From Macrostomum lignano (Eukaryota): a stretch of 64,000 bases of DNA. This document shows positions 1 to 64,000 of this stretch, in pieces; the first letter of the stretch is position 1, and each line of letters opens with the position of its first letter. The stretch lies in NCBI GenBank assembly GCA_002269645.1, contig NIVC01000261.1, positions 62,001 to 126,000 of the forward strand, in the 5' to 3' direction. Both the position numbers and the translations under genes were made by a program. Below the pieces are notes generated by a model. It saw only the letters and a program-made list of their open reading frames with translations, was not told the origin of the DNA and ran no database searches.

Positions 1-410
1 TTCAATTCCCCACCAAAAATGGAAAAAATCGCCTTCAATTCCCCACTAAAAATGGGAAAATCGCCTTCAATTCCCCACCAAAAATGGAAAAAATCGCCTT
101 CAATTCCCACCAACAACGTAAAAAATGGCCTTCAATTTCTTACAAAAGTGGGGAAATCGCCTTCAATTCCCCACCAAAATGTAGAAAAAATCGTCTTTAA
201 TTCCCCACCAAAATGTAGAAAAAACACCTTTGATTCCCCACAAAAAATGGGGGATAAAGCCTTCAATTCCCCACCAAACATGGAAAAAATCGCCTTCAAT
301 TCCCCACTAAAAATGGGAAAAATCGCCTTCAATTCCCCACCAAAAATGGGAAAATCGCCTTCAATTCCCCACCATAAATGGGAAAAATCGCCTTCAATTC
401 CCCAACCCCC
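1..410. repeat. Intronic minisatellite, ~32-33-bp unit (AAAATCGCCTTCAATTCCCCACCAAAAATGG)
   Basis: Tandem units visible from base 1 up to the AG acceptor at 411-412. Confidence 0.9.
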
Positions 411-412
411 AG

Positions 413-735
413 ACAAATGGCCCGACATCGCCCGCATCCAGATGGGCACAGTGTTCAACATCAGCGCGGCAGATTTCAAATCCCAAGCCGCCCTCTGGTC
501 GGACACTTACAATCTGGATGTACTTGAAGCCATGCTGGCTGAGCCGCCAAAATGCGCCGCCTGCGGCGCCCCAGCTGTTAAACGCTGCTCGCGCTGTCAG
601 AACGAATGGTACTGCCGAAGAGAGTGCCAAGTGGGGCACTGGACTAAGCATAAGCCGGCGTGCGACTTGATGCTGGTGGTTCCTCAGAATAAGCCCAACA
701 CTGGAGCCATCGTTGAGGAAGTTAAATCTGATTAA
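413..735 (+). CDS. ZMYND10: Terminal exon of zinc finger MYND domain-containing protein 10 (BLU); gene starts upstream of the window
   Basis: Acceptor CCCCCAG at 412. Translation W..TYNLDVLE..PKCAACGAPAVKRCSRCQNEWYCRRECQVGHWTKHKPAC matches the ZMYND10 C-terminal MYND finger. TAA at 733-735, AATAAA downstream. Confidence 0.85.
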
Positions 736-1091
736 CGCCGGTTTTTTAACTACAGACTTTTTTAATTGCTTAATTTTCATTCACCCTACTTATTGTTCAA
801 TAGTTTACACGCGTTTGCCTATAATAATCCGTCCTGTTTTTTTGTTTTCTTTACTTTCCTATCATTCCATTTTAGCTGTGAAGTTTTTTTTAATAAAAAA
901 GTACTTTTCAATACGTGTTCTATTAGTTATGTCACTGAAGTTTATACGAACATTATTAAAAGTTATAGTTAAATATTTGTTGAAACAACAAGCAAGCTTT
1001 TCGCTGTTCTGTAATTTTGTGAATGCTTACTTCTAAGCCATGTAACTTCGTTCCTTAATATAAATAAAACGTGTGATTTAACCAATCCTCA

Positions 1092-1450
1092 GAATCGCCC
1101 CCACCAGCCATCAATAAGAATCGCCCCCACCAGGCATCAATAAGAATCGCCCCTCAGCCATCAATAAGAATCGCCCCTCAGCCATCAATAAGAATCGCCC
1201 CTCAGCCATCAATAAGAATCGCCAGTCAGCCATCAATAAGAATCGCCCCTCAGCCATCAATAAGAATCGCCCCTCAACCATCAATAAGAATCGCCAGTCA
1301 GCCATCAATAAGAATCGCTCCTCAGCCATCAATAAGAATCGCCCCTCAGCCATCAATAAGAATCGCCCCTCAGCCATCAATAAGAATCGCCCCTCGGCCA
1401 TCAATAAGAATCGCCCCTCAGCCATCAATAAGAATCGCCCCTCAGCCATC
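1092..1450. repeat. 24-bp minisatellite (CAGCCATCAATAAGAATCGCCCCT)
   Basis: About 14-15 near-identical tandem copies; explains the spurious MAEGRFLL ORF. Confidence 0.95.
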
Positions 1451-1543
1451 AGTAAGAAGCGCCTCAGCCATTAGTATTATCATTCCTGATAAAAATCGAT
1501 TGATAAACGCATTCCAGCCTCCATCAGAGCGGCAAGCATCGAT

Positions 1544-3455
1544 ATGCACCAAGCCGACGACAGTGACAGCTTGAAGTCCACCGACTGGCGGATGGACAAG
1601 CGACGCAAAGAGAAGGAGCGACGACGTGAGCGTCACAGAGCAGCCGTTCGATTAAAAGGTTTTGTCATTTTCACTTGTTTTGGATATGTTTTTGCATTTC
1701 TACTTTAAGTAGCTGAAGTAAGATATGGTTCAAATTTATTTGGTTTTTTAGGCTAATAAGTTTTCTGAAGCGGTGATACCCCAGGACAAAAATGAAGCGA
1801 TTTCTCAAGTTGTTAATAGAGGGATTCCACGGGTGTTTAATGGGAAGATTCCCCAGGTCGTTAATGAGGGATTCCCCAGGTAGTTAATAGGGGATTCCCC
1901 AGGTGGTTTTTGGAGCGATTCCCCAGGTGGTTAATGGGAAGATTCCTCAGGTAGTTTATGGGTGATTCTCTAGGTAGTTTATGGGTGATTCTCTAGGTAG
2001 TTTATGGGTGATTCTCTAGGTAGTTTATGGGTGATTCTCTAGGTAGTTAATGGAGGAGTCCCTCAGTAGTTAGTAAGGGATTCCCCCAAGCAGTTAATCG
2101 CGGATTCCCCGGGTGGTTAATGGGAGAATTTCCGAGTTGGTTAATGGTGGGATTCCCCAGGTGGTAAATGGTGGGATTCCCAGGTGGTTAATGATGGGAT
2201 TCCCAGGTGGTTAATGGTGGGATTCCCAGGTGGTTAATGGTGGGATTCCCAGGTGGTTAATGGTGGGATTCCCAGGTGGTTAATGGTGGGATTCCCAGGT
2301 GGTTAATGGTGGGATTCCCAGGTGGTTAATGGTGGGATTCCCAGGTGGTTAATGGTGGGATTCCCAGGTGGTTAATGGTGGGATTCCCAGGTGGTTAATG
2401 GTGGGATTCCCAGGTGGTTAATGGTGGGATTCCCAGGTGGTTAATGGTGGGATTCCCAGGTGGTTAATGGTGGGATTCCCAGGTGGTTAATGGTGGGATT
2501 CCCAGGTGGTTAATGGTGGGATTCCCAGGTGGTTAATGGTGGGATTCCCAGGTGGTTAATGGTGGGATTCCCAGGTGGTTAATGGTGGGATTCCCAGGTG
2601 GTTAATGGTGGGATTCCCCAGGTGATTAATGTTGGGACTCCCCAGATAGTAAAAGATAATAAATTAGACTTCTTTGGGGGCTGAGAAGTTATTTCAGTTT
2701 TTTATTGCATTTGGCTTTAATGTTTTTTTAAAGTACATGTAGTAATTTTAAAACTCCCTACCTTTACCGCCGCAGTGGAGTCCGGCCTCGATCACGTGAC
2801 CAAGCGCGATGCAAAAGCTCTGCTTGACGCCCAATTAGAATTGGCTCTTAGCCAAGGCCAGCCAACAATCTGCTTAGACTTGACCTACGAATCGAAAATG
2901 TCCGATAAAGAGGTGGACAAATTGGCTAAACAATTAAATAGACTCTATGGTATTCACCGATCTTCTCAGCCTAATATGGTTCAACTCTGTTTAACCAATT
3001 ATCAATTAGAGTCTCGCTTAGCAACTGTTGCTAGGCAGAAATATTCCATGCAAGCCTATCGTATTGCATTATTTCCTCAATCGCCAGTTGATAGCTTTCC
3101 TAATAAGGAGATTATTTACCTGTCACCGGATGCTGAGCAGTGTCTATATGAGCTTTCTCCATCCGCTGTCTACGTCATTGGCGGCTTTGTTGATGAAGCT
3201 AGACAACCGGGCGCGTCTGTTAGCGAGGCTGCTCAGTTTGGCTGCAAAGCCGTTCGACTTCCGATTGATAGTCACGTGACGTCCTCTACCATAACATCCG
3301 CGTCTTTGCGTAAACTACCATTGCCAGTGAATATTGTATTCGGCGTTCTTGTTGATTTGGTCAACGGATCGACTTGGACTGAGGCGTTGATGGGGCGACT
3401 GCCGCCGCGACTGAAATTGCAGCCGAAACAGGGTAACTATTTGGCGAATTCTTGA
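1544..3455 (+). CDS. TRMT10: tRNA m1G9 methyltransferase, TRMT10 family (SPOUT; B-like); exons 1544-1658 and 2776-3455
   Basis: Exon 2 has ICLDL..MSDKE..KL.KQL.RLYG, IIYLSPDAE, YVIGGFVD and RLPI motifs of Trm10. Exon 1 encodes a basic coiled coil (KRRKEKERRRER). Phase-1 donor (1659 GT) matches phase-1 acceptor (2775 AG). The start codon is less certain. Confidence 0.8.
1820..2640. repeat. 23-bp minisatellite (GGTGGTTAATGGTGGGATTCCCA) with degenerate flanking units, in the TRMT10 intron
   Basis: About 20 perfect tandem copies at 2150-2620. Confidence 0.95.
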
Positions 3456-3589
3456 ATGGCTTGCGCCAGATTTGGTTCTTGTAACTGCGAGTGCACTTTT
3501 TAACACAGTTGAGTGCAATCATCTTCGTTATCATGCTCTTTCGATCTTAGCCCCCGTTGGGGGAGGCCATAAAAGAAAGGAACTTTCCA

Positions 3590-4130
3590 AGAAATATCAT
3601 AATATTTCCAAGAAGTATCCATGTCCATTTCCAAGAAAAAAACTGCTCCTGTCCATTTCTAAGAAAAAACTACCTCTGTACATTTCCAAGAAAGAACTAC
3701 CCCTGTCCATTTCCAAGAAAGAACTACCCTTTCCATTTCCAAGAAAGAACTACCCCTGTCTATTTCTAAGAAAGAACTACCCTTTCTATTTCCAAAAAAG
3801 AACTACCCCTTCCATTTCTAAGAAAGAACTACCTCTGTCCATTTCCAAGAAAGAACTACCCCTGTCCATTTCTAAGAAAGAACTACCCTTTCCATTTCCA
3901 AGAAAGAACTACCCCTGTCTATTTCCAAGAAAGAACTACCCCTGTCTATTTCTAAGAAAGAACTACCTCTGTCCATTTCTAAGAAAGAACTACCCTTTCT
4001 ATTTCCAAGAAAGAACTACCCCTGTCCATTTCTAAGAAAGCACTACGGATTTCTAGGAAAGAACTTGCCCTGACCATTTCTAGGAAAGAACTTGCCCTGA
4101 CCATTTCTAGGAAAGAACTGTCCCTGAAAG
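3590..4130. repeat. 27-bp minisatellite (AAGAAAGAACTACCCCTGTCCATTTCT)
   Basis: Tandem copies; gives KKELPLSIS pseudo-ORFs. Confidence 0.9.
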
Positions 4131-4989
4131 TTTTATGAGAAAGAGCTGCCCTGTCCATTTTATTAAATTTTAGTATATAGGACTGTCCCTGACAGTTTCC
4201 AATAAAGAAGAACTGTCCTTAACCCTTTTCAAGGAAAATTTTCAAGAATCAAACTCCCTGACTTTATCAACAATGAATCATGCCTTGAAATTTTTTAAGC
4301 GTCGTCATTGACTTTTATAACACTCCCTTCTGTTATTTATTTCTCATATACGAAACTATTTTGTGGTTACACTGTTATCATTCGTAATGCGTTTTGTTAT
4401 TTGTAGATTAATAGAATTAGTAACTTTATTACAAGTGTGACTCGCTTTTTGATAGCCGATCTGTATATCTTCCATAGCATTCTGATGAAGCTGAATAAAT
4501 TGTTAATTTGAAGTCAAGTACTTCAGTTCAGTTCTTTTACAGTTTCTTTGTTTCTTTATTTGGGATGTTTTTTATGTATTATGCAGAGAGACTTTGTGGT
4601 AAACGCTTCTAACCTTCATCCCCCAGATAGCAAGCATCCCCAGATAGCAAGCAACCCCCAGATAGCAAGCAACCTAAACAGCAAGCACCCCCCAGATAGC
4701 AAGCAACCTAAACAGCAAGCACCCCCCCAGATAGCAAAGACCCCTCAAAATACAATAGCAAGGTCGCCCACAGCCTTATAGCCAGATTATTATTATCGTA
4801 TTGTATTTCGACAATACCCTTTCGAATGCATGACATTCTTCTCAGTTTGATTTGAATTTGTTTATTTTAAAGAACTTTAAATAAAACTACTCAAATAACT
4901 AATCGAAGAAGACACAAAACTATCGCTAGCTCAGATTTAGCTGTGAGCAGCAGCACATCAGCAAATCAGAAGCAACTGCAGAAGAGAAA

Positions 4990-7900
4990 ATGGATCGAAT
5001 TGATCCGGACACATTGCTCGACTGGCTCAGCTCGGGCCACGGCTGCGACCTCGACAATCGCCTGATGCAGCGCGACGCTCTTGAACGACTGTGCGAAGTG
5101 CTACTGTTCTCCGACAATGTCGATCGCTGCTTTGAAATGTGGTCGCCGAGAGTGTTCTTGCCGGCACTTTGCCGCATCTTTCTTGATGAAAGCGCTCCGG
5201 AAGAGATCCTGGAGATTGCCGCTCGAGCCATCACCTATTTCTTAGACGTGTCGCATGATTGCTCAAGGCGTATAGTTCAGGTTGATGGCGCTGTGAAAGC
5301 TATCTGCACTCGACTATTGGTTGCTGACATGTCTGACTATTGCAGCAAGGAGCTGGCTCAGCAGTGCATTAAAATCATCGAGGGCATCTGTCAGAGAGAG
5401 CACGCCGCGGTGTACGAAGCTGGCGGATTGCAATGCTTACTAGCCTTTGTGAAAGCTCACGGTGCCCAGTGCCATCTGGACGTTACTCACTCGGCGATGA
5501 ACGCTGCTACGAGACTGTGCACCAGAGTTGAACCGTCTGATGACAGCCTGCCTACCAGTGTGGACTGTCTGCAGTACCTGCTGGAGCATCAGGACTCCGG
5601 CGTTGTTGACATCACATTGCGTTGCTTGGCCACTCTAGTTGACCGGTTTGCTAAACGTCACGCAGATCCGGCGCCCCTCGCTCCGGAAGGTGTCCTGTCG
5701 ATGCTGCTGAAACAGCTTCGTCGCCGATCTGAACGCAACTTCACCGCAGTCACCGCCGTGTTGACTTCGCTGTGCAAAGCTTCGCCAGAAGTGGCCCAAG
5801 CTCTGCTACTCCGTCAGGATTTGGACTTGCCAGACGCGCTGATTGAAGCTTTGAAACTGTCGGCTTCTTCTGGCGGAGAAGATCGGATCGCTTTGGAATC
5901 GTTGCGTTTGTCCGAGTTGCTCATGACTCTGGTGTTTGAGGGTCGGCCAGCTCTGGTCCAGCTGTCTGGCAGTAGCGTTGTAGCCGCTGCACTCGGTGGC
6001 TTGCGTGGCGCTTCCGGTGGTGGCGCCGGCGGCGGCGCAAGCGGAAGCGCCGAACGACCGCATCGTCAGCTGATCGATGCAATTCGCAGCAAAGACACTG
6101 AGACGGTTGTTGACGCTATCGAATCTGGCGCATTCGATGTCAACTATATGGACGATGTTGGTCAGACATTGCTAAACTGGGCTGCAGCTTTCGGTACTAA
6201 AGAGATGGTGAAGTTTCTCTGCTCCAGAGGCGCCGATGTCAACTTTGGCAAACGGTCCAGCTCGTTGCACTACGCAGCCTGTTTTGGTCGGCCGGAAATT
6301 GTCAAACTATTGCTCAAATACGGAGCCGATCCAACTCTAAAAGATGAAGAGAACAAGCTGCCGATTGATAAAGCTAGAGAGCGTCAGGATGCCGGTCACC
6401 GTGAGGTTATTAGCATTCTCACCTCGCCTAGAGAGTACATGTCTCCAGCTGGCTCTACCGCTGCCGCCGCAGCTGCCGCTGAAAACGCCGCAGTCGGCGA
6501 TCCTGATGACTCAGAAGATGCGCCTTCATCTGCTAACGCTTCGAATGGCACCGCCGGATATCCGGAATGCCGACCGGCTTTCATGCACCGATTCGCTCCG
6601 GCCCTGCTAGGCCTCTACTGGGACAGCATGGCCCCGTCTATACGCAGGTGCGCAATTCACCTGCTGTTGAAGCTGCTGTCTTACGCTGATGCAGATTTCC
6701 TTGCCAGTTTAGGCGGCAGCGAGTTGGCTAGCGGCCTAGTTCAACTAGTTGCTCACGCTCTGCAAGATGAACAATCCGATATTGGTCAGAGAAATGCCGC
6801 ATTGAGAATTGCTGAACAATTGTTAGATAAAGCTAAATCTGCGTTTGGTGAACAGTTCTTCCGGCTGGGTGCCATTGCTCAGATTCGGGTTATGCACGAG
6901 GCGCATCTGCGAGAGAAGGCTAGGGAGAAAAGGGCAGCTAAAGAGCAAGCTAAGGAGCAGTTGAAGCAGGCGCAATCTGCTAGCGCTGGCAGTAATAGTA
7001 CCGAGTCATCTAAAACTGCTGCAGTCACACCTGCTGCTTCTACCAGCCCAGTTGGTGAGTCAACTTGCTGACATGCAGTATTTACTCTGTATAAAATGTG
7101 CGAATAACCCAATGATTCATTCTGTCCTTAATGTGCACTACCTGTTATTTCCATCCCCAATGTCAATTGCCAACTCACCCCCCCCCACGATTCTTTCTAT
7201 CCCCCCAATGTACACCGCTAACTCACTCCCCGATTCTTTCTGCCCCAATGTACACCGCCAACTCACCCCTCTCGATTGTTTCTACCCCAATGTACACTGT
7301 CAACTGACCCCCTCCCGATTCTTTCTACGCCCAATGTACACCTCCAACTCACCCCCTCCCGATTCTTTCTGCCCAATGTACACCGCCAACTCACCCCTCC
7401 CGATTCTTTCTGCCCCAATGTACACCGCCAACTCACCCCTCCCGATTCTTTCTGCCCCAATGAACACCGCCAACTCACCCCTCCCGATTCTTTCTGCCCC
7501 AATGTACACCGCCAACTCACCCCTCCCGATTCTTTCTACCCCAATGTACACCTCCAACTCACCCCCTCAGATTATTTCTGCCCCAATGCACACTGCGAAC
7601 CCATTAATTGCACACACGCACAAACCCTTACTCCCTATAGCCCAGCAAGAGATGGAACAGCACCGTCTGTACCAATGGTTCGACTGGAGCCTGGCTCGAA
7701 CCCGGGAGAGCCTATTCCTATTCGGCAGGCACTGCGCCATCGAGCTGCCCAACATGAGCAATGGCTGGTTCAAATACCAGCTGGACTCTCGCGTGTGCAC
7801 CATGTACAGCAGCGGCAGCGCCGAGTCGGAGTCGCCTCAGCGCTCGCAACACCAGCGCGAGACCGCCATGCAGCAGCAGGACGATTTCAGCCGCCGCCTG

Positions 7901-8162
7901 CAGTCGGTGAAGGCCCTGGCGCTGCGGCATCATCGAAGCGGCTCGCAGAAACTCGCCGAATTTCAGGCCGAAGTTGGCAAATGGCAGCTGACCGCCAGCG
8001 GCTCGGAGCTGCGCGTCTGCAATCGGGACGGCGGGACCCAGACTACCGTGCTCAGGCCCGGCCTGGCCGGCTTCGAGTTCGAGACCTCCAGGAAGACGCA
8101 CCTTAAGTAAGCTGACTGCTTGTCTGACTGCCTGTCTCTGTCTTTCTGTCTGTCTGTCTGTC

Positions 8163-8195
<33 letters not shown>

Positions 8196-8394
8196 GTCTG
8201 TCTTTCTGTCTGTCTGTCTGTCTCTGTCTGTCTGCCTGTCTGTCTGTCTGTCTGTGTGTCTGTCTGTCTGTCTGTCTGTCTGCCTCTCTGTCTGCCTGTC
8301 TGTCTGTCTGTCTGTCTGTGTGTCTGTCTGTCTGTCTGTCTGTCTGCCTGTCTGTCTGCCTGTCTGTCTGTCTGCCTGCCTGTCTGTCTGTCTT

Positions 8395-8441
<47 letters not shown>

Positions 8442-8458
8442 GCCTCTCTGTCTGTCTT

Positions 8459-8507
<49 letters not shown>

Positions 8508-8638
8508 GTGTCTGTCTGTCTGTCTGTCTGTCTGCCTCTTTGTCTGCCTGTCTGTCTGTCTGTCTGTGTGTCTGTCTGTCTGTCTGTCTGCCTGTCTGTC
8601 TGCCTGTCTGTCTGTCTGCCTGCCTGTCTGTCTGTCTT

Positions 8639-8685
<47 letters not shown>

Positions 8686-10594
8686 GCCTCTCTGTCTGCC
8701 TGTCTGTCTGTCTGTCTGTCTGTGTGTCTGTCTGTCTATCTGTCTGTCTGTCTGTCTGCCTGTCTGTCTGCCTGTCTGTCTGTCTGCCTGCCTGTCTGTC
8801 TGTCTGTCTGTGTGTCTGTCTGTCTGACTGTCTGTCTGTCTGTCTGTCCTATTTAAATGGGTTCATTAATATTTGCCTCTGTTGCTGTGGGTATTGGGTA
8901 TCATTTTCAATAAAATCCTATATACTAAGGATACAAAAAGTTCGTTCGAAATTATCTAATTAAAAACCTCCGTATGATTTTAAAGATAAAGCATTTACAG
9001 AAACCACCCTCACTAATGTTTTTCCACAACCCCCCCTCCTACCCCAGGTACGTGAGTGAGCATCAGTCCCAGTCTTCCCAGCAGCAGCAGCCCAGTCAGC
9101 ACCAGCCGAACTGCAACTCGCTAGCCAGCGCCCTGTTCCTTCGCCACCTGCAAGATGTCGACGCGGCCCAGACGGGCGTCTGCGACAAGCTTCGCGCTGT
9201 TGGCCGAGCCTTGGCCGCCACGCCCAACCAGCCGCACCAACTGGCAGCGGGCGAGCCACCCAGTACAGGCAGCAGCGGTGTAATAAACGAATCAGGTGTA
9301 GCAGAATTGGTCCAACTATTTGACCATGAGGCCACAGTGTCGGCTTACGAATTGCACACGTCTGGCCTGTTGCCAGCCCTGCTGATGTATCTGCATAGCG
9401 AGGACAGGCAGGTGGCTGCTAATCGGCAGGCTCATTTTCTGAAGCAGTTCTCGGGTAAACCAGCCGAGCTGTTTGTTGCTAAGCTGGTTGCTGTGCTTCA
9501 GTTAGTGGAGCGTCTGCCCCTACTGTTGCTGGACTCTGCTCCTGTGGCTTCAAATTCGTCTGCTTCTTCTGCAGCTGCAGCCGCCGCCGCTGCCGCAGCT
9601 GCTTCAGCTAGCGGATCCGCAGCTTCGGCTGTTGTTGCTGCTGCTGCCGCCGCTGCTGCAGCCGCTGCCGCTGCATCTTCCGCTAATTCGTCATCGGGAT
9701 CCGGTCGACACGGCGGCAGTGCCGATCAGCAGAGCCTGGCCAGTCTGGTTAAGAAGCTTCGATTACAATTGGAATGCGGCACTGGCACTGGCCCTGTCAC
9801 GGCTAAGAATAGCGACGGTTTAGTAGATTTAACAGGCCGACAACTTAGAGTGGAACCGCTGTGCTCTGTAGGCGAGCTGGAGCAGTATCTTTTGAAGCGG
9901 GTGTGCAAGCAATGGCACGATCTTGATAGATCTACGTTTAGAATGTTCCAAGCTTTGTCTGCAGCCCCCGATGGTGCTGTGCAGCTAACCTATGCCTACG
10001 ATTTCGATGAGAATGGTCTGTTCTATTGGCTAGGCACCAATGCTGGTAGTCAGCCTAGCTGGGTCAATCCAGTTCAAGCTGGTGTGGTTGTCATGACAAC
10101 TTGGAATGGCAAAGATTTGTCCTATGGTAAATTGGAACATTTCCTATCTAGAGATCATGCTCCGTTGAATTGTCACACGGCTGATGACCGACAGGCTGCT
10201 GTACAGATTGATGTTGGAGTTGACCTCCTGCCTAGCGCTTACACCGTACGGCATGCCCGCGGGTTCTCACGCTCCGCGCTGCGCAACTGGGTACTGGAGG
10301 CGTCTCACGATGCCACTAATTGGATTGTGATTAGTAAGCACGTCAATGATGAGGGCCTGCGAGATCCCGGATCCACGTGTACTTGGCCGATTGAGTTGTC
10401 TGATTTAAGATCTGCGACTGCTCACGATTTGGAGACTGATGGAGCTGCGGCTGCTGGATGCTCCAGAGGCTGGCGCTACTTTCAAATTAGGGTGAGGCGC
10501 TGGGGACTCTGGGCGTTCGCTGTTGGTTGATTGACAGGTTAGCAGGTAGACACTAGGACAGAAGCTGAGACACTAACCCGGCAAATAGATAGGC

Positions 10595-10633
<39 letters not shown>

Positions 10634-13600
10634 AAAACGGAAAGTCAGACAGACAAACAGAAAACAGACAGACAGCCAGACAGACTAACGGAAAGACAGA
10701 CAGACACTAAGGCAGACAGACAGACAAACGGAAAGACAGACAGACACTAAGACAGACAGACAGACAAACGGAATGAAAGACAGACAGACAGCCAGACAGA
10801 CGAACGGAAAGACAGACAAACACTAAGACAGACAGACACTAAGACAGACAAACACTAAGACAGACAGACAGACAGAAAAACCGAAAGAAAGACAGACAGA
10901 CAGACGAACGGAAAGACAGACAAACACTAAGACAGACAGACAGACAGAAAAACCAAAAGAAAGACAGACAGACAGACAGAAAAACCGAAAGAAAGACAGA
11001 CAGGCATACTGTCAGGCAGACAAACAGACAGACTAAGACAGGCAGACAGACAGACAGACAAACGGAATGAAAGACAGACAGCCAGACAGACGAACGGAAA
11101 GACAGACAGACACTAAGACAGACAGACAGACAGAAAAACGGGAAGAAAGACAGACAGACATACTGACAGAGTTTCTTTTTTAATAATTTTAATTCTGAGG
11201 CGCAGATTGGATGTTAACAAGGCTAAATTAATGTGTCGACTTGAAGTATCTTGCTAAAAGTTTAGTTTAAGTTAATACATGTATATTGTGAAAATTGAAT
11301 GGAATATAGATTTTACCACTATATATAGACAAAAAACGCTAATATTGCTACTGAAAAGCGTAGATGAACAAGATTGATTGACAGCTAAGATAGCTAAATA
11401 GTAGCTAGACTGACTCATTGATCAATTCCACCATGCCAATCCCAGGTCACCGGCAAGAACGCCAGCAACCAGATGCACGTACTCAGCTGCTCAGGCCTCG
11501 AACTCTACGGCCGAGTAACTCGAGCTCACGCTGAAGTTGGCGCGGCACTTCGAGCTCGAGAGCAGCAGCTGGCTAAGGCTAGGCGTCGAATCCGGGACCA
11601 CGCGCTGAACCAGCTGGTGCCGGGAGCTCGGGTTGTTCGCGGCCCCGACTGGTGCTGGGGCTCGCAGGACAGCCTGGGCGAAGGCACCGTCACCAAGGAG
11701 CTGACTGGCGGCAAAGTGGCGGTCCGGTGGGACGCCAAGCCGGACCAGATCAGGGTTTATCGGATGCAGAAGCGGGACAATGTGTACGACCTCACCTTGG
11801 CGCCGTCGCATGATGAGCAGCAGGTAGGAATGTTTTTACCGTAATAAGGTTAAAATCTTCTGAATCTCATTTAATTTCTTTGTGGTAATAGTTTTAAAAA
11901 CCGGTCTTCAACTCCTTTAACCAGCCTTCAAATCCTCTAAACGGCCTTCAAATCCCCTAACTGGCCTTCAAATCCCCTAACCGACCTTTAAAATATCCTA
12001 ACCGGCCTTCAAATCTCCTAACCGGCCTTCAAATCTCCTAACCGGCCTTCAAATCTCCTAACCGGCCTTCAAATCCCCTAACCGACCTTTAAAATCCCCT
12101 AACCTACCTTTGAAATCCCCTAACCTACCTTAAAAATCCCCTAACCTACCTTTAAAATCCCCTAACCTACCTTTAAAATCCCCTAACCTACCTTTAAAAT
12201 CCCCTAACCTACCTTTAAAATCCCCTAACCTACCTTTAAAATCCCCTAACCTACCTTTAAAATCCCCTAACCGACCTTTGAAATCCCCTAACCTACCTTA
12301 AAAATCCCCTAACCTACCTTTAAAATCCCCTAACCTACCTTTGAAATCCCCTAACCTACCTTAAAAATCCCCTAACCTACCTTTAAAATCCCCTAACCTA
12401 CCTTTAAAATCCCCTAACCTACCTTTAAAATCCCCTAACCTACCTTTAAAATCCCCTAACCTACCTTTAAAATCCCCTAACCTACCTTTAAAATCCCCTA
12501 ACCGACCTTTGAAATCCCCTAACCTACCTTAAAAATCCCCTAACCTACCTTTAAAATCCCCTAACCTACCTTTAAAATCCCCTAACCTACCTTTAAAATC
12601 CCCTAACCTACCTTTAAAATCCCCTAACCGACTTTTAAAATCCCCTAACCGGCCTTCAAATCCCCTAACCGACCTTAAAAATCCCCTAACCTACCTTTGA
12701 AATCCCCTAACCTACCTTTGAAAATCCCCTAAATGGCCTTCGAATCCCCTAACCGACTTTTAAATCCCTAATCGGCCTTTAAAATCCCCTAACCGGCCTT
12801 CAAATCGCCTATCCGGCCTTCAAATCCCCTAAGCGGCCTTCAAATTCACCCACTCACAAAACCGGCCTTCAAATTCCCCCACTGACAAAACCGGCCTTCA
12901 AATTCACCCACTGACAAAACCGGCCTTCAAATCCACCCACTGACAAAACCGGCCTTCAAATTCACCCACTGACAAAACCGGCCTTCAAATCCACCCACTG
13001 ACAAAACCGGCCTTCAAATTCACCCACTCACAAAACCGGCCTTCAAATTCCCCCACTGACAAAACCGGCCTTCAAATTCACCCACTGACAAAACCGGCCT
13101 TCAAATCCACCCACTGACAAAACCGGCCTTCAAATCCACCCACTGACAAAACCGGCCTTCAAATTCACCCACTCACAAAACCGGCCTTCAAATTCACCCA
13201 CTGACAAAACCGGCCTTCAAATTCACCCACTCACAAAACCGGCCTTCAAATTCCCCCACTGACAAAACCGGCCTTCAAATCCACCCACTGACAAAACCGG
13301 CCTTCAAATCCACCCACTGACAAAACCGGCCTTCAAATCCACCCACTGACAAAACCGGCCTTTAAATTCCCCTACTGACAAAACCAGCCTTCAAATCCAC
13401 CCACTGACAAAACCGGCCTTCAAATCCACCCACTGACAAAACCGGCCTTCAAATCCACCCACTGACAAAACCGGCCTTCAAATTCCCCCACTGACAAAAC
13501 CGGCCTTCAAATTCACCCACTGACAAAACCGGCCTTCAAATTCACCCACTGACAAAACCGGCCTTCAAATCCACCCACTCACAAAACCGGCCTTCAAATC

Positions 13601-16600
13601 CACCCACTGACAAAACCGGCCTTCAAATTCCCCCACTGACAAAACCGGCCTTCAAATCCACCCACTGACAAAACCGGCCTTCAAATTCCCCTACTGACAA
13701 AACCGGCCTTCAAATCCACCCACTCACAAAACCGGCCTTCAAATTCCCCCACTGACAAAACCGGCCTTCAAATTCCCCCACTGACAAAACCGGCCTTCAA
13801 ATCCACCCACTGACAAAACCGGCCTTCAAATCCACCCACTGACAAAACCGGCCTTCAAATTCACCCACTGACAAAACCGGCCTTCAAATTCCCCCACTGA
13901 CAAAACCGGCCTTCAAATTCCCCCACTGACAAAACCGGCCTTCAAATCCACCCACTCACAAAACCGGCCTTCAAATCCACCCACTGACAAAACCGGCCTT
14001 CAAATTCCCCCACTGACAAAACCGGCCTTCAAATCCACCCACTGACAAAACCGGCCTTCAAATTCACCCACTGACAAAACCGGCCTTCAAATCCACCCAC
14101 TGACAAAACCGGCCTTCAAATTCCCCCACTGACAAAACCGGCCTTCAAATTCAACCACTGACAAAACCGGCCTTCAAATTCACCCACTGACAAAACCGGC
14201 CTTCAAATCCACCCACTGACAAAACCGGCCTTCAAATTCACCCACTCACAAAACCGGCCTTCAAATCAACCCACTGACAAAACCGGCCTTCAAATTCACC
14301 CACTCACAAAACCGGCCTTCAAATTCCCCCACTGACAAAACCGGCCTTCAAATCCACCCACTGACAAAACCGGCCTTCAAATTCCCCCACTGACAAAACC
14401 GGCCTTCAAATCCACCCACTGACAAAACCGGCCTTCAAATTCACCCACTCACAAAACCGGCCTTCAAATTCCCCCACTGACAAAACCGGCCTTCAAATTC
14501 ACCCACTGACAAAACCGGCCTTCAAATTCACCCACTGACAAAACCGGCCTTCAAATTCACCCACTGACAAAACCGGCCTTCAAATTCACCCACTGACAAA
14601 ACCGGCCTTCAAATTCACCCACTGACAAAACCGGCCTTCAAATTCACCCACTGACAAAACCGGCCTTCAAATTCCCCCACTGACAAAACCGGCCTTCAAA
14701 TCCACCCACTGACAAAACCGGCCTTCAAATCCACCCACTCACAAAACCGGCCTTCAAATTCCCCCACTGACAAAACCGGCCTTCAAATTCACCCACTCAC
14801 AAAACCGGCCTTCAAATCCACCCACTGACAAAACCGGCCTTCAAATCCACCCACTGACAAAATCGGCCTTCAAATTCACCCACTCACAAAACCGGCCTTC
14901 AAATCCACCCACTGACAAAACCGGCCTTCAAATCCACCCACTGACAAAACCGGCCTTCAAATTCACCCACTGACAAAACCGGCCTTCAAATCCACCCACT
15001 CACAAAACCGGCCTTCAAATTCCCCCACTGACAAAACCGGCCTTCAAATCCACCCACTGACAAAACCGGCCTTCAAATTCAACCACTGACAAAACCGGCC
15101 TTCAAATTCACCCACTGACAAAACCGGCCTTCAAATTCCCCCACTGACAAAACCGGCCTTCAAATTCAACCACTGACAAAACCGGCCTTCAAATTCACCC
15201 ACTGACAAAACCGGCCTTCAAATCCACCCACTGACAAAACCGGCCTTCAAATCCACCCACTCACAAAACCGGCCTTCAAATCAACCCACTGACAAAATGG
15301 CCTTCAAATTCACCCACTCACAAAACCGGCCTTCAAATTCCCCCACTGACAAAACCGGCCTTCAAATCCACCCACTGACAAAACCGGCCTTCAAATTCCC
15401 CCACTGACAAAACCGGCCTTCAAATTCACCCACTGACAAAACCGGCCTTCAAATTCACCCACTGACAAAACCGGCCTTCAAATTCCCCCACTGACAAAAC
15501 CGGCCTTCAAATCCACCCACTGACAAAACCGGCCTTCAAATTCACCCACTGACAAAACCGGCCTTCAAATTCCCCCACTGACAAAACCGGCCTTCAAATC
15601 CACCCACTGACAAAACCGGCCTTCAAATTCCCCCACTGACAAAACCGGCCTTCAAATCCACCCACTGACAAAACCGGCCTTCAAATTCCCCCACTGACAA
15701 AACCGGCCTTCAAATCCACCCACTCACAAAACCGGCCTTCAAATTCCCCCACTGACAAAACCGGCCTTCAAATTCACCCACTCACAAAACCGGCCTTCAA
15801 ATCCACCCACTGACAAAACCGGCCTTCAAATCCACCCACTGACAAAATCGGCCTTCAAATTCACCCACTCACAAAACCGGCCTTCAAATCCACCCACTGA
15901 CAAAACCGGCCTTCAAATCCACCCACTGACAAAACCGGCCTTCAAATTCACCCACTGACAAAACCGGCCTTCAAATTCACCCACTGACAAAACCGGCCTT
16001 CAAATTCCCCCACTGACAAAATCGGCCTTCAAATTCACCCACTCACAAAACCGGCCTTCAAATCCACCCACTGACAAAACCGGCCTTCAAATCCTCCACT
16101 CACAAAACCGGCCTTCAAATCCACCCACTGACAAAACCGGCCTTCAAATCCACCCACTGACAAAACCAGCCTTCAAATCCCACATTGACAAGACCGGCCT
16201 TCAAATTCACCCACTGACAAAACCGGCCTTCAAATTCCCCCACTGACAAAACCGGCCTTCAAATCCACCCACTGACAAAACCGGCCTTCAAATTCACCCA
16301 CTGACAAAACCGGCCTTCAAATTCACCCACTGACAAAACCGGCCTTCAAATCCACCCACTGACAAAACCGGCCTTCAAATTCAACCACTGACAAAACCGG
16401 CCTTCAAATTCACCCACTGACAAAACCGGCCTTCAAATCCACCCACTGACAAAACCGGCCTTCAAATTCACCCACTCACAAAACCGGCCTTCAAATCAAC
16501 CCACTGACAAAACCGGCCTTCAAATTCACCCACTCACAAAACCGGCCTTCAAATTCCCCCACTGACAAAACCGGCCTTCAAATCCACCCACTGACAAAAC

Positions 16601-19600
16601 CGGCCTTCAAATTCCCCCACTGACAAAACCGGCCTTCAAATCCACCCACTGACAAAACCGGCCTTCAAATTCACCCACTCACAAAACCGGCCTTCAAATT
16701 CCCCCACTGACAAAACCGGCCTTCAAATTCACCCACTGACAAAACCGGCCTTCAAATTCACCCACTGACAAAACCGGCCTTCAAATTCACCCACTGACAA
16801 AACCGGCCTTCAAATTCACCCACTGACAAAACCGGCCTTCAAATTCACCCACTGACAAAACCGGCCTTCAAATTCACCCACTGACAAAACCGGCCTTCAA
16901 ATTCACCCACTGACAAAACCGGCCTTCAAATTCCCCCACTGACAAAACCGGCCTTCAAATCCACCCACTGACAAAACCGGCCTTCAAATTCCCCCACTGA
17001 CAAAACCGGCCTTCAAATCCACCCACTGACAAAACCGGCCTTCAAATTCACCCACTGACAAAACCGGCCTTCAAATTCCCCCACTGACAAAATCGGCCTT
17101 CAAATTCACCCACTCACAAAACCGGCCTTCAAATCCACCCACTGACAAAACCGGCCTTCAAATCCTCCACTCACAAAACCGGCCTTCAAATTCCCCCACT
17201 GACAAAACCGGCCTTCAAATCCACCCACTGACAAAACCAGCCTTCAAATCCCACATTGACAAGACCGGCCTTCAAATTCACCCACTGACAAAACCGGCCT
17301 TCAAATTCACCCACTGACAAAACCGGCCTTCAAATTCACCCACTGACAAAACCGGCCTTCAAATCCACCCACTGACAAAACCGGCCTTCAAATTCACCCA
17401 CTGACAAAACCGGCCTTCAAATCCACCCACTGACAAAACCGGCCTTCAAATTCACCCACTGACAAAACCAGCCTTCAAATCCCACATTGACAAGACCGGC
17501 CTTCAAATTCACCCACTCACAAAACCGGCCTTCAAATTCACCCACTGACAACCGGCCTTCAAATTCCCCCACTCACAAAACCGGCCTTCAAATTCCCCCA
17601 CTCACAAAACCGGCCTTCAAATCCTCCACTCCCAGGTCCGCCAGTACAACCTGACGCAGCGCAAGAGCAACAGCTCCCCAGCTCTGGACTTCAGCGGCCC
17701 CAGCAGCGCCGGAGGCGGCAGCAACAGCGGCAGCTCAGCCGCTTTAAACGAAGCGGAAAAATTTGAAGATGAAGAACGCTGGCTCTCCGAGGTGCTCGAT
17801 CGGGGCGACCTCAGCCTGCTGAAGAACATGGAAGACCTGATGATGCGAGGCTCATCAGCTGGAGCCGGACGATCAGCTGTGATGGGCGTGGCTGATCACC
17901 TGACCGCCAGCGATCCCAACCTGGACTCGGATGCCGCCGCTACATCTGCTGGTTCCGCTGCCGCTGGCTCAGCATCCGCCTCAGCTCCATCCTCTGCGGC
18001 TTCGACAACATCAAGAGGCGGAGCAGCCGCGGCAGCAGCTGCAAACGCTTCATCTCCTGGCGATTTCTCGGACTTCTTCAACAACTTTGCCGCTGCAGTC
18101 CGAAGCTCGATGCGCCGGCACAATCAGCAGCATTTTCAGCACCAGATGCAGCAGTCAGCTGCCCAGTATCACCACCTGATGCATGGCAGCGGAGCTCGCG
18201 GCTCCAACAGCTCGTCATCCGCTTCAGCAGCTGCCGCAGCCGCCAGTGCCGCGGCGGGGTCTCGAACTCCGGACCTCCGCCGTCAGTACGCCCGGCTGTG
18301 GAGCCACGCCCGTCACCGAGGCGGAGGCGGCGGCGGCGGCGGTGGAGGCGGCGGAGGAGGCGGCGGTCACGCCGGAGCTTCCGTCGGCGGAGGCGGCAGC
18401 TCGGAGCCGCCGCCGGACTCAACGCAGAGCTTCCCGAATCTGCCGACAGCATCGGAGACATCGCCGAAGCAGCGGTCTGACTCGCAGCAGCAGCAGCAGC
18501 AGAGCCAGGCGCCGAATCCGCTGCCACAAGTCGGTCGCCGGCAGCGTCGGAAAAGCGGCAGCGGCAGCGGCGGCTCCTCCAGCGCCGCGGCTGCGGTCTC
18601 CGGCACGGCCACCACCGTGGTGCTGTCGGACAGCGACTCCGACATGATGCAGCTCTGCTCAGCTCACCATCCCGATGACGAGTTTCTTGACTATCACGAG
18701 GATGACGCTACGGCCACCGCTGCCGCAGCTTCAGCTGGCATGGATGTCGATGTAGACTTCCCGCCGCCGGAAGTTGTCGCAGCCATTGTCGGCGGCGGCG
18801 GCGGCGGAGGTCGGCAGCCGTGGGACGACGAGCTGATTGTGAAGCGTCAGTGCCCGGCCCTGCTGCCAGCCTTTGACCCGGTGCCAGGCAGGACCAACGT
18901 GAACCAGACTCAGGACTTCCACATTGGAGATCCCAGCCCAGCCAGTATGGACAAGCTGATGTCGCTAATGCTGCCGCAGTCAGCCGCTGAGTCAGACAAT
19001 GCCCCTAGCAACAGTACAAAACTGGTGCTGAGTGTGAAATCTGTTCAGCACACGGATCTCGAGCTGACTATGCAGGACCGGTCAGCTTCCGTGTTTAAGT
19101 ATATCGTTCAGGCCATGCTGGAGGCGTCTCTGCGTTCCAGCGCCACTGCCGGGTCGGCGGCTTCTCGCGGCAGCGGCGCTGCCATCTCCGACCAGCTCAG
19201 GCGAGTCTGGGACACTTCGTTCACGCTGGCCTATCGAGAGGCTGATGCTGCTGAGGGATCGTTGAGTGACAGTCGGAGCCCTGTTGCTGCTGCTGCTGCT
19301 GTCAAAGGCGCTGATCGGGATTCCACTGGCAGCGAGGCCCGACTGTTGAGTCGGTCGGCTCCGTCTGATGTCGGCCGATCGCCTGAGGAAATGACCCCGG
19401 CTCAGGTAAGCTTTGTTATTGGTGTGTATCTGTATGAGAGGAGATAGATAGGTGAGACTGCAGGTGAGATTAAAGGAGTGAGACTAGATTAGAGGGGTTT
19501 GAGATTGGTAGGGTGGGACTAGATTAGAGGGGTGTGAGATTGGTAGGGTGAAACTAGATTAGAGGGGTGTGAGATTTGAAGGGTTGGGACTAGATTAGAG

Positions 19601-22600
19601 GGGTGTGAGATTGGTAGGGTGGGACTAGATTAGAGGGGTGTGAGATTAGTAGGGTGGGACTAGATTAGAGGGGTGTGAGATTGGTAGGGTGGGACTAGAT
19701 TAGAGGGGTGTGAGATTAGTAGGGTGGGACTAGATTAGAGGGGTGTGAGATTGGTAGGGTGCGACTAGATTAGAGGGGTGTGAGATTGGTAGGGTGGGAC
19801 TAGATTAGAGGGGTGTGAGATTTGTAGGGTTGGGACTAGATTAGAGGGGTGTGAGATTGGTAGGGTGCGACTAGATTGGAGGGTGTGAGATTGAAGGGGT
19901 GAGACTGAATTAGATAGGTAGGCGTGAGATTAGTTGGGTTAAAACTAATTAGAGGGGGTGAGATTAGATAAAAAGGCCTCTGAGACTAGATTAGAGGGGT
20001 TTGGGGGATAGTTAGGGTGCGACTGGATTGAATGGGTGGACGTAAAATTTATGAGTGAGAGATTAGATTAAATGCGTTGTCGTGAGATTGGTGGGGTGAG
20101 ATTTAATTAGAGGGGTGTTTCGATAAATAGGGTGAAACTTTCTCAGGGGCTCAATAATTATTCGGTATATTCGCTTCGTAGAGTCTTTGTTTACCGATAT
20201 GTATCGAAATTACAGAGAAAAGCCAATGCATTACATAAACTTCAATACATATCGTTAGCCAATTGTAGAGAAAAGCCAATGCATTACATAAACTTCGATA
20301 CATATCGTTAGCCAATTGCAGAGAAAAGCCAATGCAATACATAAACTTCAATACATATCGTTAGCCAATTGCAGAGAAAAGTCAATGCAATACATAAACT
20401 TCAATACATATCGTTAGCCAATTGTAGAGAAAAGCCAATGCATTACATAAACTTCGATACATATCGTTAGCCAATTGCAGAGAAAAGCCAATGCAATACA
20501 TAAACTTCAATACATATCGTTAGCCAATTGCAGAGAAAAGTCAATGCATTACATAAACTTCGATACATATCGTTAGCCAATTGAACTCCCCACAATTGCA
20601 GGTAGAGCAGAGCCTACACCGGGGCAGCCTGCACAAATCGCAGGTGCTGGACTACATTGCCGCCTCTGCTAGCGAAGACTTCATGCGCGAATGGCGCCTG
20701 CGCGGCTCCAGGCGCAATGTGATGCGCAAGAACAACTGCCGCAAGCTCCTCTCCGCCTATCGCCAGCTGCTGAAGGACCAGACGGCTTCGGCCGCGTCGC
20801 CTGCCGAGCGTCAGCGGCGTCGACGAAGGACGGCATCGCTGCGACTGGCCAGCGAGTCGGAGCCGCTGACTGCGGACACCGCCGGTGTGGAAGACGCTCT
20901 GAACCTGCTGCACATTTTCTACACTGCCAACGCTGTACCTGCTGAGCTGTTCCACTCCAAGAAGCTCACTCAGAAGCTCACTCGGCAGGCTCAGGAGCCG
21001 CTGATGCTGGCCAGCTTAGCCCTGCCGGATTGGTGCGAGTCTGTGGCCAACTACTGCCCTATATTGTTCCCATTTAGCCTGCGGCTGCAGCTGTTCCACT
21101 GCGTAGCTTTCGGGCCAACCAGGGCGCTCATGTGGATTCAGGCGCAGAAGCGGCGCGCTCAGGAGCTGCAGCAGGGCCAGACTAAACGGCCTGTTAGGGA
21201 GGATCAGCTGCCGTTGGGCGAGGTGAGTCACGATATGTATCGAAAATCGCTTATTAGATGCATTCGTTTAAATTTTGATGTAGCCGATATGTATCGAAAA
21301 TCGCTTGTTAGATGCATTCGTTTAAATTTTGATGTAGCCGATATGTATCGAAAATCGCTTGTTAGATGCATTCGTTTAAATTTTGATGTAGCCGATATGT
21401 ATCGAAAATCGCTTGTTAGATGCATTCGTTTAAATTTTGATGTAGCCGATATGTATCGAAAATCGCTTGTTAGATGCATTCGTTTAAATTTTGATGTAGC
21501 CGATATGTATCGAAAATCGCTTGTTAGATGCATTCGTTTAAATTTTGATGTAGCCGATATGTATCGAAAATCGCTTATTAGATGCATTCGTTTAAATTTT
21601 GATGTAGCCGATATGTATCGAAAATCGCTTGTTAGATGCATTCGTTTAAATTTTGATGTAGCCGATATGTATCGAAAATCGCTTGTTAGATGCATTCGTT
21701 TAAATTTTGATGTAGCCGATATGTATCGAAAATCGCTTGTTAGATGCATTCGTTTAAATTTTGATGTAGCCGATATGTATCGAAAATCGCTTGTTAGATG
21801 CATTCGTTTAAATTTTGATGTAGCCGATATGTATCGAAAAATAACTATTTTGCACAATGTTGGCAATATGTTTCGAAATAAAAGCACCATTTACTCAATG
21901 TAGCCGATTTGTTTCGAAAAAGCAGTATCTACTTAATGTAGCCGATATGTTTCGAAATCAAACACTATTTACTCAATGTAGCCGATATGTATCGAAATAA
22001 AACACTATTTACTCAATGTAGCCGATTTGTTTCGAAAAAGCAGTATCTACTTAATGTAGCCGATATGTTTCGAAATCAAACACTATTTACTCAATGTAGC
22101 CGATATGTATCGAAATAAAACACTATTTACTTAATGTAGCCGATATGTATCGAAAACAATATTTACTCATTGTAGCCGATATGTTTCGAAATAAAACACC
22201 ATTTACTCAATGCAGCCGATATGTTTAGAAATAAAACACTATTTACTCAATGCAGCTGATATGTATCGAAATAAAACACTATTTACTCATTGTCGCCGAT
22301 ATGTATCGAAAAGAGCAAAAATCTCACTATAAACCTACCGCTCCAAATCCAAGGTGGATCTGGGCCGACTGAAGCGCGAGCGAGTTCGAATCCCCCGCCT
22401 GTCTGGCGATCCCCTCCTGGCCTGGGCTGCTCAGCTGCTCGACACTCACGCCGCTCGCAAAGCCGAACTCGAAGTGCAATTCGATGGCGAGCAGGGCACC
22501 GGGCTGGGCCCGACTCTCGAATTCTTCAGCCTGCTGGCAGCTGAGTTCACCCGGCGCGATCTGGGCATGTGGATCTGCGAAGATCCCAACGCTGATGAGG

Positions 22601-24540
22601 CTGAGGATGCTGTGGCCGAGGATGGCAAACCGGTTGGCTACTATGTGACCCGGCCTTCCGGTCTGTTTCCGGCTCCATATCGCACCTGCCCGCCCAGGGT
22701 GGCGGCCCTGTTCCGGCTGCTGGGCATGTCGCTGGCCAAATGCCTGCAGGACGGTCGCCTGATGGACGTGAGCTTGAGCACACCGCTGCTCAGACTGCTC
22801 TGCCAGGCTCAGGAGCCGGGGGAGAGGGACTCCAGTGCCGCTTGGTGGTCTGGCATCCTGGGCTCGCAGGATTTCGCCTGTCTGTATCCGGAGCGAGCTA
22901 GCCTCATCAACCGGCTGGAGTCTGAGCCGGATCGGGCTGCGGTGGCCGCTGAGCTGGAGGACCTGTGTCTGGACTGCGTCTGGCTGCCCACTTCTCGGGT
23001 GTACGGAGAGACTGTGACACCTCTGCGGCGTCTGCAGGAGGCTGAGGGTGCGCGCTGGGGCATATTGTATCCGCCCCCTACCTGTGATATCCGCCCCCTA
23101 CCTGTCTGGCATATCCGCCCCCTAACTGTGATATCCGCCCCCTACCTGTGATATCCGCCCCCTACCTGTCTGGCATATCCGCCCCCTACCTGTGTGGCAT
23201 ATCCGCCCCCTACCTGTCTGGCATATCCGCCCCCTACCTGTGATATCCGCCCCCTACCTGTCTGACGTATCCACTCCCTACCTGTAATAGCCGCCCCTAC
23301 CTGTCTGGCATATCCGCCCCCTACCTGTACTATCCGCCCCTACCTGTAATATCCGCCCCCTACCTGTGTGGAATATCCGCCCTCTACCTGTGATATCCGC
23401 CCCCTACCTGTCTGGCATATCTGTCCCCAACCTGTCTGGCATATCCGCTTCCTAGCTGTCTAGCATATCCGCCCCCTACCTGTGATATCCGCCCCCTACC
23501 TATGATATCCGCCCCCTACCTGTGTGGCATATCCGCCCCCTACCTGTGTGGCATATCCGCCCCTACCTGTCTGGCATATCCGCCCCCTACCTGTCTGGCA
23601 TATCCGCCCCTACCTGTAATATCCGCCCCCTACCTGTGTGGAATATCCGCCCTCTACCTGTGATATCCGCCCCCTACCTGTCTGGCATATCCGCTCCCTA
23701 CCTGTCTGGCATATCCGCTCCCTACCTGTCTGGCATATCCGCTCCCTACCTGTCTGGCATATCCGCTTCCTAGCTGTCTGGCATATCCGCCCCCTCAAAC
23801 TCCCCATCATCCGCCCCCCTCAACCTCCCCATCATCCGCCGCCTCAACCTCCTCATCATCCGCCCCCTCAAACTCCCCATCATCCGCCCCCTCAACCTCC
23901 CCATCATCCGCCCCCTCAACCTCCCCATTATCCGCCCCCTGTTAAAATTTCAGCCCCAGCGGAATCCGCCGAGTCCGCCCCCCTGGCAACCCTGTTCGAG
24001 GCCAGCCCGGAGCCGGTGACCCTGTCCAACCTTGCTGAGTTCGCTGCCCTCACGCGCCAGTACGTGCTGGATACCGGTCTGCGCGCTCAGCTGGAAGCGC
24101 TCAAAAACGGATTCGACTCCGTGTTCCCCATGCACCGCCTGAGGCTGTTCACCCCGGAGGAGCTCCGCTCTCTGCTCTGCGGCGAGCAGGCGCCCGAATG
24201 GACCAGAGAGGACATTCTGGAGCACACGGAGCCCAAGAACGGTTACCATAGAGACCATCCAACTGTGCTCATGCTGGCCGATGTTCTCACCGAGTTTAAC
24301 CCAGCCGAGAGGAAGCAGTTCCTGCAGTTCGCCACCGGCTGCTCAAGTCTGCCACCGGGCGGACTCAGAAATCTGCATCCCAGACTCACCATTGTCCGCA
24401 AGCACGACTCTAGCGATGGCTCCTATCCGTCTGTGAACACCTGTCTGCATTATCTGAAACTGCCTGAGTACTCATGCTCAGCTGTCATGCGAGATCGGAT
24501 CCTTGTGGCCACTCTGGAGAAGGGATTTCATCTCAATTGA
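4990..24540 (+). CDS. HECTD1: E3 ubiquitin-protein ligase HECTD1, 8 exons: 4990-7054, 7641-8106, 9048-10491, 11446-11823, 17636-19405, 20602-21222, 22354-23047, 23954-24540 (8025 nt, ~2674 aa)
   Basis: N-terminus [34 protein letters not shown]; ankyrin repeats; SUN-like domain; MIB/HERC2 ([11 protein letters not shown]); HECT domain ending [24 protein letters not shown]. All GT-AG junctions are phase-compatible and the total length is divisible by 3. Confidence 0.93.
7170..7590. repeat. 42-bp minisatellite in HECTD1 intron 1
   Basis: Unit CCCAATGTACACCGCCAACTCACCCCTCCCGATTCTTTCTGC. Confidence 0.9.
8120..8848. repeat. (TCTG)n imperfect microsatellite in HECTD1 intron 2
   Basis: Direct reading. 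Confidence 0.97.
10590..11170. repeat. (CAGA)n-rich compound microsatellite in HECTD1 intron 3
   Basis: Direct reading; reverse complement of the intron-2 repeat. Confidence 0.9.
11900..12840. repeat. 21-bp minisatellite (CCCCTAACCTACCTTTAAAAT) in HECTD1 intron 4
   Basis: Tandem copies grading into the 29-bp array. Confidence 0.93.
12840..17630. repeat. 29-bp satellite (ACAAAACCGGCCTTCAAATCCACCCACTG and variants), ~165 copies, HECTD1 intron 4
   Basis: Continuous 4.8-kb array ending at the 17635 acceptor. Confidence 0.97.
19480..19900. repeat. 35-bp minisatellite (GGGACTAGATTAGAGGGGTGTGAGATTGGTAGGGT), HECTD1 intron 5
   Basis: Tandem copies. Confidence 0.9.
20200..20580. repeat. 53-bp minisatellite at the 3' end of HECTD1 intron 5
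   Basis: Unit GCAGAGAAAAGCCAATGCAATACATAAACTTC(A/G)ATACATATCGTTAGCCAATT, ~7 copies. Confidence 0.9.
21231..22310. repeat. 54-bp minisatellite (~11 copies, 21231-21840) followed by a related ~40-bp array, HECTD1 intron 6
   Basis: Unit GATATGTATCGAAAATCGCTTGTTAGATGCATTCGTTTAAATTTTGATGTAGCC; the second array shares GCCGATATGTATCGAAA. Confidence 0.93.
23065..23940. repeat. C-rich 19-24-bp minisatellites (TATCCGCCCCCTACCTGT..; CATCCGCCCCCTCAACCTCCC..), HECTD1 intron 7
   Basis: Tandem copies fill the intron. Confidence 0.9.
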
Positions 24541-24759
24541 GTCGGTTGAGGATGACGGCTGGGACTTTGTTGCTGTTTATTGAATCGGTGTTGCCCTTCC
24601 CTGTCATTGTTGCTTCTGTGTTGGATCTGTCTGTCTTTTGGCTTTTGAAACTGTTTAATGTGCTGCTGGATCATTAGGTAATTAAGGGGCTGGAATCAGG
24701 TGGTAGGTCATTGGGTCTTGATTGGGTATAAAATCGTTAGGACACTAATTTGAGGTCAT

Positions 24760-24960
24760 TTAAGGTCAAGCTTCAGATAATAATAACAGGTCATTTAAGG
24801 TCGTTGTTCAGATAATAATAACGGGTCATTTAAGGTCTTGTTCAGATCCTAATAACAGGTCATTTAAGGTCATTGTTCAGATTCTAATAACAAGGTCATT
24901 TAAGGTCATTGTTCAGATAATAATAACAGGTCATTCAAGGTCATTGTCATTGTTAGTTAG
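24760..24960. repeat. ~35-bp minisatellite (GGTCATTTAAGGTCATTGTTCAGATAATAATAACA)
   Basis: About 5 degenerate copies. Confidence 0.75.
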
Positions 24961-25709
24961 GATACTAAAAACAGATCATTTATGGTCATAATTAAAAAAA
25001 TTATAAACACTAGTGTTTCATCGAAGAACAGATGACCTTCAAATGTTCTTTATCGTGTGGCAAACTGTTTACATCATCAAATAAACTAAAAAGATATAAT
25101 TCTAAGTTAATCAGTAGCAGAGAGCATTGAAATCATAAACTATATTTGCTATATAGTGTACAAGTGCTTGCAACATCCCCTATACATACTAATTTTTTAT
25201 TAATGAGAGTACTAACCAGTTAATCCAGGCCCCTCCCCAGCTAATTTTCTGTGAAATTGATAAATTTATCAATTGCTTTTTGCATTGCAACTCAATATAT
25301 TATTCGCTTTGTGGCTCCATTAATCTGACCTTAAACTTCAATTTCCTATCCAGAATTGCCCAAGTGGAAGTTTTAGTGTAGCATATATATTAACTATACT
25401 AACATATATTATTAACATCTTGATCAGTTTCGAGTTATTCACAAGCGGTTGAATGCTCAGTTCGAACAGAGAAAACTGCAAAACTAATTTATTTTCTGTG
25501 ATCACCGTGCCATCAATTCCAGATCATTTAATTGGGTCTGTCTGTTCTTTTTGCTTTTTAAAATTCACCTTTAGATGCTTTATTAACTTCGTCTGTCTGC
25601 TATTCAACCTCGCTTTGTCCGGGGGTCGGCTGACCCCAGCCCGCCAAGCCGGGTCTTCTGGGACATTTCACAATTGCAATCCCGCCCGCTCAAGGCTTGT
25701 GGCTCTTCT

Positions 25710-26200
25710 GAGCTCTCTCTCTCCCCTCTTCTCTCCCCTCTTCTATCTCTCTCTACCTCTTCTCTCTTCTCTCTCCCCTCTTCTCTCCCCTCTTCTCCCT
25801 TTCTCTTCTCTCCCCTCTTCTCTCCCCTCTTCTATCTCTCTCTACCTCTTCTCTCTTCTCTCTCCCCTCTTCTCTCCCCTCTTCTCTCCCCTCTTCTCCC
25901 TTTCTCTTCTCTCCCCTCTTCTCTCCCCTCTTCTATCTCTCTCTACCTCTTCTCTCTTCTCTCTCCCCTCTTCTCTCCCCTCTTCTCCCTTTCTCTTCTC
26001 TCCCCTCTTCTCTGCCCTCTTCTCTCCCCTCTTCTCTCCCCTTCCCTCTTCTCTCCCCTCCCCTCTTCTCTCCCCTCCCCTCTTCTCTCCCCTCCCCTCC
26101 CCTCTTCTCTCCCCTCCCCTCTCAAGGTCTGTCTCCTCTCATCTCTCTCTTCCCTCCTCTTCTCTACTCTTATCTCTATCCCCCTTCCTCTCCCATCTGG
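25710..26200. repeat. CT-rich low-complexity/tandem repeat
   Basis: TCTCCCCTCTTC-type units. Confidence 0.85.
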
Positions 26201-26589
26201 CCCGCAGCCATGAGCTGCATGACTCATCTGGCCCTTTAATGTAAGAAAGTCTGCCGACCCCTGGTTCATTCTGTCCTCTCGATTATTCGATCCCTTGGAA
26301 TCAAAGTGATTTTTGTTCTTTTAAACGGTTATCCTCTCGCACCGCTACGCACCTCACCTCACTGTTGAGTTCCTGTGCAGTGTGTCTCGCTTCTGTACAA
26401 TATTATAATTATAGTATAATCATAATTACTATTGTTGATCCCAGTTCTAAAAATACATAAACCTTTAGCTGTTCATTGCACGTCTCTTTTTGGCAATTTT
26501 GAGAAAAAAGAATTGCTACAAATGCACATTCAACTGGTAGTGTTGACTTTCGGCTTTCTGATTGATCTGTGCTTTTAATCAATTGTTTG

Positions 26590-28805
26590 ATTGGGATTTG
26601 GGAGATGCTGATTGGGATTTGGGAGATACTGATCGGGATTTGGGAGATGCTGATCGGGATTTGGGAGATGCTGATTGGGATTTGGGAGATGCTGATTGGG
26701 ATTTGGGAGATGCTGATTGGGATTTTAAAGATGCTGATTGGGATTTGGGAGATGCTGATTGGGATTTGGGAGATGCTGATTGGGATTTGGGAGATGCTGA
26801 TTGGGATTTGGGAGATGCTGATCGGGATTTGGGAGATGCTGATTGGGATTTGGGAGATGCTGATTGGGATTTGGGAGATGCTGATCGGGATTTGGGAGAT
26901 GCTGATTGGGATTTGGGAGATGCTGATTGGGATTTGGGAGATACTGATTGGGATTTTAAAGATGCTGATTGGGATTTGGGAGATGCTGATTGGGATTTGG
27001 GAGATGCTGATTGGGATTTGGGAGATGCTGATTGGGATTTGGGAGATGCTGATTGGGATTTGGGAGATGCTGATTGGGATTTGGGAGATGCTGATCGGGA
27101 TTTGGGAGATGCTGATTGGGATTTGGGAGATGCTGATTGGGATTTGGGAGATGCTGATTGGGATTTGGGAGATGCTGATTGGGATTTGGGAGATTTGCTG
27201 ATTGGGATTTGGGAGATGCTGATTGGGATTTGGGAAATGCTGATTGGGATTTGGATGCTGATTGGGATTTGGGAGATGCTGATTGGGATTTGGGAGATGC
27301 TGATTGGGATTTGGGAGATGCTGATTGGGATTTGGGAGATGCTGATTGGGATTTGGGAGATGCTGATTGGGATTTGGGAGATGCTGATTGGGATTTGGGA
27401 GATGCTGATTGGGATTTGGGAGATGCTGATTGGGATTTGGGAGATGCTGATTGGGATTTGGGAGATGCTGATTGGGATTTGGGAGATGCTGATTGGGATT
27501 TGGGAGATGCTGATTGGGATTTGGGAGATGCTGATTGGGATTTGGGAGATGCTGATTGGGATTTGGGAGATGCTGATTGGGATTTGGGAGATGCTGATTG
27601 GGATTTGGGATGCTGATTGGGATTTGGGATGCTGATTGGGATTTGGGAGATGCTGATTGGGATTTGGGAGATGCTGATTGGGATTTGGGAGATGCTGATT
27701 GGGATTTGGGAGATGCTGATTGGGATTTGGGAGATGCTGATTGGGATTTGGGAGATGCTGATTGGGATTTGGGAAATGCTGATTGGGATTTGGATGCTGA
27801 TTGGGATTTGGGAGATGCTGATTGGGATTTGGGAGATGCTGATTGGGATTTGGGAGATGCTGATTGGGATTTGGGAGATGCTGATTGGGATTTGGGAGAT
27901 GCTGATTGGGATTTGGATGCTGATTGGGATTTGGGAGATGCTGATTGGGATTTGGGAGATGCTGATTGGGATTTGGGAGATGCTGATTGGGATTTGGGAG
28001 ATGCTGATTGGGATTTGGGAGATGCTGATCGGGATTTGGGAGATGCTGATTGGGATTTGGGAGATGCTGATTGGGATTTGGGAGATGCTGATTGGGATTT
28101 GGGAGATGCTGATTGGGATTTGGGAGATGCTGATTGGGATTTGGGAGATGCTGATTGGGATTTGGGAGATGCTGATTGGGATTTGGGAGATGCTGATTGG
28201 GATTTGGGAGATGCTGATTGGGATTTGGGAGATACTGATTGGGATTTGGGAGATGCTGATTGGGATTTGGAGATGCTGATTGGGATTTGGGAGATGCTGA
28301 TTGGGATTTGGAGATGCTGATTGGGATTTGGGAGATGCTGATTGGGATTTGGTAGATGCTGATTGGGATTTGGAAGATAATGATTGGGAATTAAGAGATG
28401 CTGATTGGGATTTGGGAGATGCTGATTGGGATTTGGGAGATGCTGATTGGGATTTGGGAGATGCTGATTGGGATTTGGGAGATGCTGATTGGGATTTGGG
28501 AGATGCTGATTAGGATTTGGGAGATGCTGATTGGGATTTGGGAGATGCTGATTGGGATTTGGGAGATGATGATTGGGATTTGGGAGATGCTGATTGGGAT
28601 TTGGGAGATGATGATTGGGATTTGGGAGATGCTGATTGGGATTTGGGAGATGATGATTGGGATTTGGGAGATGCTGATTGGGATTTGGGAGATGCTGATT
28701 GGGATTTTAAAGATGGATTGGGATTTGGAAGATAATGATTGGGAATTAAGAGATGCTGATTGGGATTTGGGAGATGCTGATTGGGATTTGGGAGATGCTG
28801 ATTCC
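26590..28805. repeat. 21-bp minisatellite (GATTGGGATTTGGGAGATGCT), ~100 copies
   Basis: Direct reading; source of DWDLGDA/MLIGIWE pseudo-ORFs. Confidence 0.97.
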
Positions 28806-28964
28806 CCTCTTCGTGTGGTCTCATTTTTGGTTGAAGCAGTGCTTGATGCAGAGCCCTGTAGTGTTCCTTTGTTTTCTGCGTGGTTACATTGGATATGAAT
28901 TTTATCAAAAGTTACGTTTTAATTGGAAACAAAGATCCTGTTTATTTCGATTTAGATGGCGCCA

Positions 28965-29745
28965 ATAACAAAGAGGGAATTTACAGCGGCTATAACAAAA
29001 CAGGGGGAATTAACAGCGGCTATAACAAAACAGGGGGAATTAACAGCGGCTATGACAAAACAGGGGGAATTAACAGCGGCTATAACAAAACTGGGGGAAT
29101 TAACAGCGGCTATAACAAAACAGAGGGAATTAACAGCGGCTATGACAAAACAGGGGGGAATTAACAGCGGCTATAACAAAACAGGGGGAATTAACAGCGG
29201 CTATGACAAAAAAAGAGGGAATTAACAGCGGCTGTAACAAAACAGGGGGAATTAACAGCGGCTATGACAAAAAGGGGGGAATTAACAGCGGCTATGACAA
29301 AAAAGAGGGAATTAACAGCGGCTATGACAAAAAAGAGGGAATTAACAGCGGCTATAACAAAAAAGAGGGAATTAACAGCGGCTGTAACAAAAAAGAGGGA
29401 ATTAACAGCGGCTGTAACAAAACAGGGGGAATTAACAGCGGCTATAACAAAACAGGGGGAATTAACAGCAGCTATAACAAAACAGGGGGAATTAACAGCG
29501 GCTATGACAAAACAGGAGGAATTAACAGCGGCTATAACAAAACAGGGGGAATTAACAGCGGCTATAACAAAACAGGGGGAATTAACAGCGGCTATAACAA
29601 AACAGGGGGAATTAACAGCGGCTATAACAAAACAGGGGGAATTAACAGCGGCTATGACAAAAAAAGAGGGAATTAACAGCGGCTATAACAAAACAGGGGG
29701 AATTAACAGCGGCTATAACAAAACAGGGGGAATTAACAGCGGCTA
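28965..29745. repeat. 30-bp minisatellite (TTAACAGCGGCTATAACAAAACAGGGGGAA)
   Basis: About 25 copies. Confidence 0.95.
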
Positions 29746-29765
29746 CATTAATGATCAAACAACAG

Positions 29766-30646
29766 TCATGGGTTTGTCTTTTCTACTTTTTCTCCGAGTA
29801 GGTTCTGGCCCTGTGTTGTTTGCGGGTTTTGCCGTACGAACAGCAGAGTAGCAAACTGCTCGTTTCGTTTCAGTGGAGAATTTACGTCATTTGCGTTAAA
29901 TTGGTGCCGATATCCTCGACGCAGCATTTCGCCAACAAATTCTTTGTCGGCACCGAGACACTCGTAGCCGTTGTCTACCGCTGCAGCCTGCGGATTGCCG
30001 TACCTTGTGACCCATTTTAAGGGATTGTTATTTGGTAGAGTTGGGTCAACGCACAGCCCAATGAGCAGCAGCTCGCCAGGGTTTTGAACATTTGCCGCGG
30101 CTGCCATTATGTCCCTTATAAAATGCTCCTGGTCTTGCTGATTCTGCGGATATCCATATCCCATCGCCCAGGGACACTGGAACCACAGGACGATGTGATC
30201 TGGATTCACATCGTGATCCAGCCAATTTAAGAACGCTTCTCTGTCTTCCAGATGGGGGGGCCGAGGGCCTCAAACGTGGGAGGTCCGTCAGGGAGCCGCC
30301 TTATTATCTCGAGACGCAGTCGCCTGGGCCAGACGTCTCTGATTTCTTGATCTTCTTGAACCGTAATGTCAGTAGAAAATATCCCCGACGGCGAGCCGCG
30401 CAGTGCTGCAAACGCGCTGCTAAACGTAAAATTTCCCTCTCCGTCTCCAAGGAACACGTAGCATGTGCTGGGCTGCGGCGGTGGAACTAAACGCAGTCTG
30501 ATGCGACGGTACTCGACTTCATTGATAGTTATGATTTGATCTCGCAATTCATCCCATCCAAGCTCTCCGACGGGCTCGTCTTGAATATTCACGGCAGCCA
30601 GCTGTTCTGCAACGGCTTCCACGTCAGGCTCTCCGCGGTCTGCCAT
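29766..30646 (-). CDS. DUF2431/BMT5-like Rossmann methyltransferase-like protein (~290 aa), split by a 1-nt frameshift at the G7 run 30254-30260
   Basis: VFLGDGEGNFTFSSAFA resembles the DUF2431 LLVGEGNFSFS motif; later IVLWFQCPW and GYRH resemble its FNFPH and GY.H motifs. ORFs 30227-30646 and 29766-30209 join in frame if one base is added. Acceptor at 30655-30656 upstream of the ATG. Confidence 0.55.
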
Positions 30647-31369
30647 CTTGTATCCTGGTAAAAAGGAAATAATAGCATTATTAGTGCTGTCCTAAAACTC
30701 AGTTACTAAAACTAAACATATATAGATATATAGTTTATACAGAGCTCGCATTATAAATTCCCATCAGACCAGCAGCAGTTTTCTATTTAGCAACCCAGAG
30801 TTTTTAGTGTATTTCCACTTACCTGTTGTCAAGAATGATAGACAGTATGCTTAAAGGCTTAAAAATATGCTTATAGATCAAGTGTTAGGCTGTCACATCT
30901 TTTGGCTTCGGCCTAAGTGTATTTATAAGCTTAGGCCGAAGCTTAGGCCGCTAATAGCGCTCGCGCTGCCCTCGAGCCTACTTTTACGCTCGTAAATGCA
31001 CCATACAGCAATTGCTGCTTTCCCTAGCTGCAGCTCCTTAGGTTTTATACTACAATCAGTTTTAAGAAAGTGCATTTAAAAATAATTACATATCTTAGAA
31101 CTGAATCGCTCCCTATACTTTTACTTTTACTACTAGAAGAAAGGAAACTCGTTTATTTAAAAAAGAAAAACAAATTCTCCTCAAAAATGTATCAATCAGA
31201 TGCGGCCCCTGATTTTCACGATTGGTTGGATTATTTGAATCCTGAGTATTTCCAACACAAGGCACTATATAACCATTTGATGATTCGTAAAACAATGCCA
31301 AAAGACTACTAGAAGAAAGAAACAGGAAAGATCAAGCCCTAAAGAAATAAAATTTCTCTGCAGAAAGGG

Positions 31370-32020
31370 GAGGGAGGGAGAAGGATGGGAGGGAGAAGGA
31401 TGGGAGGGAGAAGGATGGGAGGGAGAAGGATGGGAGGGAGAAGGATGGGAGGGAGAAAGATGGGAGGGAGAAGGATGGGAGGGAGAAAGATGGGAGGGAG
31501 AAAGATGGGAGGGAGAAAGATGGGAGGGAGAAGGATGGGAGGGAGAAGGATGGGAGGAAGGATGTCCTAAAAGGTCTCCCTCCCAGATGGATGGGAGGGA
31601 GAAAGATGGGAGGGAGAAGGATGGGAGGGAGAAGGATGGGAGGGAGAAGAATGGGAGGGAGAAGGATGGGAGGGAGAAGGATGGGAGGGAGAAAAATGGG
31701 AGGGAGAAGGATGGGAGGGAGAAGGATGGGAGGGAGAAGGATGGGAGGGAGAAGGATGGGAGGGAGAAGGATGGGAGGGAGAAGGATGGGAGGGAGAAAT
31801 ATGGGAGAGAGAAATATGGGAGGGAGAAAGATAAGAGGGAGAAATATGGTAGGGAGAAATATGGGAGGGAGAAATATGGGAGGGAGAAAGATGGGAGGGA
31901 GAAAGATGGGAGGGAGGGAGAAGGAGGGAAGAGGGAGAAGGGAAGGGGAGAAAGGGGAGAGAGGGAGAAGGAGAGGAGAAAAAGGAAGGGAGAAAGGGGA
32001 GGGAGAGAGGAGGGAGGTGC
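31370..32020. repeat. 15-bp purine-rich minisatellite (GGGAGGGAGAAGGAT)
   Basis: Direct reading. Confidence 0.9.
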
Positions 32021-32114
32021 AGTGTGGTGGCTGAAATGCATTTTTGAGGCTTTAAATTTTTAAAACGATTTTTGAAGACTTTTTGAATTTTACCTGTGAT
32101 CTATGGCTGTTGTT

Positions 32115-32430
32115 AGAGCGGCTGATGTCAGTCACGGCTGTTGTCAGAGCGGCAGATGTCAGTCACGGCTGTTGTCAGAGCGGCAGATGTCAGTCACGGC
32201 TGTTGTCAGAGCGGCAGATGTCAGTCACGGCTGTTGTCAGAGCGGCAGATGTCGGTCACGGCTGTTGTCAGAGCGGCAGATGTCGGTCACGGCTGTTGTC
32301 AGAGTGGCAGATGTCAGTCACGGCTGCTATCAGAGTGGCAGATGTGAGTCACGGCTGCTATCAGAGTGGCAGATGTGAGTCACGGCTGCTATCAGAGTGG
32401 CAGATGTCAGTCACGGCTGCTGTCAGAGTG
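32115..32430. repeat. 31-bp minisatellite (AGCGGCAGATGTCAGTCACGGCTGTTGTCAG)
   Basis: About 10 copies. Confidence 0.9.
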
Positions 32431-32674
32431 GTGGGTGATTTTAAGGTTTGTGCAGCCGGTTGCCAGAAAGATTTTATCGTCTCTGAGTGCAGTCTGAGAT
32501 CTTTAAATGCATTAAATGGCCTACTGAGAGATGAAATATGCTGCTCAGTCATAGCTGCATTGTTAAACTTGCTCAGTTTACTCTCACTCTGCCCTTGAAG
32601 ATCATTGGTTGCCTAGCAACAGAGCTCTGGCTCTCTCCCGGCTCTCCGATGCTTTCAACTGTTCCTCTCGTGTT

Positions 32675-35335
32675 CGTCACCATCCCTACAGTCACCATCC
32701 CTACAGTCACCATCCCTGCAGTCACCATCCCTACAGTCACCATCCCTGCAGTCACCATCCCTACAGTCACCATCCCTGCAGTCACCATCCCTACAGTCAC
32801 CATCCCTGCAGTCACCATCCCTACAGTCACCATCCCTGCAGTCACCATCCCTACAGTCACCATCCCTGCAGTCACCATCCCTACAGTCACCATCCCTACA
32901 GTCACCATCCCTGCAGTCACCATCCCTACAGTCACCATCCCTACAGTCACCATCCCTACAGTCACCATCCCTGCAGTCACCATCCCTACAGTCACCATCC
33001 CTACAGTCACCATCCCTACAGTCACCATCCCTACAGTCACCATCCCTGCAGTCACCATCCCTACAGTCACCATCCCTGCAGTCACCATCCCTACAGTCAC
33101 CATCCCTACAGTCACCATCCCTGCAGTCACCATCCCTACAGTCACCATCCCTGCAGTCACCATCCCTACAGTCACCATCCCTACAGTCACCATCCCTACA
33201 GTCACCATCCCTACAGTCACCATCCCTACAGTCACCATCCCTACAGTCACCATCCCTGCAGTCACCATCCCTACAGTCACCATCCCTACAGTCACCATCC
33301 CTGCAGTCACCATCCCTACAGTCACCATCCCTACAGTCACCATCCCTGCAGTCACCATCCCTACAGTCACCATCCCTACAGTCACCATCCCTGCAGTCAC
33401 CATCCCTACAGTCACCATCCCTACAGTCACCATCCCTACAGTCACCATCCCTACAGTCACCATCCCTACAGTCACCATCCCTACAGTCACCATCCCTGCA
33501 GTCACCATCCCTACAGTCACCATCCCTACAGTCACCATCCCTACAGTCACCATCCCTGCAGTCACCATCCCTACAGTCACCATCCCTGCAGTCACCATCC
33601 CTACAGTCACCATCCCTGCAGTCACCATCCCTACAGTCACCATCCCTACAGTCACCATCCCTACAGTCACCATCCCTACAGTCACCATCCCTACAGTCAC
33701 CATCCCTACAGTCACCATCCCTGCAGTCACCATCCCTGCAGTCACCATCCCTACAGTCACCATCCCTGCAGTCACCATCCCTACAGTCACCATCCCTACA
33801 GTCACCATCCCTGCAGTCACCATCCCTACAGTCACCATCCCTACAGTCACCATCCCTGCAGTCACCATCCCTACAGTCACCATCCCTACAGTCACCATCC
33901 CTACAGTCACCATCCCTGCAGTCACCTTCCCTACAGTCACCATCCCTGCAGTCACCATCCCTACAGTCACCATCCCTACAGTCACCATCCCTACAGTCAC
34001 CATCCCTACAGTCACCATCCCTACAGTCACCATCCCTGCAGTCACCATCCCTACAGTCACCATCCCTACAGTCACCATCCCTACAGTCACCATCCCTACA
34101 GTCACCATCCCTACAGTCACCATCCCTACAGTCACCATCCCTACAGTCACCATCCCTGCAGTCACCATCCCTACAGTCACCATCCCTACAGTCACCATCC
34201 CTACAGTCACCATCCCTGCAGTCACCATCCCTACAGTCACCATCCCTGCAGTCACCATCCCTACAGTCACCATCCCTGCAGTCACCATCCCTACAGTCAC
34301 CATCCCTACAGTCACCATCCCTACAGTCACCATCCCTACAGTCACCATCCCTACAGTCACCATCCCTACAGTCACCATCCCTACAGTCACCATCCCTGCA
34401 GTCACCATCCCTGCAGTCACCATCCCTACAGTCACCATCCCTGCAGTCACCATCCCTACAGTCACCATCCCTACAGTCACCATCCCTGCAGTCACCATCC
34501 CTACAGTCACCATCCCTGCAGTCACCATCCCTACAGTCACCATCCCTACAGTCACCATCCCTGCAGTCACCATCCCTACAGTCACCATCCCTACAGTCAC
34601 CATCCCTACAGTCACCATCCCTGCAGTCACCATCCCTACAGTCACCATCCCTGCAGTCACCATCCCTACAGTCACCATCCCTGCAGTCACCATCCCTACA
34701 GTCACCATCCCTGCAGTCACCATCCCTACAGTCACCATCCCTACAGTCACCATCCCTACAGTCACCATCCCTGCAGTCACCATCCCTACAGTCACCATCC
34801 CTACAGTCACCATCCCTGCAGTCACCATCCCTACAGTCACCATCCCTACAGTCACCATCCCTACAGTCACCATCCCTACAGTCACCATCCCTACAGTCAC
34901 CATCCCTCCAGTCACCATCCCTACAGTCACCATCCCTCCAGTCACCATCCCTACAGTCACCATCCCTACAGTCACCATCCCTCCAGTCACCATCCCTACA
35001 GTCACCATCCCTGCAGTCACCATCCCTCCAGTCACCATCCCTCCAGTCACCATCCCTCCAGTCACCATCCCTACAGTCACCATCCCTACAGTCACCATCC
35101 CTCCAGTCACCATCCCTACAGTCACCATCCCTACAGTCACCATCCCTACAGTCACCATCCCTGCAGTCACCATCCCTACAGTCACCATCCCTACAGTCAC
35201 CATCCCTACAGTCACCATCCCTACAGTCACCATCCCTGCAGTCACCATCCCTACAGTCACCATCCCTACAGTCACCATCCCTACAGTCACCATCCCTACA
35301 GTCACCATCCCTACAGTCATCATCCCAACTGTCCC
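32675..35335. repeat. 15-bp minisatellite (CAGTCACCATCCCT[A/G/C]), ~175 copies
   Basis: Direct reading; stop-free in several frames, giving ~900-aa artefact ORFs. Confidence 0.97.
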
Positions 35336-35983
35336 CAGAGTGACAGGGGTGACAGGGGTGACAGGGGTGACAGGGGTGACAGGGGTTCTTCTCTTTCCAA
35401 CCTATCCGCCTCCCTGACATGAAATCTCATCAACAAAGACCAGAAACGTTGTCTATTTAGTAGCCGCATGGACAGAATTTGAGCAAAGACAAAATATACC
35501 CGATAAAGTGCGTGAGGGCTCATTATCGGGCTTCAGTGTGACAAGATGTCTCACTAGCCAGCTACAGACTTCGCAAAAAGAAAATTTAAAATGCACCTAA
35601 CCAAGGGTATATATCGCACTGATCGCAAACTGAAAAAATTATGACTATTGAGAAATATTGCAGCACGGGTCGAAAAACATACTGAACCAGATATGCGCAC
35701 GATATGACACAAGTAGTAGTAGTAGGACCTATGTGCATTCTGCCGCAAGAATTTCCGTGGAAAAGCTATTGGCGCCTGTGTTTGCATGGGAGAACTCGGC
35801 CGCAGGGAAAGCCAGGGAAATAGCGTGAGGCTTAATGAGAGAACCACAGCCGCTGTTGTTTTGATGCGTGGCATGGACTCTGTACATTGTATTACATTGT
35901 AGTACATTGTATTGAGCCGGTCATAAACCGTAGGTTTTAATAAGAATTGTAAATAGTCACTTTCACTTTATTTGCCTCTCATC

Positions 35984-37923
35984 TCAGCAAGAGTTCTCTA
36001 AGCATTTGTATCGCTCGTAGGCTCGTAGAAATACAGTGGAGCTGGTCAGGAGACGTGCCTGACTTGCTTCAATGCGTGGACTCTGCCACGCATTGTCTGC
36101 ATTGTCAGAGAAATGCCTGCTAAAGAATACAGTGCCATTGGGCCCGCTGGGATAACAGAGGTATCCTGGCACTGAGGGAAACTCATTGACCACACAAACT
36201 CCTGCTGTGGTCAGTAGGGGCACCAGTGATCACAGTGCTCAGGTCCCAGCCCAGAGTGACAGATCGCAGTGCTCAGGTTTCAGCCCAGAGTGACAGATCA
36301 CAGTGCTCAGGTCCCAGCCCAGAGTGACAGATCACAGTGCTCAGGTTTCAGCCCAGAGTGACAGATCACAGTGCTCAGGTCCCAGCCCAGAGTGACAGAT
36401 CACAGTGCTCAGGTTTCAGCCCAGAGTGACAGATCACAGTGCTCAGGTCCCAGCCCAGAGTGACAGATCACAGTGCTCAGGTTTCAGCCCAGAGTGACAG
36501 ATCGCAGTGCTCAGGTCCCAGCCCAGAGTGACAGATCACAGTGCTCAGGTCCCAGCCCAGAGTGACAGATCACAGTGCTCAGGTCCCAGCCCAGAGTGAC
36601 AGATCACAGTGCTCAGGTTTCAGCCCAGAGTGACAGATCACAGTGCTCAGGTTTCAGCCCAGAGTGACAGATCACAGTGCTCAGGTTTCAGCCCAGAGTG
36701 ACAGATCACAGTGCTCAGGTTTCAGCCCAGAGTGACAGATCGCAGTGCTCAGGTTTCAGCCCAGAGTGACAGATCACAGTGCTCAGGTTTCAGCCCAGAG
36801 TGACAGATCGCAGTGCTCAGCTCCCAGCCCAGAGTGACAGATCGCAGTGCTCAGGTTTCAGCCCAGAGTGACAGATCGCAGTGCTCAGGTTTCAGCCCAG
36901 AGTGACAGATCGCAGTGCTCAGGTTTCAGCCCAGAGTGACAGATCGCAGTGCTCAGGTTTCAGCCCAGAGTGACAGATCGCAGTGCTCAGGTCCCAGCCC
37001 AGAGTGACAGATCGCAGTGCTCAGGTTTCAGCCCAGAGTGACAGATCACAGTGCTCAGGTCCTAGCCCAGAGTGACAGATCACAGTGCTCAGGTCCCAGC
37101 CAAGAGTGACAGATCGCAGTGCTCAGGTTTCAGCCCAGAGTGACAGATCACAGTGCTCAGGTTTCAGCCCAGAGTGACAGATCACAGTGCTCAGGTTTCA
37201 GCCCAGAGTGACAGATCGCAGTGCTCAGGTCCCAGCCCAGAGTGACAGATTGCAGTGCTCAGGTTTCAGCCCAGAGTGACAGATCACAGTGCTCAGGTTT
37301 CAGCCCAGAGTGACAGATCACAGTGCTCAGGTTTCAGCCCAGAGTGACAGATCACAGTGCTCAGGTTTCAGCCCAGAGTGACAGATCACAGTGCTCAGGT
37401 TTCAGCCCAGAGTGACAGATCACAGTGCTCAGGTCCTAGCCCAGAGTGACAGATCACAGTGCTCAGGTTTCAGCCCAGAGTGACAGATCGCAGTTCAACT
37501 CAAACTCGAGGAAAAAGAGGGGGAGAAAGAGGAAGAGGCGAGGGAAAAGTCTGTGAATTCAGAGTAAAGGATTTGGCCAGTGAGCAATCGCAAGCCTAAT
37601 TGACAGCTCACTCCAACGCCAGCCCAGCAGACTGAAGCAGGGCAGAGCAGGACTCACCGATGGCCAGTTATGAATTCGCCAGTCTGCTGATGGAGCGGCA
37701 GGCAGAGATTCGTAGGGCGCAGAGAAGGCGGAACTCGCAAAAGCAGACTCTGCAGCAAGCAGACACGGTACTTGAGATATAGTGCTGTCTTAAAACTCAG
37801 TTACTCAAAACTAAATGTATACAGATTATAATTTATGCACAGAGCTCGCATTATAAATTCCCATCAGACCAGCAGCAGTTCTCTATTTAGCAACCCTGAG
37901 CATTTAGAGCATTTCCACTTACC
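35984..37923 (-). other. Putative small spliced gene of unknown function (donor 37922; exon ~37749-37659; last exon ~36205-35984)
   Basis: CAG|GTAAGT donor, TTGCTGCAG acceptor, CG|GTGAGT donor, CTGACCACAG acceptor and AATAAA after the stop. No recognisable protein motif. Confidence 0.3.
36235..37495. repeat. 34-bp minisatellite (CAGTGCTCAGGTTTCAGCCCAGAGTGACAGATCA), ~37 copies
   Basis: Direct reading. Confidence 0.95.
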
Positions 37924-38454
37924 TGTTGCCAAGAACGATCGACAGTGCTTGAATAGGACTTACAAAACGCTTAAATTTCACCCGAACAGTTTTAGCATAA
38001 GGCTTCGGTGGAGAGAGATGAGAAATCCGTTTGGTTCCAGGCAATTAATACCCTACTAAGCTCGCACATGTTGGGGTATGCGGCCCTTTCACGGCCAGTC
38101 TGTCCGGCAAATCGTGCGGGTGCGTGTTGCCACCCCAGCTATTGAGGGGGGGGGGGCTGACAGCTTGGCTCTTTACTCCCCTCTCATCTCTCTCCTGTTG
38201 CAGGCTGAAACACGGCGCTAACTCTACTTTCCATCTCTAAAAAGGAAACATTAAAAAGACACGAGCGTACATGAGCGTTCTCGATTAGTCAAGCTTTTTT
38301 AAGGGACTCACCACGGAAAAGCCATGGGCAAGCCTTTAAAAATTCTGTACATTTCCTTTGACTTATTGCTTGCTCTAGATTCTCTACATTGCTTATCAAG
38401 AATTTTAGTATTCCTTCTACCCTGTCAGCTGTTTACAAAATATTTACGAAGGAT

Positions 38455-38920
38455 AGGTGGAGATGGAGAGGTGAGACTGAGAGAGGAGGTGGAGATGGAG
38501 AGGTGAGACTGAGAGAGGAGGTGGAAATGGAGAGGTGAGACTGAGAGAGGAGGTGGAGATAGAGAGGTGAGACTGAGAGAGGAGGTGGAGATGGAGAGGT
38601 GAGACTGAGAGAGGAGGTGGAGATGGAGATGTGAGACTGAGAGAGGAGGTGGAGATGGAGAGGTGAGACTGAGAGAGGAGATGGAAATGGAGAGGTGAGA
38701 CTGAGAGAGGAGATGGAGATGGAGAGGTGAGACTGAGAGGGGAGGTGGAAATGGAGAGGTGAGACTGAGAGGGGAGGTGGAAATGGAGAGGTGAGACTGA
38801 GAGAGGAGATGGAAATGGAGAGGTGAGACTGAGAGAGGAGATGGAAATGGAGAGGTGAGACTGAGAGGGGAAGTAGAAATGAAGAGGTGAGATGAGAGGA
38901 GAGGTGCAGATGGAGAATTG
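38455..38920. repeat. GA-rich ~30-bp minisatellite (GAGATGGAGAGGTGAGACTGAGAGAGGAGGTG)
   Basis: Direct reading; related array at 40365-40705. Confidence 0.9.
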
Positions 38921-40364
38921 AGACTGAGATTGACTCAGATTTGCATGCATACGAAAGTGCATCCACATTATGCAGTTAGAACGGTCCATGTTTGGAGTCC
39001 CCAATCAACGTACAATATTAAAATACATCGCACGCCAAACTCTCGAAAACCATACGGACGGTGGGGTTAGCGCGATGAAAGAGTTGCTGCGACAGGGGCT
39101 GTCTAGACAAGTTCCAGCATGATGGCAGTGGTAGACAGTTGTCTACTAGGTAGATAATCGCTGCGGGAGGAATGCGGCAGCTGCATTAAACAGAGCTGGC
39201 CAGGGCTGAGCTGAGAGTTGCTGGCTGCGGCAGGGTGCGATCTAGACAAGTTCGAACAGGCCGGGCGGAGTTGCTGCGTGGGCAACATGCTAGGGCCTGG
39301 GTAGGCTGTTGGAGGGGTCTAAGGAATTGACAGATTCTTCTGGTTTTTTTCTCCGTTTGTGTTTTTTTCAGACTCGTTTGTCCCGCCTACCCAACCGGAA
39401 TCTGTAACTGGACCCGGTGAGTTATCTAGCCCCCATTACCCAGACAGACCCGGGGGCGCTTCATAAGATCTATATTTCACAACGCCTAAAGCACATGACT
39501 TCACATCACCTGAATTTCATATCACCTAAATTTCACAACGCCTAAAACTGAATTTAAAGGAGAGAAGCAAAGATTTTAGGCGTTGTGAAATTTAGGTTTT
39601 TTGAAAAGCGTCCCCCTCTAAGGGGGACTAATGTTTGACTGGAATTCCTCTTTGTGCTCTGTTACTTCTCTCTGCCTGCAATGTACTTTTTAGCCTTCTA
39701 ATGGGGGTAACCTAGAGGATTAGAATCCCAATTTGTCACCCTCTACCCTTGACGTCTCGATAGCGCAATTGAATTAGTGTCATTAATTCCTCGCGACTGA
39801 GTTCAATGTTTCGATATAATATACTAAAGTTGGTTTGCATTATACTCAAATATGTATCATATTGTACCTAATTTTATCAATTTACGCCTTACATTATTTG
39901 CATCTACAGTGTATGTCTTATGCCTACATCTATATACGGCTGCATTATTTCTGAAATTATTACTTGAATCTACAATATTATGCGCCTACTACACTAATAA
40001 AGCGATACGTATCGAAATTATGCTTTGTAAGAGTATTATGTCTTTATATGTTTCGTATTATGCATTATGCACCGATATGTACTTTGCCTACCGATATGTT
40101 TAATATGCGTCAATATGTTTGTACAGCCTACAATGTGTGTGTTGTCTACATTTTGTGTAAATATACGTAATTTAACCTACTATAAGTAGTTTTCACTAGT
40201 CTACTTTGTTAATAACTAAAAAATCGATAACTTATTGAAAAAATCAATTAGTACATATCGGGGCGCCTGTGGCATACATATCGGGGCGCCTGTGGCATAC
40301 ATATCGGGGCGCCTGAACACCCACCCCACCTCTAAAAACCGCCGTTACGGGGCCCTTAGTAGTG

Positions 40365-40705
40365 AAGGGGTGAGACTGACAGGGAGATGGAGAGGTGAGA
40401 CTGAGAGGGAGTTGGAGATGGAGAGGTGAGACTGAGAGGGAGTTGGAGATGGTGAGGTGAGACTGAGAGAGTAGATGGAGATAGAAAGGTGAGATTGAGA
40501 AAGAGGTGGAGATGGAGAGGTGAGAATGAGAAGGGAGATGGAGAGGTGAGACTGAGAAGGGAGATGGAGAGGTGAGACTGAGAAGGAAGATGGAGAGGTG
40601 AGACTGAGAAGGGAGATGGAGAGGTGAGACTGAGAAGGAAGATGGAGAGGTGAGACTGAGAAGAGAGATGGAAAGGGGAGGTGGAGATGGAGAGGTGAGA
40701 CTGTA
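40365..40705. repeat. GA-rich minisatellite of the same family as 38455-38920
   Basis: Shared core GATGGAGAGGTGAGACTGAG. Confidence 0.88.
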
Positions 40706-41870
40706 ACAGCGTGAATCAATGATGTTAGCCCAGATAATTTTCACTATATCAATTAAAGTGAGTACAATTTACTCTGGGTTAGGTCGGGCCACTCTACCCA
40801 GTTAAGTAGTATCTGGGGAGGGTGAAATTAAAAACTTTCTGAGTACAGGGTTGAACAGGTTAAAAAACTTTCTATACCAGAAGAAAGCCACGGCAGTTGA
40901 GCAAGGTATAAACTGCCTGAGTTCCTTCAACTGGTAAGATTTCCCTTTAAATGTTGATTGTCAAGAAACAAATGTAGTTTATTCAGTCAAATTCGACAAA
41001 GTTGTAAAATTTAAAAAAATTGAAATAAATCGTGATTTTTTGACAATAAGACAATGACATATTTTAGATTTTGTTGATTTGTATTTAAAAAATTTTGATT
41101 TCCTAAAGTTGGCCTGGCCAAGGGCGAACGGTGACACTGACTGACTGTTTTGTGACTGACTTCCAGGCGCTCCAGACCACAGCCGCCTGTCCTCCCACAT
41201 GCGCAAGAGCTCAGTGGTCTTTTGCGTGCGCCTCTTATCTATGTCATCTCTTCTCTCTCCTCTCCCCCTTATCTCTCCCCTCTCCCTTTTCATCTTCTCT
41301 CCTCTATTCTATTGTCTTCTCTCTGATCTTCTGTCTTTTTTCATCCCATACCTCACCTCAGCTCCTCGTCTCATCTCCTCTCTCGCCTATCGCTTCTCTC
41401 TTAGCTCTCTTCTCTTCTCTTATCCTTTACAGTCCTCTCTGATCATCCGACCATAAGCCATACGCTATAACATATTCTACTACAAATTTTTAGTGAATTC
41501 AACAGGCCTTCTAATTAATTTTTTCTAACACGTAAATTTTTATTAGCTGCGTGCCTCAAAAGGGCCGTTTTGATTTTTTCAATAATCAATACGTTAAAGT
41601 AGGGATCAAACAAAGTAAAAAAAGCACCGGACCTTTCGAATGACCTTTATTGTCATTATAATCGCCGATACTAAAATCCAGATTAACGATTGATTAATTA
41701 TACTGTTATATTTTATTGGTTAAGTGATTTGTTAGAAACAAAGATCATGATTTCTATCATATATAATTAATACTTGAATACAAAAAATTCTAGAAAGCTT
41801 TTATATGTCGTTTATATAAACTGGCAACAAAGTAATTAATTGAATTTTAGCCAAAGCCAAATTGATCTTT

Positions 41871-44800
41871 TTATTTTTCCGCTATAATTTGCGGCTGAAA
41901 GTCCGGCTTCACGGCTTTGGCTAAACTCTCAGCGTAGAGATCCAATCGCTGCGTCATCTGCAATAGAAAATTTTGAAATTAGTAAAACGGCCCTTCTAAG
42001 GGCGAGTTTAAAAATACAACACAATGATGCGATCCAGTTCATAAAGATAATAGTCGTAAGCAGAAAATGACCCTGCTTGTATAGTATTCTTGATAATCAA
42101 GAATTTTTTATTTTGTATTTTTGTTAATCTATTTAATTTTTCGCATTAATTTGAAATCGCGGTCGCGCTGTACTTTATACTCACCCGAAAGCCCCATTGG
42201 TCCTTGACCTGGCGGCAGAGGTTCAAGTCTGCTTCGACTACCAGCAGGCCGTCTGACACCCGCGACAGGCCCTGAGAGTTTAGGAGGGAATTGATTTTTT
42301 TAAAAATTGATTACTCCAATCAAAATTGCAACAAAATATTCCAATCAGATGTAACAACTCATAGCTCGTAGTTGGGAACCAATTGCAAATTTTTATATAG
42401 CATTTTATCCAAGTTGCAATATTACTGTGACTGAAAAATTTATGGATCTTCGTAAGTTATTTTTTCAGTTAACACTATCTTAAGTGCGCATCCCTATGTT
42501 TTAGGGGGGGGGGGCTGTCTCGTAGTTGGGTGCCACTGTCTCGTAGTTGGGTGCCACTGTCTCGTAGTTGGGTGCCACTGTCTCGTAGTTGGGTGCCACT
42601 GTCTCGTAGTTGGGTGCCACTGTCTCGTAGTTGGGTGCCACTGTCTCGTTGTTGGGTGCCACTGTCTCATAGTTGGGTGCCACTGTCTCGTAGTTGGGTG
42701 CCACTGTCTCTTGGTGGGCGCCCCTGTCTGTCGGTGGGCGCCCCTGTCTGTTGGTGGGCGCCCCTGTCTGTTGGTGGGCGCCCCTGTCTCTTGGTGGTCG
42801 TCCCTGTCTGTTGGTGGGCGTCCCTGTCTCTTGGTGGGCGTCCCTGTCTGTTGGTGGGCGTCCCTGTCTCTTGGTGGGCGTCCCTGTCTCTTGGTGGGCG
42901 TCCCTGTCTCTTGGTGGGCGTCCCTGTCTCTTGGTGGGCGTCCCTGTCTCTTGGTGGGCGTCCCTGTCTCTTGGTGGGCGTCCCTGTCTCTTGGTGGGCG
43001 TCCCTGTCTCTTGGTGGGCGTCCCTGTCTCTTGGTGGGCGTCCCTGTCTCTTGGTGGGCGTCCCTGTCTCTTGGTGGGCGTCCCTGTCTCTTGGTGGGCG
43101 TCCCTGTCTCTTGGTGGGCGTCCCTGTCTCTTGGTGGGCGTCCCTGTCTCTTGGTGGGCGTCCCTGTCTCTTGGTGGGCGTCCCTGTCTGTTGGGTGATC
43201 TTGCATAATCTTATATCATCTATCTTGCACAGAAACGGAACTCACAGGACTCCGCGCCCCGTTAGGAGCAGTCACGTACGATGAACCGTAGAAATGACCA
43301 AAATCATGGTGAGCACTCCTGCCGTCACCGGAAGTGAACTCGTGAGCGAAATTCTCCTGTAGGAGAGAAGATAGATACAATATATTCTAATTAAATAAGA
43401 AAAAAAAATTGTGGGTGTTAGACAGAGTGTTAGAGACTCTGTTAGAGTGGGTGTGTTAGACAGAGTGTTAGAGACTCTGTTAGAGTGAGTGTGTTAGACA
43501 GAGTGTTAGAGACTCTGTTAGAGTGGGTGTGTTAGACAGAGTGTTAGAGACTCTGTTAGAGTGGGTGTGTTAGACAGAGTGTTAGAGACTCTGTTAGAGT
43601 GGGTGTGTTAGACAGGATGTTAGAGACTCGGTTAGAGTGGGTGTGTTAGACAGGGTGTTAGAGACTGTGTTAGAGTGGGTGTGTTAGACAGGATGTTAGA
43701 GACTCGGTTAGAGTGGGTGTGTTAGACAGGGTGTTAGAGACTGTGTTAGAGTGGGTGTGTTAGACAGGATGTTAGAGACTCGGTTAGAGTGGGTGTGTTA
43801 GACAGGGTGTTAGAGACTGTGTTAGAGTGGGTGTGTTAGACAGGATGTTAGAGACTCGGTTAGAGTGGGTGTGTTAGACAGGGTGTTAGAGACTGTGTTA
43901 GAGTGGGTGTGTTAGACAAAGTGTTAGAGACTCGGTTAGAGTGGGTGTGTTAGACAGGGTGTTAGAGACTGTGTTAGAGTGGGTGTGTTAGACAGGATGT
44001 TAGAGACTCGGTTAGAGTGGGTGTGTTAGACAGGGTGTTAGAGACTGTGTTAGAGTGGGTGTGTTAGACAAAGTGTTAGAGACTCGGTTAGAGTGGGTGT
44101 GTTAGACAGGGTGTTAGAGACTGTGTTAGAGTGAGTGTGTTAGACAGGGTGTTAGAGACTGTGTTAGAGTGGGTGTGTTAGACAGGGTGTTAGACAGGGT
44201 GTTAGGCAGGGTGTTAGACAGGGTATTAGACAGGGTGTTAGACAGGGTGTTAGACAGGGTGTTAGACAGGGTGTTAGACAGGGTGTTAGACAGGGTGTTA
44301 GACAGGGTATTAGACAGGGTGTTAGAGACTCAGTTAGAGTGAGTGTGTTAGACAGGGTGTTAGAGACTGTGTTAGAGTGGGTGTGGATTTTAGATAAGGT
44401 GTTAGAGACGCGATCAAAAGCCGGTGTTAGACGGGACAGCATGACTCAAACTCACGGTGCCAACTCGGTTGATAGCAACAGAGAAATAATTATTGGCTAT
44501 GGCGGCGTTGCGAGCTTCGATTGGCCAGAAGGCCTCGCTGAGGCTGTCCACAGTGGCGGAGGGGTTGAACACGATTTCTGCGCCGTTCACGCCGTACATC
44601 AGCCAGTTCTGTGGGTGGTGCCGGCCGTAGCAGATGTTCACCGCGATGCGACCGAACTGGGTGTCGAATACCGGATGGCCCAGCTCGCTCTCCATGTAGT
44701 AGGTTGACTGCGGGTGAACGAGTGATAGAGTTCATGAGTTTGAGTGAGTTGAGTTCATGAGTTCATGAGTGAGTTCATGAGTTTGAGTGAGTTGAGTTCA

Positions 44801-47800
44801 TGAGTGAGTTCATGAGTTTATGAGTGAGTTCATGAGTTCATGAGTGAGTTCATGAGTTTATGAGTGAGTTCATGAGTTCATGAGTGAGTTCATGAGTTTA
44901 TGAGTGAGTTCATGAGTTTATGAGTGAGTTCATGAGTTCATGAGTGAGTTCATGAGTTCATGAGTGAGTTCATGAGTTTATGAGTGAGTTCATGAGTTCA
45001 TGAGTGAGTTCATGAGTTCATGAGTGAGTTCATGAGTTCATGAGTGAGTGAACGAGTGAATGAGTGAACGAGGGAATGAGTGAGCGAGTGAATGAGTGAG
45101 CGAGTGTGTGAGTGAGTTATTGAGTGAGCGATTGAATGAATGAGCGAGTGAATGAGTGAGCGAATGAATGAGTGAGCGAATGAATGAGTGAGCGAGTGTG
45201 TGGGTTAGTGAGTGAGTGAGTGAGTTCATGAGTGAACGAGTGAATGAGCGAGTGGGTGAATGAGTGAGTGAGTGAGTTTATGAGTTTATGACTTCATGAG
45301 TGAGTGAACGAGTGAGCGAGTGAATGAGTGAGTGTGTGAGTGAGTGAACGAGTGAATGAGTGAGTGTGTGTGTGAGTTAGTGAGCGAGTGAGTGAGTTAT
45401 TGAATGAACAAGTGAAAGAGATTTCCGACTCAAGAATATGTGAATCCAATACAAGCGTACATGTATATCTGTGAACCCTGGATGACCTTGGAGTTTACTT
45501 TGTGTGTAGTGCAGACATTTTTTATCAAACTGACCGCAACTTTAGATAATGGCATAAGCAATTGCAGTCTCTGTGGAACATTCAGCAGTATTTAGATTAA
45601 AACCATGCACACAAAATTGAAATTCATTAAAAAGTGTAGAAATTTTAATCTTGTTTTAGCTGTAATAATGCATGAGCTTTCGTGTCAGTTTTGCACAAAC
45701 TATTGGGGTGGCCTTCAGAATTTCGAAATTTTGTGCAACCGACAGCTCAGCCGCAGCTATTGAAGGCTGCGTACGGCTGTTCAGTCCAAGGACTGGGGGG
45801 TCGCCACACACACCCCCAATTGCCCCAGCTAATGCTGGCACCCATTTTACAGCTGGGTGAACTGAAGCAATGCAGAGTGAGGTGTCTTGCTCAAGGACAA
45901 AAATTGTTTCTAGTGGGTCAAGAATCGAACCCCAGACATTTCCTTCAGTCGTGAGTTCGACGCTCTAACTACCCCCTTCCCCCACAAACCCACGCCCATT
46001 TTCACCTCATTGAAATCTCCCACTCGCGGTATGTGATTCTTCCTAGTCTTGCCAATCACTTTGCCAGTATTGGAAATCACCACGGCCGTATTCCAGACGG
46101 TGTCGCCGTGTGATTCGTCGCGTTCAAGAATTGGCGACACGATCACCATGTTGTACCGGCCGGCCAGCTGTCGCATCGCCTGGGTGGTTGGGCCATCCTC
46201 GGCCGATTCGGCGAACTGCGTCCACGGGTGCTTCTCCCGGGTGCAGAAGGCGAACGGCATGTCTGTCGGGGTGGGGGGCAAAGGGGACGGGTGAGATTGA
46301 CCAAGACGTTGTTTGACAGTCTACTCGATAGTCTACTCGATAGTCTACTCGATAGTCTACTCGATAGTCTACTCGATAGTCTACTCGATAGTCTACTCGA
46401 TAGTCTACTCGATAGTCTACTCGATAGTCTACTCGATAGTCTACTCGATAGTCTACTCGATAGTCTACTCGATAGTCTACTCGATAGTCTACTCGATAGT
46501 CTACTAGATAGTCTACTTGATAGTCTACTCGATTGTCTACTTGAAAGTCTACTCGATAGTCTACTCGATAGTCTACTCGATAGTCTACTAGATAGTCTGC
46601 TCGATAGTCTACTCGATAGTCTACTTGATAGTCTACTCGATAGTCTACTCGATAGTCTACTAGATAGTCTGCTCGATAGTCTACTCGATAGTCTACTCGA
46701 TAGTCTACTCGATAGTCTACTTGATAGTCTACTCGATAGTCTACTCGATAGTCTACTTGATAGTCTACTCGATAGTCTACTCGATAGTCTACTCGATAGT
46801 CTACTCGATAGTCTACTCGATAGTCTACTAGATAGTCTGCTCGATAGTCTACTTGATAGTCTACTCGATAGTCTACTCGATAGTCTACTCGATAGTCTAC
46901 TCGATAGTCTACTCGATAGTCTACTAGATAGTCTACTCGATAGTCTACTCGATAGTCTACTTGATAGTCTACTCGATAGTCTACTCGATAGTCTACTAGA
47001 TAGTCTGCTCGATAGTCTACTTGATAGTCTACTCGATAGTCTACTCGATAGTCTACTCGATAGTCTACTCGATAGTCTACTCGATAGTCTACTCGATATT
47101 CTACTCGGTAGTCTACTCGATAGTCTACTCGATAGTCTACTCGATAGTCTACTCGATAGTCTACTCGATAGTCTACTCGATAGTCTGCTCGGTAGTCTAC
47201 TAGATAGTCTACTCGATAGTCTACTCGATAGTCTACTCGATAGTCTACTAGATAGTCTGCTCGATAGTCTACTTGATAGTCTACTCGATAGTCTACTCGA
47301 TAGTCTACTCGATAGTCTACTCGATAGTCTACTCGATAGTCTACTCGATAGTCTACTCGATAGTCTACTCGATAGTCTACTCGATAGTCTACTCGATAGT
47401 CTACTCGATAGTCTACTCGATAGTCTACTCGATAGTCTACTCGATAGTCTACTCGATAGTCTACTCGATAGTCTACTCGATAGTCTGCTCGATAGTCTAC
47501 TCGATAGTCTACTCGGTAGTCTACTAGATAGTCTACTCGATAGTCTACTCGATAGTCTACTCGGTAGTCTTGCCTGCTTATTACTCTACTTGATGGTCTA
47601 CTAGATAGTCTACTCGATAGTCTGCTCGGTAGTCTTGCCTGCTTATTACTCTACTTGATGGTCTACTAGATAGTCTACTCGATAGTCTACTCGATAGTCT
47701 GCTCGGTAGTCTTGCCTGCTTATTACTCTACTTGATGGTCTACTAGATAGTCTACTCAATAGTCTACTTGACAGCCTACTCGATAGTCTACTCGATACTG

Positions 47801-48991
47801 ATAGTCTACTCGATAGTCTACTCGATAGTTTACTTGACAATCTACTCGACAGCCCCACTAGACTCACTCCAGGTCTCTTGCATACAGAGCACATTGACTC
47901 CGCATTCGGCAGCCACTGCAATGTAACTGCTTATCTTCTTGATGAGGCTGTCTCTCTAAAATGAAGTTTTTTATGTTTGCACTTTTACTGTTAATTGTTT
48001 AATATATTATGAAACGAGTGATAAAAAGTAAATGTTTGAGGTCCCCATCAACTGCTGCTCACCTGCGCTCGAATTGGAGCATCCGTGGGCTCAACAATGG
48101 AATTCTGGATGGCTCCAATTCGAACAATTCTCGGTTTGCGCAATTCCTCAGCTAGTGCAGGAAATCGGAATGACTTGACCTCCAGCTTTAACTTGTCAGC
48201 CAGATCCTTCGCTTTTGGATCGAATTTCAGATAGTGTGATGGGCTGTTTTAAAGGTTTTTTATGGGATACTATTAAGTTTTAAGAGTTTTACAGAAGTTA
48301 TGATAATTAACTATCTATTAGTATACATTTGATTAATCTTCATGTACTTATCATAAAAATTTATAAAAAAATCAAACTCACATTTCCATTTATTGTGAAA
48401 ATAGAAATTTAAAAATGCTTTTTTTCTTCTCAATATATAATTTTAATTTATTTGGTTTTACCAAATGGAGCATATATGCAAATAATTAAATTAAATACTA
48501 AGCATTTGAACAATCCAAATGAGTTTAATGAACTTAATAGTCAGAAAGATCTATATATTTGCTAAGAAATCATTGCTTTCAATTTTCATGAAAATTAATC
48601 AGCAAATTTTTTACTCTTTAATTTTTAGTCCAGAAGAAAATAAAAATGGACTATTTTATGCAATTTCAGCAGCTATGACACCGTCTTATCTATTTAAATT
48701 TTCTATAAATACATTCATAATTTAACGATTCAACAAATAATTCTTTAATTCAGCCGTAAATCAAAATAGTTTTTATTTTTCAGTAAACTAGACTACTTCT
48801 TTTATTTTATAGTAAGGTTGATCGACGTTCTTTTTAAAACTAACGGAAATCAAGGAACGTTTAGAGGTAAGGAGAGTTACGAGTACTTACTCCTGAATAT
48901 CGAAACCATAAAGACCACGGTGAACTTTCTGTAACTCCTCTTTTGGAATATATTTTTCCAATATTTCTTCAATACTGTTAAATTGAGCCAT
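41871..48991 (-). CDS. UPB1: Beta-ureidopropionase (nitrilase family), 8 exons: 48991-48891, 48243-48063, 47955-47868, 46262-46006, 44707-44456, 43356-43246, 42271-42185, 41957-41871 (1164 nt, 387 aa)
   Basis: Catalytic triad motifs CMQETW (E), [13 protein letters not shown] (K) and NICYGRHHP (C); [10 protein letters not shown]; [12 protein letters not shown]; GHFYGSSY. All junctions are GT-AG and phase-compatible. Confidence 0.95.
42505..43195. repeat. Adjacent 21-bp (TCGTAGTTGGGTGCCACTGTC) and 20-bp (TTGGTGGGCGTCCCTGTCTC) minisatellites, UPB1 intron 6
   Basis: Direct reading. Confidence 0.93.
43410..44400. repeat. 38-bp and 12-bp GTGTTAGA-based minisatellites, UPB1 intron 5
   Basis: Direct reading. 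Confidence 0.93.
44730..45420. repeat. GAGT/GAGTTCAT compound microsatellite, UPB1 intron 4
   Basis: Direct reading. Confidence 0.9.
46315..47850. repeat. 12-bp minisatellite (GATAGTCTACTC), UPB1 intron 3
   Basis: More than 100 copies; source of the LLDS pseudo-ORF. Confidence 0.97.
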
Positions 48992-50067
48992 TAAATCTTG
49001 TAGCGCTAAAGAACAAGCTGAACTTCAAATGAATAAAAAATGAATAAGTTCAGCTAGCTATCAGGCAAAACCTTTATTTTGTGATAATTTTCTTTGAAAA
49101 TTAAGAAGTCAAAATAGTGCTGAAATGCTTTAAATTAGTCATTAAAACAAATTTCATGTTACATCTCATTTTATTTAAGCAAATCAACTTGAAAATTATA
49201 TCATTAGGCCTTTAAAACTGCTTTAAAAACAACAGAATTAAAAGTCTTCGGGACTATCTACTGGATTAATGACTACAATCAAATTAAATTGCATCTGTTG
49301 GGTACGCTCGTACGCAGGAATTTTTGTCAGAACTATATTTAATAGGAATGAGAGGACAAAAATATGAAAATAATAATATACTTTGCCATTAAGAGTAAAA
49401 TCAATAAAACATTGTGTTATAGACTAACGGAATAATCTTGCTTCAGGGCGCCAAAATAAGCGCCTGAATTCCTGCTGCAGTGCAGCGCCAAAATGAAGAG
49501 CTGCCAACATTGATTCTCAAAACAATGTACATGTATAGTAGAGATTTATTCATGTATATGCATGTAAAATAATTTTACGAGAATTCAATTCTTGGATGGC
49601 TTTACACAATATATACAGTAAATATGTACATGTAAAAAACCATGGCGACGACGCCCCTGTACATGTGATTGTGAATATCAAGCATGTTTTTTGTAGCAGG
49701 GGCAGGGCAACTTCTTTGTTCCTTTTTTCCTAACAAAAACGAACATATGAGTGTATTGAAATCAAGGAACTATATACAGAATATAGATTTATTGCAACTC
49801 TGCGAATGCATAGAAATTAAAAAAATGGATTAAGAAATCTGCTGATTGATGCCGAACTTATTGTGTAAAATTAACATTTACATGCAAGCTGTTTTTTGTT
49901 ACAGGAAATCGAGAGTAGCTAGGTAGGGGCGGAAAGGAGAGTAGGTAAGGGGCGGAAAGGAAAAATGAGAATTGGTAGGGGCGGAAAGGAGAGTAGGGGC
50001 GGGTGGGAGAGGGGCGGGTGGGATCGAGAGTAGGGGCGGAAGGGCGAGATATGGTACCCTTGGTGCT

Positions 50068-50483
50068 GGCGCCCCTCAGATGAAATGGCGCCCCTCAGAT
50101 GAAATAGCACCCCACAGATGAAATGGCACCCCCTCAGATGAAATAGCACCCCACAGATGAAATGGCACCCCCTCAGATGAAATGGCACCCCACAGATGAA
50201 ATGGCACCCCACAGATGAAATGGCACCCTCACAGATGAAATGGCGCCCCTCAGATGAAATGGCACCCCCACAGATGAAATGGCACCCCCACAGATGAAAT
50301 GACGCCCCTCAGATGAAATAGCACCCCACAGATGAAATGGCACCCCCACAGATGAAATGGCACCCCCTCAGATGAAATGGCACCCTCACAGATGAAATGG
50401 CGCCCCTCAGATGAAATGGCGCCCCTCAGATGAAATGGCGCCCCTCAGATGAAATGGCACCCCCACAGATGAAATGACGCCCC
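50068..50483. repeat. 18-19-bp minisatellite (CCCC[T/A]CAGATGAAATGGCA), left part; interrupted by the viral element
   Basis: The same unit resumes in the same orientation at 60658. Confidence 0.95.
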
Positions 50484-50912
50484 ACTACGTAACACGTAGA
50501 TTGTGGTTGATTTTGGAGGTGAGGTGGGTGTCAGAGCCAATGCAAATTCAACGCCTATCTAAATACATTAGACCGATTCTAATTGGTCCAGAGTCATTAT
50601 GTGAGACATTTATGCTCTCATGTAAAATCTATACATGTAATCAGTGTATCGTACAGCAGCGACGAGTACAATATAGTACGCATAATTAGCGCATCGCAGT
50701 TGTTGTACGCAGAAGCGCGCGCGCGCCCCCATCCCCACACAATGCAGCATTGGTGTACGCAGAATTAACTGTCCATATTAACTGTCCATATACCCAAAAT
50801 TGGCAGAATTAGAGCGCCCACCCCATAACTGTCCATATTATTACTTGTCCATATTTACTGTCCATCCCAAAATTGGTGTACGCGCAGAATTTTAGCGTCC
50901 GCCCACCCCATA
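50484..50912 (+). repeat. Left terminal inverted repeat (429 bp)
   Basis: Reverse complement of 60228-60657 apart from two small indels seen by eye (a GC dinucleotide and 3 bp). Confidence 0.95.
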
Positions 50913-51218
50913 ACTGTCCATATTATTACTTGTCCATATTTACTGTCCATATATACACCCAAAATTGGTGTACGCACAGAATTGTCTGTGACCCCACAAA
51001 ATTGGCGGCCCCACGCGGAGGCATGATGAGTCAGTCAGCCGCTGTAAACCGCTGCTGCAGCCTGTTATTTCCACTCCTTCCATACTTCACTCTCTAGAAT
51101 TCAGCCCTCGTCGACACTCCGAGACAATTACGTCATCCCCCAACCCCTCTCCCAAATAAGTTTTCAAAAGGCGTATATATATTTACACAAAAAGCCGGCC
51201 GAGCTTTGATACGTATAT

Positions 51219-51869
51219 TTATTTAGCATACACAATTGGGTGACGACCCAAAACGTTTGAATAATAGCGAGCAGGAGCATTTTGCAAACAGTTTACAATC
51301 AAGTATGAGTAGGGGTCGCGAGTAGCATCCTCATACGTTTTGACAAAACTTTTTGGATTAGTGGGGACCAGCTGCCTTGCAATATGAGACACTGTGCTGG
51401 CATCCCGTACATTGCGGAATAAAACAAGGTAGTTCGAATTGAGTGACTGAGTTCGGTGCTCCTTACCCTTTGCAAACAGGTTTTGCACAAGATACCAAAG
51501 TCGGAACCCCACGTGGGAGACTTTGCGCGTGAAAAAAGTTGTAAAAGCGCCACTCTTTTCCATGGCATGCATTTGGTCGTCGACGACAAGCAGAATATTT
51601 GGTTCAGGGACATATTGTTCAGGATCAAATGTACACGAACGAAAATTTACAGGGTAAGGCAATTCAAACAGTTCAGGATCCGGATAGTGGCCAAACCAGT
51701 CTACGCGAATCGGCTTCGGATCTTGAAAAAATTCTTGTCTCAATAGGTTTTTCACAAGTGTGGTCTTGCCGCTTTGAGCCACCCCAGCAAAAATTGCCGA
51801 CGTTTTGGGGGCAAATTTTAAAGAGTCGGGGTCTATTGTTTGATACATTTTGATAGGCCGCCCAATCAT
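51219..51869 (-). CDS. A32/FtsK-like genome-packaging ATPase
   Basis: Walker A GVAQSGKTT, Walker B LLVVDD, VQNLF, RTQSLNSNYLVLFRNVRD; typical of Polinton ATPases. Confidence 0.92.
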   Translation of the reverse strand: MIGRPIKMYQTIDPDSLKFAPKTSAIFAGVAQSGKTTLVKNLLRQEFFQDPKPIRVDWFGHYPDPELFELPYPVNFRSCTFDPEQYVPEPNILLVVDDQMHAMEKSGAFTTFFTRKVSHVGFRLWYLVQNLFAKGKEHRTQSLNSNYLVLFRNVRDASTVSHIARQLVPTNPKSFVKTYEDATRDPYSYLIVNCLQNAPARYYSNVLGRHPIVYAK

Positions 51870-51871
51870 AT

Positions 51872-52321
51872 TTATGGATGATGCTGCTTTATTTGTAGAC
51901 AGTGATTCTGCACCATCAAGTCGTTCTCGTAAAGATTTGTGCTATAACAGTCGCGCAATATTTTTTCAATTGACAGACCCTCCAGAAAGTGTTTTTCAGC
52001 CACAAATATTACATGAGCCCCGCAGGTCACACTTAGCTGATGCTGTACAGGATGCCGGTTCATGGCCACCTTCACAGGGACATACTTTGCGATCCACAAC
52101 TTTAATAAATCTGGCACAGGATCGATACACACGGGGTCAAAAAATGTCACGCTCTCATCGGCATGAAGACAAATTAAAGCCCAGTGAGTGCCTGGTAGAT
52201 TGCCAGTGTCAAAGTTAATCACGTATGCAGCAGGATAAACAGGCTGCGGAATCCTGTCAACTGGTGTTACTCGAACAGGGACAGGTAGTATTAGACGTTC
52301 TAATATATCTAGACTATTCAT
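51872..52321 (-). CDS. Adenain-like capsid maturation cysteine protease
   Basis: VINFD..PGTHW (His), FFD (Asp), Q...S.TCG (Gln/Cys). Confidence 0.9.
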   Translation of the reverse strand: MNSLDILERLILPVPVRVTPVDRIPQPVYPAAYVINFDTGNLPGTHWALICLHADESVTFFDPVCIDPVPDLLKLWIAKYVPVKVAMNRHPVQHQLSVTCGAHVIFVAEKHFLEGLSIEKILRDCYSTNLYENDLMVQNHCLQIKQHHP

Positions 52322-52371
52322 ATCGGCATGAATATGGTCGTTATTCGAGAATAAAAAAGAGATGTTTGTTT

Positions 52372-53655
52372 CTACACGTAGTCTAGAATAACCTGACGAC
52401 CGCGAGTGATTTGCACAGTATTGTCAAAGTAGCCAAACACCAACACGTTGATTCCTGCGGCCAAGGCAGCAGAAAACTTTATTTGTAGCGTCAGATTCCC
52501 TCGCTCGCGAGGCATGCTATGCCCGCCCAGCTCCATGTCGGGCATGAGATTCCAGGCGAAGAAGCAGTAGCCAGCTCCATAGTCGGAATATGATACGTCA
52601 ATATCCAGGTCCCGATTCATCTTTCCTAGGCTTTTTAGTAGCATGGCATACTCGCGAGCATAGTTATGAACACCGAATCGAGGAGTAAACGGTTGTCCAC
52701 ACAGACTGACTCCGTCCTTATACAGAGCGACACTGTCGGCACCAAATGGCTCAAAATTAAACGGGTTATGTGTAGCCACACCGTTGTATGCGCCGCTGTT
52801 CACCATGCCAACAACCACTAGTTTAGGCTTTTGTTCAGGAAATATATTATTGATTGACATGTCCCGAACACCGCCAGCCACTGAAGTATTGTGCACAACA
52901 AGTCGCTCAATCGGATAGATTGCATTCTGTTTGCCTAGTTGTTCTTCAATCTCCAATGCCAATTGGGGGTTTGCCTTGACGCGGCGCACATGTAGTTTGG
53001 CACTCTCGAGTACTAGCCGCGCATCAACCCCGTCCGCGTGGTTTTCCAGAACGAAGCCGGAATTGTGCATGGTCAGCGTAATTACCATATCAGTGTATGG
53101 CAGTAGCATTCGGTCGTTGGTAACAAAAAAGTCTAAACTAAGAGGTCCATAAAGGTGAAAGGTGCGTGAGTTTGCCGCCATCGCCTTGCGGGCTACAAAG
53201 CCAGGATTTCCAACCACAGCCATTTGACCTCCAGCGTCCTTTGCGTAGCCCATCATTCTCAGTTGATTAGTTTTTGAATCGTGTCCGTAATTCAAACACG
53301 TGAGAATATAGGCCTTGTAAGCGTGGTTGTTATTGCTCGACTCTACGTGTGTCCCGTTGATTGTCAACGTGACGTTTTTAAACATGCTTTCAAGGACGTA
53401 ATTGACCGGCGCAACATTCGAATCAGCAGCAAGATTTGTACCATTAGACTGCTTAACGCGGGCCTTAATCTCGAGGTCAATGTCGTTAAGATCGATAAAC
53501 GTCTCACCACCAACAATCCTAAATTCGACCACGCTGGCATTTTCAACACTGGCAACAGGGTGAACTTCTTCAGTGGTGGCGCTAATTGCAGCAATTTGGT
53601 GTGCGCGAGGAGCAAAAAGCTCGAATTCCGACTTTGTACACAGGCACTCAGTCAT
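52372..53655 (-). CDS. Major capsid protein (double jelly-roll, Polinton PY/hexon-like), 427 aa
   Basis: N-terminal C.KSEFELF..P..VEF.I.G...IDL; VAPVNY.L.SMF; P..VVVGMV..AYNG...NPFNF; GYCFFAWNL.PD; GN..L.IKF pattern of Polinton MCPs. Confidence 0.9.
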   Translation of the reverse strand: MTECLCTKSEFELFAPRAHQIAAISATTEEVHPVASVENASVVEFRIVGGETFIDLNDIDLEIKARVKQSNGTNLAADSNVAPVNYVLESMFKNVTLTINGTHVESSNNNHAYKAYILTCLNYGHDSKTNQLRMMGYAKDAGGQMAVVGNPGFVARKAMAANSRTFHLYGPLSLDFFVTNDRMLLPYTDMVITLTMHNSGFVLENHADGVDARLVLESAKLHVRRVKANPQLALEIEEQLGKQNAIYPIERLVVHNTSVAGGVRDMSINNIFPEQKPKLVVVGMVNSGAYNGVATHNPFNFEPFGADSVALYKDGVSLCGQPFTPRFGVHNYAREYAMLLKSLGKMNRDLDIDVSYSDYGAGYCFFAWNLMPDMELGGHSMPRERGNLTLQIKFSAALAAGINVLVFGYFDNTVQITRGRQVILDYV

Positions 53656-53698
53656 TTTTCATTCAACAGCGGCTTAGTGTGGTGCTCTAATAGACAGA

Positions 53699-54067
53699 TC
53701 AGTTATTGGCACGGGTTTTTTTATTTATAGAGTCGAAAATATCAGAATGCTGCAGTCTTTTTCTCGTTTTTTTGTTAGTCATCTTTCTTCGTCTTTGTCT
53801 GCCGCTACCTCGTTGTGCGACTGTGTCCTTGAAAGCATCTTTAGCTGCCTGGACAGAGTTACGCAATGCCGCTTCTTTCAAGTTCCCGCCTTGATCGAGT
53901 GTGTCGCTAACTGTTGTAGCTAGGGCTCGTGTTCCGTGGCGAAGAATATTTTTGCCAAAACTCTTTAAAATTGGCAGGGCAAATCGGGCAATGCTGCCAA
54001 ACAGGCCGTTGCCGCGCTGTGCACCGGAAAATACCGGTAAAGCTCCTCCGATCAAGATTGAAGGCAT
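53699..54067 (-). CDS. Small basic core/membrane-active precursor protein (adenovirus pVII/pX-like; cupiennin-like amphipathic helix)
   Basis: LIGG, QRGNG and QRGSG protease-type sites; amphipathic GLFGSIARFALPILKSFGKNIL; Arg/Lys-rich tail; located between penton and MCP. Confidence 0.65.
   Translation of the reverse strand: MPSILIGGALPVFSGAQRGNGLFGSIARFALPILKSFGKNILRHGTRALATTVSDTLDQGGNLKEAALRNSVQAAKDAFKDTVAQRGSGRQRRRKMTNKKTRKRLQHSDIFDSINKKTRANN
53721..53729 (-). promoter_or_regulatory. TATAAATAA box upstream of the MCP gene (one example of a motif also at 54116, 55321, 56508, 57276, 57559, 59906)
   Basis: About 66 nt upstream of the MCP ATG; embedded in S-I-N codons of the upstream ORF. 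Confidence 0.65.
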
Positions 54068-54111
54068 ATTGTCGATCAGTTGCTACCTTTTATTCGTGAA
54101 AACTTCTTTAT

Positions 54112-55265
54112 TTATAGCTTAATTTCACGAATGTTGATCGATAAAACAGTTTTGCCTCGAAGAATCCGATCCATTAACTTGCCCATATCGTCACAGATTT
54201 GCACCTCAATGGTTTTGAATGGGTGTTTCACCAACGGTAAGTAGGATGGATTGACAAACTCGTAGTACTCTCGTTCGCCGTATACCTTTTCATTCAAAGG
54301 AATTGCCCCAAGCAGGGGACTTTGACGTCTCCAACAATGGCAGAGTCGACAATATTTGAATAGATGTACATAGTTTGTACACCATTTGTTAAATCGATTG
54401 GTCGTTTAGCGGTCTTTGGAGTTTCATTGAAAACATCTTCGCGAAAGCCGAGAATGGCAGCAAGCTCTCCAATGTCGAATAAAATGTTTTCAATGGGTTT
54501 GTACTCACACCGGTTCAGAAAAGGGTTGTAGCGGAATGCATCCACTCTCGTCGCTGGACTTATTGGGAGCTTTGAAACGACGCCCCAAAGCGCTCCATTA
54601 ACATAATTTAAGAGCTCATCAGGCGTGCGGTAGAATCCTTTAGCAATCCGCAGTGACGTTCTAGAAGGCCAGACACTCTTTTCAAACGTTAGAGTCATCG
54701 GACTCTCTATGGAGGAGGAGGACTCCAATTCTATAGCGAATACTAACGAATTTCTTGGGTTTAATAAAAAAGTCGTTACTTCGATATTTGATTTATTTCC
54801 AGCGTCATCAACCTTTTTAAACATGCTACGCACATTACTGGACAGCCTAATGTTCGCACCATACCATGATTTGTTCACAATTGAAATTTGGCCTTCCTGT
54901 GAACGCTCAATGCAAATCATCGCATTATCGTCTTGCTCATATTTTAGATCGGCGATGATTGCATCAACCACTTCGTTGGCTGTTGATAGCCCCGCGGCGA
55001 GAGAAACCGACGCAAACTGTTTATACGTGGAGGCGGGTTTTTCTCTCACCTCAATGTCAATCACTTCATCCTCGGGAGCGTTGGTCAGGACATCAACCAT
55101 TCGATTATCGGGGACGGTTTTGAATTCTTTACAAAAGTAGATCCGTTCGATGCAGACTTCATGATTCGGAAAGTGGAGGGTGTCGGGCAAATTAATGCTA
55201 TAATGTGCCGAATTATTCTCAGGATAGTGCTCAACGCACGCATTGCTAGGTAGGAATAGATGCAT
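54112..55265 (-). CDS. Minor capsid (penton) protein, ~384 aa, with a 1-nt frameshift at GGGG 54315-54318
   Basis: N-term LFLPSN..YPEN..Y.I.LP..L...EV....I; C-term MYIYSNIV..IVGD.KVP[LL] continues in the -1 frame as EF.NP.YLPL.K..F.TIEV.I.DD.G, the conserved Polinton penton end. Confidence 0.85.
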
Positions 55266-55316
55266 TGTAATATACTACACGTTTCGAGTGTATGTGTGTT
55301 CATCCTTGTCTTATAT

Positions 55317-56372
55317 TTATAACTTCCTCAACGGTACAAATGCATTGAACGACTCGGGATAGCCGCGCCAACTAACGAAATGATGAGCGACACCATTGAT
55401 GATGACATTGCGACGCAGAATTTTGTCTATAACAAAGCGGTCTGGTCGAACCGTCTTTGAAAGTTCATTATAGTAGAATCGACCCTCGATTTGTTCTCCA
55501 GATAGGTCGGAAATGCGATAAAAATGAGGCGGTCCCGGGCATACTTGAGACACAACGTAAACTTCTTCGCTGTACATATCGTATGCTTCCTTGTCAAAGG
55601 CTCGACGAGATTTTGAAATTCTGACAAAGTCCCCTTTTTGGTAAACTGGTTCATCATATTCAGGATCCTTGTAGAGCTTTTCCCACAATTCTTTTTGATT
55701 GTGCAGACCGACACTCGAAGGTTTCATATCAATAGTAGAGTGTACTGTGTTGTTGTAACTTTTAACCAATATTGGCAAATAGTCGATCCAACGCCACGTG
55801 TTTTTATGCTCAAAGTAGCGAGCTAAACGTTTTCGGAGAGTCCTAATCAGCCTTTCAGCCATATTTGCCTTGTATACAGAGTTTGTACTGTACATTTTGA
55901 TATTATGGGCTTTCAGTAAGTTCTGCATGCGATTGTTATAAAACTCGGTACCTCGATCAACGTGTAGATATAAAGGCTTAATGGGGAAGTCTTTGATCAT
56001 GCTTTCAAAAGCCTTTGGAGTGTCGCTTTTCAATTTTATTGACTGACAAAAAGCCAATTTACTAAGCACGTCAATTGCAACTAGAATATATCGATGACCA
56101 TCATTCCATTGTTCGTATCGCGACATGTCCATCAAATCCGCTTGCACAGTTTCCATGAAGCCTCCCGACATTACTTTTCCGGTTCGGAATTTTCTTTTAA
56201 CCCTCTTGTGCCGGGTGTAGCTCGATTGGGTCTTCAGCCATTCGTCTGTTTGGCGTCTCGTCAGGGAGGGGACCAGCCGTTTGGCCTCCTGATATACACG
56301 GGCAGCATTTGTAAAAGCGGCGTCCCCCTGTTCGTACACTCTCCGAAGAGCGGTTTTCACCCTCATTCGCAA
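55317..56372 (-). CDS. Retroviral-like (rve, c-int) integrase with C-terminal chromodomain
   Basis: D (QADLMD), D (HVDRGTEF), E (AERLIRTL); YNNTVHSTI.MKP; chromo-like IDKIL..VSWRGYPESFN. Confidence 0.95.
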   Translation of the reverse strand: MRMRVKTALRRVYEQGDAAFTNAARVYQEAKRLVPSLTRRQTDEWLKTQSSYTRHKRVKRKFRTGKVMSGGFMETVQADLMDMSRYEQWNDGHRYILVAIDVLSKLAFCQSIKLKSDTPKAFESMIKDFPIKPLYLHVDRGTEFYNNRMQNLLKAHNIKMYSTNSVYKANMAERLIRTLRKRLARYFEHKNTWRWIDYLPILVKSYNNTVHSTIDMKPSSVGLHNQKELWEKLYKDPEYDEPVYQKGDFVRISKSRRAFDKEAYDMYSEEVYVVSQVCPGPPHFYRISDLSGEQIEGRFYYNELSKTVRPDRFVIDKILRRNVIINGVAHHFVSWRGYPESFNAFVPLRKL

Positions 56373-56503
56373 CTAGATTCGATGCACAGCATGAGTAATT
56401 ACACTTGAACTCCACAGACGGTTTGTCTGAGCAAAGCTTTGAAGTTACAGCTGCGGCACCCATGATCCAAAAACAGATTATAAATCATGAAAATGATTTC
56501 TAT

Positions 56504-57178
56504 TTATAGTTTTTTTAACGTCTCGTATTTTACTGCTGGTTTCTGCCGCCTCTTTGGTTCGCGAAGTTGGTATGAAGCATGCCTGTAGGCATTGCTGCCA
56601 CGATCTTCATATTTTTTAATTTCATTCAGGCCACTGGCTTGGTCTTTGTGGAAGTCGTTGTAGAAATCATTAGTTCCAATTGCTTGCTCGACTAAAAAAT
56701 CGTCTCGATCCGGATCCGTGCCGACTTCTTTTTTCACACTGACTTCTTCTTGTTGGCGTCGTCCTAGTAGAGCTTTTGCAATATCTGCCTCTTCGGCCAG
56801 GGCCCAAAAAGCGGTACTATATTTTGGGCTTGGGCGGTCGCGCCTTTCATTCGATGTAATCTCCTTCAATAGATCGAAAATATTGCTTCCTGGCCAGGTT
56901 TTTCCATCAAATACAATTTCCCACGACTTGTTGTACTCCAAATTTGGGTATCTTTCTGTCAGCATGTCCCAAACACGTTGTTGTCGTTCAGGAAAACGAT
57001 TACTCTTCTTTTGCTTGATCTGACTTAGTTTATTTTGGAGTTGAGTGTTGTATTCAATGAGTTTTTCATATTCTGTTTTGGATGCAATTTCTCGGGGTGC
57101 GCCTTGACTTAGTCTATTAAATTCTTCTTCTGGTACAACAACGTATTTATTCATTTTAGCGACCAAGTAGTCCGCCAA
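56504..57178 (-). CDS. Uncharacterised Polinton-type protein (W..GSNIFDL motif), 224 aa
   Basis: Open 224-aa frame with its own TATA box; the EIVFDG..WPGSNIFDLL motif resembles conserved hypothetical Polinton ORFs as I recall them. Confidence 0.6.
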   Translation of the reverse strand: MADYLVAKMNKYVVVPEEEFNRLSQGAPREIASKTEYEKLIEYNTQLQNKLSQIKQKKSNRFPERQQRVWDMLTERYPNLEYNKSWEIVFDGKTWPGSNIFDLLKEITSNERRDRPSPKYSTAFWALAEEADIAKALLGRRQQEEVSVKKEVGTDPDRDDFLVEQAIGTNDFYNDFHKDQASGLNEIKKYEDRGSNAYRHASYQLREPKRRQKPAVKYETLKKL

Positions 57179-57476
57179 ACAGGCTTGATATTAGCGGTGC
57201 AGCAACAGATGCAAGGATGGGTAGAAAGCCACCGACTTGAGGATTCGAGAGAAGCATATTCTTCTTCCTATTTATAGACAATTTTGTGTCTGCCAATTCA
57301 CGCAACGATCTTCTGTATCGCTTTAATCGCAGATACTGTTTCGGAGAAAGATCGATATTTCCCCGGAGCACGTTGTGACTCAATTCACAGAGACAATGAA
57401 TCAGTTCCTTGCCTGCACCTCGAATAATGGCCCGCCGAAGAGCGGGAGCTCTGCGAGCTCGCCGCGACAAGAACAT
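57156..57476 (-). CDS. Small basic virion precursor (106 aa) ending in a QVGG-cleavable hydrophobic amphipathic peptide
   Basis: CLCEL..NVLRGNI.L...Y.RLKRYRRSLRELA basic helix, then QVGG|FLPILASVAAPLISSLFGGLLGR. The ATG at 57476 fits the TATA at 57559 better than the ATG at 57533. Confidence 0.7.
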   Translation of the reverse strand: MFLSRRARRAPALRRAIIRGAGKELIHCLCELSHNVLRGNIDLSPKQYLRLKRYRRSLRELADTKLSINRKKNMLLSNPQVGGFLPILASVAAPLISSLFGGLLGR

Positions 57477-57639
57477 AGTCTGGAGATTCCGTTTGTCATT
57501 TTGTTTAGCAAAAAGATGTTGGTTGCAGTGCACTGCAATTTATGCACAATATATTTATAGACAATTTCATAGCAGCTTGTACGTACATACAAATTCGGTA
57601 CAGTGGTAAAGCAGTAAAGTTACGCAACAGCTACATGGA

Positions 57640-58118
57640 TTAGACATGCAAAACGCTAGTCACATGATCGTACATTTGACAGAGCTCTTTAAAGTTTCGT
57701 ATTCCAAGGAAAACAAGGCGGCCATTCTTTCCGCATAATAAACATTTAGCATTGCGAAATGGAGACTTTATTACTATTCCATTGAAAACTTCACACTCCC
57801 ACTTCACCCAGCGGGACCGGAGTATGCAATTTGGAAAAAGTTTGGCCATCTGTCTACTTCAGCGCGGTAAGTACTAGTGGTAACAACAACAGAAATTGGT
57901 TTACATTGAGGAAAAAGACGCAAAACTTGGTTGACTGAGCGACAACCGAATACAATTGCAGACAAAGAACGCTGAAAAAAGTTGATTGTACATTTTCCTA
58001 TTCGCAAATTGATAAGAGCTCTTGGTCTGCGAAATGTCCGTGCGCTCGCCCAGTCCAAGTCAGGCATGCGGCTCCATTTCGCGCAAAACACTCGGTTCAC
58101 ACACTCGACGTTCTGCAA
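57640..58118 (-). CDS. Divergent TATA-box-binding-protein (TBP)-like protein, split by a 1-nt frameshift near 57835-57850; no in-frame ATG at its 5' end
   Basis: LQNV..VN..C and INFF..S.IVFGCRS..Q align to TBP repeat 1. WECEVFNGIVIK..KCLLCGKNGRLVFLGIRNFKELCQMYDHVTSVL aligns to repeat 2 ([44 protein letters not shown]). Confidence 0.65.
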
Positions 58119-58303
58119 GTAGATTTTTCGGCAGTTTTTACTTTCGTATCCTTCTTGGGGCTTTCGACCGCTTCTTTGATTCGTTGGCTGCTACTAGTTT
58201 CGATTGATGCTGTCGCTTTCTGGCCTGATTTTAGGCACCTTTGGCTGCTTCTCCTTGACAAGCTTTGGTGGTTTCTTTGCTTTCTTGCTTACTTTCTTGA
58301 CGC

Positions 58304-58846
58304 CTACCTTGATTTTTGGAGGTGGCGTCCAAAGCAACGATCGAATGCCTGTTTGGCTTCTTCGACAAACTGTAGCTGTTGAATTTTTGGCATTGCGGTC
58401 AAAACAGCGTCTCGAATCACGGCCGTGTCGAGAGTAAACAGAATCCTGTAGTAGCCGCTCTTGTTTTTGTAATCCTCTACAGGCAGTCCGTTTTGGTCGT
58501 ACATTTTAAAGTCGTGAGCCAGCCCAAACGCTGCACTGTCACCTCCAAACGCTGGGTTGTAGCCCAGCAGAGCTAGACTTTCGCTGGAAAGGTGCTCCGC
58601 CACAGTGTTGAAAGTGTAGGGTATGCAGCTTTCAATGTGTTTTTGTGCAATGATGATGAATTCGCGACCTTCGTTGTCAGTACGCACGCCCTTGACGATC
58701 AAAACAGGGACCGCATTGGCCAAGTAGAGAGGTCCCTGTTCGTCATATTCAATGTCAAACGTTTCAACCCCGTTGAAGCTCGGACCTCGCGGTTTGAGTG
58801 CCAGCAGCTCTCGCTTGACGCAGTTGAAGTCTTGCACTGTCTCCAT
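58304..58846 (-). CDS. Putative OB-fold single-stranded DNA-binding protein (T7 gp2.5/DUF2815-like), 180 aa; probable Lys-rich tail in the -1 frame to 58194
   Basis: YDQNGLPVEDYKNKSGYYRILF..KIQQLQFVE resembles the D.N..PI.D...SG.Y.R...N.Q pattern of gp2.5-like SSBs; own TATA at 58915. Confidence 0.4.
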   Translation of the reverse strand: METVQDFNCVKRELLALKPRGPSFNGVETFDIEYDEQGPLYLANAVPVLIVKGVRTDNEGREFIIIAQKHIESCIPYTFNTVAEHLSSESLALLGYNPAFGGDSAAFGLAHDFKMYDQNGLPVEDYKNKSGYYRILFTLDTAVIRDAVLTAMPKIQQLQFVEEAKQAFDRCFGRHLQKSR

Positions 58847-58941
58847 GTCTCTTGTCTGTTTAGAAAAATTTGCAGGTACGGGCGCTTGCAGATGCTCCGG
58901 GCTGGTGCTTATATACCCGAGAGTCTCAATAAGTTTTTGTT

Positions 58942-59478
58942 TTAATTACACGATAACGAGCTTTTTACAGAGTTGTCGTTATCGAGGATTCCGGAAAAAA
59001 TGAACCTTTTGTTCCTATTTTCGGGTGCTGGCGTTGGAGGTGTGCTGAAATCCTTGCTCCAAGTTGCTGGTAGTTCAAGCTTTGGCGGCCTGTTCCTCTT
59101 GTGCTTTGGCAGCCAAAAATTCCAAATCTTTTGTTGCTCCTCCCACGACGGATTATACAGATCTTGATGGTTCCGAAAACGTATTTTTTGGCGATGCTCT
59201 TCACTTAGTATCGGAGCCAGTAATCTCTCCATTCGTGCTAAATCAGCTTTGAATCTCATTTTGTCCCGTAGTTGCTCATTTATCCTGGCTGCTGCGTAGT
59301 CTTGGCTGTCGTAGGGGCCTTGATCAATTTCCTCGACCTTGGCATTGAAGGTGACTAATCGCTCAGAAATCGGTTTGCTGTGGCAAATGCACAACCAGTC
59401 AGCAGATTTTTTCAAGGCCTCATATTCGTCTTTTTCCTCGTTCGATAATAGGGGGTAGTCTCTGGAAATCCAGCTCAT
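58942..59478 (-). CDS. Hypothetical viral protein, 178 aa
   Basis: ATG-initiated ORF with upstream TATATAAG (59607); no recognisable domain. Confidence 0.6.
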   Translation of the reverse strand: MSWISRDYPLLSNEEKDEYEALKKSADWLCICHSKPISERLVTFNAKVEEIDQGPYDSQDYAAARINEQLRDKMRFKADLARMERLLAPILSEEHRQKIRFRNHQDLYNPSWEEQQKIWNFWLPKHKRNRPPKLELPATWSKDFSTPPTPAPENRNKRFIFSGILDNDNSVKSSLSCN

Positions 59479-59670
59479 TTCTCGTCAAGCACTTGCTGCG
59501 TTGTTCGCACTAGTGGTGGGGATGTTATTCGAGCTTGAAAAACTGTCGAGAATCCGAGAAAAATTTGCAGGTACGGGTGCTTGGTGCCCCTGGTTGGTGC
59601 TTATATACCCGAGAGTCTCAATAAGTTTTTGTTTTAATTATATGTTAACGAGCTTTTTACGGTGTTGTCG

Positions 59671-59838
59671 TTATCGAGGATTCCAGAAAAAAGAGACTTT
59701 TGTACCTATTTTCGGTGTTGGCGTTGGAGGTGTGTTGAAATCTTTGCTCAAAGTTGTTGGCAGTTCATGCTTTGTCGGTCTGATCCTCTTGTGCTTTGGG
59801 AACCAAAAATTGCTTGTCAAACACTGCGTTTTCCACAT
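59671..59838 (-). CDS. 55-aa ORF paralogous to the C-terminus of the 178-aa protein
   Basis: MWKTQCLTSNFWFPKHKRIRPTKHELPTTLSKDFNTPPTPTPK.. versus NFWLPKHKRNRPPKLELPATWSKDFSTPPTPAPE; TATAAATAAG at 59906-59897. Confidence 0.5.
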   Translation of the reverse strand: MWKTQCLTSNFWFPKHKRIRPTKHELPTTLSKDFNTPPTPTPKIGTKVSFFWNPR

Positions 59839-60227
59839 GATTGGGTTGTTAATTGAACTTGGTGAATTTAGATAAGCGGCCGAGAATCCAAATTTTCTTA
59901 TTTATAGTTTGCTGTCTGAACAAAGTTGGTTTGGCATCTTGTTAAACGAGAATATTTCATGCATAGAAGTTTGTGTTTTCAGACCTTGATGACGTGTCTG
60001 GCTATAAAGTTAGCATTGTGGCTCGACCGGGTTGTTGCGTAACACTGCTGCAGGTAGCTATAGCGGCCAGCGCAGGGCAGAGGGGTGGACAGCGGCGATT
60101 TACTGGCTGACTGACTCATCATGCCTCCGCGCGGGGCCACCAATTAATTGTGGGGGTCAAAGAATATTTTCTTGGATGGGTGGGCGCTACAATTCTGTGC
60201 GTACACGAAGTTTGGTATATAAACAGC

Positions 60228-60657
60228 TATGGGGTGGGCGGACGCTAAAATTCTGCGCGTACACCAATTTTGGGATGGACAGTAAATATGGACAAGTAAT
60301 AATATGGACAGTTATGGGGTGGTAGGCGCTCTAATTCTGCCAATTTTGGGTATATGGACAGTTAATATGGACAGTTAATTCTGCGTACACCAATGCTGCA
60401 TTGTGTGGGGATGGGGGCGCGCGCGCTTCTGCGTACAACAACTGCGATGCGCTAATTATGCGTACTATATTGTACTCGTCGCTGCTGTACGATACACTGA
60501 TTACATGTATAGATTTTACATGAGAGCATAAATGTCTCACATAATGACTCTGGACCAATTAGAATCGGTCTAATGTATTTAGATAGGCGTTGAATTTGCA
60601 TTGGCTCTGACACCCACCTCACCTCCAAAATCAACCACAATCTACGTGTTACGTAGT
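60228..60657 (-). repeat. Right terminal inverted repeat (430 bp)
   Basis: Reverse complement of 50484-50912. Confidence 0.95.
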
Positions 60658-60866
60658 CGCCCCTCAGATGAAATAGCACCCCACAGATGAAATGGCACCC
60701 CCACAGATGAAATGGCACCCCCACAGATGAAATGGCACCCCCACAGATGAAATGGCACCCCCACAGATGAAATGGCATCCCCACAGATGAAATGGCACCC
60801 CCACAGATGAAATGGCACCCCCACAGATGAAATGGCACCCCCACAGATGAAATGGCGCCCTCTCAT
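60658..60866. repeat. 18-19-bp minisatellite, right part of the interrupted array
   Basis: Same unit and orientation as 50068-50483; begins with the TSD copy. Confidence 0.95.
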
Positions 60867-61539
60867 ATGAAACTATACAATACAACTACAAACTACACAA
60901 TTTTATCTCTCTTTCAATTTTTAGGTGAATAAACACCAAATTTCACATATACGAGTAGCAAAGCCTTCTTCTTAAGCCTGTCTGTGTGGCTTCGTTGGAC
61001 CATGCGTAAAAAACATGCAGTTATAGACTTGTTTTTGGGTTTTTTAATTGTTTTAATACTTCCACGGTTATGCAGTAAGTGATGTTTAGCGGGGTTGATG
61101 ATACTAATCGGATAGAGGGGTCTGTGGCCGGACTAGTGTTGAAAAGCGCTTGGAGTTCGGGACCGCACAAGCCTATAGTCTCCCATTTAACCGTCGGTGG
61201 GGGACACAACTTGATGCCATTATCCGAGTGCCTCTGGCGGAAGCTGGAGGGGCCATGAGGGGCTTACGTACCACAACTGGTGATGCTGATGATGAGGGGT
61301 AGAGAAGAGAACCTGTAGAAGCTATTCTCTATTCAAGGTGCTGTCATTAAAACTAAACGGTCGGTAAGTGGTGGATAGGCGGGGCGAGCTTGGGGCTTCA
61401 GCCCTGGTTTCGGGGCTGCCGGGTTTTTCGATCTTCCTGGCGGTTTGCCAAGAATTCTACATCCGAACTCAGTGTTGTTAGCACTACTAAGGGCCGGTAG
61501 ATCCGCCCTTTTTGGAGGTGGGGTGGGTGTCAACCCTCC

Positions 61540-61930
61540 TCGCCTCTCATTGGCTGGCGCGCGCGCCGCAGGCGCGTGGCGCCAAGCGCCATCCAGGCGC
61601 CAATCAGGCGCCCATGCCGCAGGCGCACCCTCCCGACATGTACCGACATGCCCACCCTCCCGATATGTACCCCGATATGTATGCCCTCCCTCCCGATATG
61701 TATGCCCTCCCTCCAGAGCAGCAGGCGCCCATGCCGCAGGCGCCCCAAACCGCAGGCACCCCGAGTGTACACTCTCCCGAGCCAAAGGTACACTCTCCCG
61801 AGCCAAATGTACACTCTCCCGAGCCAAAGGTACACTCTCCCGATATGTACACTCTCCCACTCTCCCGATATGGGTGTACACTCGCCCAATACAGGTGTAC
61901 ACTCTCCCGATATGTAGTCAACGATACGTA
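61540..61930. repeat. GC-rich short-repeat cluster (GGCGCC.., CCCGATATGTA, GTACACTCTCCCGA units)
   Basis: Several short tandem motifs. Confidence 0.7.
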
Positions 61931-62057
61931 CCCCGCAGGCACCCTATACCTCACGCCCTGCCCCCACCTAGCCTCTTCCCCTCTCTCAGCCACATCTCAA
62001 CTAGCGAAATCGAACCCAGGTCGCGCCCATACTAGGCCACTACACGGTTTGGGGGTA

Positions 62058-62250
62058 TAGGGAGCGAGAAGTTTTAACCCTGATGCTGACGCAGCCCTGT
62101 ACAGTGAGCGTGTACGGGCAGAGAGGGGTGGGGCGGACAGAGAACCAGCCACTAGGTTGTTATACTGTTGAAGCATAGGGAGCGAGAAGTTTTAACCCGA
62201 TGCTGACGCAGCCCTGTACAGTGAGCGTGTACGGGCAGAGGGTGGGTGGA
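62058..62250. repeat. Direct repeat of ~70 bp (TAGGGAGCGAGAAGTTTTAACCC..GTACGGGCAGAG) at ~62058 and ~62177
   Basis: Two near-identical copies read directly. Confidence 0.75.
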
Positions 62251-64000
62251 AAGAGATGTGAATAACACAGCCTGCTGCAGGAGCCGGATAGAGAGGCGCA
62301 TGCTAGGACAGAGAGACAGTGTGAGTCACACACACCCCCACAGAGAGAGCCGTACAGAGGATAGAGAGCTCCCTCCCCAGTTGCAGGGGACAGAGAGGCA
62401 GGCAGGGTATGCAGGGGCATGCGAACAGTCAAGGGGCCACGCGAGGATAGAGTGGAGGAGCAGAGATGTGTATGGACAGAGAGCAGGCCACGCGTGCGTA
62501 GTGTGAGGGAACAGAAACATATGGAGCAGGAGGGAGATAGGAAGCAAACGCGCAGGGTAAGGGAGCCACACAGGGCGGTACAGTGAGACACGGGCAGGGG
62601 TGGAGCCGTGCGTGGACAGAGCTGAACGGCATGGTCAGCTGCAGGAATAGGATGATAGAGAGGCGCGGATAGGAGGGACAGAGAGCAGTGTGCAGGGGTA
62701 GGCAGCCACGCGGGCAGGGGAACAGAGGCGCGTGTAGCCAGTTGCAGCCCGGGACAGAGAAGTGTGAAGGGGGCCTGGGACAGAGTTCCGAGCAAGGCAC
62801 AGAGAGGTAGGGTCCGGTAGCCATGTATAGACAGGGACCCACGCGAGGGCAGGACAGGGGAGTAGACATGCAAGTTGCATGCAAGGCCAGAGAGGTGTGC
62901 GCGGAGGGAGACAGAGAGCAGTGTGTAGGGGTAGGTAACAGCAAACTTTAGTAGAGGTGCGTGCGGGGACGGAGAAACCAGTCTGAGCGTACAGAGACGT
63001 TACAGAGAGGTACACAAACAGAGAACAAAGCGAGCAGAGCACATGTGTAGGCGCAGAGACGTGAGGGAGAATCGACCAAAACACGCTATGTATTATCAAA
63101 AGTTGGTTTTAGTGCAGCATATTTAATAGCGGGTAGTATAATAGTATGTACATAGTAGGTATAATGGTAGTAATAATAGTAAGTATATTAGCCCAAAAGG
63201 TAGGCTAAAACAGGCTAAACTGTGTGTACGCATCCTCATCACCCCACAAGCCCCTCTCCCGCCAGACTCACTCTTCCAAACCCTCCTGTATTGCTGTATG
63301 AAGGAAAATATAGTGTAAAAATACAGATCTTAACCGTCAGACCGCTGAAATCAGGGCACACTAGAGGGGGTTTCGGGGTCTGCATGCTCTATGTAAGCTG
63401 CTTGAGGAGGTTCCAAGGGCGTTGTGAGGGTTTCCATTATGTTTTGAAAAAAAACTAGGGGCTTAAATACAACGTTTTATTCAAAAAGTAGGTTATTTTA
63501 ATGAAATAGCTGACACAATCATTGTCGAGAGTAGAAATTTTTATAAGAAACCAGGCATTTTAGCAAAAATAAACCTTCAAACCACATAAAATTGAATAAA
63601 AAGCAGACATTTTTAATTATAAACCGCAAGTATTTTAATAGAAAAGTAAGCAAACAAGGCACAAAACCAGCAAATTTTACCTTTTTCATTTTAATGTTAC
63701 TGATAAGGTAGAGAGTAGAAACTTGTGAGCTGTACGGAGTTAGAAAGTATTAACCAATATGTATCGTATGAATTATTAGTTCAGTACCAGCCATTGGTCA
63801 AGCGAGCATTTATGAAGTTATTACGAGTGATGAGGGATAGAGAGCTATATACAGGAAGACAGTATCCTTCTAAACCACCACGAACAGATTGCTAATAGAG
63901 ATAAGCTTTGTCGGTAGGCAGTATGAGTAAGCGAAGGCGGGGTAAATACTTTTCCACATGCCAGACAGAACAGTATTGTGCTAGGATTTCTCTCGAAATC

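Follow-up and report, generated by a model that had tools for sequence, protein, structure and literature searches.

A conserved, strand-specific box ahead of the virion genes of a polymerase-less Polinton relative in Macrostomum lignano and its possible reading by a TBP-like protein

How the capsid genes of integrated animal Polintons are activated, and whether a helper virus is needed, is the question raised by this locus. The window (the whole stretch of 64,000 nt that was analysed) contains a complete, TIR-bounded element of the Polinton/adintovirus type on the minus strand, 10,174 bp (about 10.17 kb) in size, located at 50484..60657 in a minisatellite with a 19–20-bp unit. Like the Polintons, Mavericks and adintoviruses treated in PMC8502044, it has TIRs, a 6-bp TSD, an integrase, an ATPase, and putative protease-, capsid- and penton-like genes; unlike them, families A and B lack pPolB. 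A search for pPolB and terminal protein, covering this element and three further copies of families A and B with TIRs at both ends, gave no match, and pPolB was found in the related C and D elements of the same genome. The window element is thus a polymerase-less relative and not an autonomous Polinton. Its ATPase, protease, and major and minor capsid genes showed 27–42% similarity to their counterparts in pPolB-bearing elements. The genome assembly (G000) holds at least 16 full-length matches to its MCP at 98–100%. In family B, one copy has TIRs of 667 bp, and both copies checked have 6-bp TSDs. Pfam searches gave no match for the capsid and protease genes, whose labels are presumptive, and none over the cut-off for the unknown ORFs; no relatives were found in the viral contigs scanned. 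Short-read contigs disagree with the window copy at its frame breaks (about 54314, 55332, 57445, 57816 and 58150–58335), which interrupt three genes (penton, TBP-like and 118-aa) and are probably assembly errors.

Table 1. Features of the element and its boxes, from upstream to downstream on the minus strand.
Feature	Coordinates	Strand	Remarks
Terminal inverted repeat, upstream end	60105..60657	.	
TATAAATA	59899..59906	-	precedes 54-aa duplicated fragment in window copy
TATATAAG	59600..59607	-	duplicate of 58915 box, ahead of 178-aa ORF (59478-58942)
TATATAAG, early-type canonical TATA	58908..58915	-	ahead of gene at 58846; retained in family B
Gene without assigned role	58304..58846	-	180 aa up to putative donor; unbroken copies stay open over 226-250 aa
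Putative phase-0 intron	58113..58307	-	GT donor 58307, AG acceptor ending 58113
TBP-like frame	57640..58112	-	157 aa; saddle of two repeats; begins without ATG
TATAAATA, intergenic	57552..57559	-	+60 to 118-aa gene
Basic core-protein-like gene (presumed label)	57156..57499	-	118 aa in L001, broken in window
TATAAATA, within coding sequence (S-I-N)	57269..57276	-	+122 to 216-aa gene
216-aa gene without assigned role	56504..57154	-	
TATAAATA	56501..56508	-	carries stop of 216-aa gene; +45 to small conserved ORF, +142 to integrase
Conserved 88-aa ORF, start MGAAA	56197..56463	-	92 aa in family B; overlaps integrase start
Retroviral-type integrase	55317..56366	-	Pfam rve E 2.4e-8, above cut-off; C-terminal tail presumably chromo-like
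TATAAATA	55314..55321	-	+56 to penton-like gene
Minor capsid gene, taken to be penton-like	54112..55265	-	384 aa in L001; window copy broken near 54314; no Pfam match
TATAAATA	54109..54116	-	carries penton stop and AATAAA; +49 to next gene
Basic core protein gene, presumably pVII-like	53699..54067	-	122 aa
TATAAATA, within coding sequence	53722..53729	-	S-I-N and AATAAA; +74 to major capsid gene
Gene taken to be major capsid protein-like	52372..53655	-	427 aa; 30-33% to counterpart of pPolB-bearing elements; no Pfam match
Cysteine protease gene, assumed adenain-like	51872..52321	-	TACAAATA at 52487 upstream, family A only
TACAAATA, one-mismatch box	51890..51897	-	about 50 nt ahead of conserved ATPase ATG (51848)
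Packaging ATPase gene	51219..51869	-	P-loop matches and alignment
Terminal inverted repeat, downstream end	50484..51040	.	about 560 bp
6-bp target-site duplication CGCCCC	50478..50483	+	second copy 60658-60663

A preliminary description of this DNA had proposed that one uniform box precedes most of the viral genes. The box TATAAATA was present at all seven minus-strand places listed there, and these make up 7 of its 10 matches in the window. The comparison with shuffled and plus-strand sequence bore the proposal out: in 51100–60050, TATAAATA occurs 7 times on the minus and 0 times on the plus strand, against a mean of 0.14 in dinucleotide shuffles (n = 2000; maximum 2; 0/2000 reaching 7) and an order-3 Markov expectation of 0.38. 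It is the commonest 8-mer of this region. The form CTATAAATA is found at six of the seven sites. TATAWAWR, the canonical Pol II TATA consensus, is matched by all seven, and the core region has 10 sense and 1 antisense TATAWAWR.

The second claim was that the box doubles as coding sequence, poly(A) signal or stop codon. The S-I-N codons at the 57276 and 53729 boxes were confirmed, as was AATAAA at 54112 and 53725, within the 54116 and 53729 boxes. The upstream TAA stop was found at 56508 and 54116. At 55321 it was not, since the box reads V-I-N-I inside the integrase frame in 7/7 other copies checked; judged by these copies, the stop there is a frame-break artefact peculiar to the window copy. 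Of 72 sites across lineages, 10 have the core TAA as a stop codon, so the double use as stop had been overstated. That boxes coincide with stops, I-N codons and AATAAA would be a consequence of gene packing, which leaves a TAA-cored box no place but the preceding gene or its end.

The distance of 40–130 nt to the next ATG does not hold literally, since an ATG lies at +18 to +20 after the 57276, 56508 and 55321 boxes. These three ATGs are out of frame, which fits starts downstream of the box and not within it. In the unbroken copy L001, the likely gene start lies at +45 to +74 at five sites and at +122 at one. Downstream of the 53729 box, a 4-codon upstream ORF comes before the start of the MCP gene. 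The protease, ATPase and TBP-like genes indeed lack an exact copy, but the one-mismatch TACAAATA precedes the ATPase (51897), where it is retained in family B, and a similar site precedes the protease (52487), retained in family A only. No box is conserved ahead of the protease in family B. TATATAAG was present at both 59607 and 58915 as described; both copies lie in a tandem duplication (58893–59009 and 59585–59701, 89% identical) and thus count as one site. It had been listed together with TATAAATA. Pooling the two was rejected on account of this duplication and of the early-type left-end boxes across lineages, and TATATAAG is treated as a separate early-type class.

Conservation in relatives had been named as a test of the motif. 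The diverged sister family B holds all seven boxes, whereas 765 of 8253 random 8-mers (9%) are retained. The two families share 88% of MCP amino acids, 37–55% identity at synonymous codons and 26–61% intergenic identity. AATAAA persists in family B at both boxes that bear it; the 53729 box reads T-I-N there. The 59906 box contains the stop of a Fic gene in family B, with a 117-aa gene at +39. TATAAATA is a conserved, strand-specific and position-constrained cis-element before virion-module genes.

Two further Polinton lineages of the same genome have other boxes at the corresponding positions: TATAAG[C/T] in C and [C/T]TTAAGAA in D. Sense/antisense counts in the virion blocks were 6/0 in A and 6/0 in B for TATAAATA, 5/0, 7/0, 9/0 and 7/1 in C1, C2, C3 and C4 for TATAAG[CT], and 7/0 in both D114 and D393 for [CT]TTAAGAA; the boxes of the other lineages occurred 0–1 times each in sense. 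Among further copies, six of seven D-type copies have 4–6 boxes and one C-type copy has 5/0. A long ORF starts at +35 to +75 for 43/72 boxes, against 8.4 expected from TAA-matched positions, with box patterns, blocks and this distance window picked after the data had been seen. When 7-mers were scanned without bias, significance was reached in A, B, C4, D114, D393 (1/40 nulls) and the metagenomic relative L068, and not in C2 (7/40 nulls) or C3 (10/40); the scan missed the C1 box. The box of L068 is [C/T]ATAAAC, with nine CATAAAC (0/40 nulls).

A TBP-like protein is encoded by all five C lineages, by the D lineage and by the contig L068. Among the 50 metagenome loci scanned, TBP-like matches were found in two (L068 and L097). 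Ten loci were put through the unbiased motif test: L068 was significant, the motif of L089 was the non-AT word ACTTCTG, L071 had a TG repeat as its top word yet 9 sense and 1 antisense [CT]ATAAAC, and seven of the ten gave no motif. All these loci are fragments and therefore cannot serve as controls lacking TBP. Within G000, neither C414 nor C1391 showed a TBP match over 20 kb or a clear box, and both appear truncated or disrupted; C273 has a TBP-like gene and only one box, in a rearranged block.

The fold prediction upheld the TBP-like gene (pLDDT 85.6; Foldseek E 1.5e-8 and TM 0.73 to TBP), the alignment behind the model having taken in more canonical TBP-like rows. Foldseek gave 44 matches with E ≤ 0.001, and every entry displayed among them contains TBP. 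Against PF00352, the family B protein scored 22.4 (cut-off 22.9 bits); C1 (31.8), C4 (31.0) and D (83.3) passed, and C3 gave no match. Identity is about 20% to cellular TBP and also about 20% between the TBP-like proteins of the lineages. Four Phe and two Asn are conserved among the DNA-contact residues of TBP. Only the phenylalanine of E-x-F in repeat 2 is invariant here, the other positions varying by lineage, and the A/B protein departs at several of them. Given these changes and the sub-cut-off Pfam score, the A/B protein may not bind TATA-like DNA. The TBP-like gene was also considered as a stand-in for pPolB; this was rejected, as the pPolB-bearing C and D elements have both.

The TBP-like frame has one break in the window copy and is open in other copies. 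Its want of a box of its own probably reflects that it belongs, as a downstream exon, to the gene at 58846, which TATATAAG would drive. The putative intron is 196–199 nt long in family A copies and 67 nt in family B. No splice joint at this intron and no leader-like loose end at 58112 were found in 8 runs of assembled contigs. Protein searches gave no spliced fusion form (108–345 aa or 99–315 aa proteins), a weak negative. The 180-aa upstream domain gave no resolved fold (pLDDT 38.7), had no Atlas match, and reached a probability of 2% in a profile comparison with the C-lineage upstream protein, too low to indicate homology.

The preliminary description had suggested that the box could be the site of the element's own TBP-like protein. 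The best reading, held at even odds, is that TATAAATA acts as a late-promoter box read by this protein together with host RNA polymerase II; the differing boxes and TBP-like proteins suggest that such elements likely run their own late-gene switch. Canonical TATATAAG, read by host TBP, would drive the early gene at 58846, whose product, likely spliced, would carry the TBP-like domain. Once bound to the box of its lineage, some 25–30 nt before each late start, this protein would bring in host Pol II, in the manner of the TBP mimics by which beta- and gamma-herpesviruses use TATT boxes. The other boxes and other TBP-like proteins in the same host give this reader indirect support. Left-end genes in A, B, C1–C3 and D have a common host-type TATAWAAG irrespective of their late box. 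This would be expected with early boxes read by the host and late ones by a lineage-specific factor. The D TBP-like gene itself sits behind a late-type box, a poor fit to a simple early-to-late switch. The protease without a box conserved in family B, the upstream ORF before the MCP start and the 7-mer results for C1, C2 and C3 also count against this reader. Since box and TBP-like protein both track lineage, four lineages do not prove co-evolution.

The boxes could instead be ordinary Pol II TATA elements for host TBP, with the TBP-like protein serving replication, a decoy role or repression. This is a strong rival, though judged less likely: TATAAATA itself fits the TATAWAWR consensus and so could be read by host TBP, the same 8-mer precedes a left-end gene in C4/C5, the A/B protein is altered at several DNA-contact positions, and, going by structure titles, TBP complexes with single-base TATA variants have been solved, so that host TBP tolerates variants. 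One host TBP leaves unexplained why three lineages in one genome have different fixed boxes with almost no cross-use; moreover, neither [CT]TTAAGAA nor CATAAAC makes a good canonical TATA box, and the early genes have a common canonical one. Should host TBP be the reader, what has been found is a well-conserved set of ordinary TATA boxes.

It is improbable that a large DNA virus infecting the same cell reads the boxes as its late-promoter motifs, with a different helper for each lineage, as has been proposed for mavirus-like elements. Poxvirus TAAAT and baculovirus TAAG are late initiators read by viral RNA polymerases, and they share with all four boxes a TAA core that often overlaps the upstream stop; unlike those viruses, the element has no RNA polymerase gene, and its spacing is that of an upstream box. 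Families A and B, lacking pPolB, require help in trans. Every clear-box lineage seen over its full length nevertheless has its own TBP-like protein, and splice signals and integrase suggest nuclear, host-Pol II expression. Type-specific short upstream motifs are also found in mavirus and EMALEs, integrated Polinton-related viruses, and the EMALE TCTA matches the CroV late promoter (PMC8547959; bioRxiv 10.64898/2026.07.28.741278); those motifs are credited there to giant-virus transcription machinery in protists, whereas the present elements live in an animal, with a TBP-like gene in each lineage.

That the motif chiefly marks 3' ends (termination/polyadenylation), or merely follows from stop codons and A-rich coding sequence, is very improbable: AATAAA is retained in family B inside two sites and one poly(A)-tailed contig stops 60 nt downstream of 57559, but AATAAA is not enriched (11 vs 6.5; 123/2000 shuffles reach that count) and is absent from the C, D and L068 boxes, the core TAA is seldom a stop, several boxes lie about 30–165 nt inside the upstream coding sequence, and spacing is fixed relative to the downstream start.

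For the late promoter read by the element's own protein, the closest parallel is the TATT box of beta- and gamma-herpesvirus late promoters, read by the viral TBP mimics BcRF1/ORF24/UL87 (PMC4893493). The proposed logic is the same, with canonical TATA on early genes, a variant on structural genes, an own TBP-fold protein and host Pol II. The elements differ in belonging to an unrelated virus group, in their TBP-like domain of about 157 aa and in that TATAAATA is already a canonical TATA; the herpesvirus vPIC has five further proteins, whereas the TBP-like domain alone is recognised here. The two-repeat saddle also resembles cellular TBP (PF00352), and TATAAATA fits its canonical TATA; the low identity and the non-canonical boxes of sister lineages set the elements apart. 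In the legend of Fig. 5 of Starrett et al. (2021), 'TBP' is among the genes of those MELD viruses whose PolB is adintovirus-like, and the main text has 'promoter' 0 times and describes no box or TBP-box pairing (PMC8502044). No paper on a pairing of Polinton TBP-like protein and box was found in the main texts of the open-access literature. What is new is the presence of different boxes and own TBP-like proteins in co-resident Polinton lineages of one genome.

We tentatively speculate, at somewhat less than even confidence, that animal Polintons/adintoviruses have their own minimal late-transcription system, in which a lineage-specific TBP-fold protein diverged alongside a lineage-specific TATA variant; in two flatworm lineages this protein would arise only via splicing onto an early gene. 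If true, a self-encoded TBP-like factor and its matching box would be a concrete trigger for capsid genes and a parallel to herpesvirus TATT in an unrelated group, and co-resident lineages in one nucleus would hold insulated, orthogonal TBP-promoter pairs. Three natural pairs in one flatworm could reveal how the TBP fold is retuned to new sequences.

Signs of transcription were sought in 8 of the 24 listed runs, all assembled contigs that are only guessed to be RNA and in which start sites are not visible. One contig (run X14) ends at 57499 on the minus strand, the start codon of the next gene, with a 16-nt poly(A)-like tail; for this single contig, a short genomic A-run makes internal priming possible. 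Other contigs span several boxes (e.g., X10, 53543–54186; X11, 57021–57743) and extend about 220 nt upstream of the 59906 box, which read-through, overlap or DNA would fit equally.

The virion-module genes of the Polinton-type elements in Macrostomum lignano are preceded by a conserved, oriented and spacing-constrained box, and the boxes are lineage-specific within this one host. In the window element, all seven late-type boxes (TATAAATA) of the preliminary description were found in place. Comparison with the opposite strand and with shuffled sequence showed seven copies on the coding strand and none on the other (51100-60050). Shuffles of this interval gave a mean of 0.14, and 0 of 2000 reached seven. 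Both early-type boxes (TATATAAG) were also located as described; they are the two copies of one duplication. The proposed spacing to the next ATG stood only in part, with an out-of-frame ATG at +18 to +20 for three boxes. The likely gene starts in the unbroken copy L001 lie at +60, +122, +45, +56, +49 and +74, giving a range of +45 to +122. The 55321 site, described as a stop codon, is coding (V-I-N-I) in all 7 other copies checked. The 56508 box faces a conserved 88-aa ORF, not the integrase. This ORF (88–92 aa among copies) overlaps the integrase start, has a C-N-Y-S-C-C motif and begins with MGAAA, which we take to be myristoylation-like; it is probably the real target of the box. The ATPase and protease genes lack an exact box as described. 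The ATPase gene has a TACAAATA variant kept in the diverged sister family B, and the protease gene has a variant in family A (the window element and its near-identical copies) only. With these corrections the box observation is confirmed, and its earlier interpretation is partly supported.

Conservation in a related element, proposed as a check, was found in family B: each of the seven boxes recurs there at the corresponding position, between flanks that have changed. Between families A and B, synonymous codons are 37–55% identical and intergenic stretches 26–61%, and 765 of 8253 8-mers (9.3%) survive. The probability of seven survivals at this rate is about 6e-8, a rough value since some sites are coding. 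The TATATAAG at 58915 is kept as well; there and at 57559, the global A/B alignment shifts the box within one and the same intergenic stretch. The S-I-N codons at 53729 become T-I-N in family B, but the 8-mer is unchanged. Exact copies of the four central boxes were present in 10/10 family A copies; the 57559 box was exact in 9/10, the 59906 box in 8/8 copies reaching that site and the 58915 box in 7/9. The 53729 box was recovered in 7/10 copies by alignment and in the remaining three by direct match.

More distant Polinton lineages of the same genome showed other boxes. The virion block of family C (C1–C5) has no TATAAATA and carries TATAAG[C/T] 5–9 times on the sense strand, at positions like those of the family A boxes. 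Two family D elements (D114 and D393) each contain seven [C/T]TTAAGAA. A TBP-like protein is encoded in each of the five C lineages and in family D. Ten further elements comprised seven of D type (six with 4–6 boxes and one rearranged with 1), one of C type (5 boxes), and two with no TBP match and no clear box, both of which look incomplete. On metagenome contig L068, nine CATAAAC accompany a TBP-like gene, and L071, a relative of this contig, has [C/T]ATAAAC nine times sense and once antisense. Set side by side, the boxes are TATAAATA, TATAAGC, CTTAAGAA and CATAAAC; from one of these four lineages to another, the TBP-like proteins share about 20% identity. In ten elements, a long ORF starts at +35 to +75 from 43 of 72 boxes against 8.4 expected from TAA-matched positions, with box patterns, blocks and this interval picked after seeing the data. 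In 10 of the 72 boxes, the core TAA serves as a stop. In an unbiased 7-mer scan, the box was significant in A, B, C4, D114, D393 and L068; in C2 and C3 it was the top word without reaching significance, and in C1 it was not recovered. In another metagenomic relative (L091), several genes have [G/T]TAAACA or ATAAACA in front of them, a pattern that did not reach significance in the unbiased scan; the fragment contains no TBP-like match.

Left-end genes of A, B, C1–C3 and D are preceded by TATATAAG or TATAAAAG, and C4/C5 have TATAAATA instead at this position. In family D, the TBP-like gene itself lies downstream of a late-type box. Family C carries pPolB, except the derivative C4 (L035-L036, G000:C593), which is multi-copy and nearly identical to C5 (L033-L034, G000:C84). 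C4 is without a polymerase domain and retains a terminal-protein-like ORF.

Positions of annotated features (window positions unless a locus is named)
Feature	Position	Strand	Remarks
Polinton/adintovirus-type element	50484-60657	genes all minus	10,174 bp; inverted repeats ~560 bp; 6-bp duplication CGCCCC
Minisatellite, host site of the element	50067-50483; 60658-60860		19-20-bp unit
TBP-like frame	57640-58112		
Putative splice regions of TBP-like frames	58113-58307 + 57640-58112; L014:3231-3298; L041:6728; L042:8189; L043:2324; L035:1915; L044:8788		
Conserved 88–92-aa ORF	56197-56463		
Family B element	L132+L014+L131		10,541 bp
Family B left end	L014:923-1702		Fic-domain gene (Pfam E 6.7e-14); 117-aa gene
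Metagenomic relative	L091:2540-6687		
Presumed host HECT-type ubiquitin ligase with ankyrin repeats	4990-24540	+	split by long tandem repeats
Presumed host nitrilase-family (beta-ureidopropionase-like) gene	44414-46260	-	split by long tandem repeats

The gene order on the minus strand begins with unassigned left-end genes, the TBP-like frame and two small or unassigned genes. An integrase, which is a Pfam rve match, precedes the genes resembling those for penton, pVII, major capsid, protease and ATPase. We take the capsid and protease labels from sequence motifs, supported beyond these solely by 27–42% similarity to counterparts in polymerase-bearing elements; the capsid and protease genes had no Pfam match. 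Polymerase and terminal protein are absent from the window element and three other TIR-bounded copies, and the window element does not carry the pPolB that marks an autonomous Polinton. Besides near-identical copies, the genome contains family B, whose capsid is 88% identical, as well as distant families at 30–33%. The frame breaks of the window copy were not found in short-read contigs; therefore, gene structure was taken from unbroken natural copies.

Families A and B are both multi-copy and TIR-bounded and carry an integrase, a TBP-like gene and the full virion module; neither gave pPolB or terminal-protein matches. At the left end of family A, tandem duplications of the end of a 178-aa gene (two or three copies) replace the Fic-domain and 117-aa genes of family B. 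An element-free joined form of the minisatellite site is present in a contig of sequencing run X1. Contigs of three runs join the outer TIR ends and skip about 10 kb (joints 50531-60608 and 50533-60610), possibly representing a small non-autonomous derivative or the ends of a related element.

The element encodes a TBP-fold protein. Its frame is 157 aa in unbroken copies. Among solved structures, an archaeal TBP is the best match (E 0.0023), TBP entries make up 20 of the 22 matches listed, and the Pfam TBP score is slightly below the cut-off. The match of the predicted structure (pLDDT 85.6) to TBP has E 1.5e-8 and TM 0.73. The first strand of the frame lacks an ATG, and the frame opens in phase after TTGCAG; in A, B and each of the five C lineages it has no start ATG and begins in phase 0 directly after AG. 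A GT donor (58307 in the window, with the acceptor at 58112) lies upstream, 196–199 nt away in family A (10 copies) and 67 nt away in family B (9 copies). Phase-0 GT donors occur in the upstream ORF of A, B, C1, C3, C4 and C5 (four of five C lineages), and C2 has none in the last 150 nt of that ORF. Judging from this layout, the frame is likely cis-spliced into a fusion with the gene behind TATATAAG. Alternatively, trans-splicing would supply the start, as the host leader ends in ATG. Passages of PMC8629364 report that 30% of host genes are trans-spliced, with this leader and the acceptor motif [T/C]TNCAG. The A/B, C1, C2 and C3 sites fit this motif. Contigs of 8 runs contained no splice joint for the frame. 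A poly(A) tail was seen on one contig, which stops at the start of the next gene (57499), 60 nt beyond the 57559 box. From this single contig there is a hint that the transcript of the TBP side ends ahead of the late block.

The box is very probably a core promoter. In the proposed mechanism, host TBP would recognise TATATAAG as an early box, and the TBP-like protein of the element would read the late box and recruit host Pol II, a step for which we consider the case evenly balanced. The main argument for a reader encoded by the element is that, with host TBP as sole reader, nothing would account for the fixation of a separate box in each of three co-resident lineages, two of these boxes being non-canonical, when the early boxes are similar. 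The canonical nature of TATAAATA, the altered DNA-contact positions of the TBP-like protein, and the confounding of box/TBP co-variation by ancestry count against it. That host TBP alone reads the boxes is less likely, though a strong alternative. Reading by helper virus machinery, as described in PMC8547959 for mavirus-like elements, is quite unlikely. A 3′-end signal is highly improbable, as AATAAA is not enriched.

The proposed logic of a late box with a TBP-like reader resembles that of beta- and gammaherpesviruses, in which viral TBP mimics act at a TATT box (PMC4893493). The element was not classed with these systems because no partner proteins were identified. The adintovirus paper labels a 'TBP' gene in a figure legend, and the word 'promoter' is absent from its main text (PMC8502044). 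PMC11071296 contains no occurrence of promoter, TATA or TBP. Searches of the open-access literature, supplements (which could describe such motifs) aside, found no paper pairing a TBP with a box in Polintons. The cross-lineage pattern opens the way to a direct binding and reporter test.

Elsewhere in the window, the labels of the two host genes come from their translations. Another TATAAATA at 30927 lies upstream of two ORFs (29766-30646, minus strand) of a different insertion. In the host assembly, the pPolB-bearing elements L054-L055 (G000:C41), L056-L057 (C1945) and L058-L059 (C558) showed no capsid-module match to the queries used. The inverted repeats of the C41 element are separated by about 10 kb, and one of its genes lies behind TATATAAG. 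Repeats at 61500-61900 of the window (within 61500-63000) resemble its terminal region.

Follow-up and report, generated by a model that had tools for sequence, protein, structure and literature searches.

Does an integrated, virus-like element of ~10 kb carry a TBP of its own, and if so, how is the protein made and on what does it act? The question is raised by two overlapping frames on the minus strand (57640-57849 and 57804-58169) of the stretch of Macrostomum lignano DNA analysed here, 64,000 nucleotides in length, which we call the window. A sequence-only reading had joined these frames into a TBP-like protein of ~160 aa within a Polinton-like virus, and the start of repeat 1 and the stretch of repeat 2 that it quoted are both present in them. 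The features under discussion are collected in Table 1.

Table 1. Features of the element and its neighbour, with positions in the window
Feature	Position	Strand	Remarks
Left terminal inverted repeat	50484..50923	+	starts ACTAC; preceded by CGCCCC, 6-bp target duplication
Probable packaging ATPase, 216 aa	51219..51869	-	Walker A; resembles ORFs of pPolB elements, E 1e-20
Probable adenain-type protease, 149 aa	51872..52321	-	His/Asp/Gln-Cys motifs; weakly similar to other elements
Probable major capsid protein, 427 aa	52372..53655	-	resembles ORFs of pPolB-bearing elements, E to 1e-40
Basic core-type ORF, 122 aa	53699..54067	-	
Six TATAAATA sites	57559, 57276, 56508, 55321, 54116, 53729 (53722..57559)	-	each precedes one gene by 49-142 nt
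Probable minor capsid protein, 323 aa	54294..55265	-	position and N-terminal motif
rve integrase, retrovirus-type, 349 aa	55317..56366	-	PF00665, 34.6 bits, above cut-off
216-aa and 106-aa ORFs	56504..57476	-	paired also beside exonuclease-like and TBP genes of pPolB-bearing elements
TBP-like two-repeat domain	57640..58112	-	157 codons in uninterrupted copies; own start codon absent
Predicted GT-AG intron	58113..58307	-	195 nt; splice-site signatures
ORF-U, probable ssDNA-binding protein of T7 gp2.5/CP312R type, predicted first exon	58308..58846	-	
GGGTATATAAG-type TATA site	58908..58918	-	69 nt upstream of ORF-U
178-aa ORF	58942..59478	-	conserved in family B
Right terminal inverted repeat	60217..60657	-	98% identical to left; followed by CGCCCC
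Neighbouring 8.5-kb element, left part	61484..64000	+	ACTAC end type, subterminal motif

The element extends from 50484 to 60657 and has all of its genes on one strand. Its terminal inverted repeats of ~440 bp, 98% identical, and the 6-bp target duplication are those of a Polinton (Maverick); together with the rve integrase they bear out the earlier assignment to this type. The integrase is the only gene of the element confirmed by the libraries. The ATPase ORF gave sub-threshold P-loop matches only, and the two capsid ORFs and the protease ORF gave no library match. We have taken the 427-aa ORF to be the major capsid protein, the 323-aa ORF to be the minor capsid protein by its position and N-terminal motif, the 149-aa ORF to be an adenain-type protease by its motifs, and the 122-aa ORF to be of core type.

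A sister family (B), with many identical copies, is 76% identical to the family of the window element (A). No pPolB was found in the window element or in a family-B copy read from end to end, with which three further family-B copies align along their full length, and Pfam revealed no TFIIB-like gene in the element. Polinton termini are typically 5'-AG. The ends of the window element begin AC, as do those of family B and of the polymerase-only elements described below; AG is found in families C and D, which are other Mavericks of this genome. The element works like a Polinton, yet departs from one in lacking pPolB and in its end sequence. Because it has no polymerase, it is not a self-contained minimal virus, and the earlier reading has to be revised on this point.

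Is the TBP-like frame an intact gene? A search of the genome DNA gave 42 matches, and a single open frame spans both pieces in 11 of the 20 closest copies. The two frames belong to a single gene, which in the window is interrupted near 57,815; homologues with an intact frame exist. Near this break the contigs from four of four public runs differ from the window by single bases; they also differ near a second break at ~58,330, within ORF-U of the window copy, and at two places between the breaks. There are short-read contigs that lack the TBP-frame break of the window copy. Because the run contigs differ at these points, and because ORF-U is unbroken in P0012, a gene model from UniRef that spans this very insertion, the breaks are assembly errors or lesions of the window copy. 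Families A and B are separated by dS >1.6, and between them dN/dS is 0.086 for the TBP frame, comparable to that of the neighbouring genes, with equal selective constraint on repeats 1 and 2. The TBP frame is clearly under strong purifying selection.

Does the protein have the TBP fold? Neither the pieces nor the uninterrupted copies of the window family have a direct match in Pfam, PDB sequences, PHROGs or the Atlas. Against PF00352, for which the curated cut-off is 22.9 bits, family B scores 22.6 bits, just under it; among outside relatives P0002 scores 24.6 bits, above the cut-off, and another 18.1 bits. A profile of four family sequences, searched against 1.84 billion proteins, gave six matches at E<=0.001, which include an archaeal-type TBP at 1.6e-4 and a repetitive false match. 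Matches to PDB sequences at E<=1 are TBPs in 15 of 16 cases, the best E being no lower than 0.015. Each of four family members scored above 500 of 500 shuffles against TBP profiles made from cellular or other-family TBPs only, the tested members being left out. Profile-profile alignment with cellular TBPs gave 125 colinear columns (E 7e-5, probability 63%) that run from strand 3 of repeat 1 to the end, taking in both repeats; the first strand was matched only by eye. In repeat 1, helix 2 is shortened by about 11 residues. A single-sequence structure model of the domain had a pLDDT of 42, and its fold search was uninformative. The likeness to TBP pointed out earlier is above chance in the shuffles and recurs in the profile alignment, and the gene very probably encodes a TBP-fold homologue, which would work like a viral TBP.

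By alignment, each repeat in families A and B keeps one intercalating Phe and has the other changed (two of four kept). The replacement of such a residue noted in the sequence-only reading is present, and appears to affect two of the four positions, not one. Both Glu residues of the C-terminal stirrup are invariant in A, B, P0001 and P0002; we take this acidic pair to be the TFIIB contact, residue roles being taken in part from PMC7221094. A weak TBP tree places the window family far from the host TBP and TBP-like genes. Two unnamed metagenome proteins, P0003 and P0005, group weakly with the window family in this tree.

To what might such a protein bind? The six genes preceded by TATAAATA are consecutive, and a seventh copy lies at 59906; the element holds seven of the ten TATAAATA sites of the window, with 1.3 expected for the whole window. 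A second GGGTATATAAG-type site, at 59607, precedes the 178-aa ORF by 129 nt, and TATATAAG is found ahead of both ORF-U and the 178-aa ORF. The TATAAATA/TATATAAG pattern is repeated in family B, and the TATA boxes are indeed stereotyped, as had been remarked; no site of either type was found for the protease and ATPase genes. TATAAATA is a canonical site for host TBP too, which leaves the self-specified switch of the earlier reading a conjecture. The chances that the TBP-like protein acts on the element's own promoters seem to us evenly balanced.

How is the TBP domain expressed? The TBP frame overlaps ORF-U, the gene upstream, and this overlap is conserved. In the family-A and family-B copies examined, no ATG precedes the first TBP strand; a TATA-type site is likewise missing between 58915 and 57559. 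Because the frame lacks a start codon and a TATA box of its own, the earlier idea of a free-standing protein is probably wrong, although the two ORFs do form one gene. Most likely, judging by the splice-site signatures, the TBP gene is exon 2 of a fusion that begins with ORF-U, the SSB-like gene upstream of it. The predicted intron measures 195-206 nt in family A and 66-67 nt in family B, with all remainders modulo 3, and if kept in the RNA it adds a basic tail to ORF-U. At 42 of 42 loci (40 distinct), ORF-U has a GT donor and the TBP frame a CAG acceptor, each at a codon boundary; since the donor and acceptor patterns were written from A and B, the independent comparison is only that between these two lineages. 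In four outside relatives of ORF-U, compared at the protein level, conservation stops at Ile-Lys-Val. The following residue is G, R or C in six of six lineages, in keeping with what G at donor position +5 requires, and further on the tail of ORF-U is in each relative the +1 shadow of the TBP start. In the four public runs, none of which is recorded as RNA, contigs cross the junction unspliced and no spliced contig was found. On these signatures, splicing of ORF-U to the TBP frame is probable.

A low-confidence model of ORF-U has its best fold matches in T7 gp2.5 and ASFV CP312R, and ORF-U is quite likely an SSB. CP312R is reported to bind ssDNA (PMC9963768).

Where might the polymerase come from? 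The genome contains a ~9-kb type of element with inverted repeats, 6-bp duplications, ACTAC ends, pPolB and a PC4-like gene, the last carrying the same GGGTATATAAG site. In nine of nine stretches of this polymerase-only type, two of them read essentially whole, there was no match to the capsid, ATPase, integrase, ORF-U or TBP queries. In two diverged copies, motif A of its pPolB is interrupted by a GT-AG intron; this pPolB gave no tblastn match to the pPolB of family C. A subterminal motif of 23 nt is common to the window element and the polymerase-only elements at an equal offset, with 296 matches genome-wide and 0 for the control, and an identical 23-nt end occurs in one family-B copy and three pPolB copies. 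Among the first 100 motif matches listed there are 31 head-to-tail pairs 6.6-11 kb apart, unpaired, shorter and longer cases being excluded: ten with capsid and TBP, nine with pPolB, none with both and 12 without any listed gene. Two element types with matching ends, among the matches listed, carry complementary gene sets. Because these separate elements share end sequences with the window element, they suggest a two-part Polinton, and we lean towards a partnership between the two types. Gene-less derivatives with the same ends also exist, including the window neighbour at 61484.

This neighbour, an ACTAC element with nested repeats, lies 830 bp from the window element; no virus gene was matched in its 8.5 kb. 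Gene-less elements of 7.6-8.7 kb with family-A ends have near-perfect inverted arms of 2.5-3 kb and a central spacer. Terminal-repeat positions about 7-26 vary in a mosaic fashion among copies, the two ends agreeing within one copy, and variants are shared by family-B and polymerase-only elements.

Is TBP found in other Mavericks of the genome? A PF00352 search gave 330 candidates, of which at least 150 were scored; the top 12 are host TBP and TBP-like genes. Of ten further stretches, nine hold a Maverick-type element in which pPolB is next to a TBP gene that has its own ATG, and a third divergent TBP type adjoins another pPolB. One TBP protein each from families C and D, scored against PF00352, gave 81.6 and 70.2 bits. 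TBP is common among Mavericks of the host genome; the tree is too weak to count its acquisitions. The Mavericks of families C, D and E resemble the window element in having a TBP-like gene near the same pair of 216-aa and 106-aa ORFs. They differ in that the TBP has its own ATG, with an overlapping exonuclease-like gene and pPolB adjacent, in having a PC4-type gene in place of ORF-U, and in their AGTAG ends, and their TBPs group apart from the window family in the weakly supported tree. In family C, repeat 1 of the TBP is nearly invariant and repeat 2 far more variable. The host TBP and TBP-like genes have apparently intronless cores, each on three contigs.

The explanation that we prefer, with a probability of about one half for the whole, is that of a viral TBP in a polymerase-less Polinton, made as an SSB-TBP fusion and dependent on a polymerase in trans. 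In a Polinton (Maverick) family that lacks a polymerase, the gene would belong to the virion/integrase half and encode a fast-evolving viral TBP domain; its transcript would start from the TATATAAG promoter of ORF-U, upstream of it. Unspliced RNA would give an SSB-like protein with a basic tail, and once the short GT-AG intron was removed, the TBP domain would continue the reading frame of the SSB-like domain. This fusion would occupy the single strands displaced in protein-primed replication, bind the TATAAATA promoters of the element and recruit host TFIIB and Pol II, and the capsid-side genes would thereby be switched on once replication had begun. The polymerase would be supplied in trans, most likely by the ~9-kb polymerase-only elements with matching ends. 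In its fullest form this would be a segmented Polinton, with spliced pPolB and PC4 on one segment and capsid, integrase and an alternatively spliced SSB-TBP on the other, the last linking strand-displacement replication to capsid-gene activation via host TFIIB/Pol II; that proposal is speculative.

Could the frame be a decayed fragment of host TBP, or open by chance? The window copy is broken and has no library match by itself, as might then be expected. This is refuted by the selection test (dN/dS 0.086); moreover the frame is open in most copies, has relatives in independent data sets and is distant in the tree from TBP and TBP-like genes of the host, and the chance that it is so is negligible. 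A more substantial objection concerns expression. The TBP domain could be reached without splicing, by programmed ribosomal frameshifting or non-AUG re-initiation in the overlap with ORF-U. In family B and four outside relatives, ORF-U continues open into the overlap at an unchanging +1 offset; families A and B have a TTG codon ahead of the first TBP strand, and the runs yielded no spliced contig. Yet the offset in family A varies among copies and relative to family B, and in some family-A copies a stop precedes the overlap while the TBP frame is under purifying selection. A canonical slippery heptamer was not seen by eye, and frameshifting gives no reason for the donor-like codon usage where the conserved domain ends. 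We regard it as rather improbable.

Two further alternatives bear on the role of the protein and on the nature of the element families. The protein might keep the TBP fold without recognizing the element's promoters, acting as a decoy for TFIIB or another host partner or as a nucleic-acid-binding aid to replication or packaging, with host TBP reading the canonical TATA boxes. Changes affect half of the intercalating Phe positions, repeat 1 shows erosion, TATAAATA is a canonical host site, and family C has a TBP without the one-box-per-gene pattern in the three elements scanned. Furthermore, several TATAAATA sites overlap stop codons or AATAAA, and may therefore also be 3'-end signals. Against a decoy, however, the two repeats are equally constrained by selection, TATAAATA is exact and conserved in position across families with dS >1.6, and viral TBPs are argued, in the accessible part of PMC7221094, to keep DNA-binding signatures; such a role is unlikely. 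Finally, families A and B might be non-autonomous or satellite derivatives of an ordinary kind, which have lost pPolB and rely on whichever helper Maverick is present, the polymerase-only elements being unrelated deletion products. Complete Mavericks with pPolB, capsid and TBP do exist in the genome (nine of ten stretches), and since gene-less derivatives carry the same ends, these ends are mobilised promiscuously. But the ends of complete Mavericks begin AGTAG, and those of A, B and the polymerase-only elements ACTAC; the gene contents of the two partial types complement each other, both types have 6-bp target duplications and have terminal and subterminal sequence in common, and the polymerase-only pPolB has no tblastn match to that of family C. 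We consider this origin less likely than not.

How does the fusion-encoding Polinton that we favour compare with known systems? 'TBP' is labelled in the legend to Fig. 5, on MELD viruses, in the accessible part of Starrett et al. (2021, PMC8502044), and clearer TBP genes are present in the pPolB-bearing Mavericks above; the statement that TBP lies outside the core Polinton genes has to be qualified to that extent. The accessible part of PMC8502044 contains no further account of TBP, nor of an SSB overlap or a split genome; a search of one supplement gave no match, and the text makes no mention of splicing. MELD viruses and adintoviruses are likewise animal Polinton-type elements with integrase and virion genes, but the Fig. 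5 elements have PolB, to judge from the same part of PMC8502044, and the window element does not. Vertebrate Mavericks, as far as the accessible part of Barreat and Katzourakis (PMC8097293) describes them, share terminal inverted repeats, 6-bp duplications, integrase, capsid, protease and ATPase; their genes are under purifying selection and include eight intronless core genes, pPolB among them, whereas the window element lacks pPolB and seems to use introns. TBP and TATA are absent from the text of PMC8097293, and from the accessible parts of PMC11071308, 10.64898/2026.06.19.733378, 10.1101/2023.08.22.554363 and 10.1101/2023.10.16.562556. In the accessible parts of the literature searched, neither a function of TBP in Polintons nor SSB-TBP coupling nor a split Polinton genome is described. 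A TBP by itself has been glimpsed before; what is new is the predicted SSB-linked expression and the apparent two-part genome.

Divergent TBP domains occur in other dsDNA viruses, in NCLDV TBP and in ORF24/BcRF1 of beta/gamma-herpesviruses. These viral TBPs are linked to late genes. According to the accessible part of PMC7221094, viral TBPs of large DNA viruses have lost the N-lobe regulator surface, as has the window TBP; most of these viruses bring their own TFIIB or a six-protein complex. The window element differs in its size of 10 kb, in having no Pfam TFIIB, in keeping the acidic stirrup pair and in the apparent tie of its TBP to an SSB-like gene. Bidnaviruses, in the accessible account of PMC8502044, use pPolB and have bipartite genomes whose segments have matching termini, like the proposed two-part Polinton; they are, however, parvovirus-like ssDNA viruses, whereas here both parts are integrated elements with terminal inverted repeats and Polinton-type genes.

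The timing and transcription of Polinton genes are essentially unstudied in the literature searched, and the element makes the question testable, since it offers a definite factor, two promoter motifs that are exact and a splice junction predicted at defined sites. If our explanation is true, the joining of TBP to SSB would tie late transcription to replication in a compact way, for which herpesviruses use a six-protein complex, and would amount to a late-gene switch made of one protein in a genome segment of 10 kb. If the Polinton genome is split, this would have a bearing on the origin of segmented pPolB viruses and of polymerase-less Polinton-like elements.

The setting of the element may also be recorded. 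It lies inside a short-period satellite, in an apparent intron of a gene for beta-ureidopropionase that shares its strand (window 44400-46300, 50300-60850), and the P0012 gene model fuses beta-ureidopropionase and element sequence. Family B has a Fic-domain gene and a 117-aa ORF (L053:2765-3544), at the place of which family A has a degraded partial duplication (window 58862-59121 versus 59557-59811). A transposon of THAP/P-element type is nested in a single family-B copy (L054:2370-5201).
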